From an uncultured delta proteobacterium (GTDB lineage: Bacteria > Desulfobacterota > Binatia > UBA9968), in assembly GCA_963737905.1 (NCBI GenBank), contig CAVTUQ010000002.1, positions 352,001 through 416,000 on the forward strand: 64,000 bases of DNA. The letters run 5' to 3'. The notes beneath the pieces are model-generated. The model made no database searches, was not told the DNA's origin, and saw nothing but the letters and a program-made list of their open reading frames with translations. Every line of letters starts with the position of its first letter. Position 1 is the stretch's first letter. Shown one piece after another: positions 1 to 64,000 of this stretch. The translations under genes were made by a program, and so were the position numbers.

Positions 1-183
1 GAAAAAGGCCATCGACAACATCGCGAGCGACAGCGTGAGCTGCGCCACGCCGGTCGAGACCCCGAACGCCTCCTTCACGGCCGGCATGGCCGGGATGAAC
101 AGATGGATCGAGAGCGGCCCGATGAAGGTGATGGAGACCAGCGCGATGAAGAAATACCAGCGCGGCCGGAAGGGTATCGTCAT
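1..183 (-). CDS. Bcr/CflA-type MFS efflux transporter, N-terminal part (runs off the window)
   Basis: Manual translation from ATG at 183: MTIPFRPRWYFFIALVSITFIGPLSIHLFIPAMPAVKEAFGVSTGVAQLTLSLAMLSMAFF; the 'P(L)S..L..PAMP.....F.......QLTLS' pattern is typical of Bcr/CflA TM1-2. Not in the ORF track. Confidence 0.8.
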   Translation of the reverse strand, partial: MTIPFRPRWYFFIALVSITFIGPLSIHLFIPAMPAVKEAFGVSTGVAQLTLSLAMLSMAFF

Positions 184-428
184 GCTATATAGAAAACTTA
201 GACAGATTTTTTTTCTGACGGGATATATCGCCGTACCGGCGAGCGCGTCAATCGCAAACGCGTAGCAAACGCGGAGCCTCTACATTCAAGTCTTTTACTT
301 TTGGCAATCATCGGCCGCCTCACAATAACCTGACTCGCTTTCCGCATCGCGCCGGCCAAAGTCGTGCGATTGATCACTCGGCGGTACAGAAATATTGGAT
401 TCTTGGCAGCGAAAAATCGGAAAAGGGT

Positions 429-1409
429 TCATGATCCGCGCACGCTTTCCCAGAAAAGTTCCTCTACGGCTACCCGATCCCGAATCAGTCCGTCCTTGAG
501 TAGTTGCTCAACGGTCAACAAGAGCATGGCGCGGTTTTTTGAAAGTCCTGACACATAGGGATCCGCGCCAAACACCGATTCGCCCGGCTCCAGGCCGGCT
601 TCCTTCCGAAAAATAAGCCTGGCAGCGGGGTCGCGCCGGTAGGCCTCCTGCTTCGAGCGCTCGAAGGCGTCGAACAGGGCTTCGGGGAGCCAGGGATTCT
701 CCTCCACCACACGCCGCTGAATCCCGACAAGGTGATTGACGGGGGTGAACCCCGCGGTCCGGTAAAATTCTTCCATGAAGCCTCGCCCGCCATCGGGGAA
801 CAGGGGTCTGACATTGGGCGATTTGGTGTCAATGGGGATGTTGGTGGCATTGGCTGCATCGAGCTCGCCGGACTGTAGCATCTCGTTCGTCTCGTCCTCG
901 CGAGTCAAGAAGGTGATGGAAACCCCTGGCGGGGGATCGTCCTTCAAACCGAGCAGCACCGAATGGCTTTCATTCCCTATCCGGCCATTATACCAGGCGA
1001 TATCCCGGCTCTGGATTCCGTATAATCGGTCAATCATGGTTCGAAACCAAACAAAGGCGGTCTGCGTGTAATCCGCGACGGCCAGACGCTTTCCTTTAAT
1101 GTCGCCCGCACCCGTGATGCCCGACTGCACGTTCACCCAGGTGTTCAGCTGTAGCAATGCCCGGCTAAGAAAGATGGGGATGGCTGTCCATTGCCAACGG
1201 GCGGAAGGCCTGGAGCGAACGTTCACATAGTCTGAAATGGAAAACTCGAATACGTCAAAAGCATTGTCCCTGAGCTGCGCCGCGAATAACTCGCCGGGGT
1301 TTTTAAAGGTCGTCTCCCAGTGGATGTCGACGCCCTTCACTTGCACAGCACCATCGACCAACGGCGCCGACCTAGGGTTCCTAGAAAACGCGCCCTTCAA
1401 TGTAAGCAT
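429..1409 (-). CDS. 4,5-dihydroxyphthalate decarboxylase-like protein (periplasmic-binding-protein fold)
   Basis: 326 aa; 'PLVDGAVQVKGVDI', 'FDVFEFSISDY', 'AIPIFLSR', 'TPVNHLVGI', 'FGADPYVSGLSKNRAML' match the PhtD-like family. Confidence 0.75.
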   Translation of the reverse strand: MLTLKGAFSRNPRSAPLVDGAVQVKGVDIHWETTFKNPGELFAAQLRDNAFDVFEFSISDYVNVRSRPSARWQWTAIPIFLSRALLQLNTWVNVQSGITGAGDIKGKRLAVADYTQTAFVWFRTMIDRLYGIQSRDIAWYNGRIGNESHSVLLGLKDDPPPGVSITFLTREDETNEMLQSGELDAANATNIPIDTKSPNVRPLFPDGGRGFMEEFYRTAGFTPVNHLVGIQRRVVEENPWLPEALFDAFERSKQEAYRRDPAARLIFRKEAGLEPGESVFGADPYVSGLSKNRAMLLLTVEQLLKDGLIRDRVAVEELFWESVRGS

Positions 1410-1440
1410 CGGTATCCTCCCTGACTAAGCGACATTGAGT

Positions 1441-1480
1441 GTTCAAATGGTTCAAGCCGTTCAAATCGTTCAAACCGTTG
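1441..1480. repeat. 9-bp tandem repeat (GTTCAAnnn x4, then GTTG), intergenic
   Basis: gttcaaatg-gttcaagcc-gttcaaatc-gttcaaacc-gttg read directly. Confidence 0.85.
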
Positions 1481-1799
1481 AGATCAAAACCCTCGCTGAC
1501 ACGAACAGAGGTTCTCGCGTCCAACCGGCTCGCGATGACCTTTCTTGGCTCGTCGCCCACAGTTGGCCGACTGTGGGGCATAAAGGGCCCAAGTCGGCTT
1601 TTAGCTTATAAGTGACTTTGACTCAATGTGTCGAACCTCTGACGAGCGATCCGTCCTCGGAAATTCTCGCTTTCACACCACGATTGTATTGCAAAAACTC
1701 GTGCGCTTGACGACTCGCCGGTTGGACGATAGGGTATTAAGGATTTGCTATAATATAAACGGCACAAGACTAAACGGCATAAGATCAGGAGATACAATC

Positions 1800-2396
1800 A
1801 TGGCAACTACAACGGAGCGCCCTCTCGCTGATGCGCTCACCGCAATCAAGACGCGCCGCTCGGTGAAGGAGTACGTTTCCACCGAGATTCCTCGGGAGTG
1901 GATCGAGGAGCTACTCGACGCCGCCCACTGGGCGCCCAACCACAAATTGACCCATCCCTGGCGTTTTCACGTGTTTTCCGGAGAGGGGCGCGAGCGATTG
2001 GTCGGAGCCCGACAGGCGGCGGTACGTTGGGCTGCAGAGAAAAAGGGTCAGCAGGCGAGCGAAGAGGCTCTCGGCTTCGCGCGGGCTAAGTGTTATTCGT
2101 CCTCAGTCATTATTGTCGTTTCCATGGTGGGCGATGAGAACAAAATCGTTGACCAGGAGAACTTCGCGGCCTGCTGGTGCGCGATTGAGAACCTGCTGGT
2201 CGCCGCGAGCGCGCGAGGCCTGGGCAGCTATCCCAGCACGGGCGCCTGGATCGACCAAAACTTCGTTGGCCCAGTTCTCGGACTCACAGAGAAAGAGCGG
2301 CCGGTGGCGTGCATTTTCCTGGGGTACTCCGAGCAGCAGACTATGGCCAAGCGCCTGCCCGTGGAGCGCCATACCACCTGGTACACGGAGGCCTGA
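1800..2396 (+). CDS. Nitroreductase family protein (YdjA-like)
   Basis: 'AIKTRRSVKEY', 'AAHWAPNHKLTHPWRF', 'ENLLVAASARGLGS'; ATG at 1800 follows an AGGAG RBS, so the ORF-track start at 1626 is probably too long. Confidence 0.9.
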   Translation: MATTTERPLADALTAIKTRRSVKEYVSTEIPREWIEELLDAAHWAPNHKLTHPWRFHVFSGEGRERLVGARQAAVRWAAEKKGQQASEEALGFARAKCYSSSVIIVVSMVGDENKIVDQENFAACWCAIENLLVAASARGLGSYPSTGAWIDQNFVGPVLGLTEKERPVACIFLGYSEQQTMAKRLPVERHTTWYTEA

Positions 2397-2531
2397 AAGC
2401 TCAGAAGGGTTCACGTTAGCTTATCGGGCGAACGACTATCTCGCGCCGTGATTGCCACGGCGGCCATCGAGGTCACGGTCGAGCTTCGGTAAATAGGGTT
2501 GCTAGTCAATATAGATACAGGGAGATATACA

Positions 2532-3077
2532 ATGACACGCATTTCCATTATGACGCCCGACCAGATGAACGATGAACAGCGCGCCGTGATCGACGCATCC
2601 AAGGCCAACGGCAAGCCGCATGGCGGGCCATTCTGGGCCTATATTCGGAATCCCAAACTGATGCAGAACATCCAGAACATGGGAGCCTGTATCGCCGACA
2701 GCACCCTGTCCGCCCGCGAACAGCAGATCGTCATCTTGACCGTGGCGCGGTTCTGGGGCGCCAAATACCCGTGGGCCGTTCAGTGCCGCAACGCTCTTAA
2801 AGTTGGACTCACGCAGGAAGAGATCGACGCCATCAACGCCCGCGGCGCGCTGCCGACCGATGACAAGCGCGAATTGCTCGCGCATCAGATCGCCAACGAA
2901 CTGCTCGCCAACAAGGGACTACGCGACACCACCTATGCATCCGCCGAAGCAACCTTTAGCACTGAGGAGCTGGTAGCTCTGGTTGCCCGGATCGGCTCAT
3001 TCTCGATGACGTGTTGCACCGCCAACGCGTTCGATATCACGCCGCCTGATGACGCACCTGCCCGCCTTGAAGCATAA
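2532..3077 (+). CDS. Carboxymuconolactone decarboxylase (CMD/AhpD-like) family protein
   Basis: 'GGPFWAYIRNPKL', 'LSAREQQIVILTVARFW.AKYPW', 'ALKVGLTQEEIDAI'; GGAG RBS before ATG 2532. Confidence 0.8.
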   Translation: MTRISIMTPDQMNDEQRAVIDASKANGKPHGGPFWAYIRNPKLMQNIQNMGACIADSTLSAREQQIVILTVARFWGAKYPWAVQCRNALKVGLTQEEIDAINARGALPTDDKRELLAHQIANELLANKGLRDTTYASAEATFSTEELVALVARIGSFSMTCCTANAFDITPPDDAPARLEA

Positions 3078-3319
3078 AAACCGTGTTGCTCAATATAGAA
3101 TTGGATAGGGTCGTGCTTTGATTTCTTGACTATCCATTAGCTCGCCGTCCGCATCTCGCTTGCCAAAACTCCAAACGCTTACAGGCAAGAAGGTCTTAGC
3201 TAAATTGACATAACATTGTCCTTGAAGTATGTGGTCGGCATGGCAGCCGGCACTAAAGCTAGCCAACCCTATTTAAGATTTGCGGAATCGGAAGAAGAAA
3301 ACTCCCGCAAAGGCCCTAG

Positions 3320-3423
3320 GCATGTCCTGAGCGGCGTCGAAGGGGGCGCCAAGTTTCGGAAAATAAGTAAATTTCTTTCTTTGCGTGCTTGGCGTCCCTT
3401 CGACGTTGCTGCTCAGGACATGC
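3320..3423. repeat. Long imperfect inverted repeat (REP/MITE-like hairpin)
   Basis: gcatgtcctgagcggcgtcgaagggggcgccaag (3320-3353) pairs with cttggcgtcccttcgacgttgctgctcaggacatgc (3388-3423) around an AT-rich loop. Confidence 0.8.
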
Positions 3424-3493
3424 TTGGCGGGAAAATTTCTTGAAGTCGTTTTGTCAAATATTTCAAAGAACCTAAAACATGGACGGAGGTAAA

Positions 3494-4537
3494 ATGAAAC
3501 TTTTTTACTTTTGGCCTTGCTCGATTTTCATCCTGGTATTTCTCTTCGCGAAGGACGGTGTCTGCCAGTCGCCTTATTATCAAGGCAAAACGATCACATT
3601 CATGCAAGGACGCGATCCCGGCGGCGTGGGAGACTTGAGAAATAAAGTGATTTTTCCCTTCATGCAAAAATACATTCCCGGGCATCCAACCATCATTTCA
3701 GAATACATGCCTGGAGGAGGCGGCAGAAAGGTTGCGAACCACGTCTATCATAATGTAAAGGGCGATGGGCTCACGATCGGCGCCAGCTCGCCGGGCATTC
3801 TTGCGAGCGCAGTGTTGGGAATGGCCGGCGTTAATTTTGATCCCGCCAAGTTTATCTATCTCGGATCGCCATTCAGCGAGAACAACAATATCTTTGTAAC
3901 CCGGAAAGCTCTCGGCATTAACAGCCTGGAAAAGCTGCGCGAGCGCGTCGGGCTCAGAGTCGGCGGCCAATCGGTGGGCCATGTGCAGTTCATCCGCAGC
4001 AGGCTCTTCGCCTGGCTTTTGGGCATCAAAGAACCGAGATTCGTCGTTGGCTATGCGGGCGCTGAATTGGATCTGGCCTTGGAGCGCGGTGAAATCGACA
4101 GCAGAGCTTCCGCGGTCGATAAGGACACGATGTCGGAGGAATACAAGAAGATCGCCGATTTTCACGCCATACTCGAGATTCCCAAAGGAAGTCGTCCGCC
4201 GGTATTTGCCGTTTTGCCAGAGGTCGGGACTTTCACTCGCACCCAGCTGGAAAGGGACGTTCTGGCGATGTCGCGGACTTTCTGGGGGGCCGGCACACTG
4301 ATCTTTCTACCGCCAAACACGCCGGAGAATTTGGTTCAGACAGTCAGGCAAGCAATTCGTAGGTCCTTCGAAGATCGAGAGTTTCATGAAGCGTACAAAA
4401 AACTACTCGGAGTGGAGCCGACGCCGTTGATGCCCGAGGATCAGCAGAAACTTGTGGCGGATCTTCCGCGGGATCCTGAGGTGGCTAAAGCTTTTGCAGC
4501 GATCGCTGATATCGGTCCTCTGCCGCCGCGCAAATAA
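3494..4537 (+). CDS. Bug/TctC-family tripartite tricarboxylate transporter substrate-binding protein
   Basis: Signal peptide; 'YYQGKTITF', 'PGGVGD', 'HPTIISEYMPGGGG', 'GDGLTIG', 'LALERGEID'. Confidence 0.85.
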   Translation: MKLFYFWPCSIFILVFLFAKDGVCQSPYYQGKTITFMQGRDPGGVGDLRNKVIFPFMQKYIPGHPTIISEYMPGGGGRKVANHVYHNVKGDGLTIGASSPGILASAVLGMAGVNFDPAKFIYLGSPFSENNNIFVTRKALGINSLEKLRERVGLRVGGQSVGHVQFIRSRLFAWLLGIKEPRFVVGYAGAELDLALERGEIDSRASAVDKDTMSEEYKKIADFHAILEIPKGSRPPVFAVLPEVGTFTRTQLERDVLAMSRTFWGAGTLIFLPPNTPENLVQTVRQAIRRSFEDREFHEAYKKLLGVEPTPLMPEDQQKLVADLPRDPEVAKAFAAIADIGPLPPRK

Positions 4538-4655
4538 ACGGAAATTATCATCGCATGACACGCTCTACAGTCTTTTCGAGTTTATGCTCAGTCACGCGTT
4601 CTTCCAGCCGTCCAGCTTGATGTGTGAGCAGAAATCTTCCGAGGAAACTCCGCGT

Positions 4656-5204
4656 TTAACGCTTGAGGTGCGACGGCGCGTCCGTCGGCGGTTCGGCGCC
4701 AACAACATTTGCCATCATCGCAGTCGTAGAAAAATGGCCGATCACGCCTACCACGTCGGCGAGGCGTTGATAGCCAATCGTCGATTCAGCGGCCTTGAAG
4801 ATGTCGTCTGCTAACGATCCGGTTGCCAGCAGTTCACGCGCCACGGCGTGCACCATCTCGTCGGCGCTGTCCGTGAATTTCGGCTGTTCCCTCGCGTTGA
4901 TGGCCTCGATCACGGCCCGGTCAACGCCTGCGGCCAGCGCCATCGCAGCTTGCGCGCTCCAGGGGTATGCGGCGTTCCAGTGTTGCGCCGTCATCAGCGA
5001 CACGATCCGCACCTGCTCAGACGTCAACGAACAGTCAAGGAGATGCGCACTCGATGCGTTGTGGACCTGCCAGAGGCCCGGCGAATACGCATAGCCGACC
5101 GATGGCCCTCTGCCGACCCGCCCGGTCGTTGCCACGGTCGCGTCGTAAACCTTCTGCTGTTCCGCGGCCATCTCGTCTCGGCTCAACACGGGTATTCTCG
5201 TCAT
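4656..5204 (-). CDS. Carboxymuconolactone decarboxylase family protein (paralog of 2532..3077)
   Basis: Same architecture: 'MTRIP...EM..EQ', 'HW.AAYPW', 'ALAAGVDRAVIEAI', 'PPTDAP' end. Confidence 0.8.
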   Translation of the reverse strand: MTRIPVLSRDEMAAEQQKVYDATVATTGRVGRGPSVGYAYSPGLWQVHNASSAHLLDCSLTSEQVRIVSLMTAQHWNAAYPWSAQAAMALAAGVDRAVIEAINAREQPKFTDSADEMVHAVARELLATGSLADDIFKAAESTIGYQRLADVVGVIGHFSTTAMMANVVGAEPPTDAPSHLKR

Positions 5205-5314
5205 GTTTCCACTCCTGATTGCTTATTGGCCAAGGCTGGCGGTAGCGAACCTGGCCGATGGGGCGCAAATCTTGACTTGAGCACTTGTGAGATCCTGAAA
5301 TGACATTCCAAGCT

Positions 5315-6406
5315 TCAAATCCCGTAGAATCGTCTGGGATTGTCGGAAAGAATTTTTCGTTTGACCTGCGGATCGAGGCCCTCCATCGCTTTGAACCGGG
5401 AAATCGCGTTGAGCTCGCTTGAGGTATCGCCATGGCCGTAGTCGGTACCGATCACGAGATTTTCCTCGCCCGCGTAAGAGATCACATAAGAAAAATCGTC
5501 ATCGGTCTGGGTTGAAACATAGATCCCGTAGTCACGGAAGCAGTTCATCGAGACCGGGTGTTTACCTCCCAGGGAGCGCCGCACGGCTTCGTGAACGACC
5601 CAGGGCACCCATTGGCTCGACGTCTCGATGAAACCCCAGCGCAGCTTCGCGAAGACCCGCGGTATCTCGCTCATGATCAGCGCGTAGCATGCGGTGACTG
5701 TCGGGACTCGAAATGTCGAGAAACCGCCACCGGCTTCGTTGTTCAGCAAATTGAACAGCTCGGGGTTGCCGTTGGCAATGTGCACGGTCACCGGAATGTC
5801 GAGTCGCTCGGCCTCGTCATAGATTGGATAATAAAATGGGTCCGTCATCAGCTTACCCCTTTCGAAGGGGCGCATGCAGACGCCGACGGCGCCATGTTCC
5901 TTGGCGAAGCGCATTTGCGGCGCGGCTTCGGTCGGGGTCAACGCCGGAACGACACAGGTCCAGCGCAAGCGGTTTGCACCGAGCTTCCAGACATCCGCCA
6001 GCCAGCGGTTCCAGCTCCAACAGAGCGCGATCTCCACTTCGGGGCGGCGCGTGAGCGGCCGGAGCCAGAGCGAGTTGTAGAGCACTTGCACATCGATCCC
6101 CAAGGCGTCCATGTGTCTCAGCCGTTGGGTCACATCGCTGAGCTCCCGGGCTTGCACTGAGGTTCCCACTTCCCGGCCGAATCGTTTGACATGCTCTTCA
6201 GACTGCTTGTCGTTGGGGGAGGGAAACTTGGGGCCGAGATCCTCGCCGTCGAGAACCCAATGCTGGCGCTCGGGATTGTCCGGCTCGGCCACTAACGTAG
6301 GGCGATATTTTTCTTCGCCGGCTTCGAGATAATCCCATACGCGCTCGTTCTCTACCACATGCGCGTCCGCGTCAATCACGTCGGTTTTTACATTTGCCGT
6401 TGACAT
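5315..6406 (-). CDS. Amidohydrolase family protein (Amidohydro_2)
   Basis: 'IDADAHV.E', 'MDALGIDVQVLY', 'IPVTVH', 'LRWGFIET', 'GTDYGHGD', 'ILSDNPRRFY'; likely start ATG 6406. Confidence 0.9.
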   Translation of the reverse strand: MSTANVKTDVIDADAHVVENERVWDYLEAGEEKYRPTLVAEPDNPERQHWVLDGEDLGPKFPSPNDKQSEEHVKRFGREVGTSVQARELSDVTQRLRHMDALGIDVQVLYNSLWLRPLTRRPEVEIALCWSWNRWLADVWKLGANRLRWTCVVPALTPTEAAPQMRFAKEHGAVGVCMRPFERGKLMTDPFYYPIYDEAERLDIPVTVHIANGNPELFNLLNNEAGGGFSTFRVPTVTACYALIMSEIPRVFAKLRWGFIETSSQWVPWVVHEAVRRSLGGKHPVSMNCFRDYGIYVSTQTDDDFSYVISYAGEENLVIGTDYGHGDTSSELNAISRFKAMEGLDPQVKRKILSDNPRRFYGI

Positions 6407-6515
6407 CGGATCTCCGTCGTCAAAAGGATTACCCCAACATCGGCTTCGCTGTCTAGAGGTCTGTATTGGGCCAGCATGAATTCCACAGTTTGCGACTTTC
6501 TGATCCCCGATTTTG

Positions 6516-7575
6516 TTAGCTCGCTTCTCCAAGAGTCACGGCCACGTCGTCCTGGCTCACCTCGAACTGTGTGCCAAAGCGGGCGGAGATCTGCTGTATA
6601 TCCTTGACGATCTGTGGAGCCTGGGACGGCTGAAAGAAGTCGGGAGGGCCGTTCCCCTTGTACAGTCCAGGGACAAAGGAGAGACGTTGGAGTTTGCCAT
6701 CGTGAATACGGCAGCGCACCAGCATGGCCAAGAGTATTAGGTTGGGGCGCTTCTGGTAGTGAAGGTCGTGGACAAAGTTGCCCAGCGAGTAGAGTATGGG
6801 CTTGCCCTTATACACCTCAATGGCCTGGAGAACGTGAGAATGATGGCCGGCCACCATGTCTGCGCCGGCGTCGATCGCGAAATGGCCCATCTCTGTCTGG
6901 TATTCCGTAAGCTCGCCGGTTCCACCTGTAGCGGGTGACACACCCCAGTGCCAGGACACAATCACTACGTCCGCTTCTTTTCGTGCTTTGCGAATATCCT
7001 CTTCCAGAGCGGCGCGGTCCGCGCCGCGATCAGGAACAGTGTGGATGATCGGTGGAGAGCCTGGCACATGGTGCACCCGAAGCCGGGGCTCGTAAAAAGT
7101 CTGGACGGAATAGTAGGCAATGCCGCCCCTGTCTTCTGTAGCGGGCGCCGTGATCGGGTCGCACACCGACGCGCGGCAGACGAAAGCGACCTTGGTACCG
7201 TTGCGCTCGATGATGGCGGGCTTTCGTGCTTCGGCGAGATTGCGGCCGCCGCCCCCGCGCACGATGCCAGCCTTATCCAGGACGTCCAGGCAACGCAAAA
7301 AAGGATCTAGGCCGTGCCATGTGCTTGGATTGTTGGCGAGGTTCATGACATTGAAGCCTGCCCGGACGTAGGAGTCGAACATCCACTCATCGGTTCGAGG
7401 GTGGTGGTCGTGGTCATAGGGGCGCGAGATACTTGGCATCAGCCACCACGGTTTCCAGGTTGCAGAAGGCGATGTCTGCGTCTTTGAGCAGATGCCGGGA
7501 AGTAGCGAAGGCGGAATCGGGATCGGGGCGACCCACGAAGGTATCGCCCACCAGCACGATATTGACGTTACTCAC
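6516..7575 (-). CDS. CapA family (poly-gamma-glutamate synthesis-like) metallophosphatase; one frameshift near 7420
   Basis: The upstream frame gives MSNVNIVLVGD...DADIAFCNLET; the downstream ORF has 'LANN', 'DVVIVSWHWG', 'AIDAGADMVAGHHSHVLQ', 'YSLGNF'. One extra G in GGGG (7419-7422) separates the frames; likely a sequencing indel. Confidence 0.85.
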
Positions 7576-7913
7576 AGTGAGCCTCAGTCTTTAGAGCCGT
7601 GCTCTGTATTGCTGCCTTGGGCGTAAACACTATGCGGTCACAGGCTATGGTGTCAATCTGACAAGAATACGCGAACAGGAAAGAGAACTGGGAACTCTGT
7701 CGACTACCTGGACAATTTTTGATCAGAAGCTTTACGGAACCGGCGAAAACTCTTACACGGGTCGGCGGCGCCGTCGATCAAGCGGGACACGGGAAAGGGG
7801 ACTTTCCTAATTTCTTGCCACCGGTTAGAACGAGCTGCTATGGTGCCGCTTGCCACCCTTCAGCCGAGGGGACAGAAAAAACGATCTGGAACCGACACGA
7901 ACCGGTAAAACTC

Positions 7914-8306
7914 ATGCTTGACGCCGTCATCGCCGTGATCACAAAAGGAGGAAAGGTTCTGTTCATTCAGAGGGCGCCGGGCATCCGAGGCGGAGGGCAT
8001 TGGGCGCCAGTCAGCGGCGAAGTCGAGCCTGGAGAGAGTCAGGAAGCGGCGGTGGCGAGAGAGGCGATGGAAGAAGTAGGCTTGACCGTGCGGCCGATTC
8101 GGAAGGTTTGGGAGAACGTCTCGACGCGGGGAACTTTTAGACTGCACTGGTGGATCGCGGAGTACGTCGGCGGTGAATTGGCGCTCAATGCAGCAGAAGT
8201 AAGCGACGCCCGCTGGCTCACGGTTGACGAGATTTGCCGTCTGGACGGCACGTTCGAAGGCGACTGGGAATTTTATCAGAAGATCCTTCCCTCTCTCGCT
8301 CACTAA
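7914..8306 (+). CDS. NUDIX hydrolase
   Basis: Nudix box 'GEVEPGESQEAAVAREAMEEVGL'. Confidence 0.92.
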   Translation: MLDAVIAVITKGGKVLFIQRAPGIRGGGHWAPVSGEVEPGESQEAAVAREAMEEVGLTVRPIRKVWENVSTRGTFRLHWWIAEYVGGELALNAAEVSDARWLTVDEICRLDGTFEGDWEFYQKILPSLAH

Positions 8307-8398
8307 AGCACTGATTCACCTACGTCCCACTCATCGCTTGATAAGACGACGGGACTAGGATATTCGAGCGGTTACGGTCAATTGCTGGCGAAGATGCC

Positions 8399-9451
8399 AT
8401 GATGGTCAGTTCAATGTTCCACGTTCAAGGTTCAAGGTTGGTTGCAAAGGTTTCAACTAGACTACTCGCGACGTTGTTCGCGCTTTGGCTCTGCGCTGGT
8501 ATTGCATATCCAGTAAGCGCGCAGGATGTGAGAGCGAAGGCGGAGGCCGAAGGCAAGCTGATGATGTACGCGACCTTCACCGCCGCGGACTCGAAAACGT
8601 TGCTGGACGCGTTCAAGCAGGTCTATCCGAAAATCGATGCGGTGTACTATCGCAGCAATGACGCGGCCCTGATGGAGCGATTCGTCAACGAAAACCGCGC
8701 CGGGCAAAATCTTTGCGATGTGATCGTAACGACGAGTTTCTACGGTCAGAACATCAAAAAACGCGGACTGTTCGCGCCCTATGATTCCCCGGAGCGCAAA
8801 TTTTTCCGCGAAGGCTACAAAGACCCGCAGGCGCACTGGACGTCCACATACACGAATTATGGCGCGTTCGGCTACAACAACCGCGCGGTGCCAAAGACCA
8901 GCGTGCCGAAGTCTTTCGATGATTTGCTGAAGCCCGAGTGGAAGGGGCAGATCACCATGGAAGGCCGCGCCTATGAGTGGTTTGGCACGACACTCAAAGC
9001 GATGGGCGAAGAAAAAGGGCTGGCGTATATGCGCGAGCTGGCCAAACAGACGGAGCTGCGCACCGGTCGCAATTTGCTCGCTCAGCTCGTCGCTGCAGGA
9101 GAGTTCAAAGGCGCGCTCAGCGGCTACTCGCAAACCTTCGAGGTTTTGAAGCCCGCCGGCGCGCCGGTGGATTGGGTATATCTAAATCCGGTCTTTGCCA
9201 ATATTCATCCCACCGGTATCGCCGCCAAGGCGCCGCATCCCAACGCGGCGCGCTTGTTCATCGACTTCGTGCTTTCCAAGCGCGGCCAGGAAGTGATTCG
9301 TGGCATGAATCGCATTCCGGACCGGATTGACACGCCGCCGGACCAAGCGCGGCTCATCGAAAACATCAAGCCCGCCTTCGCTCCAGCGGAGGTCCTGGAC
9401 AATTTCGAGCGCTACGCCAAATTGTTCCACGAGATCTTCGGCGGGCGATAA
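8399..9451 (+). CDS. ABC transporter substrate-binding protein (iron/thiamine/polyamine class)
   Basis: Signal peptide; 'AEAEGKLMMY', 'PKSFDDLLKPEWKG', 'APHPNAARLFIDFVLS..GQ'. Confidence 0.9.
   Translation: MMVSSMFHVQGSRLVAKVSTRLLATLFALWLCAGIAYPVSAQDVRAKAEAEGKLMMYATFTAADSKTLLDAFKQVYPKIDAVYYRSNDAALMERFVNENRAGQNLCDVIVTTSFYGQNIKKRGLFAPYDSPERKFFREGYKDPQAHWTSTYTNYGAFGYNNRAVPKTSVPKSFDDLLKPEWKGQITMEGRAYEWFGTTLKAMGEEKGLAYMRELAKQTELRTGRNLLAQLVAAGEFKGALSGYSQTFEVLKPAGAPVDWVYLNPVFANIHPTGIAAKAPHPNAARLFIDFVLSKRGQEVIRGMNRIPDRIDTPPDQARLIENIKPAFAPAEVLDNFERYAKLFHEIFGGR
8409..8440. repeat. 7-bp tandem repeat (GTTCnan x4, then GTTG) at the 5' end of the SBP gene
   Basis: gttcaat-gttccac-gttcaag-gttcaag-gttg. 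Confidence 0.75.
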
Positions 9452-9474
9452 CGCGCGAAGCGTTGCCAAACTCC

Positions 9475-10627
9475 TTAGCCCTTTGCCGGATGCCAGTTAT
9501 AGCTTTTCACTGTATAGGCGTCTTGTGGCATTAAGGTGGTAAGTCCTCCCTTTGCCAGTTCGCCTTCGAATTTCTCCCGAATCCACGGATCTTCATCGAC
9601 ATATTCAATCATATCCTTGGCGCGGTCTTCGATCTTTTCCGCATGGCCGCGAAACTGCCGCGGCGGATGAAGCGCGAGATAGCGAGCGGGCGTGGCGCCG
9701 ACGTTGAAGTGCTGATGAAACCACTTGTTGGGCGGCACGAACATGCTGCCTTCGTGCCAAGGCGCCACAATCTTCTCTTTGCCTTCTTCCCACAGGACCG
9801 AGTAGCCTTCACCGGCCGGGATCACGATGACCCGCCCCGGGCCATGACGATGTGCTTTTTTATAAGTACGCGTGGGAAAGACCGACATGTGGCATGACAT
9901 CTCTGAATTGGGAAACATGATCGTCACACTCATCCCGCCGCGTCGATTGGTCGTAAGCTTATCCCAAGCGGCCATGTCGGAGAAAAAATTGCCGAACCAG
10001 TAGACGCGATTTCCACCCCAGGCGAGGGAAGGATCGCCGTTTTCGATCAGCTTGGCCTCGGAATAGGCATCCATTTCTTGTTTTGAACTGTCTGCTTTCT
10101 GAAACGGATTATTGAAGTAAAAGCTCGCCTCGGTGACCAGCGAAGTCGCCAGCGGGAGATAGCTATAGCGGAGCAGGCGGGCCGGCCGATCGCCGCGCAT
10201 GTTCCCCAGCTGCAGGTAAGAGTTGGAGCCGATTTGAAACAAGCTGCGGTCTTGCCACTCAAAGGTTTTTTTCGGCGCGCCGTCGGCGGTCCAAACCGTG
10301 CTAACGCCCCTGCCCTGCAGCACATAGATCAGCTCGTCGAGAGCGAACTTCACCGGTGGCAACGTTTTGCCCGGCAGCGATCTCCATGACGATGGCAGAA
10401 GTGATTCCCTCCTGCCCCATAAGCTGAATGAACGCCGCGTTGCATTGACGCTCATCCCACCAGCCCAGCTCCACCGTGCGGAGATCTTCGATGAAAAAGC
10501 CGCGATGAATGGGAATCCCGACGGACTCCATCCAGCGGTCATAGGTATACGCCTTTACTTCAACAGCCGCTTGACTGGATTGATACGGGTTTGCGGTCAG
10601 TTCCGCGCTTTGAGTTGCCATCGTCAC
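9475..10627 (-). CDS. Bicupin protein (gentisate 1,2-dioxygenase-like); frameshift near 10370
   Basis: ORFs 10301..10627 and 9475..10542 join at 'MEI..GKTLPP'; 'DELIYVLQGRG', 'KAHRHGPG', 'VPPNKWFHQHFN' are cupin motifs. Confidence 0.8.
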
Positions 10628-10711
10628 GTCTCCTCCTTAAGTTTTTGCATCAATTAATTTATTCTCAACCGCCAGGGTACAGTAAACTTCACTTACATTG
10701 GTTGCTTATGC

Positions 10712-11825
10712 TCATTTTTGCTCCTGCGCTTTGACGATTTCCTTTGCAAGCTTCAGCACCGGAGTCATGTCGGTAAACTCGTGGCGTGCTACGTCTAGAT
10801 ACTTTCTTCCTTCGACCAAACGGTTTTCAGCGGGAAGCACATCTTTGGGAATGTCTATTCTGCGAGAGTTTGGCGGCAACTCGCCATAAAGATCATTGGA
10901 CTTTTGCATGGCGGTCTGTCCCTTGCGCGAGAGAAACCAGTTGATAAACACGCGGGCCGCGTTGGGATGGGGGGCGCCCTTGATCAGGCTGATCGAACCG
11001 CCGCCGGTGCTCAGCGGTTGCCCTTCTTTCCAGTCTCCGGTTTCGAAATCTTCCACCGGTAATCCTTGACCGGAGGCTTTCTCAATTTGCCGGCAGCCGT
11101 GGCAGATCGCGAACTTCCCCGCCCCCAGCCAGTCCGTGATCGCGCGCCGATCGCCGAACGTGATGTCCATCCCGCCCAAGGCGCGCCTAATAAACTCCGG
11201 TCCGAGCTCGGGCTGGTAGTAATAGAACTGCAAGTTAACGCTGAGCCCGGTCTCGGTGGGCCGTTGCGAGGTGGTTCTTCCCTTTCCATTTTGGATTGGT
11301 CAGATCCCAATAAGATTTAAATTCTTTCGCGTTGACGAGATTGGAATTATAAGACAGGCCGCGGACGCCGGGCAACGCGATGTAGACAAAGATGAATTGG
11401 TCCTCGCTGTCCGTGAAGACATGCTTGCCACCGTACCATTTGGACTCGTCGAGCACTTCGGGAAGTAGGAAGGCGGACTTGATCGAGTCGAGAATCTTGC
11501 CGCGGTAAAGCAAGCTATAACTAGAATTCGGCCCGCCGCTGTAGATGTCCGCGATGGTTTTTCCGGCACGAACCTCCGCCGTTATTCTGGTGGCGAGCTG
11601 ATCTCCGGTGCCGTTAACCGAAACGATTTTGATCTCCGGGTAGTCCTTTTTGAACTCGTCGAGCAGCGCCGCTTGGCCGTACCGGCCGACGTAGAGATTC
11701 AACCGCCCCTCTTTCTTGGCCGCCGTAACGGTTTGTTCCCAATCGCTTTTCCAGTCGGCGTACAAGTTAGCAGTCCAAAAAATGATTGCTACCAGAAGCA
11801 GGTTGATGGCGATGCGGGTTTTCAT
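10712..11825 (-). CDS. ABC transporter substrate-binding protein; frameshift near 11275
   Basis: ORFs 11235..11825 and 10712..11233 form one SBP: 'AAKKEGRL', 'SYWDLTNPKWKGK', 'APHPNAARVFINWFLSRKGQ'. Confidence 0.85.
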
Positions 11826-11857
11826 AACTTGATCTCCTCAAAGTCAATGTTTTTTGA

Positions 11858-12616
11858 TTACCCCGCCCGCATCTTCAGTAGCGTCGGAATATCTATTTTC
11901 TCCTGATACGGTCGCAGTTCTTCTTCTCTGCGCTGGACGCCGAGCATGGCCATGCGGTCGGCGAGCTCGTTGCCTTCGGTGCCGACGTGGCCGGCGACGT
12001 GGGTGAGTTTCAGTTCTTCTTCAATGCGCCGGTAGATCGCGTAGCAGTCCTGGATGATTTCCAGGTTCCTGATCTCGCCGCCGGGTTTTTTCCAGCCTTT
12101 CCTTTCCCAGTTGGGTGCCCAACTGCGAATGCAGTTGATGGAGTACGCCGAGTCGCTGCGCACCTCGACGGTGTTGCCAGTCCTGATTTCCGCTTCGGCC
12201 ATGCGCAGTGCGTGATAGAGCGCGTTCAGTTCGGCGGTGTTGTTCGTCCCCATGGGGTTGTAGAGGCCATACCACAGCTCAGCGAGTTTGCCGGCTCGAT
12301 ACACCACGATACCGGAGCCGGCATGGCCAGGGTTGGGGTCACAGGCACCATCGCAATAAATGCTGACATCTAACTGTTGAGAGGGCTGGGCGCCACGGCG
12401 TTCACTGTCCCGCGTGCCGGCTTTTTGTCTACCGGCTTTTTTGGACGGAAGGCTTGCGTAGCCGCCGCGACCAAAGGCTTGCTCGGCTTGTGCACGGGTC
12501 GGGAAGGACTTGAATCGCGCTCCGGCATACTTGTCCACGACCCGCTGAGTGGTCGCCCAATCCGAGAATACACCGGTCTGCCGTCCCGCCCACACCACGT
12601 AAAATTTCCGAGCCAT
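11858..12616 (-). CDS. rnhA: Ribonuclease HI with N-terminal hybrid-binding (caulimovirus viroplasmin-like) domain
   Basis: 'KFYVVWAGRQTGVFSDW...ARFKSF' hybrid-binding domain; 'IYCDGAC..NPG', 'TNNTAEL', 'SDSAY', 'HVAGH.G..GNELADRMA'. Confidence 0.93.
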   Translation of the reverse strand: MARKFYVVWAGRQTGVFSDWATTQRVVDKYAGARFKSFPTRAQAEQAFGRGGYASLPSKKAGRQKAGTRDSERRGAQPSQQLDVSIYCDGACDPNPGHAGSGIVVYRAGKLAELWYGLYNPMGTNNTAELNALYHALRMAEAEIRTGNTVEVRSDSAYSINCIRSWAPNWERKGWKKPGGEIRNLEIIQDCYAIYRRIEEELKLTHVAGHVGTEGNELADRMAMLGVQRREEELRPYQEKIDIPTLLKMRAG

Positions 12617-12676
12617 GATGAGTCAAATGCCTTTTGGTAGAAACTGGTTTTCCGGGTTTCGTATGAAGAAAGTTCT

Positions 12677-12755
12677 ACCACCGAGGCACAGAGTTCCTAG
12701 CGCGGAGTAATGATTAAAAAACTCTTTACTCCGCGTTCTCAGCGCCTCCAGGGTG
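12677..12755. repeat. Intergenic imperfect inverted repeat (REP-like)
   Basis: Perfect 10-bp arms cgcggagtaa (12701-12710) and ttactccgcg (12726-12735), with weaker outer arms caccgaggc / gcctccagggtg. Confidence 0.65.
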
Positions 12756-12779
12756 CAATCTCCGATCTGCGAGAGCCTC

Positions 12780-12803
12780 TGACAGCGTCCCCCGGACGCG
12801 TCA
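12780..12803 (-). promoter_or_regulatory. Putative bacterial SECIS element for selO
   Basis: mRNA UGAC-GCGUCC-GGG-GGACGC-U-GUCA: stem with bulged U and G-rich apical loop, ~20 nt 3' of the in-frame UGA at 12814-12816; no U-tract follows. Confidence 0.75.
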
Positions 12804-12804
12804 C

Positions 12805-14301
12805 TCAGGTACCTCAGAAAGTTTGGTAGCGCTCTTGTCCTTCCGGTGCAGGTTCGGCAAAGGCGGCAAACTCCGGTTGATCGTCGAACGGGCGCGATAG
12901 AATCTTGAGCAAGGTCGCAAAGGGCACGTAATCTTCGCGTTCCACTGCAGCGCTCAAGGCTTCCTCGACGCGATGGTTGCGCGGGATGAACGTGGGATTG
13001 GCGCGCCGCATCGCCTGCGCCCGCGCCAAAGGCGCTACCGCCTCGCGCGCAAGCCGCGCCCGCCAGTGTCCACTCCAGAGATCGTAAGCCGACGGATCGG
13101 CGAACAGCGCGCGAATCGGTTCCTCCTGGCCTAAGGCCGCATCGGCGAGGTGACGGAAAGCCAACGTGTAGTCAACACTCTTGCCCTCCATCGCGGTAAG
13201 CAACCCCGTGGCAAGGTTGAGATCGGCCTCGTCCTCACTGACCAGTCCGAGCTTCGCGCGCATGCCTTCTAGCCAGTGGCGTTCGTATTGTTCCGGAAAA
13301 GCATGGACCACCTGAGTGGCGCGTGCGATGGCGCGAGTTTCATCGGCATCGATCAAGGGTAAAAGCGTCTCCGCCAGCCGCGCCAGATTCCACTGCGCGA
13401 TCTTGGGTTGATTGCCGTAAGCATAGCGGCCGTGGGTATCGATGGAGCTGAAGACCGTTGCCGGATCGTAGTGATCCATGAAGGCGCACGGGCCGTAGTC
13501 GATCGTCTCGCCCGAGATCGCCATATTGTCGGTGTTCATCACGCCATGGATGAAGCCCACGTGCATCCAGCTGGCAATGAGCGCCGCTTGTTTGTCGCAC
13601 ACGCGCTCGAGCAATCCCAGGTAGGGATTCCCATGGTCCTTCAGCTCCCGGTAGTGGCGATCGATAACGTAATCGGCCAGGCGACGCACCTTGGTCTGCT
13701 CGCCGCGGGCCGCAAAAAATTGAAAGGTACCCACGCGAACATGGCTGGCGGCAACGCGCGTCAAAACCGCGCCTGGCAGTGCGCTCTCGCGAAAAACGGG
13801 CTCACCCGTAAGAACCGCGGCAAGCGCCCGGGTCGTCGGAATACCAAGCGCGTGCATCGCTTCGCCGATCAAGTATTCACGCAACACGGGCCCGAGGGCC
13901 GCCCGGCCGTCGCCGGCGCGCGAAAAGGGAGTGGGACCCGACCCTTTGAGCTGAATATCGCGACGATGGCCGTTGCGGTCGATCACTTCTCCCAAAAGCA
14001 GGGCCCGCCCGTCGCCAAGTTGGGGCACGAAGCCGCCGAACTGGTGGCCGGCGTACGCTTGGGCCAGCGGCGCCGCTCCTTCGGGTGTCTCGTTGCCGGC
14101 AAAGATCCACGCGCCTTCCTCGGAATCGAGAGCGCTGGCATCCAGCCCCAATTCTTTCGCCAATTCACGGTTAAGCTTAACCAACCTAGGCCGCGCCGCT
14201 TGAGCCGCCTTCCAGGGTCGGTAGAAGCCCTCAAGTTCGCGCGCATAGGTATTGTCGAAGGCGAAGCGCGCGATAGCAGGGCTGTTAAGGGCGTGCGTCA
14301 T
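12805..14301 (-). CDS. selO: Protein adenylyltransferase SelO/YdiU, probably with selenocysteine at the C-terminus (...YQTF-U-GT*)
   Basis: '[10 protein letters not shown]', 'LGDGRA', '[18 protein letters not shown]', '[11 protein letters not shown]', 'IDYGPC', 'NP..IPRNH'. The 3' end reads TTC TGA GGT ACC TGA, where homologs end F-C-G-T-stop. Confidence 0.92.
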
Positions 14302-14399
14302 CGTGTAACTTTCTTGATCGCGAGGATTGATGATCCTCGACTATCATTGTTCTCCATATCGATAGAAATATCTACACCTGCAACGGCACCTGCCGGCGC

Positions 14400-15479
14400 T
14401 TAGACCGGACTTGGAATCGGCATGTCGTAAAGTCGCGCGACGTTTTCCCGCACCAGTTTGGCGCGCAACCCAGCGGGTAGATCGCCTAGGTCCCGGGCTA
14501 CGATCTGGCGGGAATGGGGCCAGGTCGAGTTGCCGTGGGGGAAGTCGTTGGACCACATGCAGTTGTCGGCGCCCCACCACGACAGTATGTGGCCGCCGAC
14601 AGCGTCATTAAAGAAAGTGGCATAGACCTGGCCGTGAAAATATTCACTTGGAAGTTTCTTTATGGCGAGACCTTCGCGGTTGATTCCATGGCGCTTGAAG
14701 TAGTAGTCCCACTGTTCGAGTAAAAACGGAATCCAGCCGATCTCGTTTTCGACCAAGACGAGCTTAAGCCGCGGATATCGCTCCAACACGCCGGAGAAGA
14801 TGAGCTCGTAGAGGCTGTTGATGGACTGGAACAATTTCATGTTGACGCTGTTGCTCTCCTGCGTGAGACCGCCTTCGGCAGCAGGGTTAACGCCGAAGCT
14901 GCGGGTACGGCTGTAGCCGTGGCCGCTCAAAATGTGCAGGTTGACAGGCATATCGAGGTCCTGAGCCGATGCCCAGAACTTGTCATAGTGCGCAGAGGCG
15001 AAGGGCAGTTCGGGCGGCGGGACTTGCCATATCACGGAGCCGTGCAGGCCGGCCTTGCGACAGCGCTCCTGCTCTTTGACGGCGCCGTCGATATCGTACA
15101 TAGACAGCATTGCGATGCCGATGAGACGGTCGGGGGCGGCCTGGCAGTAGTCGATCAGCCAATCGTTGTAAACGCGGGCGCAGGCCGCCTCCAGCCCGGG
15201 ATCGTCCAGGCTCAGCGCCTTTAACCCGTGAGTGGGATAGAGAACTTCCGCGCTGACGCCGTCGGCTGCCATTTCAGCGACGCGCTTGGTCTTATCCATG
15301 GCACCGGGCGAATCGGTGGGTCTTTGCCCGCCAAATCCAGGGGCGCGATCCTGAAATGCTTTAGGGAGTTGTTTTTTCCAAAGACCCTCCGGCTCAATGA
15401 CGTGCGAGTCCGACGAGATCAAAACTTCGTCGATGACGACGTTGCTCTCTTTCCCATAGGTTCGTTCAATAATGGCCAT
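14400..15479 (-). CDS. Amidohydrolase family protein (Amidohydro_2)
   Basis: 'ISSDSHVIEP', 'DGVSAEVLYPT', 'PVNLH', 'LVENEIGW', 'WSNDFPH'. Confidence 0.9.
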   Translation of the reverse strand: MAIIERTYGKESNVVIDEVLISSDSHVIEPEGLWKKQLPKAFQDRAPGFGGQRPTDSPGAMDKTKRVAEMAADGVSAEVLYPTHGLKALSLDDPGLEAACARVYNDWLIDYCQAAPDRLIGIAMLSMYDIDGAVKEQERCRKAGLHGSVIWQVPPPELPFASAHYDKFWASAQDLDMPVNLHILSGHGYSRTRSFGVNPAAEGGLTQESNSVNMKLFQSINSLYELIFSGVLERYPRLKLVLVENEIGWIPFLLEQWDYYFKRHGINREGLAIKKLPSEYFHGQVYATFFNDAVGGHILSWWGADNCMWSNDFPHGNSTWPHSRQIVARDLGDLPAGLRAKLVRENVARLYDMPIPSPV

Positions 15480-15533
15480 TGTTTTGGCTCCTTTGTAAGT
15501 TGTGTGAAAACGGCGCGAGCTTTAGTTTCAACC

Positions 15534-16286
15534 TCACAGATACTTTGTCGGACGCCGGATCGTGCGCCACATGTGGGAGGTTGGGCTGTTGTCGAAGCCC
15601 AAGCCCTCAGGCGGCTGTCTGAAGTTACGCCCGACGATGTCGATGAAGGGTTCCCAGCTCACCACCGCGTTGGGGTCGAAGGAGTAGATGTCGTGGACGG
15701 TAATCATGCGCGCTGTCATATACCACTTGTGATCGCGGGCGCGCTTGTACGCTTCTTTGATGTAGTCGTCAGGCTCGTAGTCCGCCCCGAAATGCTTGAC
15801 GTACATTTCCGGATACGAGTAGCCCACCGACTCGTCTGGGAAGAAACGCAGCGCCTGGTGCGCGCGGATCGCCCAGCTTACCTCCTCGTCGACGTAGGGC
15901 TCGACCAGTTGCGCGCCCAGTAACCGTGGTCGCTCTTGATGAAGATTGCATTGGCGATATCGTGCAGCAAGCAGGCGAGAATCGTTTTCTGGGGCATGGA
16001 AGCCTTCAGCGCATGGGTCGCGCTTTGCAGCAGATGATTGATCCCCTTAGCGCGATAATTGAAAAAATCGGCGAGCGTCGGCTTTGCAGGCATTTTCGGC
16101 AGCCGTGGATCGTCGTCCATCAGTTGATACTTGCGGTTTTTGGGGTCGGAACCTCATGTTGGACGCGCCGAGCTTGCCGTCCGCCATATTGAACAGCGCC
16201 GATTTCGAAATGAGTACATCGAGCTCGTCGCTCATTTTTCGCTCGACGGCATCCGCGCGCTCGTCCAGCGATATACTTTTGGCCAT
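15534..16286 (-). CDS. HD-domain protein (PhnZ-like metal ligands); frameshifts near 16135 and 15920
   Basis: Joined frames: 'NHLLQSATHALK', 'ACLLHDIA', 'DHGYWGAQLVEPYV', 'AIRAHQALRF', 'TVHDIYSF'; AGGAGG RBS before ATG 16286. Confidence 0.7.
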
Positions 16287-16761
16287 GGCTTGATCCTCCT
16301 AAAAGAGTCGCCCGACTATCGAGCTTTGCGAAGACTCTACTCCGGCACGGATCGCAGTGCAACACATAAACTCGTCCGGGGAGGACGAGCGCCTCGCGCT
16401 GGAGAAAAATTCGTTTTAAAGAAACATGCCGTTATGTATACGCGAAATAAGCGTCTCCTGCCAAATTAGATTGTACTGGCTTCCATTCCTGATTCGCCTT
16501 AGGTGGATCGCGTTGGTGCGTCAGCAAGTGAGACGTGGAGAGGGAGCTTTTCCTGGATCTGGAGCAAAGGTGAGGTGGCTCGACTAAACCCGAGGCACAT
16601 CAACCTGAGCTCCTCTCCTACCGAAGAGAATATTGCCGAGGTGATTGACAAATAACTTACAATTCAGGCCCAGTCTCTACAACTGAGGTTGAGAGCCGGC
16701 CAGGAATGCCACCACGTCGGCGTCTCGAGGTCGGGAGCGCATCAGAGCTTGACAGGACATT

Positions 16762-19700
16762 TTAGGATGCCGCCTCAGTGGAACCTTCGGCAGGTAAAAA
16801 GCAAGGCAACGAAAATTCAATGCCGGTTTCTTCCGCGTGGCTAAATCCAAATCTTTTCAGGATCGGGGCGTCCGAACCGATGTCACGCTTGAATTCGAAG
16901 TTTAAGCGATAAATTCCATCACCCAATTCACTGAATTCGGCATCTCCGGTTCTGACGAAAATGAACGCTCTGGTACCGTCCTGACTTCTAATAATATTTG
17001 AATCCAGTTCATTGAACCCCGCATTCGAGAAGATCAGTCGCGTGTGCAAGGTTTCATCAGCCGCATCTTTAAGCCTTATCACGGTTCCGGCGGCATCGAG
17101 CGTCCTGGTTTGGTGATCGGCATAAAGATTGACATGCTCATTTTCGTCAGAAGACGTTGGCTCAGAGCCGTTATAAATCCTGATGAGGGTGCCGGCGAGA
17201 TACACGCTGTTTTCAGGGAACCGGTAATACTCTTGGTAAGTTTTCTCTTCACCAGCGGATATCGGTAGATACTCGACCGTGTATCCCGAAAGATCGGTCG
17301 TCACCAGAACTAGAATATCGATCCACTGGTTATTATAAGAAATGTTAATTTCGCGCGGAATGCCAATGTTTTCAACGCTGCCATCGATGATTTTCACGAC
17401 GTGATCAACTTCTTCTATGGCATCACCGCGATTGTCAAACAAGATTTTCAGCTCGGTTCTACTCCAATCCAAAGGCTCGGGGCTTTCCAACAGTAAGCCG
17501 TAGGACTGATGCCGATCATTCATTAAGGCGACCTCGATCCGCTCCGGCAGGGGTCTGGGATTGAGGTCGAACAGCGACATGAGCTGTTCAAATTTAACCG
17601 ATTCGTCCTCCGAATTGGTTAATATTTGCTGCAAAACGTCTGCATCAATTTCGTAATCAGGGTTTTGGATCAGACTAAAATGATTCCAGATTGCGTCCTG
17701 AAACGAGTGGATATGATGCAAAAAGTTCGAATATCTGGAGGTCAAGAACGCAAACTCGTACACGGCGGTATCTCCTGCCATAACATGAGCTCGGTACTGA
17801 GCACGCGGGTTTAGCAACAGGTCCCTTGAAAAAGCAAGGGTCTCTTTGTTTGTCTCAGTTGAGACGCCGGTCATAGTAACGCACCAGCTGTCGTTGAGTA
17901 TGTCCTCGTAACGCGTTTCTTCTCTGGTCAGTGAACGTTCAGGGTTATCGCCCCAGAGGTTAAAAAATTGCAACTCATCACCTGCGGCGTTCAAGACAAG
18001 CAGATTATTGTTATCCAATAGCTTGATGCTGATCGGGAGATCCGCCATCTGATACATCTGATCTATATAGGAATCGTTGTAAACCACCCCAATGTCGTAT
18101 GAACGGTAAATGTAAGACTGTGCCTCATCGGCCGTGGCACCGGCTGGGATGGTGTAGTCGACGTACGCGCCCAGGTCGCTTAACGGCCCATCCAGATCAT
18201 AGCGGGCGATATCGTCTACTTCGGTTTGCGTTGATGCAGGAGGTCCGGGAGGATTGCCGGTCTTGAAGAACATGTATTCGATAAATTCCTGTTCTTGCCA
18301 ACCGCCGCCATTTTTGCGCCTGCTGGCAGCTGTTTTGATCTCTAACCGGTAATACTTGTTCGGCGTAAGAATCTGTGCAGTATGCTTACCCCAATTCTCT
18401 TCCAGACTGTCTTGTAAATGAGTATTCAAGCCGCTGTTGTATTCATAGGTGTCCTGCGCTTCTTCGGTTACTCCACAAACACGGATAATATTAAACCGGC
18501 CCAGCAACAGAAACGAGCGGAAGGGTTCGCCACCGAAACTGAGCGTTACGGGACGAACTTCGTTATCCGGCAGGTCATCCGGTATATCAAATTCGATTTG
18601 CTGGATTTCGGTGTTTTCCCGGTCATACAAGTAGATGCTTCCCTGCGAATTCTTCGACAGATGTACGTCTGCTTTCACTACGTCTTCCGGCATGGTTACC
18701 AAAATATTGGTGGTACCGACCGCGTGATGTACGGGATAGCAGATCTCAATGATTCGAATACCCTGCCCTAGAATTCCTATCTTTCTGATGGGCTCGATGG
18801 CAGATTCCAGCTTATAAACAACGGCACCATTGACTTTACGGCCTTCGGTTGACAGCGCCCGATCTACTACATTGCCATCTTCGTCAAAAGCGTAAAGAAA
18901 TGGATCGGGCGGATCATTCACTATACAGGTAATCCAAACCTGGTGCGGTATGCCTTCAAATGACGCCTTCGGGAAATGGATAAAGACGGGAATAATCCCG
19001 TTATTGAGGTCAAGCGATGATTGATTAATAAACAGTTCAATATTTCTCTTTGAATATTCGTCGGTAAACTTGAGATAGGAGTTATAACCGATACCTGCGG
19101 TGATCAAAACCTCATTGATCACCTTCAGATTAATCTCTCCGGTAATCTCCTGCGCTTTTATGTTCAAGCATTCGATGGTTTGGTAACCATCCGCGTTATT
19201 CAATCCTTTTCGCGTGCCTAACCACGGTGCCAGGTATCCATGGACGACCATGGGGAAAGGAGAAGTAAAAATAAACTCATCCTGCACCAGCGTGGCGTAA
19301 TATTCTCCGATCTCACGGTCTTCAAAGTCTGCACAAATCTCCTCTTCGATGATTTCTCCGGTACAGGGGTAATTGGGATGATAAACGTCCAACAATGCAA
19401 ACCATATGTCATTTTTCTTCCAGCAGCCTGGAGATCTCGAAAGGAGTGGATGCATTCAGAACCAGTTTTGTGTTGACGATTCCGTCCGTATTCGGGACCG
19501 CCTGCCAGCAACCGGTCAGAGCATAATCACCTTGATTGTTTTCCGGCAAATAGTTTTCCCAAGCTCCGTCGTCGACATTTTCGTTCCAAGCGTCACGATA
19601 TTGCAGCGTCACGGTCTTCAGTTCGTACTTGAAGTCGTACTCACCCACACTTTCATAGTCAGTTATGATGGAAGGGTTAGCTCCGACTAGGTTACTATCA

Positions 19701-22370
19701 ATGACCGGCTTGTCGAAATTTAATACAAGGTACACATCCGGGGTTACAACCGGGACCTTCGGAATAGCGGTAGGAACTTCTGCTCCTGAATAGAGTCCGT
19801 CAACATCAATGACGTATTTACTGTATTTGGGTATGTCCCAGTTTTTGGTTACCTTGCGGTGTTCGATACCGAGAGAGAACGAAAGGGGAACCGGGAAACG
19901 TGGCTCATCCGTTTTCTCCCACTTCAATCTAATTGTCGCCTTGGGCTTACCAAGGGGCGTTTTGAGTTGAACTTGTAGATAAGCAAAAATATAGAGCGGC
20001 TTCGGCACTTCGACGGTAACGTTGGCTTCGACAGAAATCCCCAGGCTGACAATGCTCGCGCTGAGTTCCGCATTTCCATAGAGTGTCACGGAACCTCTCG
20101 CCTGAAACGGCATAGCGCTCACTCCCAGTTCGCCACCCATCCAGGCCTCGAGAACGACGCGCAAGATGCCGTACTTCTTATCCAGTCCGTAGCCGATCCA
20201 GGCGCCCATCAGCAGACCTTTGTTGTCCAGCATCAGGTAGGTCTGGGCTGTAAAAAAATTGAGGATATCTGCCCGGATCCTTTTTGATTCCGGTCTGTTC
20301 TCACCCAGGTAGAGATGCCAGCTACTGGGATCGGCGGCGCTAAAATAGGCCTCGGCAGCACCGGCAACATCCAGCAATTCACCGCTATCTTTGGGGAATC
20401 TATAGGATGCAGAGATGTTCATCAGGAATGTTCCGGCTCGGGGGTCAAAGACCGCCAATACCCGCAGGAGAAAATTCTCACTGACCGAAAGGATACCGGC
20501 ATGACCTTCGATCAAGAGCACAGGGCCTGGGATGAGTATGACAAACAACGCTTTGGCTTTTACTGCAAACTTCACATCGGGAAGGGTTCCCACGGTGAGT
20601 CCCGCGCCGAATGCCATGGCGTCTTTTTGTTTGATCGACTTGCCGGTAGAGGCTGGCATCAGTTAGATCGGGTCGATTGGCTGCATCCTCATAGTCAATG
20701 AGCGCCTGATAGTCGAGAGTCATATTCTGACCGTATAAACCGGCCAAACCATATAGTCCGAGAACGGGCGGCCCCAGCGGGATGCCGACGGGAAGGTCGA
20801 GGCCAACAGCGATGTAGAAGTAATTAAAATCGGGCTGTTTACCGGTTATGAACTGAGCATCCACTCCCAAATTGACCGGGATCAGATTCAGGTTTACGCC
20901 ACCACGGAATTCCTTGATGTATTCGGGTTCTTCTTCGTCAATGAAATAAACCGATCCGTCAAAAGTGAGCACATTTTTGATCTCGAACTGGAGATAAACG
21001 CCGCCAATCTTAAGCTTGAACTCCCCATCCCCAGCCCACATGATCTTGAGTCCTTCCACACCACCGCGTAAAGGAAGCGATTCGATAATCTGAATCCCGC
21101 CTGAGAAACCAATCCATTTGAACAGCTTGCCCTCCAGCTCGTCGCTGCCGAATCCCAACTTGGCGATCTCCACTTTAAAGCCATGGAAGTCCAGAGCTTT
21201 CTGGTCAGGTAACTCTATCCACCCCCCCTCGACTCTAACTGTTCCATCCGAACCGATTGTTAATCCTTTCAATTCGAAAGACGGCCAGTCGAGTCCGGCA
21301 AGCAAGGGTGTTACTTTGCCCGTAAGCTTGAACGCATACTCATTTCCTTCCTTGATGAATTCGACGCTGCTAACTTCGATGGAGACGACATTGTCTTTTT
21401 CCAGTACCAGCAATCCGTCGTTTGAAGCGAGAGTGACGGTAAAGTTGCCGTCGTTAATCAATCCAACTTCGACTTCCAGCGCTTCTTCGAAGAATGGCAG
21501 CTGGAGGAAGCCGGCGATGTTTCCCAAGACGATTGTGTTTTGTTTCAATTCGATCCCAACGCTTGTGGTTCGGAATTGAAATCCAAAAATATCGCCGGAC
21601 TTCTCATCGAAGGGGTTTTCGGGATCATCCGGCGTCCAATTGCCCGTAACCCTGCCGCAGAAGCCCCCGGAGCCGATGAAGAAATCTTCGAGCGTCACAT
21701 CGTCGGGCACAATACCCTTTAGCCCCTCGGGAAAGTGGATGATGCCATGCTCACGAAACTCGGCGGGCCAATCGGACGAAAAACCCTGGCAGTGCTCGCT
21801 CTTCTCGCAGAAAGGATTAGCTTAAGAGCAGTCACTTCATATAATGATACCGGTATCGCCTATCATGAACGGTTGAATCGTCAACGCAGGCGCGCCATCC
21901 GCAAACGTGAAAGCAAACTCGCCGTCGGAATTGAAACTTACCTCCGCGCCGTTAATGGCAATTTCGATAGGTGGCGGCTCTCCCGTGACAGGATCCGGTG
22001 GTGCTTCCACATAGTTGCCATCAAGCTTCTCCATCCGTTCGAACAACTCAGTTGAGACTCGCAACGCGACAGACAGGTTGCTAAGGGTAACGTCGAACCG
22101 GTCTCCGAAGTAACCAAATTCGAATTGAAACTCGGTATAATCGCCAGTGCTCAGCCAAGCCAATGACAGACCCGTTATCAATGGGAGATCAAATTCAATA
22201 CTCTCGAGTATCTGGAGGGTACCCTTTGCGACAAGGAGCTCGGAGCCCAAGGCAGTCGTTTCAAACTCTGGTAGTCCGATCGAATCGATTTGAGCTGGGA
22301 CGCCTAAGACGTTGCTCGGCCAGCCGGGCAGGAGAAATTTGACAGGCACAAAGTGGATCAGATCAGCCAC
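16762..22370 (-). CDS. Giant (~1870 aa reconstructed) beta-strand-rich hypothetical protein with a DUF6603-like central region; several frameshifts
   Basis: Overlapping same-strand ORFs 21837..22370, 20478..21710, 19409..20659 and 16762..19455 read through with small indels. Amphipathic beta strands 'FYIAVGLDLPVGIPLG...GLYGLAGLYG.NM', 'FGAGLTVGTLPD', 'ILIPGPVLLIEG', 'WHLYLG' resemble DUF6603-type proteins from memory. Confidence 0.65.
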
Positions 22371-22479
22371 TGACGTATCCTATTTTCAAGAACCCCATAA
22401 ACTTCTGCGTCGATACTACCGCTTGTCAAGAATTGCCAGCCATCCCAGATGAATCCTGTTCGAATAATCGGAGTTCATG

Positions 22480-24411
22480 TTAACGCACCTGGTCGGCATA
22501 ACGATTGTAGATTCTCGCCTGTTCCACGGAAATCAGTCTTCCTCGGTTAGGGGATTTCCCAGGAGCCATCAGATTGCCGCATAGTCGGTGATCGCCGTTG
22601 GTGCAGGTATCATGGGCGAAGTGCTCGGCGCCGCCAGTACAAAAAAAATCTCGTGCATCGCCGATGAAACTCAGACTTATCCAATGTCCCAACTCATGCA
22701 CCACCGTTTCCGCAACCGAAAAAAGATCCCCCTCATAGGAAGGATCAACCGCGGCGACGTTTACAAAATTGACTCGCCATAACTGGCCTAAGTCAGGCTT
22801 GGGATGAAAGGATTCACCCAACAATGTTCCTTCCTCCCGCAATTCCCAGCTAAAGACGAAATTACAATCTCCATACTCCGGAGTATCCGTAATATGCTTA
22901 TGCACTTTGTCCAATCCATAGCTCCAGACAGTGCCGGCTTCAAGCACCTCTCCCAGGTCGTCTTCGAAGGGGAGCGGATGCAGGACAACACCGTTTTCTT
23001 CAACTGGAGCGATATATACGTTGGCTTGCCTTCCAAGGATGTAATTGGCTATTTCAACCACTTGGCGAAGCTGAGCGTCGTTGATATTCGCCGTCCGAAA
23101 GTTGTCTGACAGTTGATGAAATCGGATCGGAATCTGCTTGAATTCCAAGAAGACCAGATTGAGTCTCATAATATCAATTGAAGCCCCAGTGTCCGGGTCG
23201 AGTGTGGTGACCGTTACGATGAGCTCATCCGGACTCATCGGTGTTGCCTGAAAGCTAATAAGTTCCTCCGTATCTGACAAGGACATCTGCTCAACTAGCA
23301 CGTGAGCAGAGTCAAAACCTGCCACCGTTAGAGGCGTGGGTAGGGGCTTTAGCAATCGCAAACCCGTGATCCCATAATCCACCGGAAGTGCGGTACCATT
23401 GACGTCGGAGGACGGAAGCTTTTGAATGACAAGCGCAGCTGGATGCTGGTCCGGATCAATCGCAATCGAGTGATAAGGAGGAGTTTCGCTAAACGGAAAG
23501 GGCAGCTGTTGTAACTGCAATTTGTATCGTCCCGAAAACGGTGACCCTTCTAGAAAGACATAGTCTACATAGGTAGCCTCCACGGGAAAACCAGTAAGAA
23601 GAGAAATCATGGGATGACCCTCATGATCTGGCAATCGTGTTCGATAGGTAAAAAAAGTCTTGACAGCTTCTTCGTTTTCAGCCCAACCGTCGAGGTCAAA
23701 AAATAGGCTCAGTCTCTGTGGTGCCGTAACGTTGGACGTGTCAGCCCTGGTCGTACCCAGGACTGCGCCACCCTGTACAATAATAGTGGCTTCTGGGTAC
23801 TCCAGAAATAAATCGTCATAATACGCATCCGTCCAAGACTTGGAGCCCGTGTACGTGTGTCCGGTGACTGATTTGTGAAGATCATCAAAGAAATTAACAT
23901 CATGAAAGGTTTCGATCTGTGTTTTCAGTGATGCTTGGTCAAGATCGAGGTTCAGATAGACGGCTTTTGTTAAAAAGGGTGCGAACTCAGGGTGAAAACT
24001 TCGCCAATAACTACGCGAGGATGGCAATGGCTCAAGGACGATTATGTCTTCATCCGGTACCGCAGAACCAAGTAAGTAGGGATAAGACTGGCCGCGTCTA
24101 AGGTAATACAGATAACCGCTGGTAAGCGCATAAACCGTCTGAGGTTGGTCTGTAGAGACCGTAAATCGGTATTCCGTAAAGGTATCGCTACCGAATAGAC
24201 GAGGCACGACCGTTAATTGCATCTGCTCGAGTTTCGACTTGTAGTAAGCCGAGGTGACTGAGTAATAGTTGTTGCTGTTGGCGGTCGAATCGGGTTCCAC
24301 CATCGGCATCGTATCGTAGCCACGTCGATCGCCGGAAGCTTCTTGCCTCAAAGGAGGGTATGCTAGTCGATTATCGTCAGATACAAGAAAAAGTAAGAAA
24401 GGTAGCGACAT
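22480..24411 (-). CDS. Hypothetical protein with C-terminal zinc-metalloprotease (metzincin-like) domain
   Basis: Intact 643 aa ORF, GAGG RBS; 'ETVVHELGHW' HExxH motif, further His residues and an 'NLM' Met-turn-like motif near the C-terminus. Confidence 0.7.
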   Translation of the reverse strand: MSLPFLLFLVSDDNRLAYPPLRQEASGDRRGYDTMPMVEPDSTANSNNYYSVTSAYYKSKLEQMQLTVVPRLFGSDTFTEYRFTVSTDQPQTVYALTSGYLYYLRRGQSYPYLLGSAVPDEDIIVLEPLPSSRSYWRSFHPEFAPFLTKAVYLNLDLDQASLKTQIETFHDVNFFDDLHKSVTGHTYTGSKSWTDAYYDDLFLEYPEATIIVQGGAVLGTTRADTSNVTAPQRLSLFFDLDGWAENEEAVKTFFTYRTRLPDHEGHPMISLLTGFPVEATYVDYVFLEGSPFSGRYKLQLQQLPFPFSETPPYHSIAIDPDQHPAALVIQKLPSSDVNGTALPVDYGITGLRLLKPLPTPLTVAGFDSAHVLVEQMSLSDTEELISFQATPMSPDELIVTVTTLDPDTGASIDIMRLNLVFLEFKQIPIRFHQLSDNFRTANINDAQLRQVVEIANYILGRQANVYIAPVEENGVVLHPLPFEDDLGEVLEAGTVWSYGLDKVHKHITDTPEYGDCNFVFSWELREEGTLLGESFHPKPDLGQLWRVNFVNVAAVDPSYEGDLFSVAETVVHELGHWISLSFIGDARDFFCTGGAEHFAHDTCTNGDHRLCGNLMAPGKSPNRGRLISVEQARIYNRYADQVR

Positions 24412-24425
24412 TGTCTTTCCTCTAT

Positions 24426-27400
24426 TTATTGGGCAGGACCAATGACAATCGAAGAGTCTGTTTTCGAAGTAAGTCCGCTATAGGATTTCGATTTTGCCGT
24501 GTACGTGTAAGTGCGATTTTGAAGCAGCGTTGGATCGAGAAAATACCTTTTATCTTCAACGTCGAGCGGTGAGCCCGATATCCAATCGCCACCGCGGGAC
24601 GAGATGATCAACCCGGCGAGCTTCAGAAGTGTTCTACCAGATAACTGGCTAGCCATACAAGCCTTATGGCTGGTAGCGGATTAGTCGCTCCTGTCAGGTC
24701 CGCATCCCACTCATATACCGTACCGTCGTCGTCCACATAGACCCACCCCGAATTTTCTTCATCCCACACCGGCGGTTCCGGCGGCGTGCAGATCATAGCT
24801 GCGATGGTGCCCGGCTGAATCTCGACCCGAGTTGCTTGCCGTGCATCCAGCCCTGCCGCGCCCAATCCGTAATAGTACGGTAGCCTTGGTAGGACGATGT
24901 TATCGATGAATTCAAACTGCTTCTGAGGCAAGGGGTCTGTAACTTCTACGGTATAAGTATCTATATCATTAGCCTTAAGTAGCTCCATCCGGCGCCAGTC
25001 TTTGGCTTTCTTCTTGTCCGGCGATCGAAAAGCAATAACTCGATATCCCGCCCGGGATTCTTCGCCCACTTGATCGTAATCCGGTTTTCTCTCCTGAAAT
25101 AGAGGTGATGACCGGTTCGGGTGGCACTGCGGTTTTCGGAATCTCAACCGGAGGCGTCGACAAACTTAAGACGCTTTGCAAGCCGTTCGTGTCCACCGCT
25201 TTTATTGCATAGAAATAGCGGTTGCTGCTTTGTCCATTCAGAGTTTGATCAACATATAACAATATGTTCGCGGGGTCAGGCGTATAGACCGGTCCCCGCA
25301 CCGGGTCGGGAATCTCAGTAATTCGGTCTTCATATAGAGGATCTTCTTCCTGTATGGCCTCTTCGTTTATCTTGGTGAACGCATTTACGTTGTCCGGCAG
25401 GCTGGCCAGTATTTGCAATTGACCGGGATCAAGCGCTGCGTAATGCGAAGCGATTAGTTTTGGATCTGTTTCATACGGAATATCCTCGATCACATCGACA
25501 TCTGCCGGATCAAAGTTCGAGTAGTTGTTTTTGAACTGCTCGTAGACGGTGAGATTCCGGATCGGCCGTAATGCGTTGTCTACACGAAACAAGGTCTCAT
25601 CTAATGCGCGGAAGACGTGGTACGTCACGCCGGTATTTGTTTTTCTCCAGCGGAGAGCAAATGATGACTTGCCGTGAACATTGGCTCGCGTGGCTTTTAA
25701 GGTTTGAATCGGTGTATCCGGCAATGGCGCAAAAACCGCGGGAGCAGCAGGCTTTTCGCGGTAAACCGCCATAATCGTCGAGGCTGTGGAAACACTGCCG
25801 AGCACATCACCGACAAAAGAGTTGACGCCGATCTGGGCATATCTCACTTTGTTGACGTCAGTGGCCTCTATGACCGGATTCGGAAAATCCGGATCTTCGA
25901 TGTAGACGCTATAGTTATCTCTGGAATCTTTCGGCTCTTGATGAGTGATGCGATTATCCGTCCAGCGCTCCGGGTTTTTGTAGTTGATGAAAAATTCTTT
26001 GTCGGGAGTAACAGCGATGCCGAAGCCTTTGCCTTTCAAAGGAACATCGGCCAGTTTCAATACCCAAAGCGAGGGCTCTGACTCACCGTCGTTTTTCAGA
26101 ATCAAAAAGCTGTGATTTCCCTGGGTGATCCAGCACAAGCGGAAAGCGTTTTAAGAAGGATGTCTCTTTCTCTATTTCCTCTCGTTATGGGAATCGGTTC
26201 ATGCAACGGAGGCGGATATACGTCCAGCGAAATCCGGTATCTATAAACCGGAATATCTTCGGGCGTTTCCTCAAGTAGCGCATACTTCTCAAGTTCTCTC
26301 CGGCTGAGGTTCAGGCTCGTTTTTGTCAGAACTCTTTCGACCGGCTCAGTCACAATCATGCCGGTATAGGTATTTAACCATCCCTGCTTGAAGTAAACAT
26401 TGAAACCTTCCACGTCGGGGGCCTGGAGCCGTAAATTTTCCGGCCATTTCCAACGGACGACAATGGCATTTTTTCTGTTCGCTCGAAGCCAGGCTTTGTC
26501 AACGTTGTTAATCGTAGAGTCGGCACACGAGTCTTCCGAAGGATTATATGTGCCATACTCGAGGAATTGAGCCGCAACATCGATAGGGGGAGGCGGTCTA
26601 GGAGGGGTCAACTCATACGTTTCAAACTCGTTGAACTCACTTTGCCGGCCAAAAAGGTCAATGGCAGCAATTCGGTACTGGTTCACGGTTCCTATTGTAA
26701 TCGCATCCGTATAATACTGCCGCTCATTGGGCCATCCGATGGGAATGTTGCGCTCGCTACTTTCTGTGACCGTAGGGTCGACAAAGCCCGTGAATGTTGT
26801 GCCGCAACAGCTGCCGGCGTTACCTGTTTGCGCTCGATGTGATATAAAATCGGTGCTATAGAAATCAGCTCCTTCTCCGGGTCTTCGTTCACATCCCATC
26901 TTAATCCGGCAAGATAGGGGTTTTCGGTAACATTTCCATCCTGATCCGTAACCGTGCCGCCGGCGAGAAACGATGCTGTTAACCCGGTAGGCGGTGTGAG
27001 GGGCAAGTGTGTATGTTTAAATACGCCGCATATTATGTAGTCTTGCAGTCCCACCGGATAGGGATCGAAATCGTAATGGATGCGGCAAAGAATTGCATGG
27101 GATGCATGGATGTTGATGTAGTCAATTTGCTCCGCCCGCAGGCGCAACATACCCCGTTCCAGGGATAGAACTTGCCGATCCACCCAAGCTGAAAAAAGAT
27201 GTTTGTAGGCTTCTACGACAACTTGGTTCCCCGCCGTGAAATCGGGGTTTACCATTACCAGTTGCACCTCTGTGACCGGTTTTAAGAAATTGATGACGAC
27301 GGGTAGGTTTTCCGTTGTGACGTCCAAGCCCAGCTCGGTTCTGAAAAGCGGATAGGCTGATTCGACGATCTGGGGTTGTCTTGGGGCATAAAGAACAACG

Positions 27401-28492
27401 TGGTCGTCCAGCTTGCTTATGAGAAAGAAGGTCTGCCCGATTTCGTAATCATCGAATGTGATTTCATGATCGAGCCTTCGTTTGTTCCATTCAGGCCAAT
27501 CTGAGGTTATCTTGTAATCATAATAAGCATCGTTATCCGTATCCTTGTCCACGAAATACAAATCCAGCACTCTGGCAAAAAATACGTGTAAACTCTGAGC
27601 CAGAAGAAAATCGTACTTGGAGAGCTCCATCGTTTCATCGCTAGCCTCATCATCGTTGGGGAACAGCGTCCAGCCAACGGGCACACAGTGCCACCATTGT
27701 CCATGTAACCAAAGACGCTTTCAGTTCGAGGAACCCTGCCGCCGTTATGGGGCTATTCGCCACCCTCAGATAGCCCAGCCTGCACAGAGCGGTTGCCAGA
27801 TCTCTGCCTATGATTGATGGATAAACATCGTTTACATAATCCGTTCCTTCCTGATTGACGGGTAAACCGCATCCGCAAAGCTGGTTGATCCGCTCCCAAG
27901 GTCCCTTCTCTACACAAGTCCAACCTGCGAGGTGTACCAGCTTAATAGCGGCTCCGCGCAGCACGATTCCGGTTGCATTTGGGGCGTCAAACGAAATGTT
28001 TTGTAAGCCTGTGACAGTACCCTGAACATCATAGGGGTAAAAGGCGGCGTCTTCCGAAAGCGCCTTGATTTTGAATTCGGAGTTCCGTTCAAGTAAGAAT
28101 CTCAGTTCTATCCTTGAAACAGCCTTTGAAAAAAGGAAGGTAATTTCTCCGTCTATAGGAATGACTCCAACCGTAGAACCATCCTCCAGGGTCTCGTACT
28201 GAAGCCCAATTGAATCAACCTCCTGTTCATCAATTTTTGCCGAAACAATCTTGAATTCGAAAACCGTATTCTGATGTAGTTGAAACGTATAAGGGATAGG
28301 CAGCACTTGCACACCTGCCCTGGCGACCGGGAAGACATATTTGTTGTTGAGATCGCTCTCCCGCCGATAAAGCTTGAAGCAATCGGGAAAGCCGAGTTTA
28401 TCATTGAACGACCAGCGCAGATGGATTCCTTCTTCAACTCCATCCAATCCTTTCGTACCAAAACCAATCATTTTCAGATATTGCATTTTCAT
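24426..28492 (-). CDS. Large (~1350 aa reconstructed) hypothetical protein with several fibronectin-III-like segments; at least five frameshifts
   Basis: Chain of overlapping ORFs 27650..28492, 26692..27684, 26102..26899, 24975..26138, 24623..25147, 24426..24656; FN3-like motifs 'GIHLRWSF...LYRR', 'PPTGLTA...LRW', 'YRIAAIDLFGRQS', 'YFYAIKAVDTNGLQS', 'YTYTAKSKSYSGLTS'. Confidence 0.65.
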
Positions 28493-29156
28493 TGATCGCG
28501 CCTACTCCGATTCACGACTTGCCGACACTTCTGTACTTTGTCTATGTAAGGCGTTTGTATCCTCAAAGCTTGCAACCAATCAAGGGAATGTATCTATATT
28601 CCTGCTTGAATCTTGTGTACTTTGCCGCGGCTAGTTCCTAGCTGAGGATTTTTTATTTTGGCACTGTTCACTTCTTCTGGACGAGATGAGTATACGAGTA
28701 GTGGAACAGGTTGGACCAACCGTAACGGCGGCACAGACAATTTTTAAGTGCCACCGCCTCGGCGCGTGCCGATAGGTCGGCACACTCTCTTTCGTCACGA
28801 CATCCTCAATCCCAAATCGATCTAGTCGCCTTCTTGAACCCTACTCCTTGCAGTCACTCTTTCAACGTCGATATCCTGGCATCAGTCGTGGGCTTACAGG
28901 ATTAGAAATTAGAGAGGAATCCAATAAAGATCAGAATTTTAGGGTTAGCAGTGTCGGTTTTGACGTGAACAATGCCCCGCCCCTGTGGGGGCATCAAATG
29001 TAAAGAAGCGTTAGAACCACGCGCTCCAGTCCCCGCCTCCTGTTGGCTCACGCCAGGTAGATCCGCGTATCCCGCGAATTGCCGGTTTGGTGTTTGTGCC
29101 GTGGTCGCCATCATCGCACACGTTTCTCCTTTCTCAATCCTCCCGCCCCGCCGTCA

Positions 29157-29924
29157 CTAATTAACCTTCGTCGGCCGATAAAACTCGATCGCGTTTTTGT
29201 AGAAAACATTGGCTGCCTGTTCTTCTCCCAATGTCTCCAGAACCAGCGTGTAATCGTCATCTTGATAGGGCCTCGGCGCCCGGGTGGACGGTAGGTCGGT
29301 ACCGAACATGAGCGCCCGCGAATTGGCCGCGTAGAGGTCAGTCAGCGCGGAGCGGACGTCAAAGTCTACTCGTCCAAAGCCGGTGGCTTTGACCCGTACA
29401 CCCTTTGCCGCGAGTTTGAGCAGCGTTGGGAAACCCGCTTTGGATAGACCGAGATGGTCGATGCTGACTGCCGGCAACGACACCAGGGTCTCATAGAGAT
29501 CGGCCAGCTCCGCCGAATCCACATACAACTCGGTGTGCCAGCCGACCAGTTCATGAACGCGCCGCGCCATGCTTTCCAGATGATGAATCTCTTCCGAGCC
29601 GCCGCGCTTGACGTTGAAACGGACGGCGCGAACCCCTGCGCTGTTGAGTACTTTCAACTCTTGATCCGAAACGGTCTGCGGCACCTGGGTGACACCGACA
29701 AAGGTCGGCCCAAGCACTTTCAAAGCATGGAATAGATAAGACTGATCGAAAGCCTGAAAAGAGCCGGACACCACAGCCCCACCGCATAGATCGACCACTT
29801 TCAAGCGCTCTAAATAATCCTCGCAAGTAAACGGATCGGGCATGAATCCTTGATTGGGCACGACGGGAAAGTTCTTGTCGATGATATGAAAATGGCAATC
29901 AAAATATTTGGCTTTCTGTTTCAA
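29157..29924 (-). CDS. Amidohydrolase, 2-pyrone-4,6-dicarboxylate lactonase-like
   Basis: 'FDCHFHI', 'AGVRAVRFN', 'SIDHLG', 'VKATGFGR', 'LMFGTDLP'. Confidence 0.85.
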   Translation of the reverse strand: MKQKAKYFDCHFHIIDKNFPVVPNQGFMPDPFTCEDYLERLKVVDLCGGAVVSGSFQAFDQSYLFHALKVLGPTFVGVTQVPQTVSDQELKVLNSAGVRAVRFNVKRGGSEEIHHLESMARRVHELVGWHTELYVDSAELADLYETLVSLPAVSIDHLGLSKAGFPTLLKLAAKGVRVKATGFGRVDFDVRSALTDLYAANSRALMFGTDLPSTRAPRPYQDDDYTLVLETLGEEQAANVFYKNAIEFYRPTKVN

Positions 29925-29961
29925 CGAATTCTCCTCTCAAAGTGCGCCCAGGGCGTAGTCT

Positions 29962-31128
29962 TTACGGCCACAGTTCCTTCGTCGCCAGTTCCGCCCCCTC
30001 CGCCAACGCCTTGAGCTTCGCCCACTGGATCGACGGATGAACCTTGGCGCTGAAGGGGCCTTGGGAAAAGCCGCAGTCGGTGCCGGCAAGCACGTTTTCC
30101 CGCCCGACGAGTTTGGCAAGCCGCACGATGCGCTGCGCCACCAGCTCGGGATGCTCGATCAAATTGGTCGCATGGGTGACAACGCCGGGGATGAGCACCG
30201 TTCCCTCCGGCAGCTTGACGTCCTGCCACACCTTCCATTCATGCTCATGCCGCACGTTCGCCGCTTCGAACAGATAGGCACCCGCCTTGACCTTCAGGAA
30301 TAGTGACTGGATATGTTTGATGGGGATATCCGTGCTATGCGGCCCATGCCAGCTGCCCCAGCAGATATGGTAGCGGATGCGATCTCGCGGAATGTCCGCC
30401 AGCGCATAATTGGTCGCTTCGATCCGCGTTTCACAAAATTTCTGAAATTCTTTCAGATCGATGTCGGGCAACCATTGGTCCCAACGCGCGGTAATCCACG
30501 GATCGTCCAATTGGACCAGAAAGCCGGCGTCGACAATCGCCCTATACTCCTGCTTGAGCGCGTCGGCAATGGCGTAAAGATACGCTTCCTGACTCGGGTA
30601 GTATTCGTTGCGGCGGTCCGTCTCCACGGTAATCGGCGCGGCCACCGGCATGAACGCTTCTGCCACGCTTACGCCCGCGAGCGCCGCCTTGAAATTATCG
30701 ATATCGGTCTGGAGAAGAGTCGGATCGTAGGTGATCGGTCCCGTGCACACCCATTTCACGCTCACCGGGCGATGGGATCGCGTAAGGCGGTCATACTCTC
30801 GATAGAAGTCGGCGAAGTCCCTGCGGTCCTTGCCCCTCGATACGCCGGACTCGCCGGGATTGCCCGGGCGGCGTTCAAATCCGGTAAGCCGTTCATTAAT
30901 ATAAACCGCGAAGCCCGACTTGCCGAACTCTCCGTCGCTGACGACGTCGATGCCAACTTCGGCCTGCCTCTGCACGACCTCCGCTACACCTTTCCGTAAG
31001 CTCTCAGCAAAGCTTTCCCGGTCGTAGGTCTCTTGGTTTACCCTGGCTCGCATGGCATCGATAATTTCCACCGGACGCGTCAGGCTGCCGACGTGGGTCG
31101 TGAGAATTCTTTCCACGCTGCGCTTCAT
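29962..31128 (-). CDS. Cobalamin-independent methionine synthase II (single-domain MetE-like) family protein
   Basis: 'ILTTHVGSLTRP', 'SDGEFGK', 'HICWG', 'FEAAN.RH.HEW', 'IEHPELVAQRI', 'GTDCGF'. Confidence 0.9.
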   Translation of the reverse strand: MKRSVERILTTHVGSLTRPVEIIDAMRARVNQETYDRESFAESLRKGVAEVVQRQAEVGIDVVSDGEFGKSGFAVYINERLTGFERRPGNPGESGVSRGKDRRDFADFYREYDRLTRSHRPVSVKWVCTGPITYDPTLLQTDIDNFKAALAGVSVAEAFMPVAAPITVETDRRNEYYPSQEAYLYAIADALKQEYRAIVDAGFLVQLDDPWITARWDQWLPDIDLKEFQKFCETRIEATNYALADIPRDRIRYHICWGSWHGPHSTDIPIKHIQSLFLKVKAGAYLFEAANVRHEHEWKVWQDVKLPEGTVLIPGVVTHATNLIEHPELVAQRIVRLAKLVGRENVLAGTDCGFSQGPFSAKVHPSIQWAKLKALAEGAELATKELWP

Positions 31129-31157
31129 AGCTATACGTTCCCTGCCGCTCAAAGTTT

Positions 31158-32138
31158 CTAAGGTTTCCAGCCCGCTTGGGTCAGCTCGCTATCCGCTCTC
31201 TTGGCAAAGCTGAAATCGTAGGCCCGCTCGATGGGCACTTCCTTGGTGACGTTGAGGACCTCGCGAACGATGTCGAGATCGTTTTTCTGCGTTTCTTCGT
31301 CGACCACGCCATTGGTCGTAAAACTACCAATCATGCCATCGTAAGTGCGCGCGGCCAAGTCCCTGTTTAACTCAGAAAATTTCATCATTGTATCCATCGC
31401 GACTTCGCGGTTTTGCTTGACCAGGCGCAGGGCTTTGAGCAAAGCACGCATGAATCCATGCATCAACTTCGGCTTATCTTTGATGAATTGGTCGTTGGTT
31501 GCCACCGTGCCCCAGGAGTTCTTCACTTCTTTACCCAGATACAAGATCTCTTTCATGCCTTGATCGAGGGCGGCAAAGCGTTCCTCCGAGCTCAGTAGTC
31601 CCCCATCCACGGTGCCCGACACCAGCGCGCCGAGACGCTGGCCCGGCGGCAGCGCGAGAAAAGTCAAATCTTTATTGGCATCGAGTCCATACTTGGGGGC
31701 GACCTTTTTCAACATGAACGTCGCCACCGCGGCGACGCCGGTCACCGCGACTTTCTTGCCTTTTAGTTCTTTGAAGCTGCTGTATTGGGGCCGGACCATA
31801 AGCCACTGCAGCACCTGGTCGTTGACGGCCAGCACCGTCTTGAGCGGTGCATTGCCTTTGGTGACGGCGACCAGGGCGCTGCTCCCGGACCCGGTGAAAT
31901 CCATTTCACCCGCGAGCACGGCTTGAAGGCCGGGAGTGGATGCCATGACGACGATATCGAGATCGATCCCTTCCTCCTTCATATAGCCCCGCTCCTTGGC
32001 GAGCGGAAAGATGATGAACTGAAATGATTTGGATGGCAGGGTAACGTTGATTTTATCGAGGGCAAATACCGATTCGTCGGAAAGCAACAAGACGCCGATC
32101 AGCACTGACGAGATTATCGACAGAATGATTTTTTTCAT
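31158..32138 (-). CDS. ABC transporter substrate-binding protein (NMT1/SsuA-like)
   Basis: Signal peptide; 'AKERGYMKEEGIDL', 'ELKGKKVAV', 'DFSF' end. Confidence 0.88.
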   Translation of the reverse strand: MKKIILSIISSVLIGVLLLSDESVFALDKINVTLPSKSFQFIIFPLAKERGYMKEEGIDLDIVVMASTPGLQAVLAGEMDFTGSGSSALVAVTKGNAPLKTVLAVNDQVLQWLMVRPQYSSFKELKGKKVAVTGVAAVATFMLKKVAPKYGLDANKDLTFLALPPGQRLGALVSGTVDGGLLSSEERFAALDQGMKEILYLGKEVKNSWGTVATNDQFIKDKPKLMHGFMRALLKALRLVKQNREVAMDTMMKFSELNRDLAARTYDGMIGSFTTNGVVDEETQKNDLDIVREVLNVTKEVPIERAYDFSFAKRADSELTQAGWKP

Positions 32139-32320
32139 TGTTCCGTTCCTCCTGGAAATAAGATAGACACCGGTACCGGTCACGGCCTACATTACAAAAG
32201 TCAATTTTCGAAGTCGAGGGGTTGACACTGAACTGGTCTAATATGTATGGAGACACGGCAAGGCCTGAGTATTGACTTATTCGTCAGCACGAGGGAAAGA
32301 GGGAAAAGGGAGACGACCCT

Positions 32321-32983
32321 ATGAATAGCCAAAACGATAACGCCGTCAAAAGCGATTTCATCACGGCGCTGCGAATCATCTATCGCGAAGGACTGAGCGA
32401 CGCCTTTGCCCATCTCAGCGCCCGCAGCGACGAAGGCCATGAAATGATGTTCATGCCGCGCAAGAGTCCGGCGCTGGTAAGAAGCGACGAGTTGTTCTTC
32501 GTCGACTTTGAAAAACCGGTGCCGCAGTCTTCCTTGCACCAGGCGATCTACAAAGTTCGTCCCGATGTCAAAGCGGTCTTTCATTTCCACTCGCCGGCGG
32601 TCATTCTTCTGAGCGTTATCGGCCAAAGCATTCGGCCCATGCACAACTACAGCGCGATATTCTACCAAGGCGTGCCGGTCTATACGGGCATCGGGCAGGT
32701 CGAATCACCGGCGCGGGCCGGCGAAATGGCCAGGTTGCTCGGCGACGCCAAGGCGCTGATGTTGCGCGGCCATGGCGCCGTCGTGGTCGGCCAGTCGATT
32801 CGCGAAGTCTGCATGCTGGCGCTTTTCTTGGAGGAGTCGGCGCGGCTACAAACCGACGCCATGAGACTCGGTACGCCGCTGTTCATGGAGCCTGAGGAGG
32901 CCGAGAAGATCGCCAAGCGGACTTTCAAGCCCAGCTCCATCGAACGGGCTTGGGACCATTTTGCGGCCAAATGTGCCGATTGA
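32321..32983 (+). CDS. Class II aldolase/adducin family protein
   Basis: 'AHLSAR', 'LHQAIYKVRPDVKAVFHFHSP', 'LMLRGHGAVVVG'. Confidence 0.92.
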   Translation: MNSQNDNAVKSDFITALRIIYREGLSDAFAHLSARSDEGHEMMFMPRKSPALVRSDELFFVDFEKPVPQSSLHQAIYKVRPDVKAVFHFHSPAVILLSVIGQSIRPMHNYSAIFYQGVPVYTGIGQVESPARAGEMARLLGDAKALMLRGHGAVVVGQSIREVCMLALFLEESARLQTDAMRLGTPLFMEPEEAEKIAKRTFKPSSIERAWDHFAAKCAD

Positions 32984-33333
32984 ATCTGTCGGTCGCAGAG
33001 GTCACCGGTCTTCGGCCATGGCACTTCGTGATGCTCCGTTTGTACAATGCGGCCAGTTTTTATGACTAGAAATATAGCCACCGTTATATTATAGTTTCCC
33101 CTGAAGTACCGTACCCGCCGCAAAATTCAGGGAGCAGTGTCCGGCTTTTATTCGATTGCATAGACCCCGGACGGCATCATTAATCAGACCCAACACGCAA
33201 AGCCGGTCGCCAAGCGCGTGCCGGTTCATGCCGACAGCGCAAAATTCATCGACAGCTTCAAAAGGAAGATCAACATCAAGGGAAATATCTTAACTACCGG
33301 TGTCAAGTGGGGTGCTGAATCTTGTTGATAACG

Positions 33334-34257
33334 ATGAAGCGGCTTTTTCTTGCTAGTCTGTGGCTCGCTTTACTTGCGTTCGTTCACCTGAATACGATCG
33401 CCACAGCCTATGCCCGTCTCGAGGATGAAGGCTTAAAGGTCTTTTCCGAGTTCAATGCCGGATCGATCACCGGCCTCGATTTCCCAGGCTCGGCTGCCGT
33501 TAGATCCACTATGCGGTTCAAGTTCAGTAATCCGCAAAGCAATGGGCTACCGATCTACGGGGTTGACGGAGGAGGGATCACCTATATCTGGCGAGCGTAC
33601 CCACGCCAACAAAACGGTTACTATACGGCATTTTTCTGGGGCAATGACGATGGGCAGAATAATTTGAATACATTTTTATGGAAGAGGATGAACGGAGTTT
33701 CTAAGGGTGTCGCTGATAGTTACTATGGCGCCCATCCTTATCCCAGACGTTCCAACCGTTCGCTGCACGATTGGGAGATCTCTGTAGAGCAAGAAGACTA
33801 TGTTAACGGCCAGGTTGTGTATGATCGCTGGTATACACAATGTTTGCGGGTCTGGTCTGCCGCCAACAATAGAAAATTCCATGAGTTCTATTGGGATCTG
33901 CCCAAAACCGACGCGACTCATGTTGTGATGCGTGTTTCTCCTGCCAACTGGGGTAATATCAACCCTCCAGCGCCGGCTCTTACCTGGGGCGACGCTCCCT
34001 GGGCGCCCGGGAAAGAGGTTTGGAATGGAATTCTTCGCGGCATACAGATTTACTCCGGCCTGCTATCGGTAACCGATATGCTGCGGGAAGCCTCAAATCC
34101 GCTTTCAACGTCTGTGGGAGCAGCCAATATTTGGTACCTAAACATGAACCCGACGCCATCGGATACTTCTGATAAATCAGGCCGCGGACACAACCCGGTA
34201 TGGGTTGGGAATGAGCGTCCCGGAACTTATATTGAACGAATGCCAAACTTAAAATGA
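33334..34257 (+). CDS. Secreted hypothetical protein, aromatic-rich, possibly concanavalin-A/LamG-like
   Basis: Signal peptide MKRLFLASLWLALLAF...; Trp/Tyr-rich beta-type sequence, 'GILRGIQIYSGLLS', 'DKSGRGHNP' resemble LamG-type C-termini. Confidence 0.55.
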   Translation: MKRLFLASLWLALLAFVHLNTIATAYARLEDEGLKVFSEFNAGSITGLDFPGSAAVRSTMRFKFSNPQSNGLPIYGVDGGGITYIWRAYPRQQNGYYTAFFWGNDDGQNNLNTFLWKRMNGVSKGVADSYYGAHPYPRRSNRSLHDWEISVEQEDYVNGQVVYDRWYTQCLRVWSAANNRKFHEFYWDLPKTDATHVVMRVSPANWGNINPPAPALTWGDAPWAPGKEVWNGILRGIQIYSGLLSVTDMLREASNPLSTSVGAANIWYLNMNPTPSDTSDKSGRGHNPVWVGNERPGTYIERMPNLK

Positions 34258-34305
34258 TATCCCGCGTGCGAGCTTCTGAAATTCCGCGTAAAATCCGGAA
34301 AAGAC

Positions 34306-35772
34306 CTATAACCCCTGAGCCGCGGAGTGCCGTCCCGCCAAGCGCGAGAAGACGACGTTCCGCGTCTGACCCGTACACGACGGGTAATTGTGGAAAAACA
34401 AACCGACGATGTCGCCGGAGGCGTAAAGCCCTCGGATCGGATTACCGGAGGTGTTGAGCACTTGCGCGCTCTCGTTGATCTGCAAGCCGCCGAAGGTAAA
34501 GGTCACGCCCCCCGTGATTGAGAAGGCCCAATAAGGGGGCTGGTCGATGGGGTTCGACCAGTTGGATTTCTTTGGCGTGATGCCTTCGGTGCATTTGCCA
34601 TCCAGCTTGGTGGCGTCGAAGGGAATATCTTTGCGCGCGGCGTTGTTGAATTCTCTGATCGTATGATTCAGCACCGCGGGCTCGATGCTGATCTTCTGCG
34701 CCAGCTCATCGATCGTGTTGGCTTCGATGGGCGTGGAAAACTCATACCGGGTGCCGAGCAGCGGAATCGTCTTCTGATCGTAGATCTGATACGCCACCGC
34801 CCCGGGTTGACTGAGCACCGCCCAGCCCGTCTTCGCATACGTGTACGAGTGACGCGCCTCGCCTTCGTCGAAAAAGCGTTGGCCGAGCGAATTGACGGTG
34901 ATACCGTAGGGATAGCCGTAACGATTCGCCTTGCTGCCGATCTCCACGTCGGGATAGGTCGAGTCGATGGGCGTCGCGTGGGCGCCCTGCCAGTGGCCCG
35001 CCGCCTTCGCGCCCAGCCCCAGCGCCATCATCAGCACTTCGCCCGTGTCGTGCCGGCTGCCGCGCACCTTCATCAGGTCGGCGTTGGCTCCGAGATAGCG
35101 AGCGCGCATTTCCGCGTTGGCTTGGAAACCGCCGGCGCAAAGAATAATCGAACCGCTGCGCAGTTCGTATTCTTCGTTGGTATCGGAAACCACAACGCCT
35201 TCGATTCTTCGGTCGTTGCCGAGCAATTCCCGAACCCGCGACTCGTAGCGAATCTCGACTCCCATGCGGGTCGCAATCTCGCGCCATTGGCCCAGCTGCC
35301 CGAGACCACCGCTGATGCCGCCCACTGGATGAATCACCAAACCGGGTTCAAAATAGTAGCGGCCATCAATAACAACATGGCTATCGATCTCCCATTGGAT
35401 GCCCAGCTCGCGCATCCAATGGATTGCCGCATTGGACTGCTGCACCAAAACGTCGGCGAGCCGCTGGTCAATCCGCCCGCGGGTGACCCGCTCAAGATCA
35501 GCATGAAACTGTTCGGCCGAGTAAGCGGGAAGATGTAGTTTTTGAAACGTCGCGTCATCCACTTCGGGCAAGAACGTACGAATCTCGTCGGCACCGGAAA
35601 AAACCCAACGAAAGCCGGTGTGGGAAAACCGCGCGTTGCCGCCGAACTCCGGCTCCGGCGCTTTTTCCAACATGACAACTCGCGGCGCGCCCGCTTGTTT
35701 GGCCGCCACCGCCGCTTCGAAAGCGGCGCTCCCGCCGCCAACAACCACGACCGGTATGTTTTCAGTCCTCAC
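34306..35772 (-). CDS. tcuA: FAD-dependent tricarballylate dehydrogenase TcuA-like flavoprotein
   Basis: 'VVVVGGGSAA', 'GGNARF', 'LCAGGFQAN.EMR.RYLG', 'YPYGITVN..GQRFFDEG', 'GVTFTFGGL', 'GLYASG..VG.FFHNYP'. Confidence 0.82.
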   Translation of the reverse strand: MRTENIPVVVVGGGSAAFEAAVAAKQAGAPRVVMLEKAPEPEFGGNARFSHTGFRWVFSGADEIRTFLPEVDDATFQKLHLPAYSAEQFHADLERVTRGRIDQRLADVLVQQSNAAIHWMRELGIQWEIDSHVVIDGRYYFEPGLVIHPVGGISGGLGQLGQWREIATRMGVEIRYESRVRELLGNDRRIEGVVVSDTNEEYELRSGSIILCAGGFQANAEMRARYLGANADLMKVRGSRHDTGEVLMMALGLGAKAAGHWQGAHATPIDSTYPDVEIGSKANRYGYPYGITVNSLGQRFFDEGEARHSYTYAKTGWAVLSQPGAVAYQIYDQKTIPLLGTRYEFSTPIEANTIDELAQKISIEPAVLNHTIREFNNAARKDIPFDATKLDGKCTEGITPKKSNWSNPIDQPPYWAFSITGGVTFTFGGLQINESAQVLNTSGNPIRGLYASGDIVGLFFHNYPSCTGQTRNVVFSRLAGRHSAAQGL

Positions 35773-35829
35773 AGTTCGTAATCTCCAGGGAATGATAAAC
35801 CGTCGAATGGAATGATCGGAGCAAGCGCA

Positions 35830-36864
35830 TCAATGCTTCTTGTAGACGCTCTGGATATAGCCCGAGCTTTCGAGCTTATTCATGAAGGAATTGTCGATGA
35901 CATTTTCGACGCGGACTTCCGCGATTTTAGGATTGATCTGCGTCAAAAGCGCCTGCAGGCGTTTCATGCCTTCGAGGCTAATATGGGGTACTCGTTCGTA
36001 AGAATCAATCACCGCGAGGTACGATTCTTCCGCGTCTACGGGATTCGTTAGCCGCAAGTTCGATACCAGCAACCGAGTCACCAGTTCCTTATTGGCCGGA
36101 TCGAGAGTAACCGCGATCGATTCGATCATCGTTTTCAAATAGGCTTCGATTACCTGTGGTTTAGCGGCGGCGATGCGGCGCGTCGTTACCAGCATGTTCT
36201 GTGGCAACGTCGCGCCGGTCGTCTTGAGATTGTAGAGCACGTGGTACCCCTTGTTGCCGTAGAGATCGCCCACGGAGCCCCTTAGGGACGTCGCGTCTAC
36301 GCCGCCGGTCTCAAGCGCCAAGCGGCGGTTGACCTCCGTTCCGGGAATCGTCAAGAAAGTGATCCGCCCTTGCACGGGATCGATGTTCAGACCCTGCAGA
36401 GCCAACAATGAGACCAAATGCGAAGTCGAACCGGGGCCGCTGATGGCGACTCGCTTGCCCCGAAGATCCTCCGCTTTCTTGATGTCGGGCCTCGCGTTGA
36501 GCCGAAAGTCGAGCTTTTGGTGGAAGTTGGCAATGCCGATGAGATCCGCGCCGCTAAGGCCGGCATTAACGAGATGGCCTGGGCCGATGATCGCTGCATC
36601 GATCTCGCCGGCGATCAGCGCGGCGACGGCCAAAGGGTTACGCGGCATCAAAATGAACTGCATGTCGAGGCCATGCTTTTTGAACAGGCCGCGCTCGCGC
36701 GCCACCCATACGGCGGTCATGCTTTCGCTAGTGACACTGGAGGACAAGTTGGACTTGATTTGCGCGTTCACGAATTGGGGCCTGCAGAGGGGAGCCAGCC
36801 ATAGGGTCGCGAGGAGCAGACATGGGGACGCCCGGAAAGCGCTACGAATTCTCACAGGATTCAT
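35830..36864 (-). CDS. ABC transporter substrate-binding protein (NMT1/SsuA-like)
   Basis: 'WVARERGLFKKHGLD', 'ALIAGEID', 'DLRGKRVAISGPGS', 'DNSFMNKLESSG'. Confidence 0.88.
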   Translation of the reverse strand: MNPVRIRSAFRASPCLLLATLWLAPLCRPQFVNAQIKSNLSSSVTSESMTAVWVARERGLFKKHGLDMQFILMPRNPLAVAALIAGEIDAAIIGPGHLVNAGLSGADLIGIANFHQKLDFRLNARPDIKKAEDLRGKRVAISGPGSTSHLVSLLALQGLNIDPVQGRITFLTIPGTEVNRRLALETGGVDATSLRGSVGDLYGNKGYHVLYNLKTTGATLPQNMLVTTRRIAAAKPQVIEAYLKTMIESIAVTLDPANKELVTRLLVSNLRLTNPVDAEESYLAVIDSYERVPHISLEGMKRLQALLTQINPKIAEVRVENVIDNSFMNKLESSGYIQSVYKKH

Positions 36865-36898
36865 CGGCCGAGCCTCCGCGAAAGCATGCTTTAACTGT

Positions 36899-36923
36899 GG
36901 GGAACCGTTTCAACGGCTCCCCA
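36899..36923. repeat. Short intergenic palindrome
   Basis: ggggaaccgtt-tc-aacggctcccc. Confidence 0.55.
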
Positions 36924-36969
36924 CGCTGCCGTGCGAATAAAACGAAAAGTTTCTTAGCGATCCAGGAAA

Positions 36970-37362
36970 TTAACTGGTCGGTTTCTCGCCCAGGGGTACG
37001 GCCACCGAAAAGCCATGTTCCGAAATATCGAAGAAGTTGCCATCGGGGTCTGAACCACGGGTCTCGGCATAGGGCCGTCCATTGGGGCGCGCTTTCGGCA
37101 ATTTGTTCGGATTGACCTTTTTCATTCGCTCGACGATGTTCTCGCCGTTCTCCACCTCAAAGCCGAAATGGTAGAGACCATTGGGGGCATTTTGCTCGTG
37201 GTTGGGAAGAATGGCAAGGTTGAAATAACCGTCGGTGAGAAAGATAGCACCCCCTTCGTCCTTGCCTTTGTGCAGCATTTGCATCTCAAAGACATCCATA
37301 TAGAACTGCGCGAGTTTTCCCGTGTCCTCGGTACGAATGGCCAAATGTTTTATCTTAGGCAT
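36970..37362 (-). CDS. VOC (glyoxalase/bleomycin resistance) family protein
   Basis: 'IKHLAIRT.D...LAQFY..VF', 'GLYHFGFEV', 'DPDGNFFDIS'. Confidence 0.9.
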   Translation of the reverse strand: MPKIKHLAIRTEDTGKLAQFYMDVFEMQMLHKGKDEGGAIFLTDGYFNLAILPNHEQNAPNGLYHFGFEVENGENIVERMKKVNPNKLPKARPNGRPYAETRGSDPDGNFFDISEHGFSVAVPLGEKPTS

Positions 37363-37441
37363 GAATTCCTCCTTCTTTAGATAAGTTTCTTTCGTTTGCC
37401 GGATACAGCAAAATAGATTGCCTTGTCAAGGCGCCCGGATA

Positions 37442-38833
37442 TTAGCCATGCGCTGTTTGTTCGTCGCGCTCGATAATCATTGGAACGATGGCTTGCCGAA
37501 TGACTTTCTCACTTACCTCGCCGTAACGTTCTTTAAAGCGATCCAGAGGGATCACGGCTTTGGCCATCGCGCGATGGCCGCCGGCGCTGCCGATGTCGTC
37601 GTAGAGCTTCTTCATGATGTCACCGGCGCTTCTGACGTAACCGACGTTGCGCACCGATATGACCACGCGATCTTTGACCAACCCGGATACGACTCCCCAG
37701 TCGACGCCTTCGATGTGTAAACAAAACTCCGCCATCTGCGGGATAACATCCTCCCGGTTGATCTCGCCCATATGGATCACAGCCACCCCGTCATCCAGTT
37801 GCAAGCGGCTGAGCGCTCGGCCGAGAGCTTCCAGATCTTCGCGCGGCAAGGCGGGCCGCTCGATGCGCGTGATCATCGGCTTGTTGGCAAAGGGATAGAG
37901 AAAGGTAAAGGCGCTGAGATCGGCAAGAATGCTGCCCCGTTCAAGAAACAGCGTGTCCGTCTTGATCCCGTAGAGCAGCGCGGTCGCCAGCCTTTGCGAC
38001 GGTTCCATTCCGATGGCCCGCAAATATTCTGTAAAAATTGTGGACGTCGCGCCATAGCCGGTTCGAAGGTCGGTAAAACGGGCCTTGAATGGGGTCCGCT
38101 TCGGGTGATGATCTACGACCAGATCGACTCTTCCGAGAGGCTGGTCGAAATAGGGTGGCTGGACGTCGACCAGAGCCAGCTGCGCGCCGTCTTTGTGTAG
38201 ATCGTCATAGGTGATCCGATCGATCTGAATATCCAGGAAGTGGATCATCGCAAGATTTTCCGGCCGAGTCACTTCGCCGAAAGTCACAATCGGCGTCGTA
38301 ATACGATTGCGGCCCAAAAGCTCTCGCAAGGCCAGCGCGCTACCGAGGGCGTCTGGATCCGGGTCGTGCTGCAGTAAAATGTGGACCTTCTTCTCGTCAA
38401 AAAGCGAACGTATCCTTTCGACTTTTTTGCTGTTCAATGTATCGAGAAGCCGGGTGGCACAGAACTCTTCGAAAATGTCCGACAACTGGAGCTGTCTAAA
38501 AAGCAAATCATCGGGCTCTCTGGCGCCATTCTTATCGGGAGTGAGAGCTACAATCGACAAACTCTTATCGAGGGCTCTCAACAAGCGGCAGATTCGATCT
38601 TGAAGCTCTGTCTCGCGAACGAAGACGATGGCCTGATCTACATGATGCAGTTTGATTCTCTTATAGCTATCTTCTTTGAGGAGATCTCCTTGCCGAACTT
38701 TTCCGCCCTGACGCTTGATCCTCTTCGCCACCGCGGCGTCTTGTACCAGAAACAGCACTTCCGCCTGCTTGGATGCAACGTTGCGCATCAGGTGAAATAG
38801 CAAATCGTCTTCGCAGATCGCTAGATACTGCAT
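37442..38833 (-). CDS. DHH/DHHA1 phosphoesterase with degenerate N-terminal TrkA_N/RCK-like domain
   Basis: 'HDPDPDALGSA', 'LVD', 'VVDHH', 'GATSTI', 'GIKTDT', 'AGGH..MA'; N-terminal 'QGDLLKEDSYK' resembles TrkA_N. Confidence 0.85.
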   Translation of the reverse strand: MQYLAICEDDLLFHLMRNVASKQAEVLFLVQDAAVAKRIKRQGGKVRQGDLLKEDSYKRIKLHHVDQAIVFVRETELQDRICRLLRALDKSLSIVALTPDKNGAREPDDLLFRQLQLSDIFEEFCATRLLDTLNSKKVERIRSLFDEKKVHILLQHDPDPDALGSALALRELLGRNRITTPIVTFGEVTRPENLAMIHFLDIQIDRITYDDLHKDGAQLALVDVQPPYFDQPLGRVDLVVDHHPKRTPFKARFTDLRTGYGATSTIFTEYLRAIGMEPSQRLATALLYGIKTDTLFLERGSILADLSAFTFLYPFANKPMITRIERPALPREDLEALGRALSRLQLDDGVAVIHMGEINREDVIPQMAEFCLHIEGVDWGVVSGLVKDRVVISVRNVGYVRSAGDIMKKLYDDIGSAGGHRAMAKAVIPLDRFKERYGEVSEKVIRQAIVPMIIERDEQTAHG

Positions 38834-39018
38834 AGGGTTTTCCCTTAGAACGGGAATCTAGTGCGGGAGCTGGCCGGAGGTCAAGCGCGAAGTTTGAACT
38901 TTCATCGACACGGCCGGAGTCTAGCACCTGCAGTTTTGCAATTCCAGCCCTATTCTAGAACCGACCATTGAAGCTCATATAAGCTAAAGAAAATGAGGAG
39001 GAAACAAGGCAAATATCG

Positions 39019-39258
39019 ATGATCAACAGCGGCGAAAGAGGCTTTGGCCTGCCCAAATTCAGCCGTGACGAACGAACCCGCCGCTGGGGGCGCGTGCGTG
39101 CGCTCATGCCGGCGGACGCGCCCGACTCGATCCGTTACGGTGACACCGTCGTCATCCGCAAAGAAGGCGCGCGCCGGTTGGGAAAAAAAAGTTCACTTTC
39201 CCCGAATTACCTTGACTTGTTGGGGACGGGCAACTCCTCTTGTCTTTTGCCCGGCTGA
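39019..39258 (+). pseudogene. Internally deleted M24 (Xaa-Pro peptidase/creatinase-like) gene remnant
   Basis: An N-terminal-type motif 'LPKFSRDERTRRWGRVRALM' is fused directly to a C-terminal-type motif 'IRYGDTVVIRKEGARRLGK'; strong GAGGAGG RBS upstream. Confidence 0.6.
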
Positions 39259-39262
39259 GTCG

Positions 39263-40063
39263 TCACGCTTGGTACAGCCCTTCCTTTTTGACGTACTGAT
39301 AGACTCCCTCGAAGAACCAGGCGAAATAGGCCGTGCCCATGCGTAAGCAATACTCCAGGCTAAAACCGGGTCGGGTATCGGCGCGGCCCTCTTCGAGCAT
39401 CTTCCTCAGCACCGTCCAATCAAGATCCGCATGCGCCATAACGCCGTCGGCATGCTCTTCGAGATCGGCTTCCGCATGCACACGGAAGTAGACGATTTTT
39501 TCTTCCGGCATATGGTATACTTTGCGCAGCGCACCCCCAAAGAACTTGGCCCAGTGGCCCACAGCCTCTTCCACACAGAAAGAGGCCCACCACTCAGCCA
39601 TAGTTCCTTCATAAAGGACCCCGCGATAATACTCGAGAAAGGCGCGGCACTCGGCAAGCATTTCGTACTCGATCATCTCATCGTCGGTCAGCCCAAAGTT
39701 TCGTCCTTGTTCGAGCACGATGCGAATGTGGCCGGGCGGCTTCGGATGAATCATCTCGTCCGCCACATGATTGGCGAAATGCTTTTGCAGTTCAGGATGG
39801 CGTTTGAAGAAAGGCAAGTGACGTTGATAAGCAACGCCGTGAAAGTTATTGATCTCGGCCACGAAGCCGTACCAATTCTGCCAGAACACCTGGATCGCCT
39901 CCATGGGCAGAGTTCCTCTTTCCAACTCCGTATGAAAGCGCCCTTTAAAAAGCCACCGATCCGCCAGACCCAACAGGTATTTTTTCAGCTCCCCAACGAC
40001 CGCTTCCGCTTCTTGCGGCGATAGTTTTTTACCGAAGTAATCTTTTCCGTTTGCTCCCGCCAT
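39263..40063 (-). CDS. Heme-oxygenase-like diiron enzyme (TenA/PqqC/CADD superfamily)
   Basis: Candidate ligand pattern 'DE-x8-H' (ADEMIHPKPPGH), 'VEE', 'H-x3-D-x3-H' (HAEADLEEH); helical, 266 aa. Confidence 0.75.
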   Translation of the reverse strand: MAGANGKDYFGKKLSPQEAEAVVGELKKYLLGLADRWLFKGRFHTELERGTLPMEAIQVFWQNWYGFVAEINNFHGVAYQRHLPFFKRHPELQKHFANHVADEMIHPKPPGHIRIVLEQGRNFGLTDDEMIEYEMLAECRAFLEYYRGVLYEGTMAEWWASFCVEEAVGHWAKFFGGALRKVYHMPEEKIVYFRVHAEADLEEHADGVMAHADLDWTVLRKMLEEGRADTRPGFSLEYCLRMGTAYFAWFFEGVYQYVKKEGLYQA

Positions 40064-40083
40064 CGAGTCTCTCCTTTCTTTAA

Positions 40084-41568
40084 CTAAAGCAACGCTCCAG
40101 GATTTAAAATATTATTCGGATCCACAAGCTGCTTGATCTCCTTGACCAGGTCGTAGAGATGGCTCAGACGTTCATACGGATGGGGACCTTTGGTGCTTAA
40201 TGTCGGCGCGGTCCAGACGACCCCGCGTTTGTTGCTGAATTCCTGCACCATTCCCATCCACTTCCGCAGCTTGCCCACGTCCGCTTCATCGTAGGGATTG
40301 TAAAAGACAAAATATTCTTCCTTGATCGCCAAGTCACGCGTCACGTAACTATCGTGTTGAGGCGAGTGCTCGGCGTCCCAGAGGCCGCAGGCTCGCTTGG
40401 CGGCCTCATCGAGATCGTACATCTCTTGAAGAAAGGTCAGCGGGTACATCTTGGAGGTCACAGCGAACATACCGCTATGGCGCACCACCGATCCGCACCA
40501 ACCGTCGGGCCCCATGATATGATAATCCGGCCAGCCGTGGAGCCCATGCTGCTGCGCTTTGACGCCCATCCCTTTCTCGGCGATCTCCGGCACGTCTACA
40601 CCGCCTGCCTCATGATAGATTCGCCGCATTCGTCGTTCCTTGAACGCGAGTTCTTCCCCATCCCGGGCCATAATTACCGTCTTTAAAAAGAACCAGGCGT
40701 CGCCTGGAATCTTGCTCTCATCGTACAACCCTTCTTCCATCGGCCAGTGATACTGCCAGCGATCGGTAAAATGGATATCATAGACCACCTCGCCCTTGAC
40801 GAGTTTGATGAGCGACTCTTGCACCTGGTCGATCTCGTCGCGGCGAAATGTGTAGCAGTAGTCGTGCAACCATTCCCGCCGTCCTTCGATGGCCCGCAGG
40901 CAAACTTTGCTGATAATTCCCATAGAACCGGCCGCCAAAGTGAACAGACCCAGCAAATCGGGCAGGTGGATCCATTTTTGAAAGGGACCGAAGGGTGTCC
41001 CCTGATTGGCAAGGGCGCCGAGCCGGATGGTCTCGCCATTGGCAAGAATGACCTCCAAGCCGAGCACCATGTCCGCGATCCAACCGTAGCGCGTCATGCC
41101 GTAGCCGATACCGCCCTTATTCACCATGGCGCCAATCACCACTGCCGGCCCGTAGGTTCCAAAGTTAGGTAGCATCAGGCCGTGCTGCCTAAGCGCATGA
41201 TGAATCGCGTAGACGCTCGCACCGCCTTCCGCGATCAGATACTGAAGGGCTGGGTTGACTTCCAAGACTTTGTCCATGCCGAGCATGTCCAGGAGAATGC
41301 CACCCTTGAGCGGCGAGCTGATACCCATACCCACGCCGCCTTTGGCAACGATGGGGATCTTGTTCTCGTTGGCGAACTGGAGAATCTTGGCGACGGAGTG
41401 ATGACCACGGGCATCCGATTCGACACGGACGATGACATCGGGCAATGCCCGATAAGCCCCATAGGCAAGGGTGTGCTGATAGTTGATCTTGTCGATGGGA
41501 TTCGTCGAAACGAACCGTGGACCGACTATCTCTCCGAGTTTTTCAACAATCTGGTCCAGCGATAACAT
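40084..41568 (-). CDS. FAD-binding oxidoreductase (GlcD/VAO-type, FAD_binding_4)
   Basis: 'PDVIVR', 'IPIVAKGG', 'GGILLDM..MDKVLEV', 'VLGLEVILANG', 'GSMGIISK', 'IKQLVDPNNILNPG'; alternative TTG start at 41607. Confidence 0.88.
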   Translation of the reverse strand: MLSLDQIVEKLGEIVGPRFVSTNPIDKINYQHTLAYGAYRALPDVIVRVESDARGHHSVAKILQFANENKIPIVAKGGVGMGISSPLKGGILLDMLGMDKVLEVNPALQYLIAEGGASVYAIHHALRQHGLMLPNFGTYGPAVVIGAMVNKGGIGYGMTRYGWIADMVLGLEVILANGETIRLGALANQGTPFGPFQKWIHLPDLLGLFTLAAGSMGIISKVCLRAIEGRREWLHDYCYTFRRDEIDQVQESLIKLVKGEVVYDIHFTDRWQYHWPMEEGLYDESKIPGDAWFFLKTVIMARDGEELAFKERRMRRIYHEAGGVDVPEIAEKGMGVKAQQHGLHGWPDYHIMGPDGWCGSVVRHSGMFAVTSKMYPLTFLQEMYDLDEAAKRACGLWDAEHSPQHDSYVTRDLAIKEEYFVFYNPYDEADVGKLRKWMGMVQEFSNKRGVVWTAPTLSTKGPHPYERLSHLYDLVKEIKQLVDPNNILNPGALL

Positions 41569-41621
41569 GAGAGCGAATCCCTGGGCGAGAGAAAATAGTT
41601 CTACCAAACGGAAAGATAATA

Positions 41622-42395
41622 TCAGAGTTGGAGATGGCTTCCACCGGTGATCAGGATATGGGTACCCGTGAGCATGCTGGATTCATTACCGGCTAAGAAC
41701 GCAATGGTTCCAGCAACGTCCTCGGGATAAAGATGTTTCTTTAGCGGCCGGGTTTCACGCACGCGCTCTCGAAACGCCTCCGGCATGATCATGGAAGCAT
41801 CGGTTAAAGTAAAAGCCGGCGTTACGACATTAACCGCAACGCCCAAAGGTCCCAGTTCGATGGCCATAGTGTCGGCCATCGATTCCAAGGCGGATTTTGC
41901 GGCCGCATAAGCACCCATGCGCGGCAAGGGCTGTTGGGCCAGCCGCGTGCTGATGACGATGATCTTGCCGGCTTTCTTTGCGACCATTCCCGGCAAACAG
42001 GCCTGGACGCAATTGTGGAAGGCGGAAAGCTCATGTTCGACAGCCTGATGAAAATTCTCCCACGACAGTTCATGCAATGGACCCACCTCGAAAGGGAAGT
42101 AGGCGTTGTTGACCAGCACGTCGACGGCGCTCAATCCCTCCTGGACCGCAGCCACCATGGCGTCCACGTTATGTCTCTGCGTCACGTCGGCCTGAAAAAT
42201 CATGCCCCGGCCGCCCTCCGCCTCAACTTCTTCGAGAACCTTTTGCGCCGCTTCCTGATTCTGATGATAGTTAATGACCACGGTGGCGCCGGACTGCGCC
42301 AGCCGCTTGGCCGCGGCGGCACCGATGCCTCGGCTCGCCCCGGTGACGAGAGCGACTTTTCCCTGGAGCGGCTCGAGTCTAGCTTGCTCCGTCAT
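41622..42395 (-). CDS. Short-chain dehydrogenase/reductase (FabG-like)
   Basis: 'TGASRGIG', 'NNA', catalytic 'YAAAK'. Confidence 0.93.
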   Translation of the reverse strand: MTEQARLEPLQGKVALVTGASRGIGAAAAKRLAQSGATVVINYHQNQEAAQKVLEEVEAEGGRGMIFQADVTQRHNVDAMVAAVQEGLSAVDVLVNNAYFPFEVGPLHELSWENFHQAVEHELSAFHNCVQACLPGMVAKKAGKIIVISTRLAQQPLPRMGAYAAAKSALESMADTMAIELGPLGVAVNVVTPAFTLTDASMIMPEAFRERVRETRPLKKHLYPEDVAGTIAFLAGNESSMLTGTHILITGGSHLQL

Positions 42396-42407
42396 GGACT
42401 CAAAAGC

Positions 42408-43889
42408 TCAAATAGCGACGGCGTCTTCCGCCGCGCCCTTTTCGTACTTCGCGGCGTTGTTCTTGAAGGAGAGAAACTTCATCCTCACGTAGGGCGAACT
42501 GTAACCGTTCAAGATCCGGTCGATACGTCCCGGCTTGCCATAAAAGGATTGAAAAGCCCAACCGGTCAATTCGCCCAGCTGATGGCGCGTGAGATGTTTG
42601 GTTGGCATAACGCAATGCTCCAGGTCGTACAGACTGAGGTTGTCGATTTCGATAAGGTTATCCTTGACCGCCTTTTTGTAAATGGGCGATCCCGGAATCG
42701 GATTAAGCAATTGGATCATGACGATATCCGGATCGATCTCGTCAACAGCCTTGGCCCGCTGGCGAATTTTTGCCTCATCGTCTTCCCAGAAGCCGTTTAA
42801 ATAGGTCGAGATCGTCGAGACGTCATTCTTGCGCAGGAACTGGATAAGCTCCTTTAACTCCTTGACGCCCACTTTCATGGATCCCTTGCGAGCCTCGGCG
42901 ATCTCTTCGTCGGTCCCGCCATCGATGCCGATCAGTACCTGATAGAGACCGACCTTGCGTAGCCGCGGGATCAAATCGGCGTCGCGGATGAGATTCTGTG
43001 CCCTGCTCAGGCAAAACCAGCTCATGTCCAGTTTTCTTTTTTCCAGCTCGTCCACCAAGTCGACCATCTTCTGGCGGTCGGAGTTGAAGTCATCGTCCAT
43101 AAATGTAAGCGACTTGACGCCGTAGCGCTGGTTCAACAACTCCATCTCGTCGGCTACCGATTTACCGCTCCGGGTGCGGTGCGAGCTGAAGTCACGTGGA
43201 TTGCGCGGATCAACCAGCCACCACTCGTAACAAAAGTGGCAAGCCCCCTCGCAACCTCGGGTGGTCACGGCTTCGTTGTAGTTTGGAATGACGGAATAGC
43301 CGTAGTAGCGATCCATCGGGAAGAGATCGTAGGCCGGCATGGGAAGCTCATCGAGATTCTGGATCAAGGGTCTGGCTGGGGTGAGTATTATTTCCTCACC
43401 GCTGCGATAGGCAAGTCCCCTAATCGCGCCGAAGTTCGGCGATGAGCGTTTGAGCTCCTCTAACAGTTCCCACAGCGGGTATTCATTATCGCCAAAGACG
43501 CCAACGATCGCGAAGTCAAGCTGAGGATTATCTTTCATGATCTGTTGGGGAATGGCAGTATACATCAACCCACCGCCGACGGTGACCGTCTTGGGATAAG
43601 ATTCCTTGATCCGTTTCATCGCCGCATGAAAGCGGTTCAGCTGCGCCGCGCCGCCTGCGGCTGGAATCACGCTGCCGAAGAAGACAACATCCGGTCGTTG
43701 TCGGCCGACCTCGTCTGCCATTTGGTCATCATCGAAGCCGAGGGCACGGCAATCCAAAACCCCAACATCCGCGGCTTCCTTTTCGCGGATAAACGCCGCG
43801 ACTTGCGAGTGCAGGGAATTTACCGCGAGATGGCGGTCACCCCAGGGCGCCCAATTTCCCATGGGGGGTGTGACAAATAGGAGTTTCAT
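42408..43889 (-). CDS. Cobalamin-binding radical SAM enzyme (class B methylase/BchE-like)
   Basis: N-terminal B12-binding domain ('PDVV', 'TVGGG', 'LDELPMPAYDL'), 'TRGCEGACHFC' CxxxCxxC, 'FMDDDF', 'PIPGSPIY'. Confidence 0.9.
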   Translation of the reverse strand: MKLLFVTPPMGNWAPWGDRHLAVNSLHSQVAAFIREKEAADVGVLDCRALGFDDDQMADEVGRQRPDVVFFGSVIPAAGGAAQLNRFHAAMKRIKESYPKTVTVGGGLMYTAIPQQIMKDNPQLDFAIVGVFGDNEYPLWELLEELKRSSPNFGAIRGLAYRSGEEIILTPARPLIQNLDELPMPAYDLFPMDRYYGYSVIPNYNEAVTTRGCEGACHFCYEWWLVDPRNPRDFSSHRTRSGKSVADEMELLNQRYGVKSLTFMDDDFNSDRQKMVDLVDELEKRKLDMSWFCLSRAQNLIRDADLIPRLRKVGLYQVLIGIDGGTDEEIAEARKGSMKVGVKELKELIQFLRKNDVSTISTYLNGFWEDDEAKIRQRAKAVDEIDPDIVMIQLLNPIPGSPIYKKAVKDNLIEIDNLSLYDLEHCVMPTKHLTRHQLGELTGWAFQSFYGKPGRIDRILNGYSSPYVRMKFLSFKNNAAKYEKGAAEDAVAI

Positions 43890-43923
43890 AGGGTCTCCTC
43901 GTTAAAGTTAGATCGTTTGACCC

Positions 43924-43952
43924 AAAATATTTAATACCTAAACGATTGTCAA
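43924..43952 (-). promoter_or_regulatory. Putative sigma70 promoter of the radical SAM operon
   Basis: TTGACA-17 nt-TATTTT on the minus strand, ~35 nt upstream of the ATG. Confidence 0.5.
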
Positions 43953-44030
43953 GATTACACCTAAGAAATAGAGCAATTTAGCCCCACGGCAGCCCCTCAA
44001 AATAAAGTCAAATGGCCTGCAATTTTACTG

Positions 44031-44059
44031 TTGACAACACTACGCCCTTCTGTTACACG
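44031..44059 (+). promoter_or_regulatory. Putative sigma70 promoter of the ABC permease gene
   Basis: TTGACA-17 nt-TACACG with an extended -10 TG. Confidence 0.5.
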
Positions 44060-44120
44060 TGCGCGAGGCTGGGAAGGTGTTCCGGTTAATAACCATTAAC
44101 GAATAGAGGAGGGTAACCCC

Positions 44121-44966
44121 ATGGCTGAACAAGCCGCGCAAGAGCAACTTTTAGACGTTAGAGTAGCTGAAGCGTCTGCAGCGTATAAGTTCTATCTCAA
44201 CCAGGAAAGGAAGATCCTGGGAACGATAGCCGTCGTTATTTTCCTGACTATCTGGGAGCTAGTCGGCAACACGCTGCAACTTATCAATCCCATGTTCATG
44301 AGCGCGCCTTCCTTGGTGGCGAAGGCAGCGGTTCAGCTCTTCGTCTCAGGAGAGATTTGGAATGACTTGTATGTCAGCGGCATCGAATTCTTTTGGGGTT
44401 ATTTCCTCTCCGTTGTCTTTGCCATTCCTTTCGGTATCGCCATCGGTTGGTACAAACGATTCGCCTATATTTGCGATCCATTCGTCAACGCGATGAATGC
44501 AACGCCCCGCGTCGCACTCCTGCCCTTGGTTATCATTTGGCTAGGTATCGGCATTCTTTCCAAGGTCGGGATTATCTTCCTGGGCGCAGTATTTCCCTTG
44601 CTGATAAACACTCGAGACGGCGTAAAGACGACCCCCGCCAACCTCCTTACCGCCGCGAGAAGTTTTGGGGCTTCGGAGTGGCAGATTTTTAAATCTGTCG
44701 TATTACCCTCCACGGTACCCTTTATCTTGACCGGATTACGATTGGCGGTCGGGCGGGCCCTTATCGGCGTCATGGTCGGTGAGCTGTACGCCGCAACCGC
44801 GGGCATTGGCTTCATGATCACCGTCGCAGGCGCGACCTTTCAAACGGATAAGGTCTTCGTCGGCGTCCTGGTCTTCGCGATCACCGGTATGATTCTGACT
44901 GACGTCCTGGACCGGATCGAACATCGGTTCGACAAGTGGCGCCCGAAGGTGGGTGCGGACGTATAA
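44121..44966 (+). CDS. ABC transporter permease (SsuC/TauC/NitT-type)
   Basis: 'TPRVALLPLVIIWLGIG', EAA-like 'AARSFGASEWQIF..VVLP', 'GEL....GIG'. Confidence 0.92.
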   Translation: MAEQAAQEQLLDVRVAEASAAYKFYLNQERKILGTIAVVIFLTIWELVGNTLQLINPMFMSAPSLVAKAAVQLFVSGEIWNDLYVSGIEFFWGYFLSVVFAIPFGIAIGWYKRFAYICDPFVNAMNATPRVALLPLVIIWLGIGILSKVGIIFLGAVFPLLINTRDGVKTTPANLLTAARSFGASEWQIFKSVVLPSTVPFILTGLRLAVGRALIGVMVGELYAATAGIGFMITVAGATFQTDKVFVGVLVFAITGMILTDVLDRIEHRFDKWRPKVGADV

Positions 44967-44996
44967 CTCGCTGATATTGCCTTAGAGTTTGTTTCG

Positions 44997-45036
44997 AAGG
45001 TGGCGTTTCGGAGCTGTCCGGCGCCACCTTTTTTTT
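44997..45036 (+). terminator. Rho-independent terminator
   Basis: aaggtggcg...cgccacc stem followed by a T-run, just after the permease stop codon. Confidence 0.75.
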
Positions 45037-45594
45037 GCAACTAATCTCGTCGCGGGGCTTTTATCCGGCGGGCTACTGCTGCGATGCTTTTTCTTAATCT
45101 TGAGATTGCCGCCGTTGCCCCACCGGCTTTCGCTTTTCGCGCGCTGACAACGCTATTGAACTTCCCCCACCGGATCTGATTGATCCATTGTTTCGGCGCT
45201 TCCTCCTTCCGGCGCCGCTTTTTCTGAATGCGACGTCCTTTAGTCTTCAGTATCCTCTATTTGGCAGATGGTACAATCATGAGCTTAGGTAGATGACCTT
45301 TTCGTCGTGGACCGACCGCTCACCAAGCGATCTTCGGCAACCCGGAGAAGCGCAGGAACAGTCTTGCCGCACAGATAACTTGCCGATGGCGTAGTCCGCA
45401 TAAAGAACAATTATTGAGTTCTTCCAATTCAAAACCTGGCAGCACCCGGAATTTTCGGGAAGGGGTTGATTCGGCCAGGAGGATATTCCCATGGCCAACG
45501 ACACCGTTAAGATCGTGCCAAGAGTGGTCTGTTCGTAGGTACGTGGACTATCACAAGCCTCGTTTTTCGCATTTTTTGCTGCTATACCACTCCG

Positions 45595-46323
45595 ATGATT
45601 AACCCACGGCGGCAGCTCGCTATCAGAGCTGTTATCTTCATCGCCTTGGTGGGGCTGCTGTTTTTCTTCAGTCACTACATTCCGCAACCGTTCACCGCAC
45701 TCATGCCGCCGGGCGAGGACTTCGATGATTTCGAAGCGATTTATTCCAGCAGCGATAAACTTAGTAAGTTTCTCCAATCTTTAGGACCTTATTCTCCGGC
45801 GGTATTCGTGCTTCTACAAATACTCCAGGTAGTGGCGGCTCCATTTCCCGGAGAACTGACCGGGGTCGCCGGCGGATATGTCTATGGCGAAACCATGGGC
45901 TTTGTGCTTTCCATGGTGGGACTCTCCATCGGCTCCTGGGTCGCGTTCGAACTGGCAAATATTTTGGGCAGGCCGTTTGTCGAGCGATTTGTCAGCCAGG
46001 AAGTTCTGCACAAGTTTGACTTCCTGACCACGAATACGGGTGCCACGATTTCCTTTTTGTTGTTTCTTATTCCCGGCTTCCCGAAGGACTACCTCTGCTA
46101 TCTGCTGGGTTTAACCCGGATGAAGCTGAGTACCTTCCTGATCGTATCCATCATCGGCCGTATCCCGGGAACTTATCTGTTAACCGTTCAGGGCGCCAAG
46201 TTCCGCAATCACGAATATTACGCAGTGGCCATCTTCGCTGCCGTCTCCGCGGTGATCTTACTTGTGACCTATCTCTACCGAAACCAGATTTACCACTGGA
46301 TCAAGCACCGCCATGGTCGCTGA
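45595..46323 (+). CDS. TVP38/TMEM64 (VTT/DedA superfamily) membrane protein
   Basis: 'QVVAAPFPGE', 'GRPFV', 'FLIPGFPKDYLCYLLGL', 'GRIPG'. Confidence 0.88.
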   Translation: MINPRRQLAIRAVIFIALVGLLFFFSHYIPQPFTALMPPGEDFDDFEAIYSSSDKLSKFLQSLGPYSPAVFVLLQILQVVAAPFPGELTGVAGGYVYGETMGFVLSMVGLSIGSWVAFELANILGRPFVERFVSQEVLHKFDFLTTNTGATISFLLFLIPGFPKDYLCYLLGLTRMKLSTFLIVSIIGRIPGTYLLTVQGAKFRNHEYYAVAIFAAVSAVILLVTYLYRNQIYHWIKHRHGR

Positions 46324-46345
46324 AAGCCAAGACGGAAACCGGTGC

Positions 46346-47164
46346 TTACAAAGTCAGGCTGCGCGTTGCGGAATAGAAAATCGCAGCCACCGCGATGCGG
46401 TACCAGGCGAACGGCGCGAGGCTCCAGCGACTTAGGAAACTTACAAAAGCCTTGACTGCCATGAGCGCCACCAAGAATGATACGACAAACCCCACGCCAA
46501 ACTGTACGAGGTCCTGAGCGGCAAAGAGACTGTGCATTTTAACCAGCTCATAGCCTGTCGCTGCGAACATTATTGGCACCGCAATGAGGAAGGAGAATTC
46601 CGCCGCCCCCCTTCTCTCGATTCCCAGAAGCATTCCGCCAACAATCGTTGCCGCCGCTCTTGACGTACCCGGCCACAGGGCAAGGACTTGGAAGAGACCG
46701 ATTCCAAAGGCCTGACCCAAGGTGATAGTTTCAAGTGAATAAGAGCGGCGATGGGAAACAAATTTCTCAGCAAGCAAAATGGCGATGCCACCCACGGCCA
46801 ACGCCCAGGTTACCGCCAGCGGGGTAAAGAGCTGCTCTTTGATCGTATGGCGTGCGAGAAAACCGACGATCAAGGCAGGTATCGTCGCTAGGGTAATCCG
46901 CCAAAGGCCGGACCACCCTTTTAAGGTCGAGTCAGAGTGAGCAACAGACCGGGTGGGAATCAAGTCTATGAACCGTCGCCAGTATAAAAAAACTACCGAT
47001 AGCACTGCGCCGAGTTGAATGGCGACTTCGAAGCTTGCCGCTTTTTCGCCGACGAAACCGAGCAGATGGCCGACCAGGATCAGATGACCGGTAGAAGACA
47101 CCGGTATAAATTCAGTGAGCCCTTCCACAATACCTAAGACAACAGCAATGCCCAGAGAGTCCAC
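46346..47164 (-). CDS. uppP: Undecaprenyl-diphosphate phosphatase
   Basis: 'GIVEGLTEFIPVSSTGHL', 'IQLGA', 'PGTSR', 'AAEFSF', 'FAWYR'. Confidence 0.95.
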   Translation of the reverse strand: MDSLGIAVVLGIVEGLTEFIPVSSTGHLILVGHLLGFVGEKAASFEVAIQLGAVLSVVFLYWRRFIDLIPTRSVAHSDSTLKGWSGLWRITLATIPALIVGFLARHTIKEQLFTPLAVTWALAVGGIAILLAEKFVSHRRSYSLETITLGQAFGIGLFQVLALWPGTSRAAATIVGGMLLGIERRGAAEFSFLIAVPIMFAATGYELVKMHSLFAAQDLVQFGVGFVVSFLVALMAVKAFVSFLSRWSLAPFAWYRIAVAAIFYSATRSLTL

Positions 47165-47210
47165 ACATCCTCCTCCTGATCTACCGGATCAAAATACCGC
47201 AAACTCCCTT

Positions 47211-47843
47211 TCAGGCACTAGACCTTGCCTTGCGCCATTCGCTGAGGAACTTGATGATGCCGGGAAGCAGTGAAAGGAAAATAACAATGGCGATCACAAG
47301 ATGAATTTGCTCCTGAATATTCGGAATGAGTGTGCCCAGAAAATAGCCGGCTAAGGTGGTCGTCATCACCCAGAAAATTCCACCCAGGGCATTGAAAGCC
47401 AGGAAGCGCGCGTAGGACATTGCGCCCACACCCGCCACGACAGGGGCGAAGGTTCTGATAATGGGAATAAAACGAGCAATCACGATCGTAAATCCGCCGT
47501 ACCGGTCATAAAATTCTTTAGCCGAAATGAGGTGCTTGCGATTAAATAAAAGAGAATTCTCTCGAGTAAAAATTTTTGGCCCCGTCGTGTAGCCGATCCG
47601 GTAGCCCACCGTATCACCGACAATCGCTGCCGCGCTCAACGAAATATTCAACGTCAACAAATCAAGATCGCCTTTAGCAGCGAATATCCCGGCGGTTACC
47701 AATAGGGAGTCGCCGGGCAAGAAAAAGCCGATCAACAGGCCGGTTTCGACGAATACAATGATCGTGAGTGCGACTAACCCTCCCGCGCGAACCAGCAACT
47801 CAACATCATAAATTTGGTGAAATAAATTCCAGAAAAATTCCAT
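47211..47843 (-). CDS. dedA: DedA family protein
   Basis: 'FVETGLLIGFFLPGDSLL', 'GDTVGY.IG', 'ARFIPIIRTFAP.VAG'. Confidence 0.92.
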   Translation of the reverse strand: MEFFWNLFHQIYDVELLVRAGGLVALTIIVFVETGLLIGFFLPGDSLLVTAGIFAAKGDLDLLTLNISLSAAAIVGDTVGYRIGYTTGPKIFTRENSLLFNRKHLISAKEFYDRYGGFTIVIARFIPIIRTFAPVVAGVGAMSYARFLAFNALGGIFWVMTTTLAGYFLGTLIPNIQEQIHLVIAIVIFLSLLPGIIKFLSEWRKARSSA

Positions 47844-47954
47844 TTTTCTCTTCAACCTCCGTATTTCAATCCAGGGGTACCACGGCCAGTCGGAACGATC
47901 TTTCTCGTGCTGCCTTTTACAAACAGGGCAAGGAGAGCACGCATCTGACCCGGA

Positions 47955-49643
47955 TTATTCGGAAAGGAGTCCCCGCGACTTTACCAGGACAAGGGGGTGC
48001 TTCGCCACCGGCCCCCAACCTTCGCTGATGTCCAACATTTCAAGAGCATTCTTCCTTCGTAAGCTTTGCCAATCTTCCTCCCACATGAGCAAAAAAACCG
48101 GCTGCTTCAACTTGTTTACTTTCTGGGCATAGGGAGCGATCTCCCTGCGGGAATAGAAGATCGTACCGTAATCAAAAGAATTATAAAACAAGATTGGCGT
48201 TTGCGGAGCAATATTTTCTCGTAACCGGGTAGCAAAAGGTTTCAAAGTTCGCTCTCCCGCGATCGCCGGATAGTAGCTGGTTTTCAAAAATACCGTTGCC
48301 GCCGTGGCCATCATGGCGATAGCAACAAACATCCCATCCCATTGTTTTCGCGGCAACGATAAAAAGATGAGAAGCGAAGCTGCAGCAAAAACCGACAAAC
48401 CGATCCAAAGCGGCACAGAGGGGGTGAAAAAGCTTTGGAGATCGTCCAGAGCGCCAGCGCTTCTTAGTCGCGGGAAAAGGTGTTCAACCTGCGCACCGCT
48501 AGCCCCCGCCAGGAAAAACATTAGCGTTCCAACACCGACAAGACTAGCAGCGGCCAACGCAACCCCTGCCGCGGAAGTGACCCAAACATCCTCAGTCGCG
48601 GTTTCCCTGCCAAGGCTTCCCCACCATGCACCGAGGAGCAGCGCAAAAGCCGGATAAAGAGGAAGGATGTATACGGCGCGTTTGCCTGAAGCCAAGCTGA
48701 AAAACAGAAACACGCTAACCCACCAAACCAGCGGGAACAGCAGAGGGTCGTCAATTAACTCGCGGCGCCGCCGATACAGAAAAAACGCCAGCGGAGGAAC
48801 GAAAACACTCCATGGCGCCTGGTTCAGAAAGAAATTCGAAACATAATAATACAAAGGCTGGTGACGCCCGTAATCGCCGGCCGCGGTGCCAAGACTTTCC
48901 TCAATAATCTGCCGGATGAAAAACGCGGATCCTCCCTGTCGCATAGCCAACGCGTACCAAGAACCGGCGACAAGAAGAAAAAGCACGGCACCGGAAATAG
49001 GGTGCGCTTTCTTCAGGAAGGCAAAATCACGCCGCAGGCAAAGAAAAACAAAGATGATCAACAAGGGGACAAGAAGGCCAAGCGGTCCCTTGGCCAACGT
49101 GGCGCAAGCCAACAGTAATGCCACGGCTATCGCATTGCCTTGGCTGTACCTCCCCTCTCGATACATAAAATAGAATAACAGCAAAGCTGCGGTCATAAAG
49201 AACGCTAGGGTCATGTCGACTTGGGCCATGGTGGCCGCACGCCACCACCCGGGTGTGGTCGCCAAAACGATCGCAGCGAACCGCCCTGTTTTCTCATTCC
49301 AATGACGCGTTCCTGTACTATAGACGAGAAGAACGCCTAGTGTCGCAAAAAGCGCAGAGGGGAGGCGGATCGTCAACTCGTTCACGTCTCCGATCACGGT
49401 CGATATCACGACACCGATCCAATGAAAGAAAGGTGGTTTGAAAGGAATGTAGTCGCCATTGATTTTTGGAAGAACCCAGTTTCCTGTCTTGTACATTTCC
49501 CAGACCACCAATCCTTCGCGGGGTTCTCCGCGCTCGTAGAATGGGATGTTGCCCAATTCCCAGAAAAATAGAAAGAAACACAAAATGAGGAGAAGCGAGA
49601 ACGCCGAGAACTTTATACCCCTCGGCGGTCTTACGTCAGCCAC
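47955..49643 (-). CDS. ArnT/PMT-family (GT83/GT39) lipid-linked-sugar glycosyltransferase
   Basis: 'GEPRE', 'KPPFFHW', 'RLPSAL', 'LAKGPLG', 'HQPLYYY', 'K..YILP.YPA'. Confidence 0.9.
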   Translation of the reverse strand: MADVRPPRGIKFSAFSLLLILCFFLFFWELGNIPFYERGEPREGLVVWEMYKTGNWVLPKINGDYIPFKPPFFHWIGVVISTVIGDVNELTIRLPSALFATLGVLLVYSTGTRHWNEKTGRFAAIVLATTPGWWRAATMAQVDMTLAFFMTAALLLFYFMYREGRYSQGNAIAVALLLACATLAKGPLGLLVPLLIIFVFLCLRRDFAFLKKAHPISGAVLFLLVAGSWYALAMRQGGSAFFIRQIIEESLGTAAGDYGRHQPLYYYVSNFFLNQAPWSVFVPPLAFFLYRRRRELIDDPLLFPLVWWVSVFLFFSLASGKRAVYILPLYPAFALLLGAWWGSLGRETATEDVWVTSAAGVALAAASLVGVGTLMFFLAGASGAQVEHLFPRLRSAGALDDLQSFFTPSVPLWIGLSVFAAASLLIFLSLPRKQWDGMFVAIAMMATAATVFLKTSYYPAIAGERTLKPFATRLRENIAPQTPILFYNSFDYGTIFYSRREIAPYAQKVNKLKQPVFLLMWEEDWQSLRRKNALEMLDISEGWGPVAKHPLVLVKSRGLLSE

Positions 49644-51558
49644 AGATTCCTTCTCCTGCCCCCTGTAAGCCCATGTACTTTTCGTACCAGGTCTGAAAGA
49701 CCAGCAATGTCCACAACGGTTCTCTGTTGTCCTTGGTTTTAGTCACTTGCTCGTCGATGAGCTGTTTAATGTACGGATAATGAAAGATTCCTTGACGCTG
49801 GATTCTTTCTTGACTCAGGTAATCCAACATAAATTCTCTAAGATCGCCGGCCAACCATTGCGCGAGCGGGACGCCGAATCCTTTCTTCTTGCGATAGACG
49901 ATGTTACGGGGAAGAAACTCCTCTGCGGCCTTTTTCAGGATATATTTCGTTCTCAATCCATTGAGTTTGTATTCCATCGGTAGCCGGCAGACAAATTCCG
50001 CTACCTCCCGATCCAGCAGCGGACTACGCACTTCTAGGCCATTGGCCATACTCGCACGGTCCACGGTGACCAGATTATTGTCCTGAAGATACAGCTTCAT
50101 CGAAAGATAGAGGATACGCTCGAGTTCTTTGGTCAGACCGCTTCTTCTGACGTAGCGATAGATCTCCTCGTAAGCATTTTCTTTGTGGAGCTCTCTTCGA
50201 ATTTCCGGGTTCAGCAACTGGTTTCTCTCGGCGTTACTGAATGCGCCGCGCCACAGAAAAAAGCGAATTTCCGAGGATACGCCCACTCCCTTTAAGAACT
50301 GTTTGAGTTTAAAATCCAAGCTTAGGTATCGGTGAGACACGGGCAAATGGAACGCGAGCGCTTTGATAGATTCCTTCACAAACCCTGGCAAGGCGTCGTA
50401 GAAAGTCACGATCCTGTGGGCTTGGTAGGTTGGGTAGCCGGCGAAAAGTTCGTCCCCCCCGTCTCCGCTCAATACGACCTTCATGTGCGCTGAAGCGAAC
50501 CGGGAGAGCAGATACAACGGTAAAATCGAGGGATCCGCCAGCGGTTCATCCAGAATCCCGGGCAATCGTTCGACCATGGACAGCATATCCTTAGCGCTAA
50601 AAATCTTTAGGTGATGCTTGATTCCCAAGGAGCGCGCGATCTGCTGGGAATACCGGCTTTCATCGAAGGACGCTTCCTCAAAACCGATACTGAAGCATTC
50701 CAGATTTTCTTTCGCTCTGCGCGCCATCGCTGCGACCAGACTCGAATCAAGCCCGCCGCTGACAAATAAACCGACCGGAACGTCGGCCACCAGCCTGGCG
50801 GTGACGGCACGGTCCAGCAATTCTTTGAGCTCCTCGATATATTGAGCCTCGGTGCGATCGCTGATGGGATAATCTTCCATCGGAATGTCCCAATACTGGG
50901 AAGTAACAACCCCTCCGTCACGAAAGAGCAGGTAATGACCTGCTTCTAGCTTTTTTATAGTTTTGAAGATGCTATGAGGCGCCGGAACATATTCGAAAGC
51001 GAGGTATTTGTTGAGCGACGTAAGATCTAATTGCCGACTGACCCTGGGATGTTGAAGAAGCGCCTTGATTTCGGAAGCAAATACAAAATGCCCACCGGCA
51101 ACACAATAGTGTAAGGGCTTCTTCCCGACTCTGTCTCGCGCAAGAAATAGGCTTTGCCGTTTGACGTCCCAGAGAGCGAAGGCGAACATACCGTTGAGTT
51201 CGTCCAGACATTGCGTCCCCAGCTCTTCATAGAGGTGAATCACGACCTCGGTGTCGGAGCGGGACTGAAACGTGTGACCTTTACCTTCAAGTTTTTTCCT
51301 GATTTCTTGAAAGTTGTAAATCTCACCATTGAAAGTAATCCAGATTGTCTCATCTTCGTTGGTCATGGGCTGCTTCCCGGCAGCCGAGAGATCGATAACG
51401 CTCAGTCGCTTATGCCCAAGCCCCACAGACGCTTGCGAGGAATCCAAGATAACTTCGCCTTCATCATCTGGTCCGCGATGTCTGAGGGTGTGCCCCATAC
51501 GGCGCAGCACCGCGCGGTCAATCGTGCTTGGAGACAGGTATCCGTAAATGCCGCACAT
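49636..51558 (-). CDS. asnB: Asparagine synthase (glutamine-hydrolysing)-like amidotransferase
   Basis: 'MCGI', 'HRGPD', 'FNGEIYN', 'SGGLDSS', 'SGDGGDELFAGY', 'DRASMANGLEVRSP'. Confidence 0.93.
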   Translation of the reverse strand: MCGIYGYLSPSTIDRAVLRRMGHTLRHRGPDDEGEVILDSSQASVGLGHKRLSVIDLSAAGKQPMTNEDETIWITFNGEIYNFQEIRKKLEGKGHTFQSRSDTEVVIHLYEELGTQCLDELNGMFAFALWDVKRQSLFLARDRVGKKPLHYCVAGGHFVFASEIKALLQHPRVSRQLDLTSLNKYLAFEYVPAPHSIFKTIKKLEAGHYLLFRDGGVVTSQYWDIPMEDYPISDRTEAQYIEELKELLDRAVTARLVADVPVGLFVSGGLDSSLVAAMARRAKENLECFSIGFEEASFDESRYSQQIARSLGIKHHLKIFSAKDMLSMVERLPGILDEPLADPSILPLYLLSRFASAHMKVVLSGDGGDELFAGYPTYQAHRIVTFYDALPGFVKESIKALAFHLPVSHRYLSLDFKLKQFLKGVGVSSEIRFFLWRGAFSNAERNQLLNPEIRRELHKENAYEEIYRYVRRSGLTKELERILYLSMKLYLQDNNLVTVDRASMANGLEVRSPLLDREVAEFVCRLPMEYKLNGLRTKYILKKAAEEFLPRNIVYRKKKGFGVPLAQWLAGDLREFMLDYLSQERIQRQGIFHYPYIKQLIDEQVTKTKDNREPLWTLLVFQTWYEKYMGLQGAGEGICG

Positions 51559-51806
51559 AGAAAATGATCGGGGTTACTAGCCCGGATTCTTTACGAAATG
51601 CCCGCGGAGCAACCCTCTCCTGTCGCGGGCAATGGGCCTGCACCTTGAGGAGGCCTGCGAGCTTGGGTGGTGAGGAAGAAGCGGAAGCTCATGGCCATAC
51701 ATTTGAGAAGTCAGGGCAGCTCTACGTTCCTGTGTCCGCCCGCTCCGAGGTCTACCGTGTGTTGTGGCTTTTCGTCGAACATGAATATTTCGATCTCAAT
51801 ACAGAC

Positions 51807-52843
51807 TCAGGTCTCGACGGTCGCTCTCGCGCCGTTGGCGCGAAGGGATCGTTCGCCCGCTTCGAGAACAGCAAGCACTCGCAGAGCAAAGCTTCCGTTG
51901 GATAACGGCGCTCGGTCATCCAATATGCTTTCCAAAAAATCCTTCACAGCGTCCGCCAAAGGCTCTTGATCTTTAAATCCCTCTATCTCGCGTCCCACCA
52001 GCATCTTCGAGGGTATCGTGGTCGGGAGTTCATCGGCGAGCGGCTTGCCAACCGGTGAATTCTCCACTCGATATTCGTGAACCGTGATCGATCGTTTTTC
52101 AAACTTCCCCTCATAGACGACCAATCGTTTGCTGCCGATGACGGTCAGTTTTGCCGTACTCTCCGGATACAGCCAATTATGGTAGACAAAGGCGGAAGTT
52201 TTGTCCGCCATTTCAATCGCAGCCACGCTAAGATCTTCCAGATGGGGCTGCAGGTACCGTGATAACCATGCAGACTAACACTGGTGGGCCGGCTCGATAA
52301 GAGATGCAAAACAATCGAAGCATCGTGCGGCGCCGAATTCCACCACACGTTGGAGTCGCGCTTGATCCGCCCAAGGCTCAGCCGCTGTAAAAAGAGGTGA
52401 TAAATATCGCCCAGGTCTCCTGAACGGATCATTTCTCGAATCATCGTCACGGCTGGATCGTAAAGAAAGGTGTGATCTACGAACAGCACAGTTCTCTTGG
52501 CTCGCGCCAACTGTACCAGCTCACGACCCTCCTCCAATCGCAGCGCTAAAGGCTTCTCCACCCACACATGTTTTCCCGCGGCCAAGGCTCTCTTCGCCAA
52601 CGAAAAGTGGGTCGCCGGTGGAGTCGCGATGATTACCGCGTCAAGATGCGAATCAGCGAGAACCGCCTCCAAAGAGACAGCGATGGGAAGGTCGGGGAAC
52701 TTCCCTTGAATCTCTGCGCGATTCTCGGCATGAATGTCGCAAACCACGCGCACGAGCGCTTGTGGCGCGGCTAAAAACTTTGGCAACAGCTTTTGTCCCC
52801 AATAACCGGCACCCACGAGAGCTACGTTCACTCTGTCGCCCAC
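51807..52843 (-). CDS. Gfo/Idh/MocA oxidoreductase (sugar-nucleotide dehydrogenase-like); frameshift near 52255
   Basis: 'VGAGYWG', 'GKHVWVEKPLA', 'APHD', continuing in ORF 51807..52226 ('NWLYP', 'EPL...V..F'). Confidence 0.85.
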
Positions 52844-52847
52844 CCGA

Positions 52848-53735
52848 TCACCTATATTCCCGAATGCGAAATTTGGGTTGCCTCTGTGCCTCGACAAAGC
52901 GTTTAAGATTCAAAACATTGGAAAACGAAACAGCCGCCAGCAAAATCATCGTCGCCGTCCAGGCCCAACGACCCCACAACGCGCATATCAATGCAGCGGC
53001 CAGAAATAACACGAGTGTAAAGCGAAATTTATTCAGCCAACGAGCCGCCCCATTAACAGCGAACGGCAGCACCCATAGGTCGCGTAGCACGACCAAGACC
53101 CGGCTCAAACCATAGTGAGACCGACCCGCTATCCGGGCCCGATCGACGATCTTCACCTCAGAGAATTCATCTCCCTTCACGCCAAGTGAAACGGGCGAAA
53201 AGCGATTCATAAAACCCTTGGGTACGAACTTGCCTTCCAAAACCTCCCTTTGATAGGCCTTAAGACCGCATCCGCAATCATGCACCGGGACGCCGGAGAC
53301 GAATCGGATCATCATGTTGGCGACTTGTGATGGCAGACGTTTAGTCCAGAAAGAGGCGGCTCGCTGTTCTCGCCGCCCGGATACAACTCGATGACCTTTG
53401 GCGAGCTCCCGCAGAAGATCAGGGATATACGCGGGATCGTTTTGATAATCGCCATCGATCGTGATAATCACTTCGCCCTGCGTCTTTGAAATGCCCGCCA
53501 GCAGGGCCCAGTTTTCACCGGCGTTTGTTTCCAAATCGGCGAAATGAAAATCCGCATCGCGTTCCTGAATCTCTCGCATCGTCGCCAGTGTTTGGTCGGT
53601 ACTGGCGTCGTTGACGAAGATGATTTCATAGGACTCCTTCAATGCCTCCATCACGCCTTTGATATCGTCGTAAAGCGCCCGGACGTTTCCCTGCTCATTG
53701 TGCATGGGCGCAACGACGGAATACTTGACCGCCAG
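52848..53735 (-). CDS. GT2 polyprenol-phosphate glycosyltransferase (ArnC-like); start uncertain
   Basis: 'SVVAPMHNEQGN', 'VNDASTD.T', 'TIDGD.QNDP..IP', 'HDCGCGLKAY', C-terminal TM helices. Confidence 0.9.
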   Translation of the reverse strand: MAVKYSVVAPMHNEQGNVRALYDDIKGVMEALKESYEIIFVNDASTDQTLATMREIQERDADFHFADLETNAGENWALLAGISKTQGEVIITIDGDYQNDPAYIPDLLRELAKGHRVVSGRREQRAASFWTKRLPSQVANMMIRFVSGVPVHDCGCGLKAYQREVLEGKFVPKGFMNRFSPVSLGVKGDEFSEVKIVDRARIAGRSHYGLSRVLVVLRDLWVLPFAVNGAARWLNKFRFTLVLFLAAALICALWGRWAWTATMILLAAVSFSNVLNLKRFVEAQRQPKFRIREYR

Positions 53736-53745
53736 CGAGTCGCAA

Positions 53746-54855
53746 TCAGGATCTCGACGCGAAATATTCACGGACCGTAGAGATGATGTAAGCAACCTCC
53801 TCATCCTCAAGCTCAGCGAAAACCGGAATCGCTAGATTCTCCCTCGAGTATCTTTCAGCTTCCGGTAAGTTGTACACCGGGAAGTTCCGAGCTTTCCAGG
53901 CCTCGTGTTGATGCAGGGGTTGTGGATAATACAAGCCTGTGCCAATCCCCCGGCCATTCAAGAATTTCTTCAGCGAATCTCGATCTGCACTCTCGATCAC
54001 GTATTGATGGTAAACGCTGGTGCGATCCGGAAACTGGGGCGGTACTTTCAATGGTAGATCGCGAAAACAACAAGAGTACTCGGCCGCGATTGCGGCCCGG
54101 CGGGCGTTATCCCGATCCAGTGTCGGAAGCTTTACGCGCAGGACTGCCGCTTGGAGTTCGTCCAACCGACTGTTCCAACCGTAAATGGCATGGTCGTATT
54201 TCTCCGCCTGGCCATGAACCCGCAGAAGTCCGATATGTTTTGCCAGTCGTTCATCGTTGGTTAGCACCACTCCGGCATCGCCGTACGAAGCCAAGTTCTT
54301 GACCGGACCGAGACTCATCGGAGTAACAGCCCCCCATCCGGCCGCGCGTCGGCCTTTGTAAACCGCCCCTTGTGCTTGCGACGCATCCTCGACGACCGGA
54401 ACATTTCGCCTCCCGGCGATTTCGAGAATCGCTTCCATGTCACAAGGAAGTCCCAACATGTGGACCGCTATCATGGCCTTGGTATTTGAGTTGATCGACT
54501 TTGACAAGCTTTCCAGATCGGGTCCGTAGTCTCCCACGGCCTTGTCAACCAAAACGGGAATCGCGCCCCGAGCGATCACCGGCTCAATCACAGGAGCGGG
54601 CGCGTGAGCCGGCAAAATCACTTCGTGGGCGCGCGAAACGCCTAATGCCTCGATCGAGAGATGAACGGCGTCGGTGCCGGACGCGACACCGACCGCGTGT
54701 TTGACACCGCAGTAAGCTGCAAACTCTTTCTCGAAAGCGGCCAGATTGGACCCATTGAACAACTTGATCGACGCAAAGATGGTGTCCCAGCGTTGCTTGA
54801 GCTCGTTCTCTATGGATCGATACTTTCGGGTAAGGTCCAGCAAAGGTATCTTCAT
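53746..54855 (-). CDS. DegT/DnrJ/EryC1/StrS PLP-dependent sugar aminotransferase
   Basis: 'IPLLDL', 'SGTDA', 'VEDASQAQGA', 'P.KNL..YGDAG', 'NSRLDELQAA.L'. Confidence 0.93.
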   Translation of the reverse strand: MKIPLLDLTRKYRSIENELKQRWDTIFASIKLFNGSNLAAFEKEFAAYCGVKHAVGVASGTDAVHLSIEALGVSRAHEVILPAHAPAPVIEPVIARGAIPVLVDKAVGDYGPDLESLSKSINSNTKAMIAVHMLGLPCDMEAILEIAGRRNVPVVEDASQAQGAVYKGRRAAGWGAVTPMSLGPVKNLASYGDAGVVLTNDERLAKHIGLLRVHGQAEKYDHAIYGWNSRLDELQAAVLRVKLPTLDRDNARRAAIAAEYSCCFRDLPLKVPPQFPDRTSVYHQYVIESADRDSLKKFLNGRGIGTGLYYPQPLHQHEAWKARNFPVYNLPEAERYSRENLAIPVFAELEDEEVAYIISTVREYFASRS

Positions 54856-55125
54856 TGTCTCGTGAGGCAGCTTCTTCTCAGACAGACCTAACTTGTTCAT
54901 AGCAGACCTTGCAGTCAGATTTTGAAAAACGACCATAGGCTTCTAAATTCAGTGATGCGATCGAGCGAAACGACAAGTCACCCCTCTTTCGTGAAAGAGA
55001 ACGTGTTGTATGGAGCCTTGAAAATGTCTCCAGACGAATAACCCCAACGTGACTTGTGACGGCCAACAAGGACTTATGCTGGCACGCCCGTTGACGCACG
55101 AACCCAAAACTCGAAAGAAGAAATC

Positions 55126-55452
55126 TTAGATGAGAAAGACGCGCTGAAGCTTGAAGATTCTGAAACTCGGCTTAACGATCAATGCGGGCTGGCGCACGAG
55201 AGTCTGAAATATTGAGACCTCGCGAAAATAGGAATCCATCATCACAAAGGCGACACGTGGAAAAATCGTTTGGAGTGAATGCGGGTGGTCATCGATCGGC
55301 GTGCTCTGCCCAAAACTGTCCACGATTCCATCCATGGTCTGAGCCAGGCCGGGATCATCGAAGTCAAAAAATCCCAACTCCTCCGCCAACTCCACCCCCA
55401 CAAGAAAAAGCCACAGGCTTAGGAGTAGACCGGATACGATTCGCTGTCGCAT
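55126..55452 (-). CDS. Small hypothetical membrane protein
   Basis: One hydrophobic N-terminal helix; co-oriented inside the glycosylation cluster; GGGAG upstream. Confidence 0.5.
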   Translation of the reverse strand: MRQRIVSGLLLSLWLFLVGVELAEELGFFDFDDPGLAQTMDGIVDSFGQSTPIDDHPHSLQTIFPRVAFVMMDSYFREVSIFQTLVRQPALIVKPSFRIFKLQRVFLI

Positions 55453-55504
55453 ATGTGCAGGGAGTATATTTGAATTCACTCACCTGTCAAGACGTCGGGA
55501 TGGT

Positions 55505-57244
55505 TCACGGTTTGGCTACCAAAACATATTCGTCGACGCCGGCGAGTTTCTTCGTTCCTTCGGTTAACTGGCTTTCTAATCGAAGCAGGTTTTTTGCTTT
55601 AGCGAAAACCAGCAGGGGAGGGTTGTCTTTTTTCCATGCATCCGAAAACTCGGCAAAATTGAAGAGTATTTTTCCGTGACCGGGCGCGGGATCCGGGCGG
55701 TGAGTAGAAACATAAGGGCTTCCCATCAACGTCGTCCTTCCTGGTGACGCAACAATCCAAATGGGTCGATCGAGGCGCAAATAAAAAATCAACCCTGGTA
55801 TATAGGTATCATAGATAGCCACCTGGCTATCATGCGTGATGAAGTGAGCCGTGGTCCGCGCGAGCGCCTTGGCTGACCGATCAACAGAGGCCGTCACCAT
55901 GAGATGGCCCACGAGCAAAATGAAACCCGCTGTTACGACGCCGGTACAGATGTAGCTTGCCATCTGGCCGCCCCAATACCCTCCCCAATTAGCATAGGCA
56001 TAGGCTGCGCAGATTACCACCATGACTGCAGCACTCAATCCGATGAAAATAAGATCCGCATTTATAGTCGCTCGAATTTCTGCCGGCAAGAGATGCTGCC
56101 AAGCTCCACCCATAAGCAGATATAAGACAAAGCCGGCTAACAAAATCCAAGACAGATACAAAACCCATCTCGCTGTTGAATGCGGTTTACTGAAGAAGCC
56201 CGTGATCGTCCGCCCGGTCAGTATAGCCAGAGCTGGATACATCGGCAGTACGTAATGAGGCAACTTGGAATTTGACAGGGAAAAAAACAGCAACGGCAAG
56301 ACGGCCCAGAGAATCAAAAAAACGTTCTTGTCATCTATTTTACGCCAGGAATCTTTTACAACAAGCGGCAACAATAACGTCCATGGAAAAAATCCTACGG
56401 CTATAACAAAAAGGAAATAGAACCAACTCTGGGTCCGGTTAAACTCATCGGTCAGGTAGCGAGTAAAATGCTCTTCCCAAAAAAAATAACGCAGGTAACC
56501 TGGATTTCTCACCCCAGCCCAGAGGTACCAAGGGGCAACCATGACCAGGAAAAGTAATGCTCCGGGGAGAAGATGAAGCCTTCGCAACATCGACCATTTA
56601 TCCCTTCCCAGTAGATACCCGCAAAACACCATGCCCGGAATGATGAGACCGATGAGTCCTTTGACAAGCGTACCCGCGCCGAGGGCTCCGTACATAAGCA
56701 GGCAATGGAGTTTTTTGGTTTTTTCATTTTCGGCCTGTATGGCTGAATAAAAAGAACATAGTGCCAACGTAACACAAAACGTTAGCGTCATGTCCGATCT
56801 GACGATGCGCGCGAGCAGAAAAAACTCAACGCTTGTGAGTAGAATCAAAACGCTCCACATGGCCTCCCATGATCCCCACCATTGACGCGCGAAACCATAC
56901 ACCAAAAGCAGACAACCGAGGGCAAACACTGTGGCCGGCAATCGAGCGGACCATTCCGTAATACCAAAAATCTTATAGGAAACCGCTACCAGCCAATAGA
57001 AGAACATGGGTTTGTCTAAGACCGGCAGGAAGTTCTCGTGGGGTGTCACCCAATCATTCAGCACCAAAATTTCTCTTGCCTTTTCTGCGTTTCTGCCTTC
57101 GTCGGGTTCGAAAAAGTCCGCGCTACCGAGATTCACGAAGAGAACTGCCAGACAAACGAAACAGACAAACCAAGCCAGGTAGTGGTCTACGGTATCCGTA
57201 TCCAGAATGCCTAACTGGGGGGCAGGCCGCCGTGGGTTAATCAC
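55505..57244 (-). CDS. ArnT-family (GT83) aminosugar transferase
   Basis: 'EPDEGRNAEKAREI', 'DKPMFFYW', 'RLP', 'VKG.IG', 'SKLPHYVLP..PALA'. Confidence 0.92.
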   Translation of the reverse strand: MINPRRPAPQLGILDTDTVDHYLAWFVCFVCLAVLFVNLGSADFFEPDEGRNAEKAREILVLNDWVTPHENFLPVLDKPMFFYWLVAVSYKIFGITEWSARLPATVFALGCLLLVYGFARQWWGSWEAMWSVLILLTSVEFFLLARIVRSDMTLTFCVTLALCSFYSAIQAENEKTKKLHCLLMYGALGAGTLVKGLIGLIIPGMVFCGYLLGRDKWSMLRRLHLLPGALLFLVMVAPWYLWAGVRNPGYLRYFFWEEHFTRYLTDEFNRTQSWFYFLFVIAVGFFPWTLLLPLVVKDSWRKIDDKNVFLILWAVLPLLFFSLSNSKLPHYVLPMYPALAILTGRTITGFFSKPHSTARWVLYLSWILLAGFVLYLLMGGAWQHLLPAEIRATINADLIFIGLSAAVMVVICAAYAYANWGGYWGGQMASYICTGVVTAGFILLVGHLMVTASVDRSAKALARTTAHFITHDSQVAIYDTYIPGLIFYLRLDRPIWIVASPGRTTLMGSPYVSTHRPDPAPGHGKILFNFAEFSDAWKKDNPPLLVFAKAKNLLRLESQLTEGTKKLAGVDEYVLVAKP

Positions 57245-57457
57245 CGGAGGTTCTCGAAATAACGTCGCTCAATAGGTTTACCCGAGGCGAGTATATTTTC
57301 AAGACGAGACGCAACGTTTTTGAGCTGAAAACGCGGATCAGATATCGGCTATTACAGGCTATCCATGACGAGTAAAACCGGTCACATCTCTCACAGGTTG
57401 CTTGATTGACATGACCCGGCCCGGAGCGTAGAAGGTAAATCAGGCAAGGGGGGTCTT

Positions 57458-57671
57458 ATGTTCGGAAGTATTGGCATGCCGGAGCTCATTGTAAGTTTTC
57501 ATCGTTGTACTCCTGATTTTTGGTCCCACCAAGCTTCCTGACCTAGGGAAATCTCTCGGAGAAGCGATACGAGGACTCAAAAAGGCAATGAATGAGCCGG
57601 ACAAGAATAACTTAGAGGGATCGCATCGTTCCGAGAAATCCCGCAAATCCTCTAAGTCCTACGCCGGCTAA
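57458..57671 (+). CDS. tatA: Twin-arginine translocase TatA/E subunit; +1 frameshift near 57493
   Basis: MFGSIGMPELIV / VFIVVLLIFGPTKLPDLGKSLGEAIRGLKKAM; one extra A splits the frames. Missing from the ORF track. Confidence 0.85.
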
Positions 57672-57700
57672 CCGATTTTCTGTTCGAGTTACACAGGTCC

Positions 57701-58942
57701 ATGAAGCCACGCATCTTCAGAATGGCCGCTTCTTTTTTGGTTTCTTCGACCTTTTTCTTATTCCTCACTCCTGATCCAGCGGCAAGCCAGCAACCCGTAG
57801 CCAGTTTCTTTTACGATGAGCGAGGCAGCGTCGTCCGCCAGGAAAGAGATACTAATGGCGATGGCAAGATGGATCGCTGGACTCATTACGACCGGCAAGG
57901 ACAGATTGAAAAGGTCGAACAGGATATTAATTTCGATGGTAAACCGGATATCTTTGTATACTACGAAGCCGGCAAGCCCAAACGGCAAGAGATTGCCAGC
58001 AAAAACGACGGGCGCGTAGACACCTGGTATTTTCTCGACGCCAACGGAGAAATCGAGCGCAAAGGTCAGGATACCAACGGGTCAGGGAAGCCGACGATCT
58101 GGGTATACTATCAAAACGGTCAGCCGGTGCGGAGCGAGGAAGATCCAAAATCCACCGGGAATGGTACACGCACTGTTCTCTTCAAAGACGGCAAGATCAG
58201 TCGTATAGACGAGGACACAAGTGGGAGCGGCAAACCGGACAGCTTTTCCTATTTTGAAAATGGCCAGTTGGTCAGGAAGGAACTCGATCGCAAACACACG
58301 GGTAAAATCGACCTCTGGGGTTATTATCGTGACGGCCGGCTAGTAAAGCAGGAAGAGGACCTCCGAGGCAACGGTAAGGTGAGCAGAATCGTTTACTTTC
58401 AAGGCGAAGAAGTAGTCCGCCGAGAAGAGGATACGGCCGGCCGCGGGCAAATGGACATGATTGAGACATTCTCTCAAGGTCGGCTCAATAAACGCCTACG
58501 CGATAGCAAAGGAACTGGGAAATGGGATAATGTCCAATACTTCAAAGACAATGAGCTTGTGCGCGAGGAACGAGATAGCGATGGCGACGGCTTTTTTGAT
58601 CTCCGAATCTTCTACGAAAAGGGCCAGATTGTCCGGCAGGAAGGGGATACGAATAGCGACCGGCGGGTTGATGTCTGGGTGAAATTCGAAAACAACGAGC
58701 CGGTTGAACAGCTCGAAGATCAAAACTTTCGTGGCAAGATCAGTGCTCGCTACCTTTTCAAGGGTGGGCAAGTTGTGGGACAGGAGCAAGTCGCAGATGC
58801 GGAACCCCCATCTGTTGCTTTTCCCTTTATTGCGGTTGAAGAGGAGTTCAGAAATATGGCAAGCTATGAGTCTTCCGGCTCGGTAGACCTACGAGCCGTA
58901 GCCGCCAAAAGGGAAATGGAGTCGAAGAGCGATACCAAGTAG
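57701..58942 (+). CDS. Secreted protein with ~13 tandem D-x-[ND]-G-[DS]-G-x-x-D-x-W/Y repeats
   Basis: Signal peptide; ~23-aa repeats such as DTNGDGKMDRW, DINFDGKPDIF, DTSGSGKPDSF, DSDGDGFFDLR, each followed by YxxGxLVRxE. Confidence 0.8.
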   Translation: MKPRIFRMAASFLVSSTFFLFLTPDPAASQQPVASFFYDERGSVVRQERDTNGDGKMDRWTHYDRQGQIEKVEQDINFDGKPDIFVYYEAGKPKRQEIASKNDGRVDTWYFLDANGEIERKGQDTNGSGKPTIWVYYQNGQPVRSEEDPKSTGNGTRTVLFKDGKISRIDEDTSGSGKPDSFSYFENGQLVRKELDRKHTGKIDLWGYYRDGRLVKQEEDLRGNGKVSRIVYFQGEEVVRREEDTAGRGQMDMIETFSQGRLNKRLRDSKGTGKWDNVQYFKDNELVREERDSDGDGFFDLRIFYEKGQIVRQEGDTNSDRRVDVWVKFENNEPVEQLEDQNFRGKISARYLFKGGQVVGQEQVADAEPPSVAFPFIAVEEEFRNMASYESSGSVDLRAVAAKREMESKSDTK

Positions 58943-58960
58943 GACTTCAGTTCATGCGAT

Positions 58961-60112
58961 ATGAATAGGCATTGGGGGATCATCCTAGCCGGACTGTTGA
59001 TCGCATTCGCGGGTTGCGCATCCGTAGCGGTTCAGCCTCCGCCAGGCCCAGCCCAGAGCCCCTATCCCAATCCAGACCCAAATCCCAAGCCGAACAATAC
59101 CAACACCAACACCAACGACCCACAAGCGCAATCCCAGATTACGGGTTCACAACGCTGGCAGCATGCCTGGAGCAGAGCGATGGAAGGCTTGGCCCTGGGC
59201 GGATCAGTCGGTGGACTCTACGGCGCCGGCGGCGGGCTCGTCATTGGATTGATCGCAGGTTTGGTTACGGCTGATTCTCACTATGGAGCGATCAACGCGC
59301 AGATTCAAACAGAACAGCAGAAGGACCGGAATCTCGAAGCCGCCATCGAGCAAGAGTTGGAACGCCAAAGATCGTTGGAAGGCCAGGTTGCGCAAGCATC
59401 GGCCCCCACCGCAGGAAATCCGCCTCCGGCGCGATCTGTATCGGACGTCAGTCAGCCACAACCGTCGTTGCCTCAAGCCAAGCCACCGGAAAACATCGCA
59501 GTTGCGTCCCGGACCAAGCCACCTCCCCCAGCCGTTGCCCCGACACCGTTTAAAAACGTGGAAGTGAGAGATATCAACGGCGATGGTGTGCCGGACCTGT
59601 GGATCTACTACAACCCGCAGAAGCCGGGAGAAATTATGCGCCAGGAAGAAGCTTCCAAGGGTGACGGCAGAGTCGACACCTGGAGTTACTTTAAAGACGG
59701 CAAACTGGTGCGACGCGAGGCGGATACCAAAGGGCAGGGTAAGCCGGATACCTCCTTCTATTACGTCAACGACCAAATCGCCCGTGAAGAGCGCGACGAA
59801 ATTGGAGATGGCCGGGTCACCTACCGCGCCATTTACGAAAATGGCCGCCTCGCGCGGCTAGAGAAAGACGCCGACGGTAACGGCAGGATGAATCTTTGGA
59901 TGTATTACGATACCGCAAAAGAGGGCGAAGTCGTCAGCAAAGAAGAGCGCGACCTTAACGGTGACGGCGTTGTCGACCTGTGGAGCTATTACGAAAGCGG
60001 TCGGCTGGTGCGCCGCGATGTCAGTGCAATCGGCTTAGAACTCCTCTCCAAACAGGAGCAAATTCCCGCTGCAGCCGCAGAGCCCAAACAGATTTCAGCC
60101 CCGGGTAGCTGA
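58961..60112 (+). CDS. Lipoprotein with glycine zipper, coiled coil, Pro-rich linker and ~6 DxNGDG repeats
   Basis: Lipobox LIAFAG-C; 'GLALGGSVGGLYGAGGGLVIGLIAG'; DINGDGVPDLW ... DLNGDGVVDLW. Confidence 0.8.
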   Translation: MNRHWGIILAGLLIAFAGCASVAVQPPPGPAQSPYPNPDPNPKPNNTNTNTNDPQAQSQITGSQRWQHAWSRAMEGLALGGSVGGLYGAGGGLVIGLIAGLVTADSHYGAINAQIQTEQQKDRNLEAAIEQELERQRSLEGQVAQASAPTAGNPPPARSVSDVSQPQPSLPQAKPPENIAVASRTKPPPPAVAPTPFKNVEVRDINGDGVPDLWIYYNPQKPGEIMRQEEASKGDGRVDTWSYFKDGKLVRREADTKGQGKPDTSFYYVNDQIAREERDEIGDGRVTYRAIYENGRLARLEKDADGNGRMNLWMYYDTAKEGEVVSKEERDLNGDGVVDLWSYYESGRLVRRDVSAIGLELLSKQEQIPAAAAEPKQISAPGS

Positions 60113-60113
60113 T

Positions 60114-61133
60114 ATGATCAGTGACGTGTCAAGCGGCTGGGGGGACCTCGGGCTTTTCTCCCTTTTCCGTAGTCCATTTCTCCTTCCGTCCCTACTGCTG
60201 CATGCGATGCTTTTTCTTCTAGTCTTGCGTGCCGCCACCTTTTCAATCGCGCGACAGGAGGCTCCAATCTCAGTTCAATTGCTGGAAGTAAGCGGCGGCG
60301 GTTCGGACACCAAGAGCATCGGCCCGGCTAAGGGCCCCGGCGGGCCACGCGCGCTTCCCAAGTTAGGTACCCCTACGCCTCCCGTAGAGCGCACAGGCAA
60401 GCTCGATACTGGATCTCTGGAAAGCTCGGTTCCAAGTAAAAGTGTCGAACCTGAACCGGCGCCGAATCCGGTCGTCCTCCCGGGTCCCAAGGTCTTGGCG
60501 ACAGACACAAAGCATGAAGCTGTCAATGCGAAAGAGACATCGCCCGACTCGCTGGTTCGATTGCCGACTAAGGAATCGCCCACAAATCTGCCATCCACCG
60601 CTGCCGGTGATCTAGCGATCAACCAAAAAAATCTCGCGGCGCTCAAAGGAGCCGGGGACACACCTGGGATCAAGGCGCTGAAAGAAGGCGCGCAGGTTCC
60701 AGGCGCACTCAAGGGCACGGGCAGTGGTACCGGACCCTACGGAGTCCCAGGGGGAAGCCCAAGTGGAACAGGTCTCGCCGGAGGGGGAACCGGTACAGGC
60801 ACCGGCGGGGGCAGCAACACGGGTCTTAAGGGAATTCCGAACTCAGACTACAGTCAATATCTAAACCAGCTTAAAAAGCGGGTGGAATCGGTATGGAAGT
60901 ATCCCGAGGAAGTTACGGGAGTTCAGAAAGTCACCGTTCGATTTACCCTCGACCGAGCCGGAAAACTCACTCAAGCTGTCGTATTGGAGTCGTCGGATTC
61001 CAGGTTGAATGCCAGTGCTGTGGAAGCAATGAAACGGGCTTCCCCTTTCCCTCCGATTCCTGAAAGTTTAAAAGATCTCGCCAATGAACCTCTGATCATG
61101 CGATTCGAGGTTTCCAACCGAGTCCGGGGATAA
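60114..61133 (+). CDS. TonB/TolA-family energy transducer
   Basis: TM anchor 'SLLLHAML' (SxxxH), Pro/Gly-rich linker, C-terminal 'WKYP...VRFTLDRAGKL...SS....ASAVEAMKRASPFPP'. Confidence 0.88.
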   Translation: MISDVSSGWGDLGLFSLFRSPFLLPSLLLHAMLFLLVLRAATFSIARQEAPISVQLLEVSGGGSDTKSIGPAKGPGGPRALPKLGTPTPPVERTGKLDTGSLESSVPSKSVEPEPAPNPVVLPGPKVLATDTKHEAVNAKETSPDSLVRLPTKESPTNLPSTAAGDLAINQKNLAALKGAGDTPGIKALKEGAQVPGALKGTGSGTGPYGVPGGSPSGTGLAGGGTGTGTGGGSNTGLKGIPNSDYSQYLNQLKKRVESVWKYPEEVTGVQKVTVRFTLDRAGKLTQAVVLESSDSRLNASAVEAMKRASPFPPIPESLKDLANEPLIMRFEVSNRVRG

Positions 61134-61226
61134 GTGATCGGCTTTCTCGGGCTCTCGCCAGCAAGACTTTCATTGAATTAATTTTCGTTTCAGGTAATCT
61201 TCAGGGGATTCTGGAAGGACTCGATC

Positions 61227-61853
61227 ATGCAGCAACAGGGTTTGGATCTTATCGACATCATTCACAAAGGCGCCATCGCCACTTATCCGCTTATTTTGTT
61301 GTCGATAATCAGCGTCACGGTGGTTTTGGAACGCCTCTGGTCTCTTAAGAACATCGGCTCCATCACCCTGCGCATCACGGAATCTCTCCTCGAACCCATC
61401 AAGAAGGGACAACGAGATTTGGCGATTGCCATCTGCAAGCAGAACTCCCACAGTCCGGCTGGCCGGATTTTCTTGAATGTGCTGGAAAGGGAAGGAAGCC
61501 AAGGGTTCGACACAGCGAGCACGTTTGCTAGCGAGGCGATGTTCGAGGAGACACAGAAACTCAAGAAACATCTTTGGATTCTTGGGACGGTTGCCAGTAG
61601 TGCGCCATTCATAGGGCTGTTGGGCACGGTCGTCGGTATTATCAAGGCCTTCGAGAATATGGCGGTGGCTGGCACCGGAGGATTTGCCGTGGTCGCGGCC
61701 GGTATTTCTGAAGCCTTGGTGGCCACCGCTTTGGGGTTGGCGGTCGCTATCATCGCGGTTATCTTCTACAATTATTTTCAAACCCGGATCGCGACCCTGA
61801 ACGGTCTATTCCGCATTCAAATTGCAAAGATTCTCCAGCATATGAGCGCGTGA
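61227..61853 (+). CDS. MotA/TolQ/ExbB proton-channel protein
   Basis: 'LGTVASSAPFIGLLGTVVGII.AF', 'GISEALVATALGLAVAI'. Confidence 0.93.
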   Translation: MQQQGLDLIDIIHKGAIATYPLILLSIISVTVVLERLWSLKNIGSITLRITESLLEPIKKGQRDLAIAICKQNSHSPAGRIFLNVLEREGSQGFDTASTFASEAMFEETQKLKKHLWILGTVASSAPFIGLLGTVVGIIKAFENMAVAGTGGFAVVAAGISEALVATALGLAVAIIAVIFYNYFQTRIATLNGLFRIQIAKILQHMSA

Positions 61854-61863
61854 GGTGGATTTT

Positions 61864-62289
61864 ATGGCGATGACTCCTCTGGGTGGCAACGAAAACGGTT
61901 CCGAGATTATGGCGGAAATTAATATCACGCCGTTAACCGACATCTTCCTCGTCCTATTGATCATTTTCATGATTACCAGTTCAGCGATGATCGAATCCGG
62001 GGGCAAGGTCAACTTGCCCAAAGCCGTAGCCACACAATCCGAATCGCGTGGAACCACAGTCACCTTGACCCCCAAGCGTGAAATTTATGTGAATCAGAAA
62101 AAGGTTACCGAGGAAAGCTTAGAAGCCACTTTGAAAGCAGCGCTGAGTACAAGCCCTGACAAAACCGTGATCCTGAGGGGTGACCGGGATGTCCTTTTGG
62201 GAGAAACCGTAAAAGTGATGTCCATTGTCAAGAGAGCGGGGGCTTCTGAGATCGCCATCGCCGCCGAAGCGGACCGAGGGAAGCGCTAG
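61864..62289 (+). CDS. ExbD/TolR family protein
   Basis: 'EINITPLTDIFLVLLIIFM', 'VNLPKA', 'ILRGDRDV'. Confidence 0.93.
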   Translation: MAMTPLGGNENGSEIMAEINITPLTDIFLVLLIIFMITSSAMIESGGKVNLPKAVATQSESRGTTVTLTPKREIYVNQKKVTEESLEATLKAALSTSPDKTVILRGDRDVLLGETVKVMSIVKRAGASEIAIAAEADRGKR

Positions 62290-62296
62290 CGTCCTT

Positions 62297-63562
62297 TTAC
62301 CGTGGTGCTCCCTCCGTAGAAGGCGGGGGCCGCTGAGACCGCCCCAGGCTATCCTCCCTATCTCTCTCAGCCTCTTTTTGAATTTCAGTGGGACTTTTCC
62401 CCAAGCGCTCAACTTCCAGCTTGAGATTTTTCTCCCTTTCTAAAAAGACCTCCAAATCAAGGGACCGCTGGTTGCTAGGCTGATAATAGATGGACACTGA
62501 ATCACGCTTGGTAGAACCATCACTCGCGCGCGCGAAAACATCGATTTGGTTGCGTCCCTCCGCTACCGGAACCGCGGAAGAGAAGAAACCGTCCGCTGCC
62601 AAACGAAGTTGTGTCGCCTTCTGTCCGGTGGTTTGGTTAACGACCTGAACGTAGTCCACGCCAACGAGCGAGATATTCTCAACCACGGCCAGAACATCTG
62701 CGGGTCGCGATACCGGGGTGTAGGTGCCGCCGCTCTCTTTAGCGATACCCACGGCTGCGCGCGGATACGACAGCGCCTCTTCGCCCAGCGCAAAAACGTG
62801 CACCTTTATTCCCGCTTTACCGGCGAGGCGCGCCGCGTTGATCGCGAAATTCGTATCTTCCGGCGCCGCTCTTCTTCCTCCGCCGATGGGCATGGTGGGA
62901 AAACCATCGGTCAAAAGAAACTCGACTTTAATGGTGTCGGTTTTCTTTTCGCTTTTCCCTAATCCCATAAGCTCGGTGATTGCCGCGCGAATGCCCTCGG
63001 CCATATTCGTCCCACCATAGGGGCCGGCTCTCAAGATATCGTCGAGAACGCGTCGAACGTGCTCGAAATCGTGGGTTAAGGGCTGAAGCACTTGCGCTCC
63101 TTCACCGAACGTCACGACACCAATCCGCGTGGTCTCCGAGTTGAGCTGAAGGAGAAGCCGGCGAGAAGCCGCAACTTCAGCGGCAAGAATGGAGTTCCGC
63201 AAATTTCTCATTGGGGGCTGGCCAATTCCAAAGCCACCGATGGCGATCTGGGGTCTGCCGAAACCAAAGGAACCGGAATTATCAGGCAGCGGCCCCAGAT
63301 CTCCGAAATCAGCCCCGGCGTATTGCGACGTGCTGCCCGAGATGTCGATAACAAAGACAATATCCACATTCGGGGACCGGCCCAAATCCGTGGCAACCTT
63401 ACCGCTGAGCAATACCAAATTTTGCTCCTGGGTAAGGCGCGAACCATCTTTCGGAGAAAGAATTTGGACTCTGGGATCGGCCGCCCAGACGTCAGTGGAA
63501 CAGAATAGGAACACGAGCCAAAAGAACCACAGCTCTCGGAACCGGAATGGAAATTGATGCAT
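62297..63562 (-). CDS. Secreted von Willebrand factor A (VWA) domain protein flanked by Ig-like segments
   Basis: Signal peptide; MIDAS 'DISGST', 'GGTNM', 'LLTDG'; likely start ATG 63562 after a GGGGAG RBS. Confidence 0.88.
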   Translation of the reverse strand: MHQFPFRFRELWFFWLVFLFCSTDVWAADPRVQILSPKDGSRLTQEQNLVLLSGKVATDLGRSPNVDIVFVIDISGSTSQYAGADFGDLGPLPDNSGSFGFGRPQIAIGGFGIGQPPMRNLRNSILAAEVAASRRLLLQLNSETTRIGVVTFGEGAQVLQPLTHDFEHVRRVLDDILRAGPYGGTNMAEGIRAAITELMGLGKSEKKTDTIKVEFLLTDGFPTMPIGGGRRAAPEDTNFAINAARLAGKAGIKVHVFALGEEALSYPRAAVGIAKESGGTYTPVSRPADVLAVVENISLVGVDYVQVVNQTTGQKATQLRLAADGFFSSAVPVAEGRNQIDVFARASDGSTKRDSVSIYYQPSNQRSLDLEVFLEREKNLKLEVERLGKSPTEIQKEAERDREDSLGRSQRPPPSTEGAPR

Positions 63563-63682
63563 CGTCTCCCCCTTCCGAGCGACTAAAACGCTAACACGAA
63601 TAAGCAGCACTGTAAATAAACCTCGGCCTTGGAGGGTATTGACAATTACCACTGCGGACCCGGCCATGGTATACTTCCACCG

Positions 63683-64000
63683 ATGTCTAACGGGTTAAAG
63701 TTCTTACTACTCTTTCTCCTTCTTTATTGCTGGATTGGTCCGGCTTCGGCGGATTACACCCTCGTCTTGAAAAATGGGCGGCGAATTACCGTTCAGAACT
63801 ATCGTGAAGAAGGCCGGATGATCAGATTCTACCGCTTCGGCGGCGAAATCGGCATCAGCAAAGACCAGCTTCAGTCCATTCAAAAGGCCGACCCAGGCGA
63901 TCCCGCCTTGCAACAGACCCAATTCCAAGAGACGGCAGCGGCCCCGCAGTCAGCCGAAAGGTCGCTCACTCCTGAGGAGCAGAAAGCCAAAGAGGAAAAA
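63683..64000 (+). CDS. Secreted hypothetical protein, N-terminal part (runs off the window)
   Basis: Open frame MSNGLKFLLLFLLLYCWIGPASA-DYTLVLKNGRRITVQNYREEG...; signal peptide ending ASA. Confidence 0.7.
   Translation, partial: MSNGLKFLLLFLLLYCWIGPASADYTLVLKNGRRITVQNYREEGRMIRFYRFGGEIGISKDQLQSIQKADPGDPALQQTQFQETAAAPQSAERSLTPEEQKAKEEK

Follow-up and report, generated by a model that had tools for sequence, protein, structure and literature searches.

A 2020 review (PMC7278666) states that the Cys of SelO is invariant throughout the prokaryotes and that the mitochondrial SELENOO of animals, a member of the same family, has selenocysteine (Sec) near its C-terminus, where prokaryotes have that Cys. 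The first Sec-containing bacterial SelO, a "selenoprotein O-like" protein, was predicted by deep-Sep in Desulfosediminicola ganghwensis IMCC35004, as reported in the available portions of an mSystems article of 2025 (PMC12013277), and the same protein is listed as PF02696, WP_136798779.1, in the accessible part of a 2026 review (PMC13188914). The present study concerns a SelO gene in a 64,000-nucleotide stretch of DNA (the whole of which is referred to here as the window) from an uncultured soil lineage, and we place at about 0.9 the probability that the SelO of this bacterium carries Sec at its antepenultimate position, directed by a hairpin in the 3' UTR. As far as the published excerpts describe the Desulfosediminicola protein, the two genes share a predicted Sec UGA with a SECIS-like structure downstream, a case that is computational only, and the existence of both Cys homologues and other TGA-containing homologues; Desulfosediminicola, in contrast to the uncultured soil lineage of the window, is a cultured marine sulfate reducer. 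An earlier note on this DNA, made from the letters alone, had presented a bacterial Sec form of SelO as lacking any characterised precedent. Given the 2025 prediction, this novelty was overstated, and the window case is no new kind of protein as judged from the accessible literature; literature searches for experimental work on a bacterial Sec-SelO found none. The main text of the BSepDB paper, in its accessible part, does not mention SelO, and in PMC1794560, which had been retrieved as a possible mention of selenoprotein O, the matched words were "selenoprotein origin".

Besides its family membership and the place of Sec, the window SelO has in common with animal SELENOO an AMPylating pseudokinase fold on which Sec is presumed to have a redox role. 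The two differ in the element that would specify Sec: that of SELENOO is a kink-turn SECIS located at a distance within the 3' UTR and recognized by SBP2 and eEFSec, whereas the window gene has a 15-nt hairpin 14 nt past the UGA that is presumably read by bacterial SelB. The position of this hairpin beyond the stop codon had been called unusual for bacteria, a statement that is weakened by a natural precedent, the DUF466 "KCU-star" selenoproteins of Campylobacter and Helicobacter (NF033934), which in the accessible part of a preprint (10.1101/2022.07.06.499078) end in Lys-Cys-Sec-COOH and the SECIS of which would lie in the 3' UTR. Our search for a literature statement on bacterial SECIS elements past the stop codon returned nothing useful. 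In 1999, Arner et al. reportedly placed an engineered SECIS beyond the stop codon of rat thioredoxin reductase to express the enzyme in E. coli. Both proteins are unrelated to SelO but share with it a Sec near the C-terminus and a SelB-binding hairpin beyond the stop, a placement that would arise in all three because Sec is so close to the C-terminus. These C-terminal precedents show that a SECIS can work in bacteria without being translated, and the window gene would be a case from nature in which a very small bacterial SECIS is situated wholly past the stop, a design that is in use for the expression of C-terminal selenoproteins in E. coli.

The SelO gene lies on the minus strand and spans positions 12805-14301 when the second of its two terminal UGA codons is included. 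With the first UGA read through, the coding sequence (12808-14301) encodes 498 amino acids, from Met1 to Phe495-Sec496-Gly497-Thr498, and translation with TGA as U gives the C-terminus ...ERYQTFUGT; the table-11 open reading frame (12814-14301, 495 aa) ends at the first UGA. The gene end that had been reported, Y-Q-T-F-UGA-G-T-stop with the UGA at 12814-12816, was confirmed in the minus-strand letters (TAC CAA ACT TTC TGA GGT ACC TGA, or Tyr-Gln-Thr-Phe-UGA-Gly-Thr-UGA). This in-frame UGA, the proposed Sec496 codon, aligns with the Cys that SelO proteins conserve at the antepenultimate position; the codons of Gly497 and Thr498 (12808-12813), identified by codon conservation, would be translated only upon reading of the UGA, and the second UGA (12805-12807) is, from the sequence, the true stop codon. 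No other open reading frame of at least 50 aa in the window's list extends across the downstream hairpin.

The protein matches PF02696 over residues 14-467 (Pfam; E 9.2e-118, 394 bits against a cut-off of 22.8) and the NCBIfam "YdiU family" model NF000658 (579 bits against a cut-off of 431), and its scores with two SelO "equivalog" models fall under their cut-offs (441 vs 850 and 413 vs 900). Judged from these profiles, it is a YdiU-family member, and hence a predicted protein adenylyltransferase, outside those two narrow SelO equivalogs. The Cys-type SelO/YdiU chains of PDB entries 6iii, 9jym, 6k20, and 6eac match it over nearly the full length at E of about 1e-104, with identical or near-identical HGVMNTDNM and D-Y-G-P regions (D(Y/F)GP across these proteins), which we take to be catalytic-region motifs of the pseudokinase fold, and U496 aligns with their C-terminal Cys, which is followed in each by two residues. 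The PDB chains end in ...(V/I)-S-C plus those two residues and have an activation-loop Cys within F-I-C-N-H, whereas the subfamily of the window protein ends in T-F/Y-(C/U)-G-T, has Ser at the F-I-C-N-H place (Ser285 of the window protein aligns with the Cys of the gammaproteobacterial structures), and possesses an invariant Cys in D-Y-G-P-C. In the window protein the latter is Cys272 (13486-13488, minus strand) of the activation segment, and D(Y/F)GPCAF was present in 78 of the 78 loci, out of 80 in total, where a motif search located the region. A regulatory disulfide between the activation-loop Cys and the C-terminal Cys has been described in bacterial SelO. By analogy, Sec496 is probably a redox switch for AMPylation, and Cys272 is its likely partner in this subfamily.

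To compare the 3' ends of relatives, we surveyed 123 genomes of the order, 45 of which have SelO, and limited the counts to readable ends. UGA stood at the Cys position in 26 distinct sequences from 25 genomes and TGC in 23 sequences from 21 genomes, and the two forms alternate among orthologues of 75-90% identity. The UGA forms without exception (26/26) continue with GGN-ACN-TGA, wherein only third codon positions change and first and second positions are invariant, and the 3 nt past this terminal stop vary freely; the terminal stop of the Cys forms is TGA in 18, TAA in 3, and TAG in 2. The hairpin GCGUC-CGGGN-GACGC (pattern GCGTC-N5/6-G(A/G)CGC) was found in 26/26 UGA forms vs 0/23 Cys forms, and the 30 nt that follow the stop had a mean minimum free energy (MFE) of -8.8 vs -3.5 kcal/mol, respectively. 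The flanks of the Cys forms are homologous, some being near-identical downstream, with substitutions concentrated in the 5' arm of the decayed hairpin. The claim that the UGA at 12814-12816 encodes Sec is strongly supported by these three patterns, namely the alternation of UGA with Cys, the retained Gly-Thr-stop, and the distribution of the hairpin. Of the checks that the earlier note had proposed and that could be made on sequence data, nearly all favored this claim, and the conservation it had anticipated among orthologues was borne out for the Cys/UGA alternation, for GGN-ACN-stop, and for the hairpin. As to covariation, the stem of the main clade has 0 compensatory pairs and its sole variation across the 26 sequences is one U-A to U-G wobble; two variants outside these sequences, described below, have differently built hairpins in this position.

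Were the first UGA an ordinary stop, these lineages would make a SelO that is 3 residues shorter and no longer has the C-terminal Cys, with the hairpin acting in mRNA stability or termination. Gene callers and public databases agree with such an annotation, as the 120 public clusters closest to this protein include 57 that stop exactly at T-F/Y and 62 that end in T-F/Y-C-G-T. That the UGA is easily missed by gene callers had been foreseen, and about half of the closest public entries (the same 57 clusters) are thus 3 residues short and bear names without a selenoprotein label. An ordinary stop, however, leaves unexplained why GGN-ACN-TGA undergoes synonymous change only while the following 3 nt are free to vary, why the hairpin keeps a fixed 14-nt distance from the first UGA, and why it has decayed precisely in the TGC lineages, and we regard this explanation as very improbable.

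The source is a metagenome-assembled genome (87.5% complete, 6.7% estimated contamination), which gives some reason to suspect an artefact of sequencing, assembly, or binning at the TGA, or else a recent inactivating mutation in a pseudogene. The same TGA, however, recurs across 25 genomes of the order, 19 named GenBank records, and 31 metagenome contigs; contigs from three separate soil-metagenome DNA studies, 95-99% alike, match positions 12805-12816 without any difference, and the remainder of the SelO gene is intact and conserved. The question of whether the TGA is real, raised at the outset, is answered by these three independent studies together with the related genomes, and the artefact or pseudogene reading, to which we assign a negligible probability, is effectively refuted. 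The sole RNA data are a single metatranscriptome contig (12851-13018), which lies inside the coding sequence and ends short of the UGA. Farther afield, hits of less than 75% identity had TGC or TGT in 45 of 45 readable cases. The T-F/Y-C-G-T ending was present in all 60 Cys-codon loci, and in a 401-genome sample of this genome's phylum UGA appeared in genome G000 only.

The minus-strand letters 3' of the second TGA read GTGAC-GCGTCC-GGG-GGACGC-T-GTCAG. The core SECIS-like hairpin within them (12785-12799) begins 14 nt after the Sec UGA and 5 nt past the second UGA, and consists of the 5' arm GCGUC (12795-12799), the loop CGGGG (12790-12794), and the 3' arm GACGC (12785-12789), all on the minus strand. 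The hairpin had been proposed with an extended stem, UGAC ... GUCA around the core (12780-12803, minus strand). The core 5-bp stem of that proposal is conserved, and the longer outer stem is specific to this genome: its UGAC/GUCA pairs are absent from relatives and are disrupted in near-identical strains by 12783 C>T (plus strand), and it is probably outside the functional element. On this comparison the conserved element is just a 5-bp stem with a 5-nt loop. Among pooled sequences, the core hairpin was found in 49 of 51 distinct UGA forms, and the spacing between UGA and hairpin was 14 nt in 47 of the 49 canonical sequences. Of the variants, a metagenome contig of 85% identity (L219) shows, at the same place, a stem rebuilt to 9 bp and closed by a GGU loop, and in a separate lineage (L232; 54% identity over the C-terminal part and about 60% over 365 aa) the stem measures 7 bp and the loop is GUC. 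These stems begin 11 and 12 nt past the UGA, respectively, and the two variants suggest that it is the structure of the hairpin rather than its sequence that matters.

Folding of the 91-nt region gave a z of 0.78 against 200 shuffles, 155 of which folded equally well or better, and the MFE fold of this region does not use the described stem, although shorter pieces beginning at the UGA fold into it. Taken alone in a single sequence, the hairpin is thus not beyond chance, and the weight of the case lies in the comparison among relatives. By the constraints quoted in the 2026 review (PMC13188914), a bacterial SECIS (bSECIS) has a stem of 4-16 bp, a loop of 3-9 nt that lies 16-37 nt past the UGA and has a G among its first two nucleotides, and an MFE of -7.5 or lower. 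Checked by hand, the hairpin agrees with all of these (loop 5 nt; stem 5 bp; G at loop position 2, followed by another G; UGA to loop 19 nt; MFE about -7.9 to -8.8 kcal/mol), and the spacing that had been cited for bacterial SECIS elements holds with it; relative to the bSECISearch model as there described, the hairpin sits at the small, weak end and entirely outside the coding sequence. This small size, together with a loop (CGGGN) that is without the G-U of the fdhA and selD hairpins of the same genome (AGUUU, GGUCU), counts in favor of an ordinary stop. Against a role in termination, a terminator scan of 12300-13000 was empty, with no T-tract terminator, as had been noted for the hairpin from the absence of a U-tract. 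A search of 12650-12900 with the Rfam SECIS families gave no match at E of 10 or less, and no Rfam family fits the hairpin, a result that weighs little because bacterial SECIS elements are too diverse for those covariance models. A repeat element was considered and rejected, since the core motif has a single occurrence in the 6.7-Mb genome and the loose stem pattern is at chance level (22 occurrences vs 21 expected).

The genome encodes most of the machinery for Sec. The genes selA (467 aa, 525 bits), selB, and selD stand together on contig C29; the 639-aa SelB is full-length and includes the GTPase and beta-barrel domains as well as winged-helix domains 2 and 3, and SelD (381 bits) has an in-frame Sec UGA of its own. 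Two fdhA-like genes carry the Sec site ENQAR(V/I)-U-HSSSV with hairpins 11-12 nt downstream, and GC content agrees across contigs C2, C29, and C36 (0.546, 0.549, and 0.551, respectively). The expectation of a complete set of selA, selB, selC, and selD in the genome was borne out for three of the genes, selC being missing from the assembly, which is 87.5% complete. No tRNA-Sec was detected by Rfam over the genome, where the best RF01852 match (46.6 bits) was a tRNA-Leu and a tRNA-Ser also matched, nor by Rfam over the 19 kb around selABD; ARAGORN found none under default and relaxed settings, its sole relaxed match being a 75-nt terminator-like hairpin, and motif regular expressions and blastn with the nearly identical selC of relatives likewise found none in the assembly. 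The absence of selC lends some weight to an ordinary stop, which has against it that the whole order uses Sec: SelA was found in 110 of the 123 genomes. The selC gene is present in 5/5 well-assembled relatives (74-77 bits). We assume that the missing selC is an assembly gap, and because the assembly is 87.5% complete, its loss from the contigs is no proof of absence from the organism.

The residue inserted at a UGA cannot be told from DNA, and the codon might instead be read mostly as Cys or Trp, through a near-cognate tRNA or with Cys on tRNA-Sec, the hairpin being a general stimulator of read-through; the contrast between its loop and those of the fdhA and selD hairpins in this genome would fit such a reading. 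The position, however, is the one at which Sec replaces Cys in animal SELENOO, as the accessible text of the 2020 review has it (PMC7278666), the genome combines a full Sec system with other selenoprotein genes, the geometry suits the bacterial SECIS model, and a lineage needing Cys could keep TGC as its sisters do. Reading as Cys or Trp is therefore, in our estimation, a slim prospect beside the insertion of Sec.

What the sequences show is the gene end with its hairpin, the conservation of both, the link between UGA and the hairpin, and the occurrence of selA, selB, selD, and further selenoprotein genes. Sec insertion, SelB binding, and the redox role are what we infer, and the proposed mechanism follows the standard bacterial Sec pathway. 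SelB with GTP and Sec-tRNA(Sec) would bind the small hairpin (5-bp GC stem, loop CGGGN) 14 nt past UGA-496 and deliver Sec while this codon occupies the A site, after which the ribosome would add Gly and Thr and terminate at the second UGA. The second UGA would be read as a stop because it is only 5 nt ahead of the hairpin, and the entire SelB-binding hairpin would therefore lie in the 3' UTR. A more speculative extension, which we consider doubtful as a whole, holds that the gene is a selenium-dependent switch with two outputs: with selenium present, full-length SelO would be made and redox-controlled through Sec496, and with selenium absent, or when the release factor wins, the protein would be 3 residues shorter and, being without the regulatory residue, would be a stable, redox-blind AMPylase. 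Jointly with this, the 15-nt 3' UTR hairpin with its G-rich, U-less loop would represent a separate, minimal class among the ligands of SelB, and the repeated Sec-to-Cys reversions accompanied by a second Cys five residues upstream would, if the extension is true, show what is needed for replacing Sec.

Three quick trees of the SelO sequences require 8, 10, and 11 Sec/Cys changes, of which well-supported branches force only 1-2; 13 distant or tail-less rows (L042-L053, L095) were left out of the last two analyses, and short rows (L032, L093, L094, L096, L097, L098) were left out of an earlier step. The root and the direction of these changes are tentative, and an independent-pairs test of the association between Cys at -5 and the Cys forms had 2 supported pairs only and no power. 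Sec in this order appears, from the sequences compared, to have originated independently of animal SELENOO, because the outgroups all have Cys. On the same sequence comparison, and relative to the accessible literature, this is a new, widespread soil lineage of predicted Sec-SelO with frequent exchange of Sec and Cys. Dozens of natural pairs of Sec and Cys orthologues, at 75-90% identity, are available in this lineage for a bacterial enzyme with solved relatives, and a direct test of the contribution of Sec to SelO redox control of AMPylation is therefore possible.

The SelO gene of the window was called as a table-11 open reading frame (ORF) of 495 aa at 12814..14301 on the minus strand, where its 3′ end reads TAC CAA ACT TTC TGA GGT ACC TGA, then GTGAC GCGTCC GGG GGACGC T GTCAG; the ending Y-Q-T-F-UGA-G-T-UGA and the downstream hairpin described in the earlier note are both there. 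With the first TGA translated as U, the C-terminus becomes ...ERYQTF-U-GT. The protein is a member of the SelO/YdiU family (PF02696, E 9.2e-118 in a profile search; NF000658, 579 bits, above the cut-off of 431). The solved structures 6iii, 9jym, 6k20, and 6eac match it with E-values near 1e-104, and the UGA aligns with the C-terminal Cys that they carry at the antepenultimate position. We predict that this UGA (12814-12816, minus strand; Sec496) encodes selenocysteine (Sec), with a probability of about 0.9. An ORF search of the window placed no other ORF over the hairpin, and a terminator scan found no terminator-like site near the SelO 3′ end, in agreement with the lack of a terminator U-tract in the earlier note. 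By itself the hairpin does not stand out: a stretch of 91 nt containing it folded no better than shuffled sequences (z 0.78).

Using the C-terminal 201 residues of SelO as the query, we found the gene in 45 of the 123 species genomes of the order. After removal of loci fetched twice and of identical sequences, 26 distinct sequences from 25 genomes had UGA at the antepenultimate codon and 23 sequences from 21 genomes had a Cys codon there, an alternation that the earlier note had proposed as a check, together with a conserved GGN-ACN-stop. Each of the 26 UGA forms ends in T-(F/Y)-UGA-GGN-ACN-UGA; the stop and codon positions 1 and 2 of Gly and Thr were invariant, the third positions varied, and the three bases directly past the stop varied freely. 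Variation of GGN-ACN at third positions only is the pattern expected if both codons after the UGA are translated. A phylum sample held SelO in 19/401 genomes, and among those 19 only the source genome, G000 (GCA_963737905.1), had UGA. Among the 80 closest loci of the species-genome collection, those with ≥75% identity comprised 19 TGA and 15 Cys forms, and 45/45 readable loci below 75% had TGC or TGT; the record titles of these lower-identity loci name Alpha-, Beta-, and Gammaproteobacteria, Acidobacteriota, Actinomycetota, and other groups. Of the 120 closest public clusters, 62 were Cys forms and 57 truncated forms; the closest public proteins were named ‘YdiU family protein’, ‘protein adenylyltransferase SelO’, or ‘serine/tyrosine/threonine adenylyltransferase’, and none of these names carried a selenoprotein label. 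Some genomes carried more than one SelO copy or fragment: G516 had UGA-form ends that differ from each other on separate contigs (L081, L098), and G489 (L072/L097) and G490 (L073/L096) each had, besides a full Cys form, another C-terminal fragment ~3.5 kb away. Strain mixtures or duplications may account for these cases.

The 3′-UTR hairpin GCGUC-CGGGN-GACGC was present in 26/26 UGA forms of the order (one has the loop CGUGC and a U-G wobble, another a 6-nt loop) and in 0/23 Cys forms. Where UGA and Cys forms had nearly identical downstream flanks, the Cys-form substitutions were clustered in the 5′ arm (e.g., ACGCGTCCGGGCGACGC in a UGA form, ACGAGGCAGGGAGACGC in a Cys form), and the decay of the hairpin is therefore specific to UGA replacement. 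When distinct UGA forms from the order and the metagenome matches listed were pooled, the canonical hairpin was found in 49/51, its stem beginning 14 nt past the UGA in 47/49. The core motif is single-copy in G000. The window hairpin (5-bp stem; 5-nt loop with G as its second base; UGA-to-loop distance of 19 nt; energy of roughly −7.9 to −8.8 kcal/mol) agrees with published constraints on bacterial SECIS elements, as checked by hand. It differs from the fdhA and selD hairpins of G000, whose loops hold G-U. A second conserved block (…TTTCACCAGCTTCGC…AGAACACTTTCTG…) lies 3′ of the hairpin region in relatives (e.g., L054, L094, and L062); it occurs in 7/26 UGA forms and 6/23 Cys forms, is absent from the window, and is not tied to Sec.

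Metagenome contigs were scanned for the pattern Tyr-x-Thr-(Phe/Tyr)-UGA-Gly-Thr-UGA, yielding at least 118 stretches; among the 80 loci listed, 31 had SelO upstream and 49 were chance matches, and 29 of the 31 SelO-bearing loci bore the canonical hairpin. In metagenome locus L219, which belongs to the clade (85% identical), the hairpin has been rebuilt: it begins 11 nt past the UGA and has a GGU loop on a stem of 9 bp, three of them G-U. Another contig, L232 (SelO end at ~1100), reads ...R-T-Y-UGA-G-T-UGA followed by a hairpin whose 7-bp stem (CUGCUCC/GGAGCGG) closes a GUC loop; L232 matches the window SelO at 54% over the C-terminal part and about 60% over 365 aa, is about equally close to alphaproteobacterial SelO and to the order's clade, and represents a second, separate SelO lineage. 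Of the conserved, covarying hairpin that had been proposed as a check, conservation was observed but compensatory change was not, the stem showing none within the main clade; support therefore comes from strict non-coding conservation, the tie to UGA, and the two independently rebuilt hairpins. Assembled contigs (not raw reads) from three soil-metagenome runs of three studies, 95-99% alike, had the same TGA and matched 12805-12816 without difference. In these contigs a C>G change at 12790 (plus strand) gives the clade-consensus loop CGGGC, and C>T at 12783 breaks the outer UGAC/GUCA stem; of the longer stem in the earlier note, the core hairpin is kept and the outer part is a feature of G000 only.

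G000, a metagenome-assembled genome, totals 6.7 Mb in 46 contigs (87.5% complete, 6.7% contamination). The genes selA (467 aa), selB, and selD are adjacent on its contig C29. The selB product is full-length (639 aa) and includes the GTPase and beta-barrel domains as well as winged-helix domains 2 and 3. The selD gene (C29:70900-72150; L012, L016) has an in-frame UGA at ...KAAG-U-AAKLGP and is itself a predicted selenoprotein; its best hairpin lies 26 nt past the UGA and has the loop AGUUU. Two formate-dehydrogenase-like molybdopterin oxidoreductase genes (C29:34777-35745 and C36:54480-54887) share the Sec site ENQAR(V/I)-U-HSSSV, followed after 11-12 nt by GC hairpins whose loops are AGUUU and GGUCU. 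GC content agrees among C29, C36, and the SelO-bearing contig C2. The Sec machinery sought in the genome was recovered except for selC (tRNA-Sec), which no search of the assembly found, including blastn with relatives' selC, among 44 tRNA genes in total. A nearly identical tRNA-Sec (74-77 bits) was present in 5/5 well-assembled relatives; across the order the selC sequence hardly differs, and in three relatives the gene is 10-53 kb away from selA. We assume that the absence of selC from G000 is an assembly gap. SelA was found in 110/123 genomes of the order, a tally that counts the unpublished genomes G484, G006, and G012, and the order as a whole uses Sec.

The SelO sequences of the order form one clade (SH-aLRT 99) in which Sec and Cys forms are interleaved; quick trees gave 8-11 Sec/Cys changes, only 1-2 of them forced by supported branches. 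Since the outgroup SelO are all Cys and many Cys forms retain a decayed hairpin, we infer that Cys gave way to Sec once, near the clade base, and that several lineages later reverted. Position −5 from the Sec/Cys codon (window 12829-12831, CGC, Arg491) was Arg in 16, His in 9, and Cys in 1 of the 26 UGA forms, with CGC or CAT as the Arg/His codons, versus Cys (TGC; C-Y-x-T-F-C-G-T) in 17, Arg in 3, Gly in 2, and Tyr in 1 of the 23 Cys forms. Among the 120 closest public clusters, this Cys occurred in 53/62 Cys forms and 0/57 truncated forms. CGC to TGC is one transition, and the association of a second Cys may be a product of descent. In the SelO tree, family f2 is nested deep within family f1, and genus g21 has both UGA and Cys forms at different places, a pattern that points to transfer between members of the order or to a poorly resolved tree.

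In the proposed mechanism, SelB on the hairpin would deliver Sec at UGA-496, Gly and Thr would be added, and the second UGA, 5 nt ahead of the hairpin, would be decoded as a stop. Placing an engineered SECIS beyond the stop codon is standard practice for thioredoxin reductase. The window lineage joins a minimal, predicted 3′-UTR SECIS to a lively Sec/Cys exchange. According to a review (PMC7278666), bacterial SelO is controlled through a disulfide that links a Cys in the activation loop to the C-terminal Cys, whose place is taken by Sec in higher eukaryotes. Because the Cys of the structures' F-I-C-N-H aligns with Ser285 in the window SelO, and the D-Y-G-P-C Cys (Cys272) is instead invariant in the SelO subfamily (78/78 loci with the region detected by motif search, out of 80), our guess is a Sec496-Cys272 selenenylsulfide.

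The earlier note knew of no characterised Sec form of bacterial SelO; our literature search likewise found no experimental work, but such a form was predicted in 2025 for Desulfosediminicola ganghwensis by deep-Sep, which presents it as the first report of Sec-containing bacterial SelO homologues (PMC12013277), and it is listed in a 2026 review (PMC13188914). DUF466 selenoproteins ending Lys-Cys-Sec-COOH are described in a preprint (10.1101/2022.07.06.499078). The window SelO is a new, widespread soil member of the kind predicted in 2025.

The neighbours of SelO, an RNase H1-type protein (RNase_H plus an N-terminal hybrid-binding domain; 11858-12616, minus strand) downstream and an Amidohydro_2 protein (14400-15479, minus strand) upstream, have no obvious functional link to it. 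Between SelO and the RNase H gene, at 12701-12735 (minus strand), lies an inverted repeat whose 10-bp arms match perfectly (CGCGGAGTAA ... TTACTCCGCG) around an A/T-rich loop of 15 nt; microRNA hairpin models match it weakly, at chance level, and the terminator scan made no call there. This repeat might mark where the SelO transcript actually ends, or might serve as a binding site for a protein.

Follow-up and report, generated by a model that had tools for sequence, protein, structure and literature searches.

Two giant proteins and an exchangeable slot gene form a mobile cassette in bacteria and a haloarchaeon

Results

Three large genes in an inserted island

The stretch of DNA analyzed here (the window) comprises 64,000 nucleotides of contig CAVTUQ010000002.1 from an uncultured bacterium of the Binatia. 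On its reverse strand, between positions 16762 and 28492, eleven open reading frames (ORFs) resolve into three genes once their frames are mended by collinear alignment to intact homologues. Gene A (24426–28492, reverse strand) encodes an FN3-like giant protein of ~1350 aa when intact and is split over six reverse-strand ORFs (27650–28492, 26692–27684, 26102–26899, 24975–26138, 24623–25147, and 24426–24656), which were joined by frame-aware alignment to P0006 and the protein of locus L002. Gene B (22480–24411, reverse strand) is a single unbroken ORF of 643 aa. Gene C (16762–22370, reverse strand) encodes a DUF6603 giant protein of ~1860 aa when intact, as judged from alignment to P0067 and L002 (1854–1866 aa), and is spread over four ORFs on the same strand (21837–22370, 20478–21710, 19409–20659, and 16762–19455). 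Only 14 nt separate A from B, and 109 nt separate B from C. The first-pass annotation had proposed that the fragments collapse into three co-oriented, closely spaced genes, and the homologues of 1350 and 1854–1866 aa that span the fragments confirm this reading. It had also described the products as acidic, in agreement with Asp plus Glu contents of ~13% versus Lys plus Arg contents of 7–9.5% in P0006, P0067, and P0001.

The genes lie in an island of 13.5 kb (15522–29048, no strand assigned) that is AT-richer than its surroundings, as had been noted, with a GC content of 49.6% versus 54.6% in the remainder of the window. A genome of the same genus has an empty site: on contig C451 of G001, the left flank (window 14385–15521) and the right flank (from 29049) are only 2.4 kb apart, and the island is missing. 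The island is a recent insertion in the window genome. Neither direct repeats nor a tRNA gene were found at its ends, and promoter and terminator scans of the island returned consensus-level sites only. The island also holds a reverse-strand gene at 15537–16298, provisionally called HD-like on a reading of its sequence rather than a family search; DNA alignment to G001:C375 and G004:C738 revealed frameshifts at two places, and an intact paralogue is located at C2:567422–568270.

The breaks in A and C exceed what the ORF count implies. Gene A contains at least eight indels of 1–2 nt, with sites near 27686, 26800, 26151, 25090, 25031, and 24650, and shows a compensated out-of-frame patch at ~24790–24841; gene C contains four, near 21838, 21755, 20648, and 19414. 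The corrected segments of A and C are free of nonsense codons, each forming one open frame. One sequencing run, X1, contains 7% of the sampled words, and no RNA run is among those listed. Eight short contigs from X1 fall on the locus at a depth of 2–3.3, and none of them bridges an ORF-breaking indel. In one, two bases are added at 24841/24843, within the compensated patch of A; in another, a homopolymer run at 17962, within the uninterrupted part of C, is one base shorter. Contigs of such low depth may be wrong. We lean slightly toward errors in the consensus, limited to an island that varies between strains, as the source of the indels and place real decay of A and C at a little under an even chance. 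Since A and C together contain 12 or more indels, the window copy may not work.

Families of the two giant proteins

Protein A is 80% identical to the intact P0006 (1350 aa) across 1334 aligned residues, and we found 61 longer homologues, mostly of 1200–1380 aa. As for its earlier description as FN3-like, P0006 shows a weak match to the FN3 family (PF00041; 20.4 bits, E 6e-4) that stays below the curated cut-off of 25 bits, P0012 has no match, and four of the 61 homologues on the list bear a precomputed PF00041 label. By eye, the A consensus repeats patterns of the form “W ... Y.hYR ... Y.Y.A.D..GN.S”. In three loci, A carries an insert of 130–220 aa that matches C-family proteins, and in two of these the match is to the C of its own locus.

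Protein C of the window shares 58–62% identity with P0067 and L002 and belongs to a family of 513 representative clusters at E 1e-3 or better. The stretch matching DUF6603 (PF20248) is encoded at 20703–21074 (reverse strand), where the broken window fragment gives E 7e-4 and 18.7 bits, below the curated cut-off of 27 bits. Intact homologues exceed this cut-off (P0067, 32.6 bits; P0071, 38.1 bits; P0131, 44.1 bits), which upholds the proposed DUF6603 likeness; because its own fragment reaches just 18.7 bits, membership of the window protein rests on its identity to P0067 and L002. The Pfam match spans ~190 of the ~1860 residues, and NCBI labels some C homologues “DUF6603 domain-containing protein.” DUF6603 is a family of unknown function, and its name is uninformative about the role of C. 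A conserved hydrophobic Pro-Gly-Pro segment is encoded at 20504–20548 (reverse strand). Kyte–Doolittle analysis gave a 19-residue window of at least 1.8 in 137 of 189 C homologues, located near residues 600–630 in the eight inspected. By our own count, PF06439 occurs in 38 of 120 listed C homologues, often together with PF05735, PF13385, or PF21708; these lectin-like assignments are precomputed Pfam labels, one of which (P0131) was re-checked.

Gene B and the exchangeable slot

Gene B encodes the HExxH-class protein of the window copy. Just four other proteins matched it in a collection of 5.8 billion, and further members of the class were found at loci L003 (two copies), L006, and L034 (two copies). 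Residues 572–615 (22567–22698, reverse strand) contain an HELGH motif, His-597, His-600, and Met-615, which conservation suggests to be a putative zinc site with a Met-turn. His-572, Glu-573, His-576, His-597, His-600, and Met-615 are invariant in all seven family members, so the HExxH motif first read from the window alone is a family-wide feature. The sole match to a peptidase family was to Peptidase_M43, below its cut-off of 23 bits (window B, 12.2 bits, E 0.17; first L003 copy, L003a, 16.3 bits, E 0.0094), and sequence and profile searches of the class against PDB sequences returned no match.

The gene directly after A is an exchangeable slot, hereafter X, which in the window is occupied by B. 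The slot contents are non-homologous and comprise two-HKD PLD enzymes, HExxH proteins, right-handed β-helix proteins, and at least two unknown classes; in Haloferax, X is a baseplate-J protein. Pfam detected PLDc/PLDc_2 in 7 of 17 middle proteins, Beta_helix in two, and nothing in eight. All seven proteins of the PLD class score above the cut-off for both PLDc_2 and PLDc, and the His, Lys, and Asp residues of both HKD motifs are invariant in 7/7. Kinship between the full-length HExxH and PLD classes was considered and rejected (hhalign profile probability, 0.1%).

Four classes (PLD-long, CL4, β-helix, and HExxH) have in common an N-terminal domain of ~90 aa, which in B covers residues 90–174 (23890–24144, reverse strand; hhalign). 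Profile comparison by hhalign linked the domains of PLD-long and CL4 (P 9.5e-7), that of the β-helix class to PLD plus CL4 (P 4.8e-7), and the HExxH class to the three combined (probability 84%, P 8e-6). Controls with reversed sequences, eight in total and five of them for the HExxH comparison, all gave P ≥0.09. A model of the shared domain also matches an ORF directly after A in L015 that had no part in its training (E 7e-4). The domain is absent from the short PLD proteins (five loci) and undetectable in the L007 slot protein, and the best P of the L002 class (four loci) was 0.035, which is the control level; neither these L007 and L002-class proteins nor the baseplate-J protein of Haloferax showed significant similarity to the shared domain or to other slot classes.

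On a quick tree of the C core, the X classes are interspersed, with 12 changes where the minimum is seven, and the PLD class is forced into at least five places. Effector swaps between close relatives are seen on the same tree, and two loci (L003 and L034) hold tandem effector copies.

Recurrence and mobility of the cassette

Fifty loci were fetched. All 33 that reach far enough contain A and C together, and the remaining 17 stop at the end of the record. X lies directly after A in 27/27 loci in which both genes were called, and the intergenic gaps across loci range from −31 to +109 nt. Co-occurrence of the giant genes with a variable middle gene thus extends well beyond the window. The earlier picture of two giant genes flanking an enzyme gene applies less widely: the adjacency of A and the enzyme is conserved, but C, which is downstream of the A–X pair in most loci, lies upstream of it in nine, the C–A–X order of a distant clade. 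No fourth conserved gene was found, as only A, X, and C recur.

The cassette occurs in at least 10 bacterial phyla and one haloarchaeon. Six matching records are plasmids (four from Mycetohabitans and two from Haloferax), and the majority of loci lie on a chromosome or on a replicon of unknown type. A Mycetohabitans plasmid copy has IS elements on its flanks and two toxin–antitoxin pairs nearby. On Haloferax pHME322, the order is a C-like protein (E 1.7e-79), an A-like protein (E 1.1e-23), and the Baseplate_J protein (50.5 bits), with no further annotated contractile injection gene within 18–19 kb on either side of the three. C is present in none of 40 relatives, a count that includes the unpublished genome G006 but does not depend on it by itself, and one tight clade of the quick C-core tree covers three phyla. 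Viral contigs and phage records yielded no copy of the cassette.

In 150 flanking ORFs, Pfam assigned 149 families, of which the 25 most frequent were tallied; the flanks are mostly housekeeping, and isolated genes for lysis or secretion could have escaped this tally. Neither a conserved lysis cassette or secretion gene adjoining the cassette nor a small conserved ORF was found in the flanks. Defense-type matches among the 150 ORFs were AriAB, ThsB-like, GajB-like, and AbiLi (one ORF each) and HipA_C (two). No immunity gene lies beside X; the next gene, at −31 to +109 nt, is C or, in C–A–X loci, an unrelated gene.

Searches against known families and systems

Apart from DUF6603, nothing in Pfam, PADLOC, NCBIfam, PHROGs, or PDB sequences explained A, B, or C. 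A defense-system screen with PADLOC-DB 2.0 (2023) matched P0006, P0067, and P0001 to zero families, and Pfam identified no helicase, methylase, NTPase, or nucleic acid-binding domain in A or C. The PLD domain of the L008 protein matches DrmC (best E 5e-11) and MkoB models at the domain level only. Searches of the PDB by sequence and profile gave nothing significant for A, the C core, or the HExxH, L002, and CL4 classes; pentatricopeptide matches were rejected, as they cover ~20 residues of designer repeats.

The initial impression that phage, T6SS, CIS, Tc, and Rhs hallmarks are lacking is supported by the negative Pfam, PHROGs, and NCBIfam results for the cassette genes. Tc domains were absent by Pfam from the window fragments, P0006, P0012, P0067, P0071, P0131, and the 17 slot proteins, and when A and C were compared by hhalign with seven of the larger proteins encoded by an eCIS-like cluster, no probability exceeded 1%. 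Contractile injection genes (sheath, tube, gp25-like, and spike) do not recur at the loci, and Baseplate_J occurs in the Haloferax locus only. A crude heuristic applied to N termini found signal-like sequences in two A homologues (of 52), two C homologues (of 189), and none of the 19 middle proteins, in line with the absence of a clear signal peptide in the window. Searches of the open literature for DUF6603/PF20248, the carrier loci, and the pHME322 baseplate yielded no description; subscription journals or supplements may contain one. Within the family, defense, and phage databases and the literature searched, A, B, and C thus match no described system, and they remain a candidate undescribed one.

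Discussion

Judged from sequence comparison, the window locus represents a self-contained cassette of three genes that is horizontally mobile, rare, and, within the databases and literature searched, undescribed. Our preferred reading, to which we assign a probability of about 0.4, is that it encodes a cytoplasmically built two-scaffold complex carrying an exchangeable envelope-attacking enzyme. A and C would assemble into a large scaffold, for which we infer a cytoplasmic location from the lack of signal peptides in all three proteins. X would dock onto this A–C scaffold through the shared N-terminal domain, and variable lectin-like modules of C and FN3 modules of A would bind the target surface. 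The complex would be released, probably by lysis, after which the X enzyme could attack the lipid, protein, or polysaccharide of another cell's envelope. In function, such a complex would resemble Tc toxins or a tail-less baseplate–tailspike module, without homology to either.

Several observations count against individual steps. An antibacterial toxin would usually need an immunity gene, and there is none; release is at odds with the lack of a conserved lysis or secretion gene adjoining the cassette; and the short PLD proteins, the L002 class, and L007, in which the shared domain is missing or undetected, speak against docking. Patchy transfer, effector swapping, the DrmC-like PLD domain, and the toxin–antitoxin and IS neighbors would also fit a role in defense.

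Tc complexes are recognized by TcA-type domains (VRP1, pore, and neuraminidase-like) and by a TcB/TcC RHS-repeat cocoon with SpvB. The cassette is similar to them in having three adjacent large genes without signal peptides, with presumed cytoplasmic assembly, and in that one component is a variable enzyme part and the largest protein has variable binding modules. In contrast to Tc, it has no VRP1, TcA-pore, SpvB, or RHS-repeat domains by Pfam and no sequence homology, and its enzyme, which has an N-terminal domain of its own, is encoded separately instead of forming the C-terminal tip of an RHS cocoon. A conserved N-terminal anchor with an exchangeable catalytic part, one class of which is a β-helix, recalls the principle of phage and eCIS baseplates with tailspikes, as do the lack of signal peptides and the baseplate-J protein in the Haloferax slot. 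However, no locus has a sheath, tube, spike, or gp25 gene, no PHROG matches, no copy occurs in phage records or viral contigs, and A and C differ from the eCIS proteins tested. As in polymorphic toxins (Rhs and CDI), a common N-terminal domain precedes swapped C-terminal enzyme domains, here in four classes and not in the short PLD, L002-class, or L007 proteins, and effectors occur in tandem copies (L003 and L034) and are exchanged between close relatives. Unlike these toxins, the cassette lacks an adjacent immunity gene, a known trafficking domain, and a linked secretion system, and two giant partner genes are always present. Modular anti-phage systems of the DISARM type share with it a patchy mobile distribution, effector replacement, and, at the domain level, the DrmC-like PLD; they differ in that A, B, and C match no PADLOC or NCBIfam model and A and C have no helicase, methylase, or NTPase.

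The main rival of the envelope-attack complex is an anti-phage system of the abortive infection type, in which the giant proteins A and C would act in the cytoplasm as sensors or scaffolds and keep a swappable effector inactive until infection. We regard this as possible but doubtful. The patchy, horizontally transferred distribution, a slot of non-homologous enzymes (PLD nuclease or lipase, metalloprotease, and others) with no immunity gene, the match to DrmC models, the absence of signal peptides, the setting of the Mycetohabitans copy, and the few defense-type matches among the flanking ORFs are all consistent with it. Set against these are the lack of a match in PADLOC version 2 and of NTPase, helicase, methylase, and nucleic acid-binding domains in A and C, flanks that are mostly housekeeping with no consistent defense island, and the baseplate-J protein in the Haloferax slot. 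A β-helix effector and modules of the FN3, CBM, and concanavalin-like lectin types would also be unusual in intracellular defense. Considerably less probable is another intracellular complex, for instance a giant scaffold or cage that would sequester or regulate a hydrolase for remodeling or turnover of the cell's own envelope. Three tightly coupled genes without an export signal, X enzymes predicted to act on lipid, protein, and polysaccharide, and an encapsulin-type domain (PF04454) in one of the 120 listed C homologues would suit such a role, whereas absence from 40/40 relatives, cross-phylum transfer, and frequent enzyme replacement are ill-suited to housekeeping, and the lectin-like modules suggest an external ligand.

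Slightly less credible again is a divergent member of a described machine (Tc, eCIS/T6SS baseplate, or Rhs/polymorphic toxin) that is unrecognizable by sequence. The overall logic does resemble Tc and tailspike systems, a Baseplate_J protein sits in the Haloferax slot, and kinship would show in structure, whereas our comparison was made by sequence alone; nevertheless, families typical of these machines (Tc, RHS, sheath, tube, gp25, VgrG, and PAAR) were not found in A, B, C, or conserved neighbors, and the hhalign probabilities against the seven eCIS-like cluster proteins did not exceed 1%. That the window merely holds three unrelated, decaying hypothetical genes brought together by chance might be suspected from the breaks in A and C, at 12 or more places, but we give this reading almost no credence: 33 other loci, drawn from many phyla and an archaeon, carry the same trio unbroken and in synteny, catalytic residues are conserved, and the synteny counts (33/33) refute chance neighborhood.

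More tentatively, the cassette might represent a new class of effector-carrying particle of Bacteria and Archaea. Two β-sandwich-rich giants, one an FN3 array and the other a DUF6603 protein, would serve as a tail-less scaffold resembling a baseplate or fiber, with targeting through exchangeable lectin-like modules, and interchangeable enzymes (PLD, metzincin-like protease, β-helix, and others) would be held through a common N-terminal docking domain, without a sheath, tube, Rhs cocoon, or dedicated secretion.

For the window genome, the message is more modest: the island is a recent insertion, and its giant genes are either in decay or poorly assembled. More broadly, the cassette is built from two protein families without known function, and its exchangeable slot and common N-terminal domain provide a direct route to the discovery of further effector enzymes; two or more of the slot classes have no recognizable fold. 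Cultured carriers include Haloferax mediterranei, Paenibacillus mendelii, Desulfosporosinus orientis, Agromyces cavernae, and Microvirga, and the role of the cassette is therefore testable. If it is a working machine, it would package enzymes and direct them in a new manner, whether against other cells or against phages.

Organization of the cassette in the window

The eleven ORFs at 16762-28492, all on the minus strand, were resolved into three genes by tblastn with intact homologues and by frame-aware protein-to-DNA alignment. Gene A (24426-28492) aligns at 80% identity over 1334 residues with the 1350-aa homologue P0006, and gene B (22480-24411) is a single intact ORF of 643 aa. Some 1830-1850 residues of gene C (16762-22370) could be aligned, with 58% identity to the 1854-aa homologue P0067 and 62% to the 1866-aa gene of L002, a cassette locus from another record. 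These data bear out the first-pass annotation, which had collapsed the fragmentary ORFs into three co-oriented genes spaced by 14 and ~110 bp in an AT-richer island: the measured gaps are 14 and 109 nt, and the GC content of 15522-29048 is 49.6%, compared with 54.6% in the remainder of the window. Pfam returned nothing for the cassette fragments of the window beyond one DUF6603 match, which lies in a C fragment and falls below threshold. C homologues that are intact score above the DUF6603 cut-off; the FN3 signal of intact A homologues is weak.

G001, a genome of the same genus, has the sequences that border the island on the left (window 14385-15521) and on the right (from 29049) on a single contig, separated by 2.4 kb, and none of 40 related genomes matched an 897-aa C fragment. 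Together, these comparisons point to a cassette that was either inserted here or lost in the relative. A search for flanking repeats at the island ends, and for a tRNA at the island, found neither. The window contains three Amidohydro_2 paralogues (5315-6532, 14400-15479, and 29157-29924), two of which directly border the island. Elsewhere it carries an RNase H1 gene with an N-terminal hybrid-binding (Cauli_VI) domain (11858-12616, minus strand) and a glycosylation cluster (47955-57244) of two PMT_2-type glycosyltransferases, an asparagine synthase, a GT2 enzyme, a DegT aminotransferase, and a GFO/IDH/MocA oxidoreductase.

Frame breaks in the window copy

Frame-aware alignment placed frame changes in A near 27686, 26800, 26151, 25090, 25031, and 24650, with a short compensated out-of-frame patch at ~24790-24841, and four in C near 21838, 21755, 20648, and 19414. 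Between 21838 and 21755 in C lies a 25-codon patch, which accounts for the in-frame stops apparent between the first two C ORFs. Each corrected segment of A and C is one fully open frame, indicating that neither gene contains a nonsense codon. Several breaks fall at homopolymer runs of four to six bases; the island and the genome have equal homopolymer densities.

The damage to coding frames is regional and tied to the island. Inside it, a gene at 15537-16298 (minus strand), which by eye reads as HD-like, has two frameshifts relative to its orthologues in G001 and in a further genome, G004. Outside it, ten long genes of the window span the full length of their Pfam models, and no uncompensated indel relative to G001 was found in ~4.3 kb of flanking coding DNA. 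An intact paralogue of the HD-like gene, 86% identical, lies on the same contig (C2:567422-568270), and the cassette occurs only once in the genome.

The only public sequencing run sharing words with the locus gave eight thin contigs, none of which bridges an ORF-breaking indel. One of these short-read contigs is a base short in a six-base homopolymer run at 17962, where the C frame is open; in A, a second contig differs at 24841-24861 by two additional bases and three substitutions, all within 20 nt. Three points lean toward consensus error: all changes are indels, nonsense codons are lacking, and the damage stays within a strain-variable insertion in an assembly of 46 contigs. Real decay would agree with the intact state of B and with the frame-breaking homopolymer difference in the short-read contig itself, and we put the odds of error to decay at about 55:45.

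A and C recur together with a variable third gene

The 61 longer homologues recovered with A are mostly 1200-1380 aa in length, and every one is named hypothetical. C matched 513 representative clusters at E ≤1e-3, 124 of them at ≤1e-30, and a second search gave 215 proteins of 1019-3245 aa. B had only four relatives among 5.8 billion proteins. We sampled 29 genome loci, 20 metagenome loci, and one Mycetohabitans plasmid locus, with three near-duplicate pairs (L010/L011, L042/L043, and L048/L051), and annotated A, C, and the slot gene X with the help of profiles that we built ourselves. Both A and C were present in all 33 loci whose record reached far enough; the remaining 17 end at the record end. 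The trio is syntenic elsewhere. The order is A-X-C in most of the 33 and C-A-X in nine, and X lies directly 3' of A wherever both were called (27/27). The proposal that the two giants co-occur around a variable middle gene therefore holds for co-occurrence and variability, but in nine loci the slot is not in the middle.

No further recurrent gene was found in the cassette flanks. Most of the 150 ORFs there are housekeeping genes; some integrases, transposases, and HipA also occur, as do a small number of defence-type matches. Carriers include Bacteroidota, Pseudomonadota, Acidobacteriota, Thermodesulfobacteriota, Nitrospinota, Bacillota, Actinomycetota, Chloroflexota, and others, and the A search added Candidatus Brocadia. 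The phage records and viral contigs searched held no cassette copy.

The slot is occupied by PLD proteins in 13 loci, by HExxH proteins in four including the window, by right-handed beta-helix proteins in three, and by two classes of no recognised type, L002 (four loci) and CL4 (five). L007 has a singleton, and a Haloferax plasmid a baseplate-J protein. Both HKD motifs are kept in 7/7 PLD proteins, and the HExxH motif, two further His, and a Met in 7/7 HExxH proteins, for which a sub-threshold Peptidase_M43 match is the only family hint. In two loci, a tandem HExxH pair, 33-37% identical, stands between A and C (L003, 12520-16535; L034, 14028-18217), and, judging by the spacing of its locus tags (E3K36_04465 to E3K36_04480), a Candidatus Brocadia genome may have such a pair too. 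L042 (7660-18417) and its near-duplicate L043 have only a 158-aa ORF in the slot and a longer A of 1624 aa; a short stretch of the 158-aa ORF is similar to the C-terminal end of a beta-helix protein from the slot, and the variant may have arisen by degeneration or fusion.

Slot classes are intermingled on a quick maximum-likelihood tree built from the C core, which requires 12 changes against a minimum of seven. PLD must occupy at least five separate positions, sister pairs differ in slot class, and one tight clade unites a gammaproteobacterium, a Chloroflexia genome, and Agromyces.

Slot proteins of four classes share an N-terminal domain

Profile-profile comparison found four slot classes to be related over their N-terminal 170-230 residues: PLD-long with CL4 (P 9.5e-7, probability 91%), beta-helix with PLD plus CL4 (P 4.8e-7, 92.5%), and HExxH with the other three (P 8e-6, 84%), aligning B residues 90-174. 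Reversed-sequence controls gave P ≥0.09 in 8/8 cases, and full-length HExxH and PLD profiles showed no relationship. The domain model matched an ORF 3' of A in L015 on which it had not been trained (E 7e-4) and gave no hit among A or C proteins. The domain is absent from short PLD proteins, and nothing significant was obtained for the L002 class, L007, or the Haloferax protein.

Modules of A and C and the Haloferax variant

By a crude heuristic, no family of A, X, or C has a signal-peptide-like N-terminus, as the first reading of the sequence had it. C has a conserved hydrophobic Pro-Gly-Pro segment (137/189 homologues) and a C-terminal half of varying length, in which, by our count, 38 of 120 listed homologues carry PF06439, often with PF05735, PF13385, or PF21708; a check of these labels covered the homologue P0131. 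In three loci (L016, L017, and L022), A contains a 130-220-aa insert matching C proteins of the family, including the same-locus C in L016 and L022. This insert, at about 120-595 in A and 1105-1340 in C, is probably a PF06439-type lectin-like domain.

On Haloferax mediterranei plasmid pHME322, genes for a C-like protein (E 1.7e-79) and an A-like protein (1.1e-23) are followed by one for a 1142-aa slot protein that scores 50.5 bits for Baseplate_J. The 18-19 kb to each side of this trio contain no further annotated tail gene. A halocin-H4 gene (L060 41151-42230) is located ~10 kb downstream. The genome with cassette locus L017 has, on a separate contig, a row resembling an extracellular contractile injection system with a 1154-aa Baseplate_J protein (L061, G043:C82:1-20000); an hhalign comparison of seven of its larger proteins with A and C gave no similarity.

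Relation to known systems and proposed function

No PADLOC, NCBIfam, or PHROGs model covers A, B, or C, and PDB sequences gave no match for the cassette proteins. Hallmarks of Tc toxins, contractile injection systems, and Rhs were sought in the cassette and not found, in agreement with the first-pass annotation. The literature searched does not mention DUF6603/PF20248 or any of five cassette locus tags and accessions. The cassette shares domain architecture with polymorphic toxins but has no immunity gene.

Our results establish a mobile, recurrent trio with an exchangeable enzyme slot and a shared N-terminal domain. Most of these facts are also explained by the main rival account of its function, in which the cassette is an anti-phage system whose effectors can be swapped. 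We favor an extracellular complex, based on the kinds of slot enzyme, the lectin-like, FN3, and CBM modules, the missing export signals, and the baseplate-J occupant in Haloferax; lysis-released particles likewise lack export signals. A and C would form a scaffold, the shared N-terminal domain would dock the slot enzyme, and the complex would have extracellular targets: lipid, protein, or polysaccharide.
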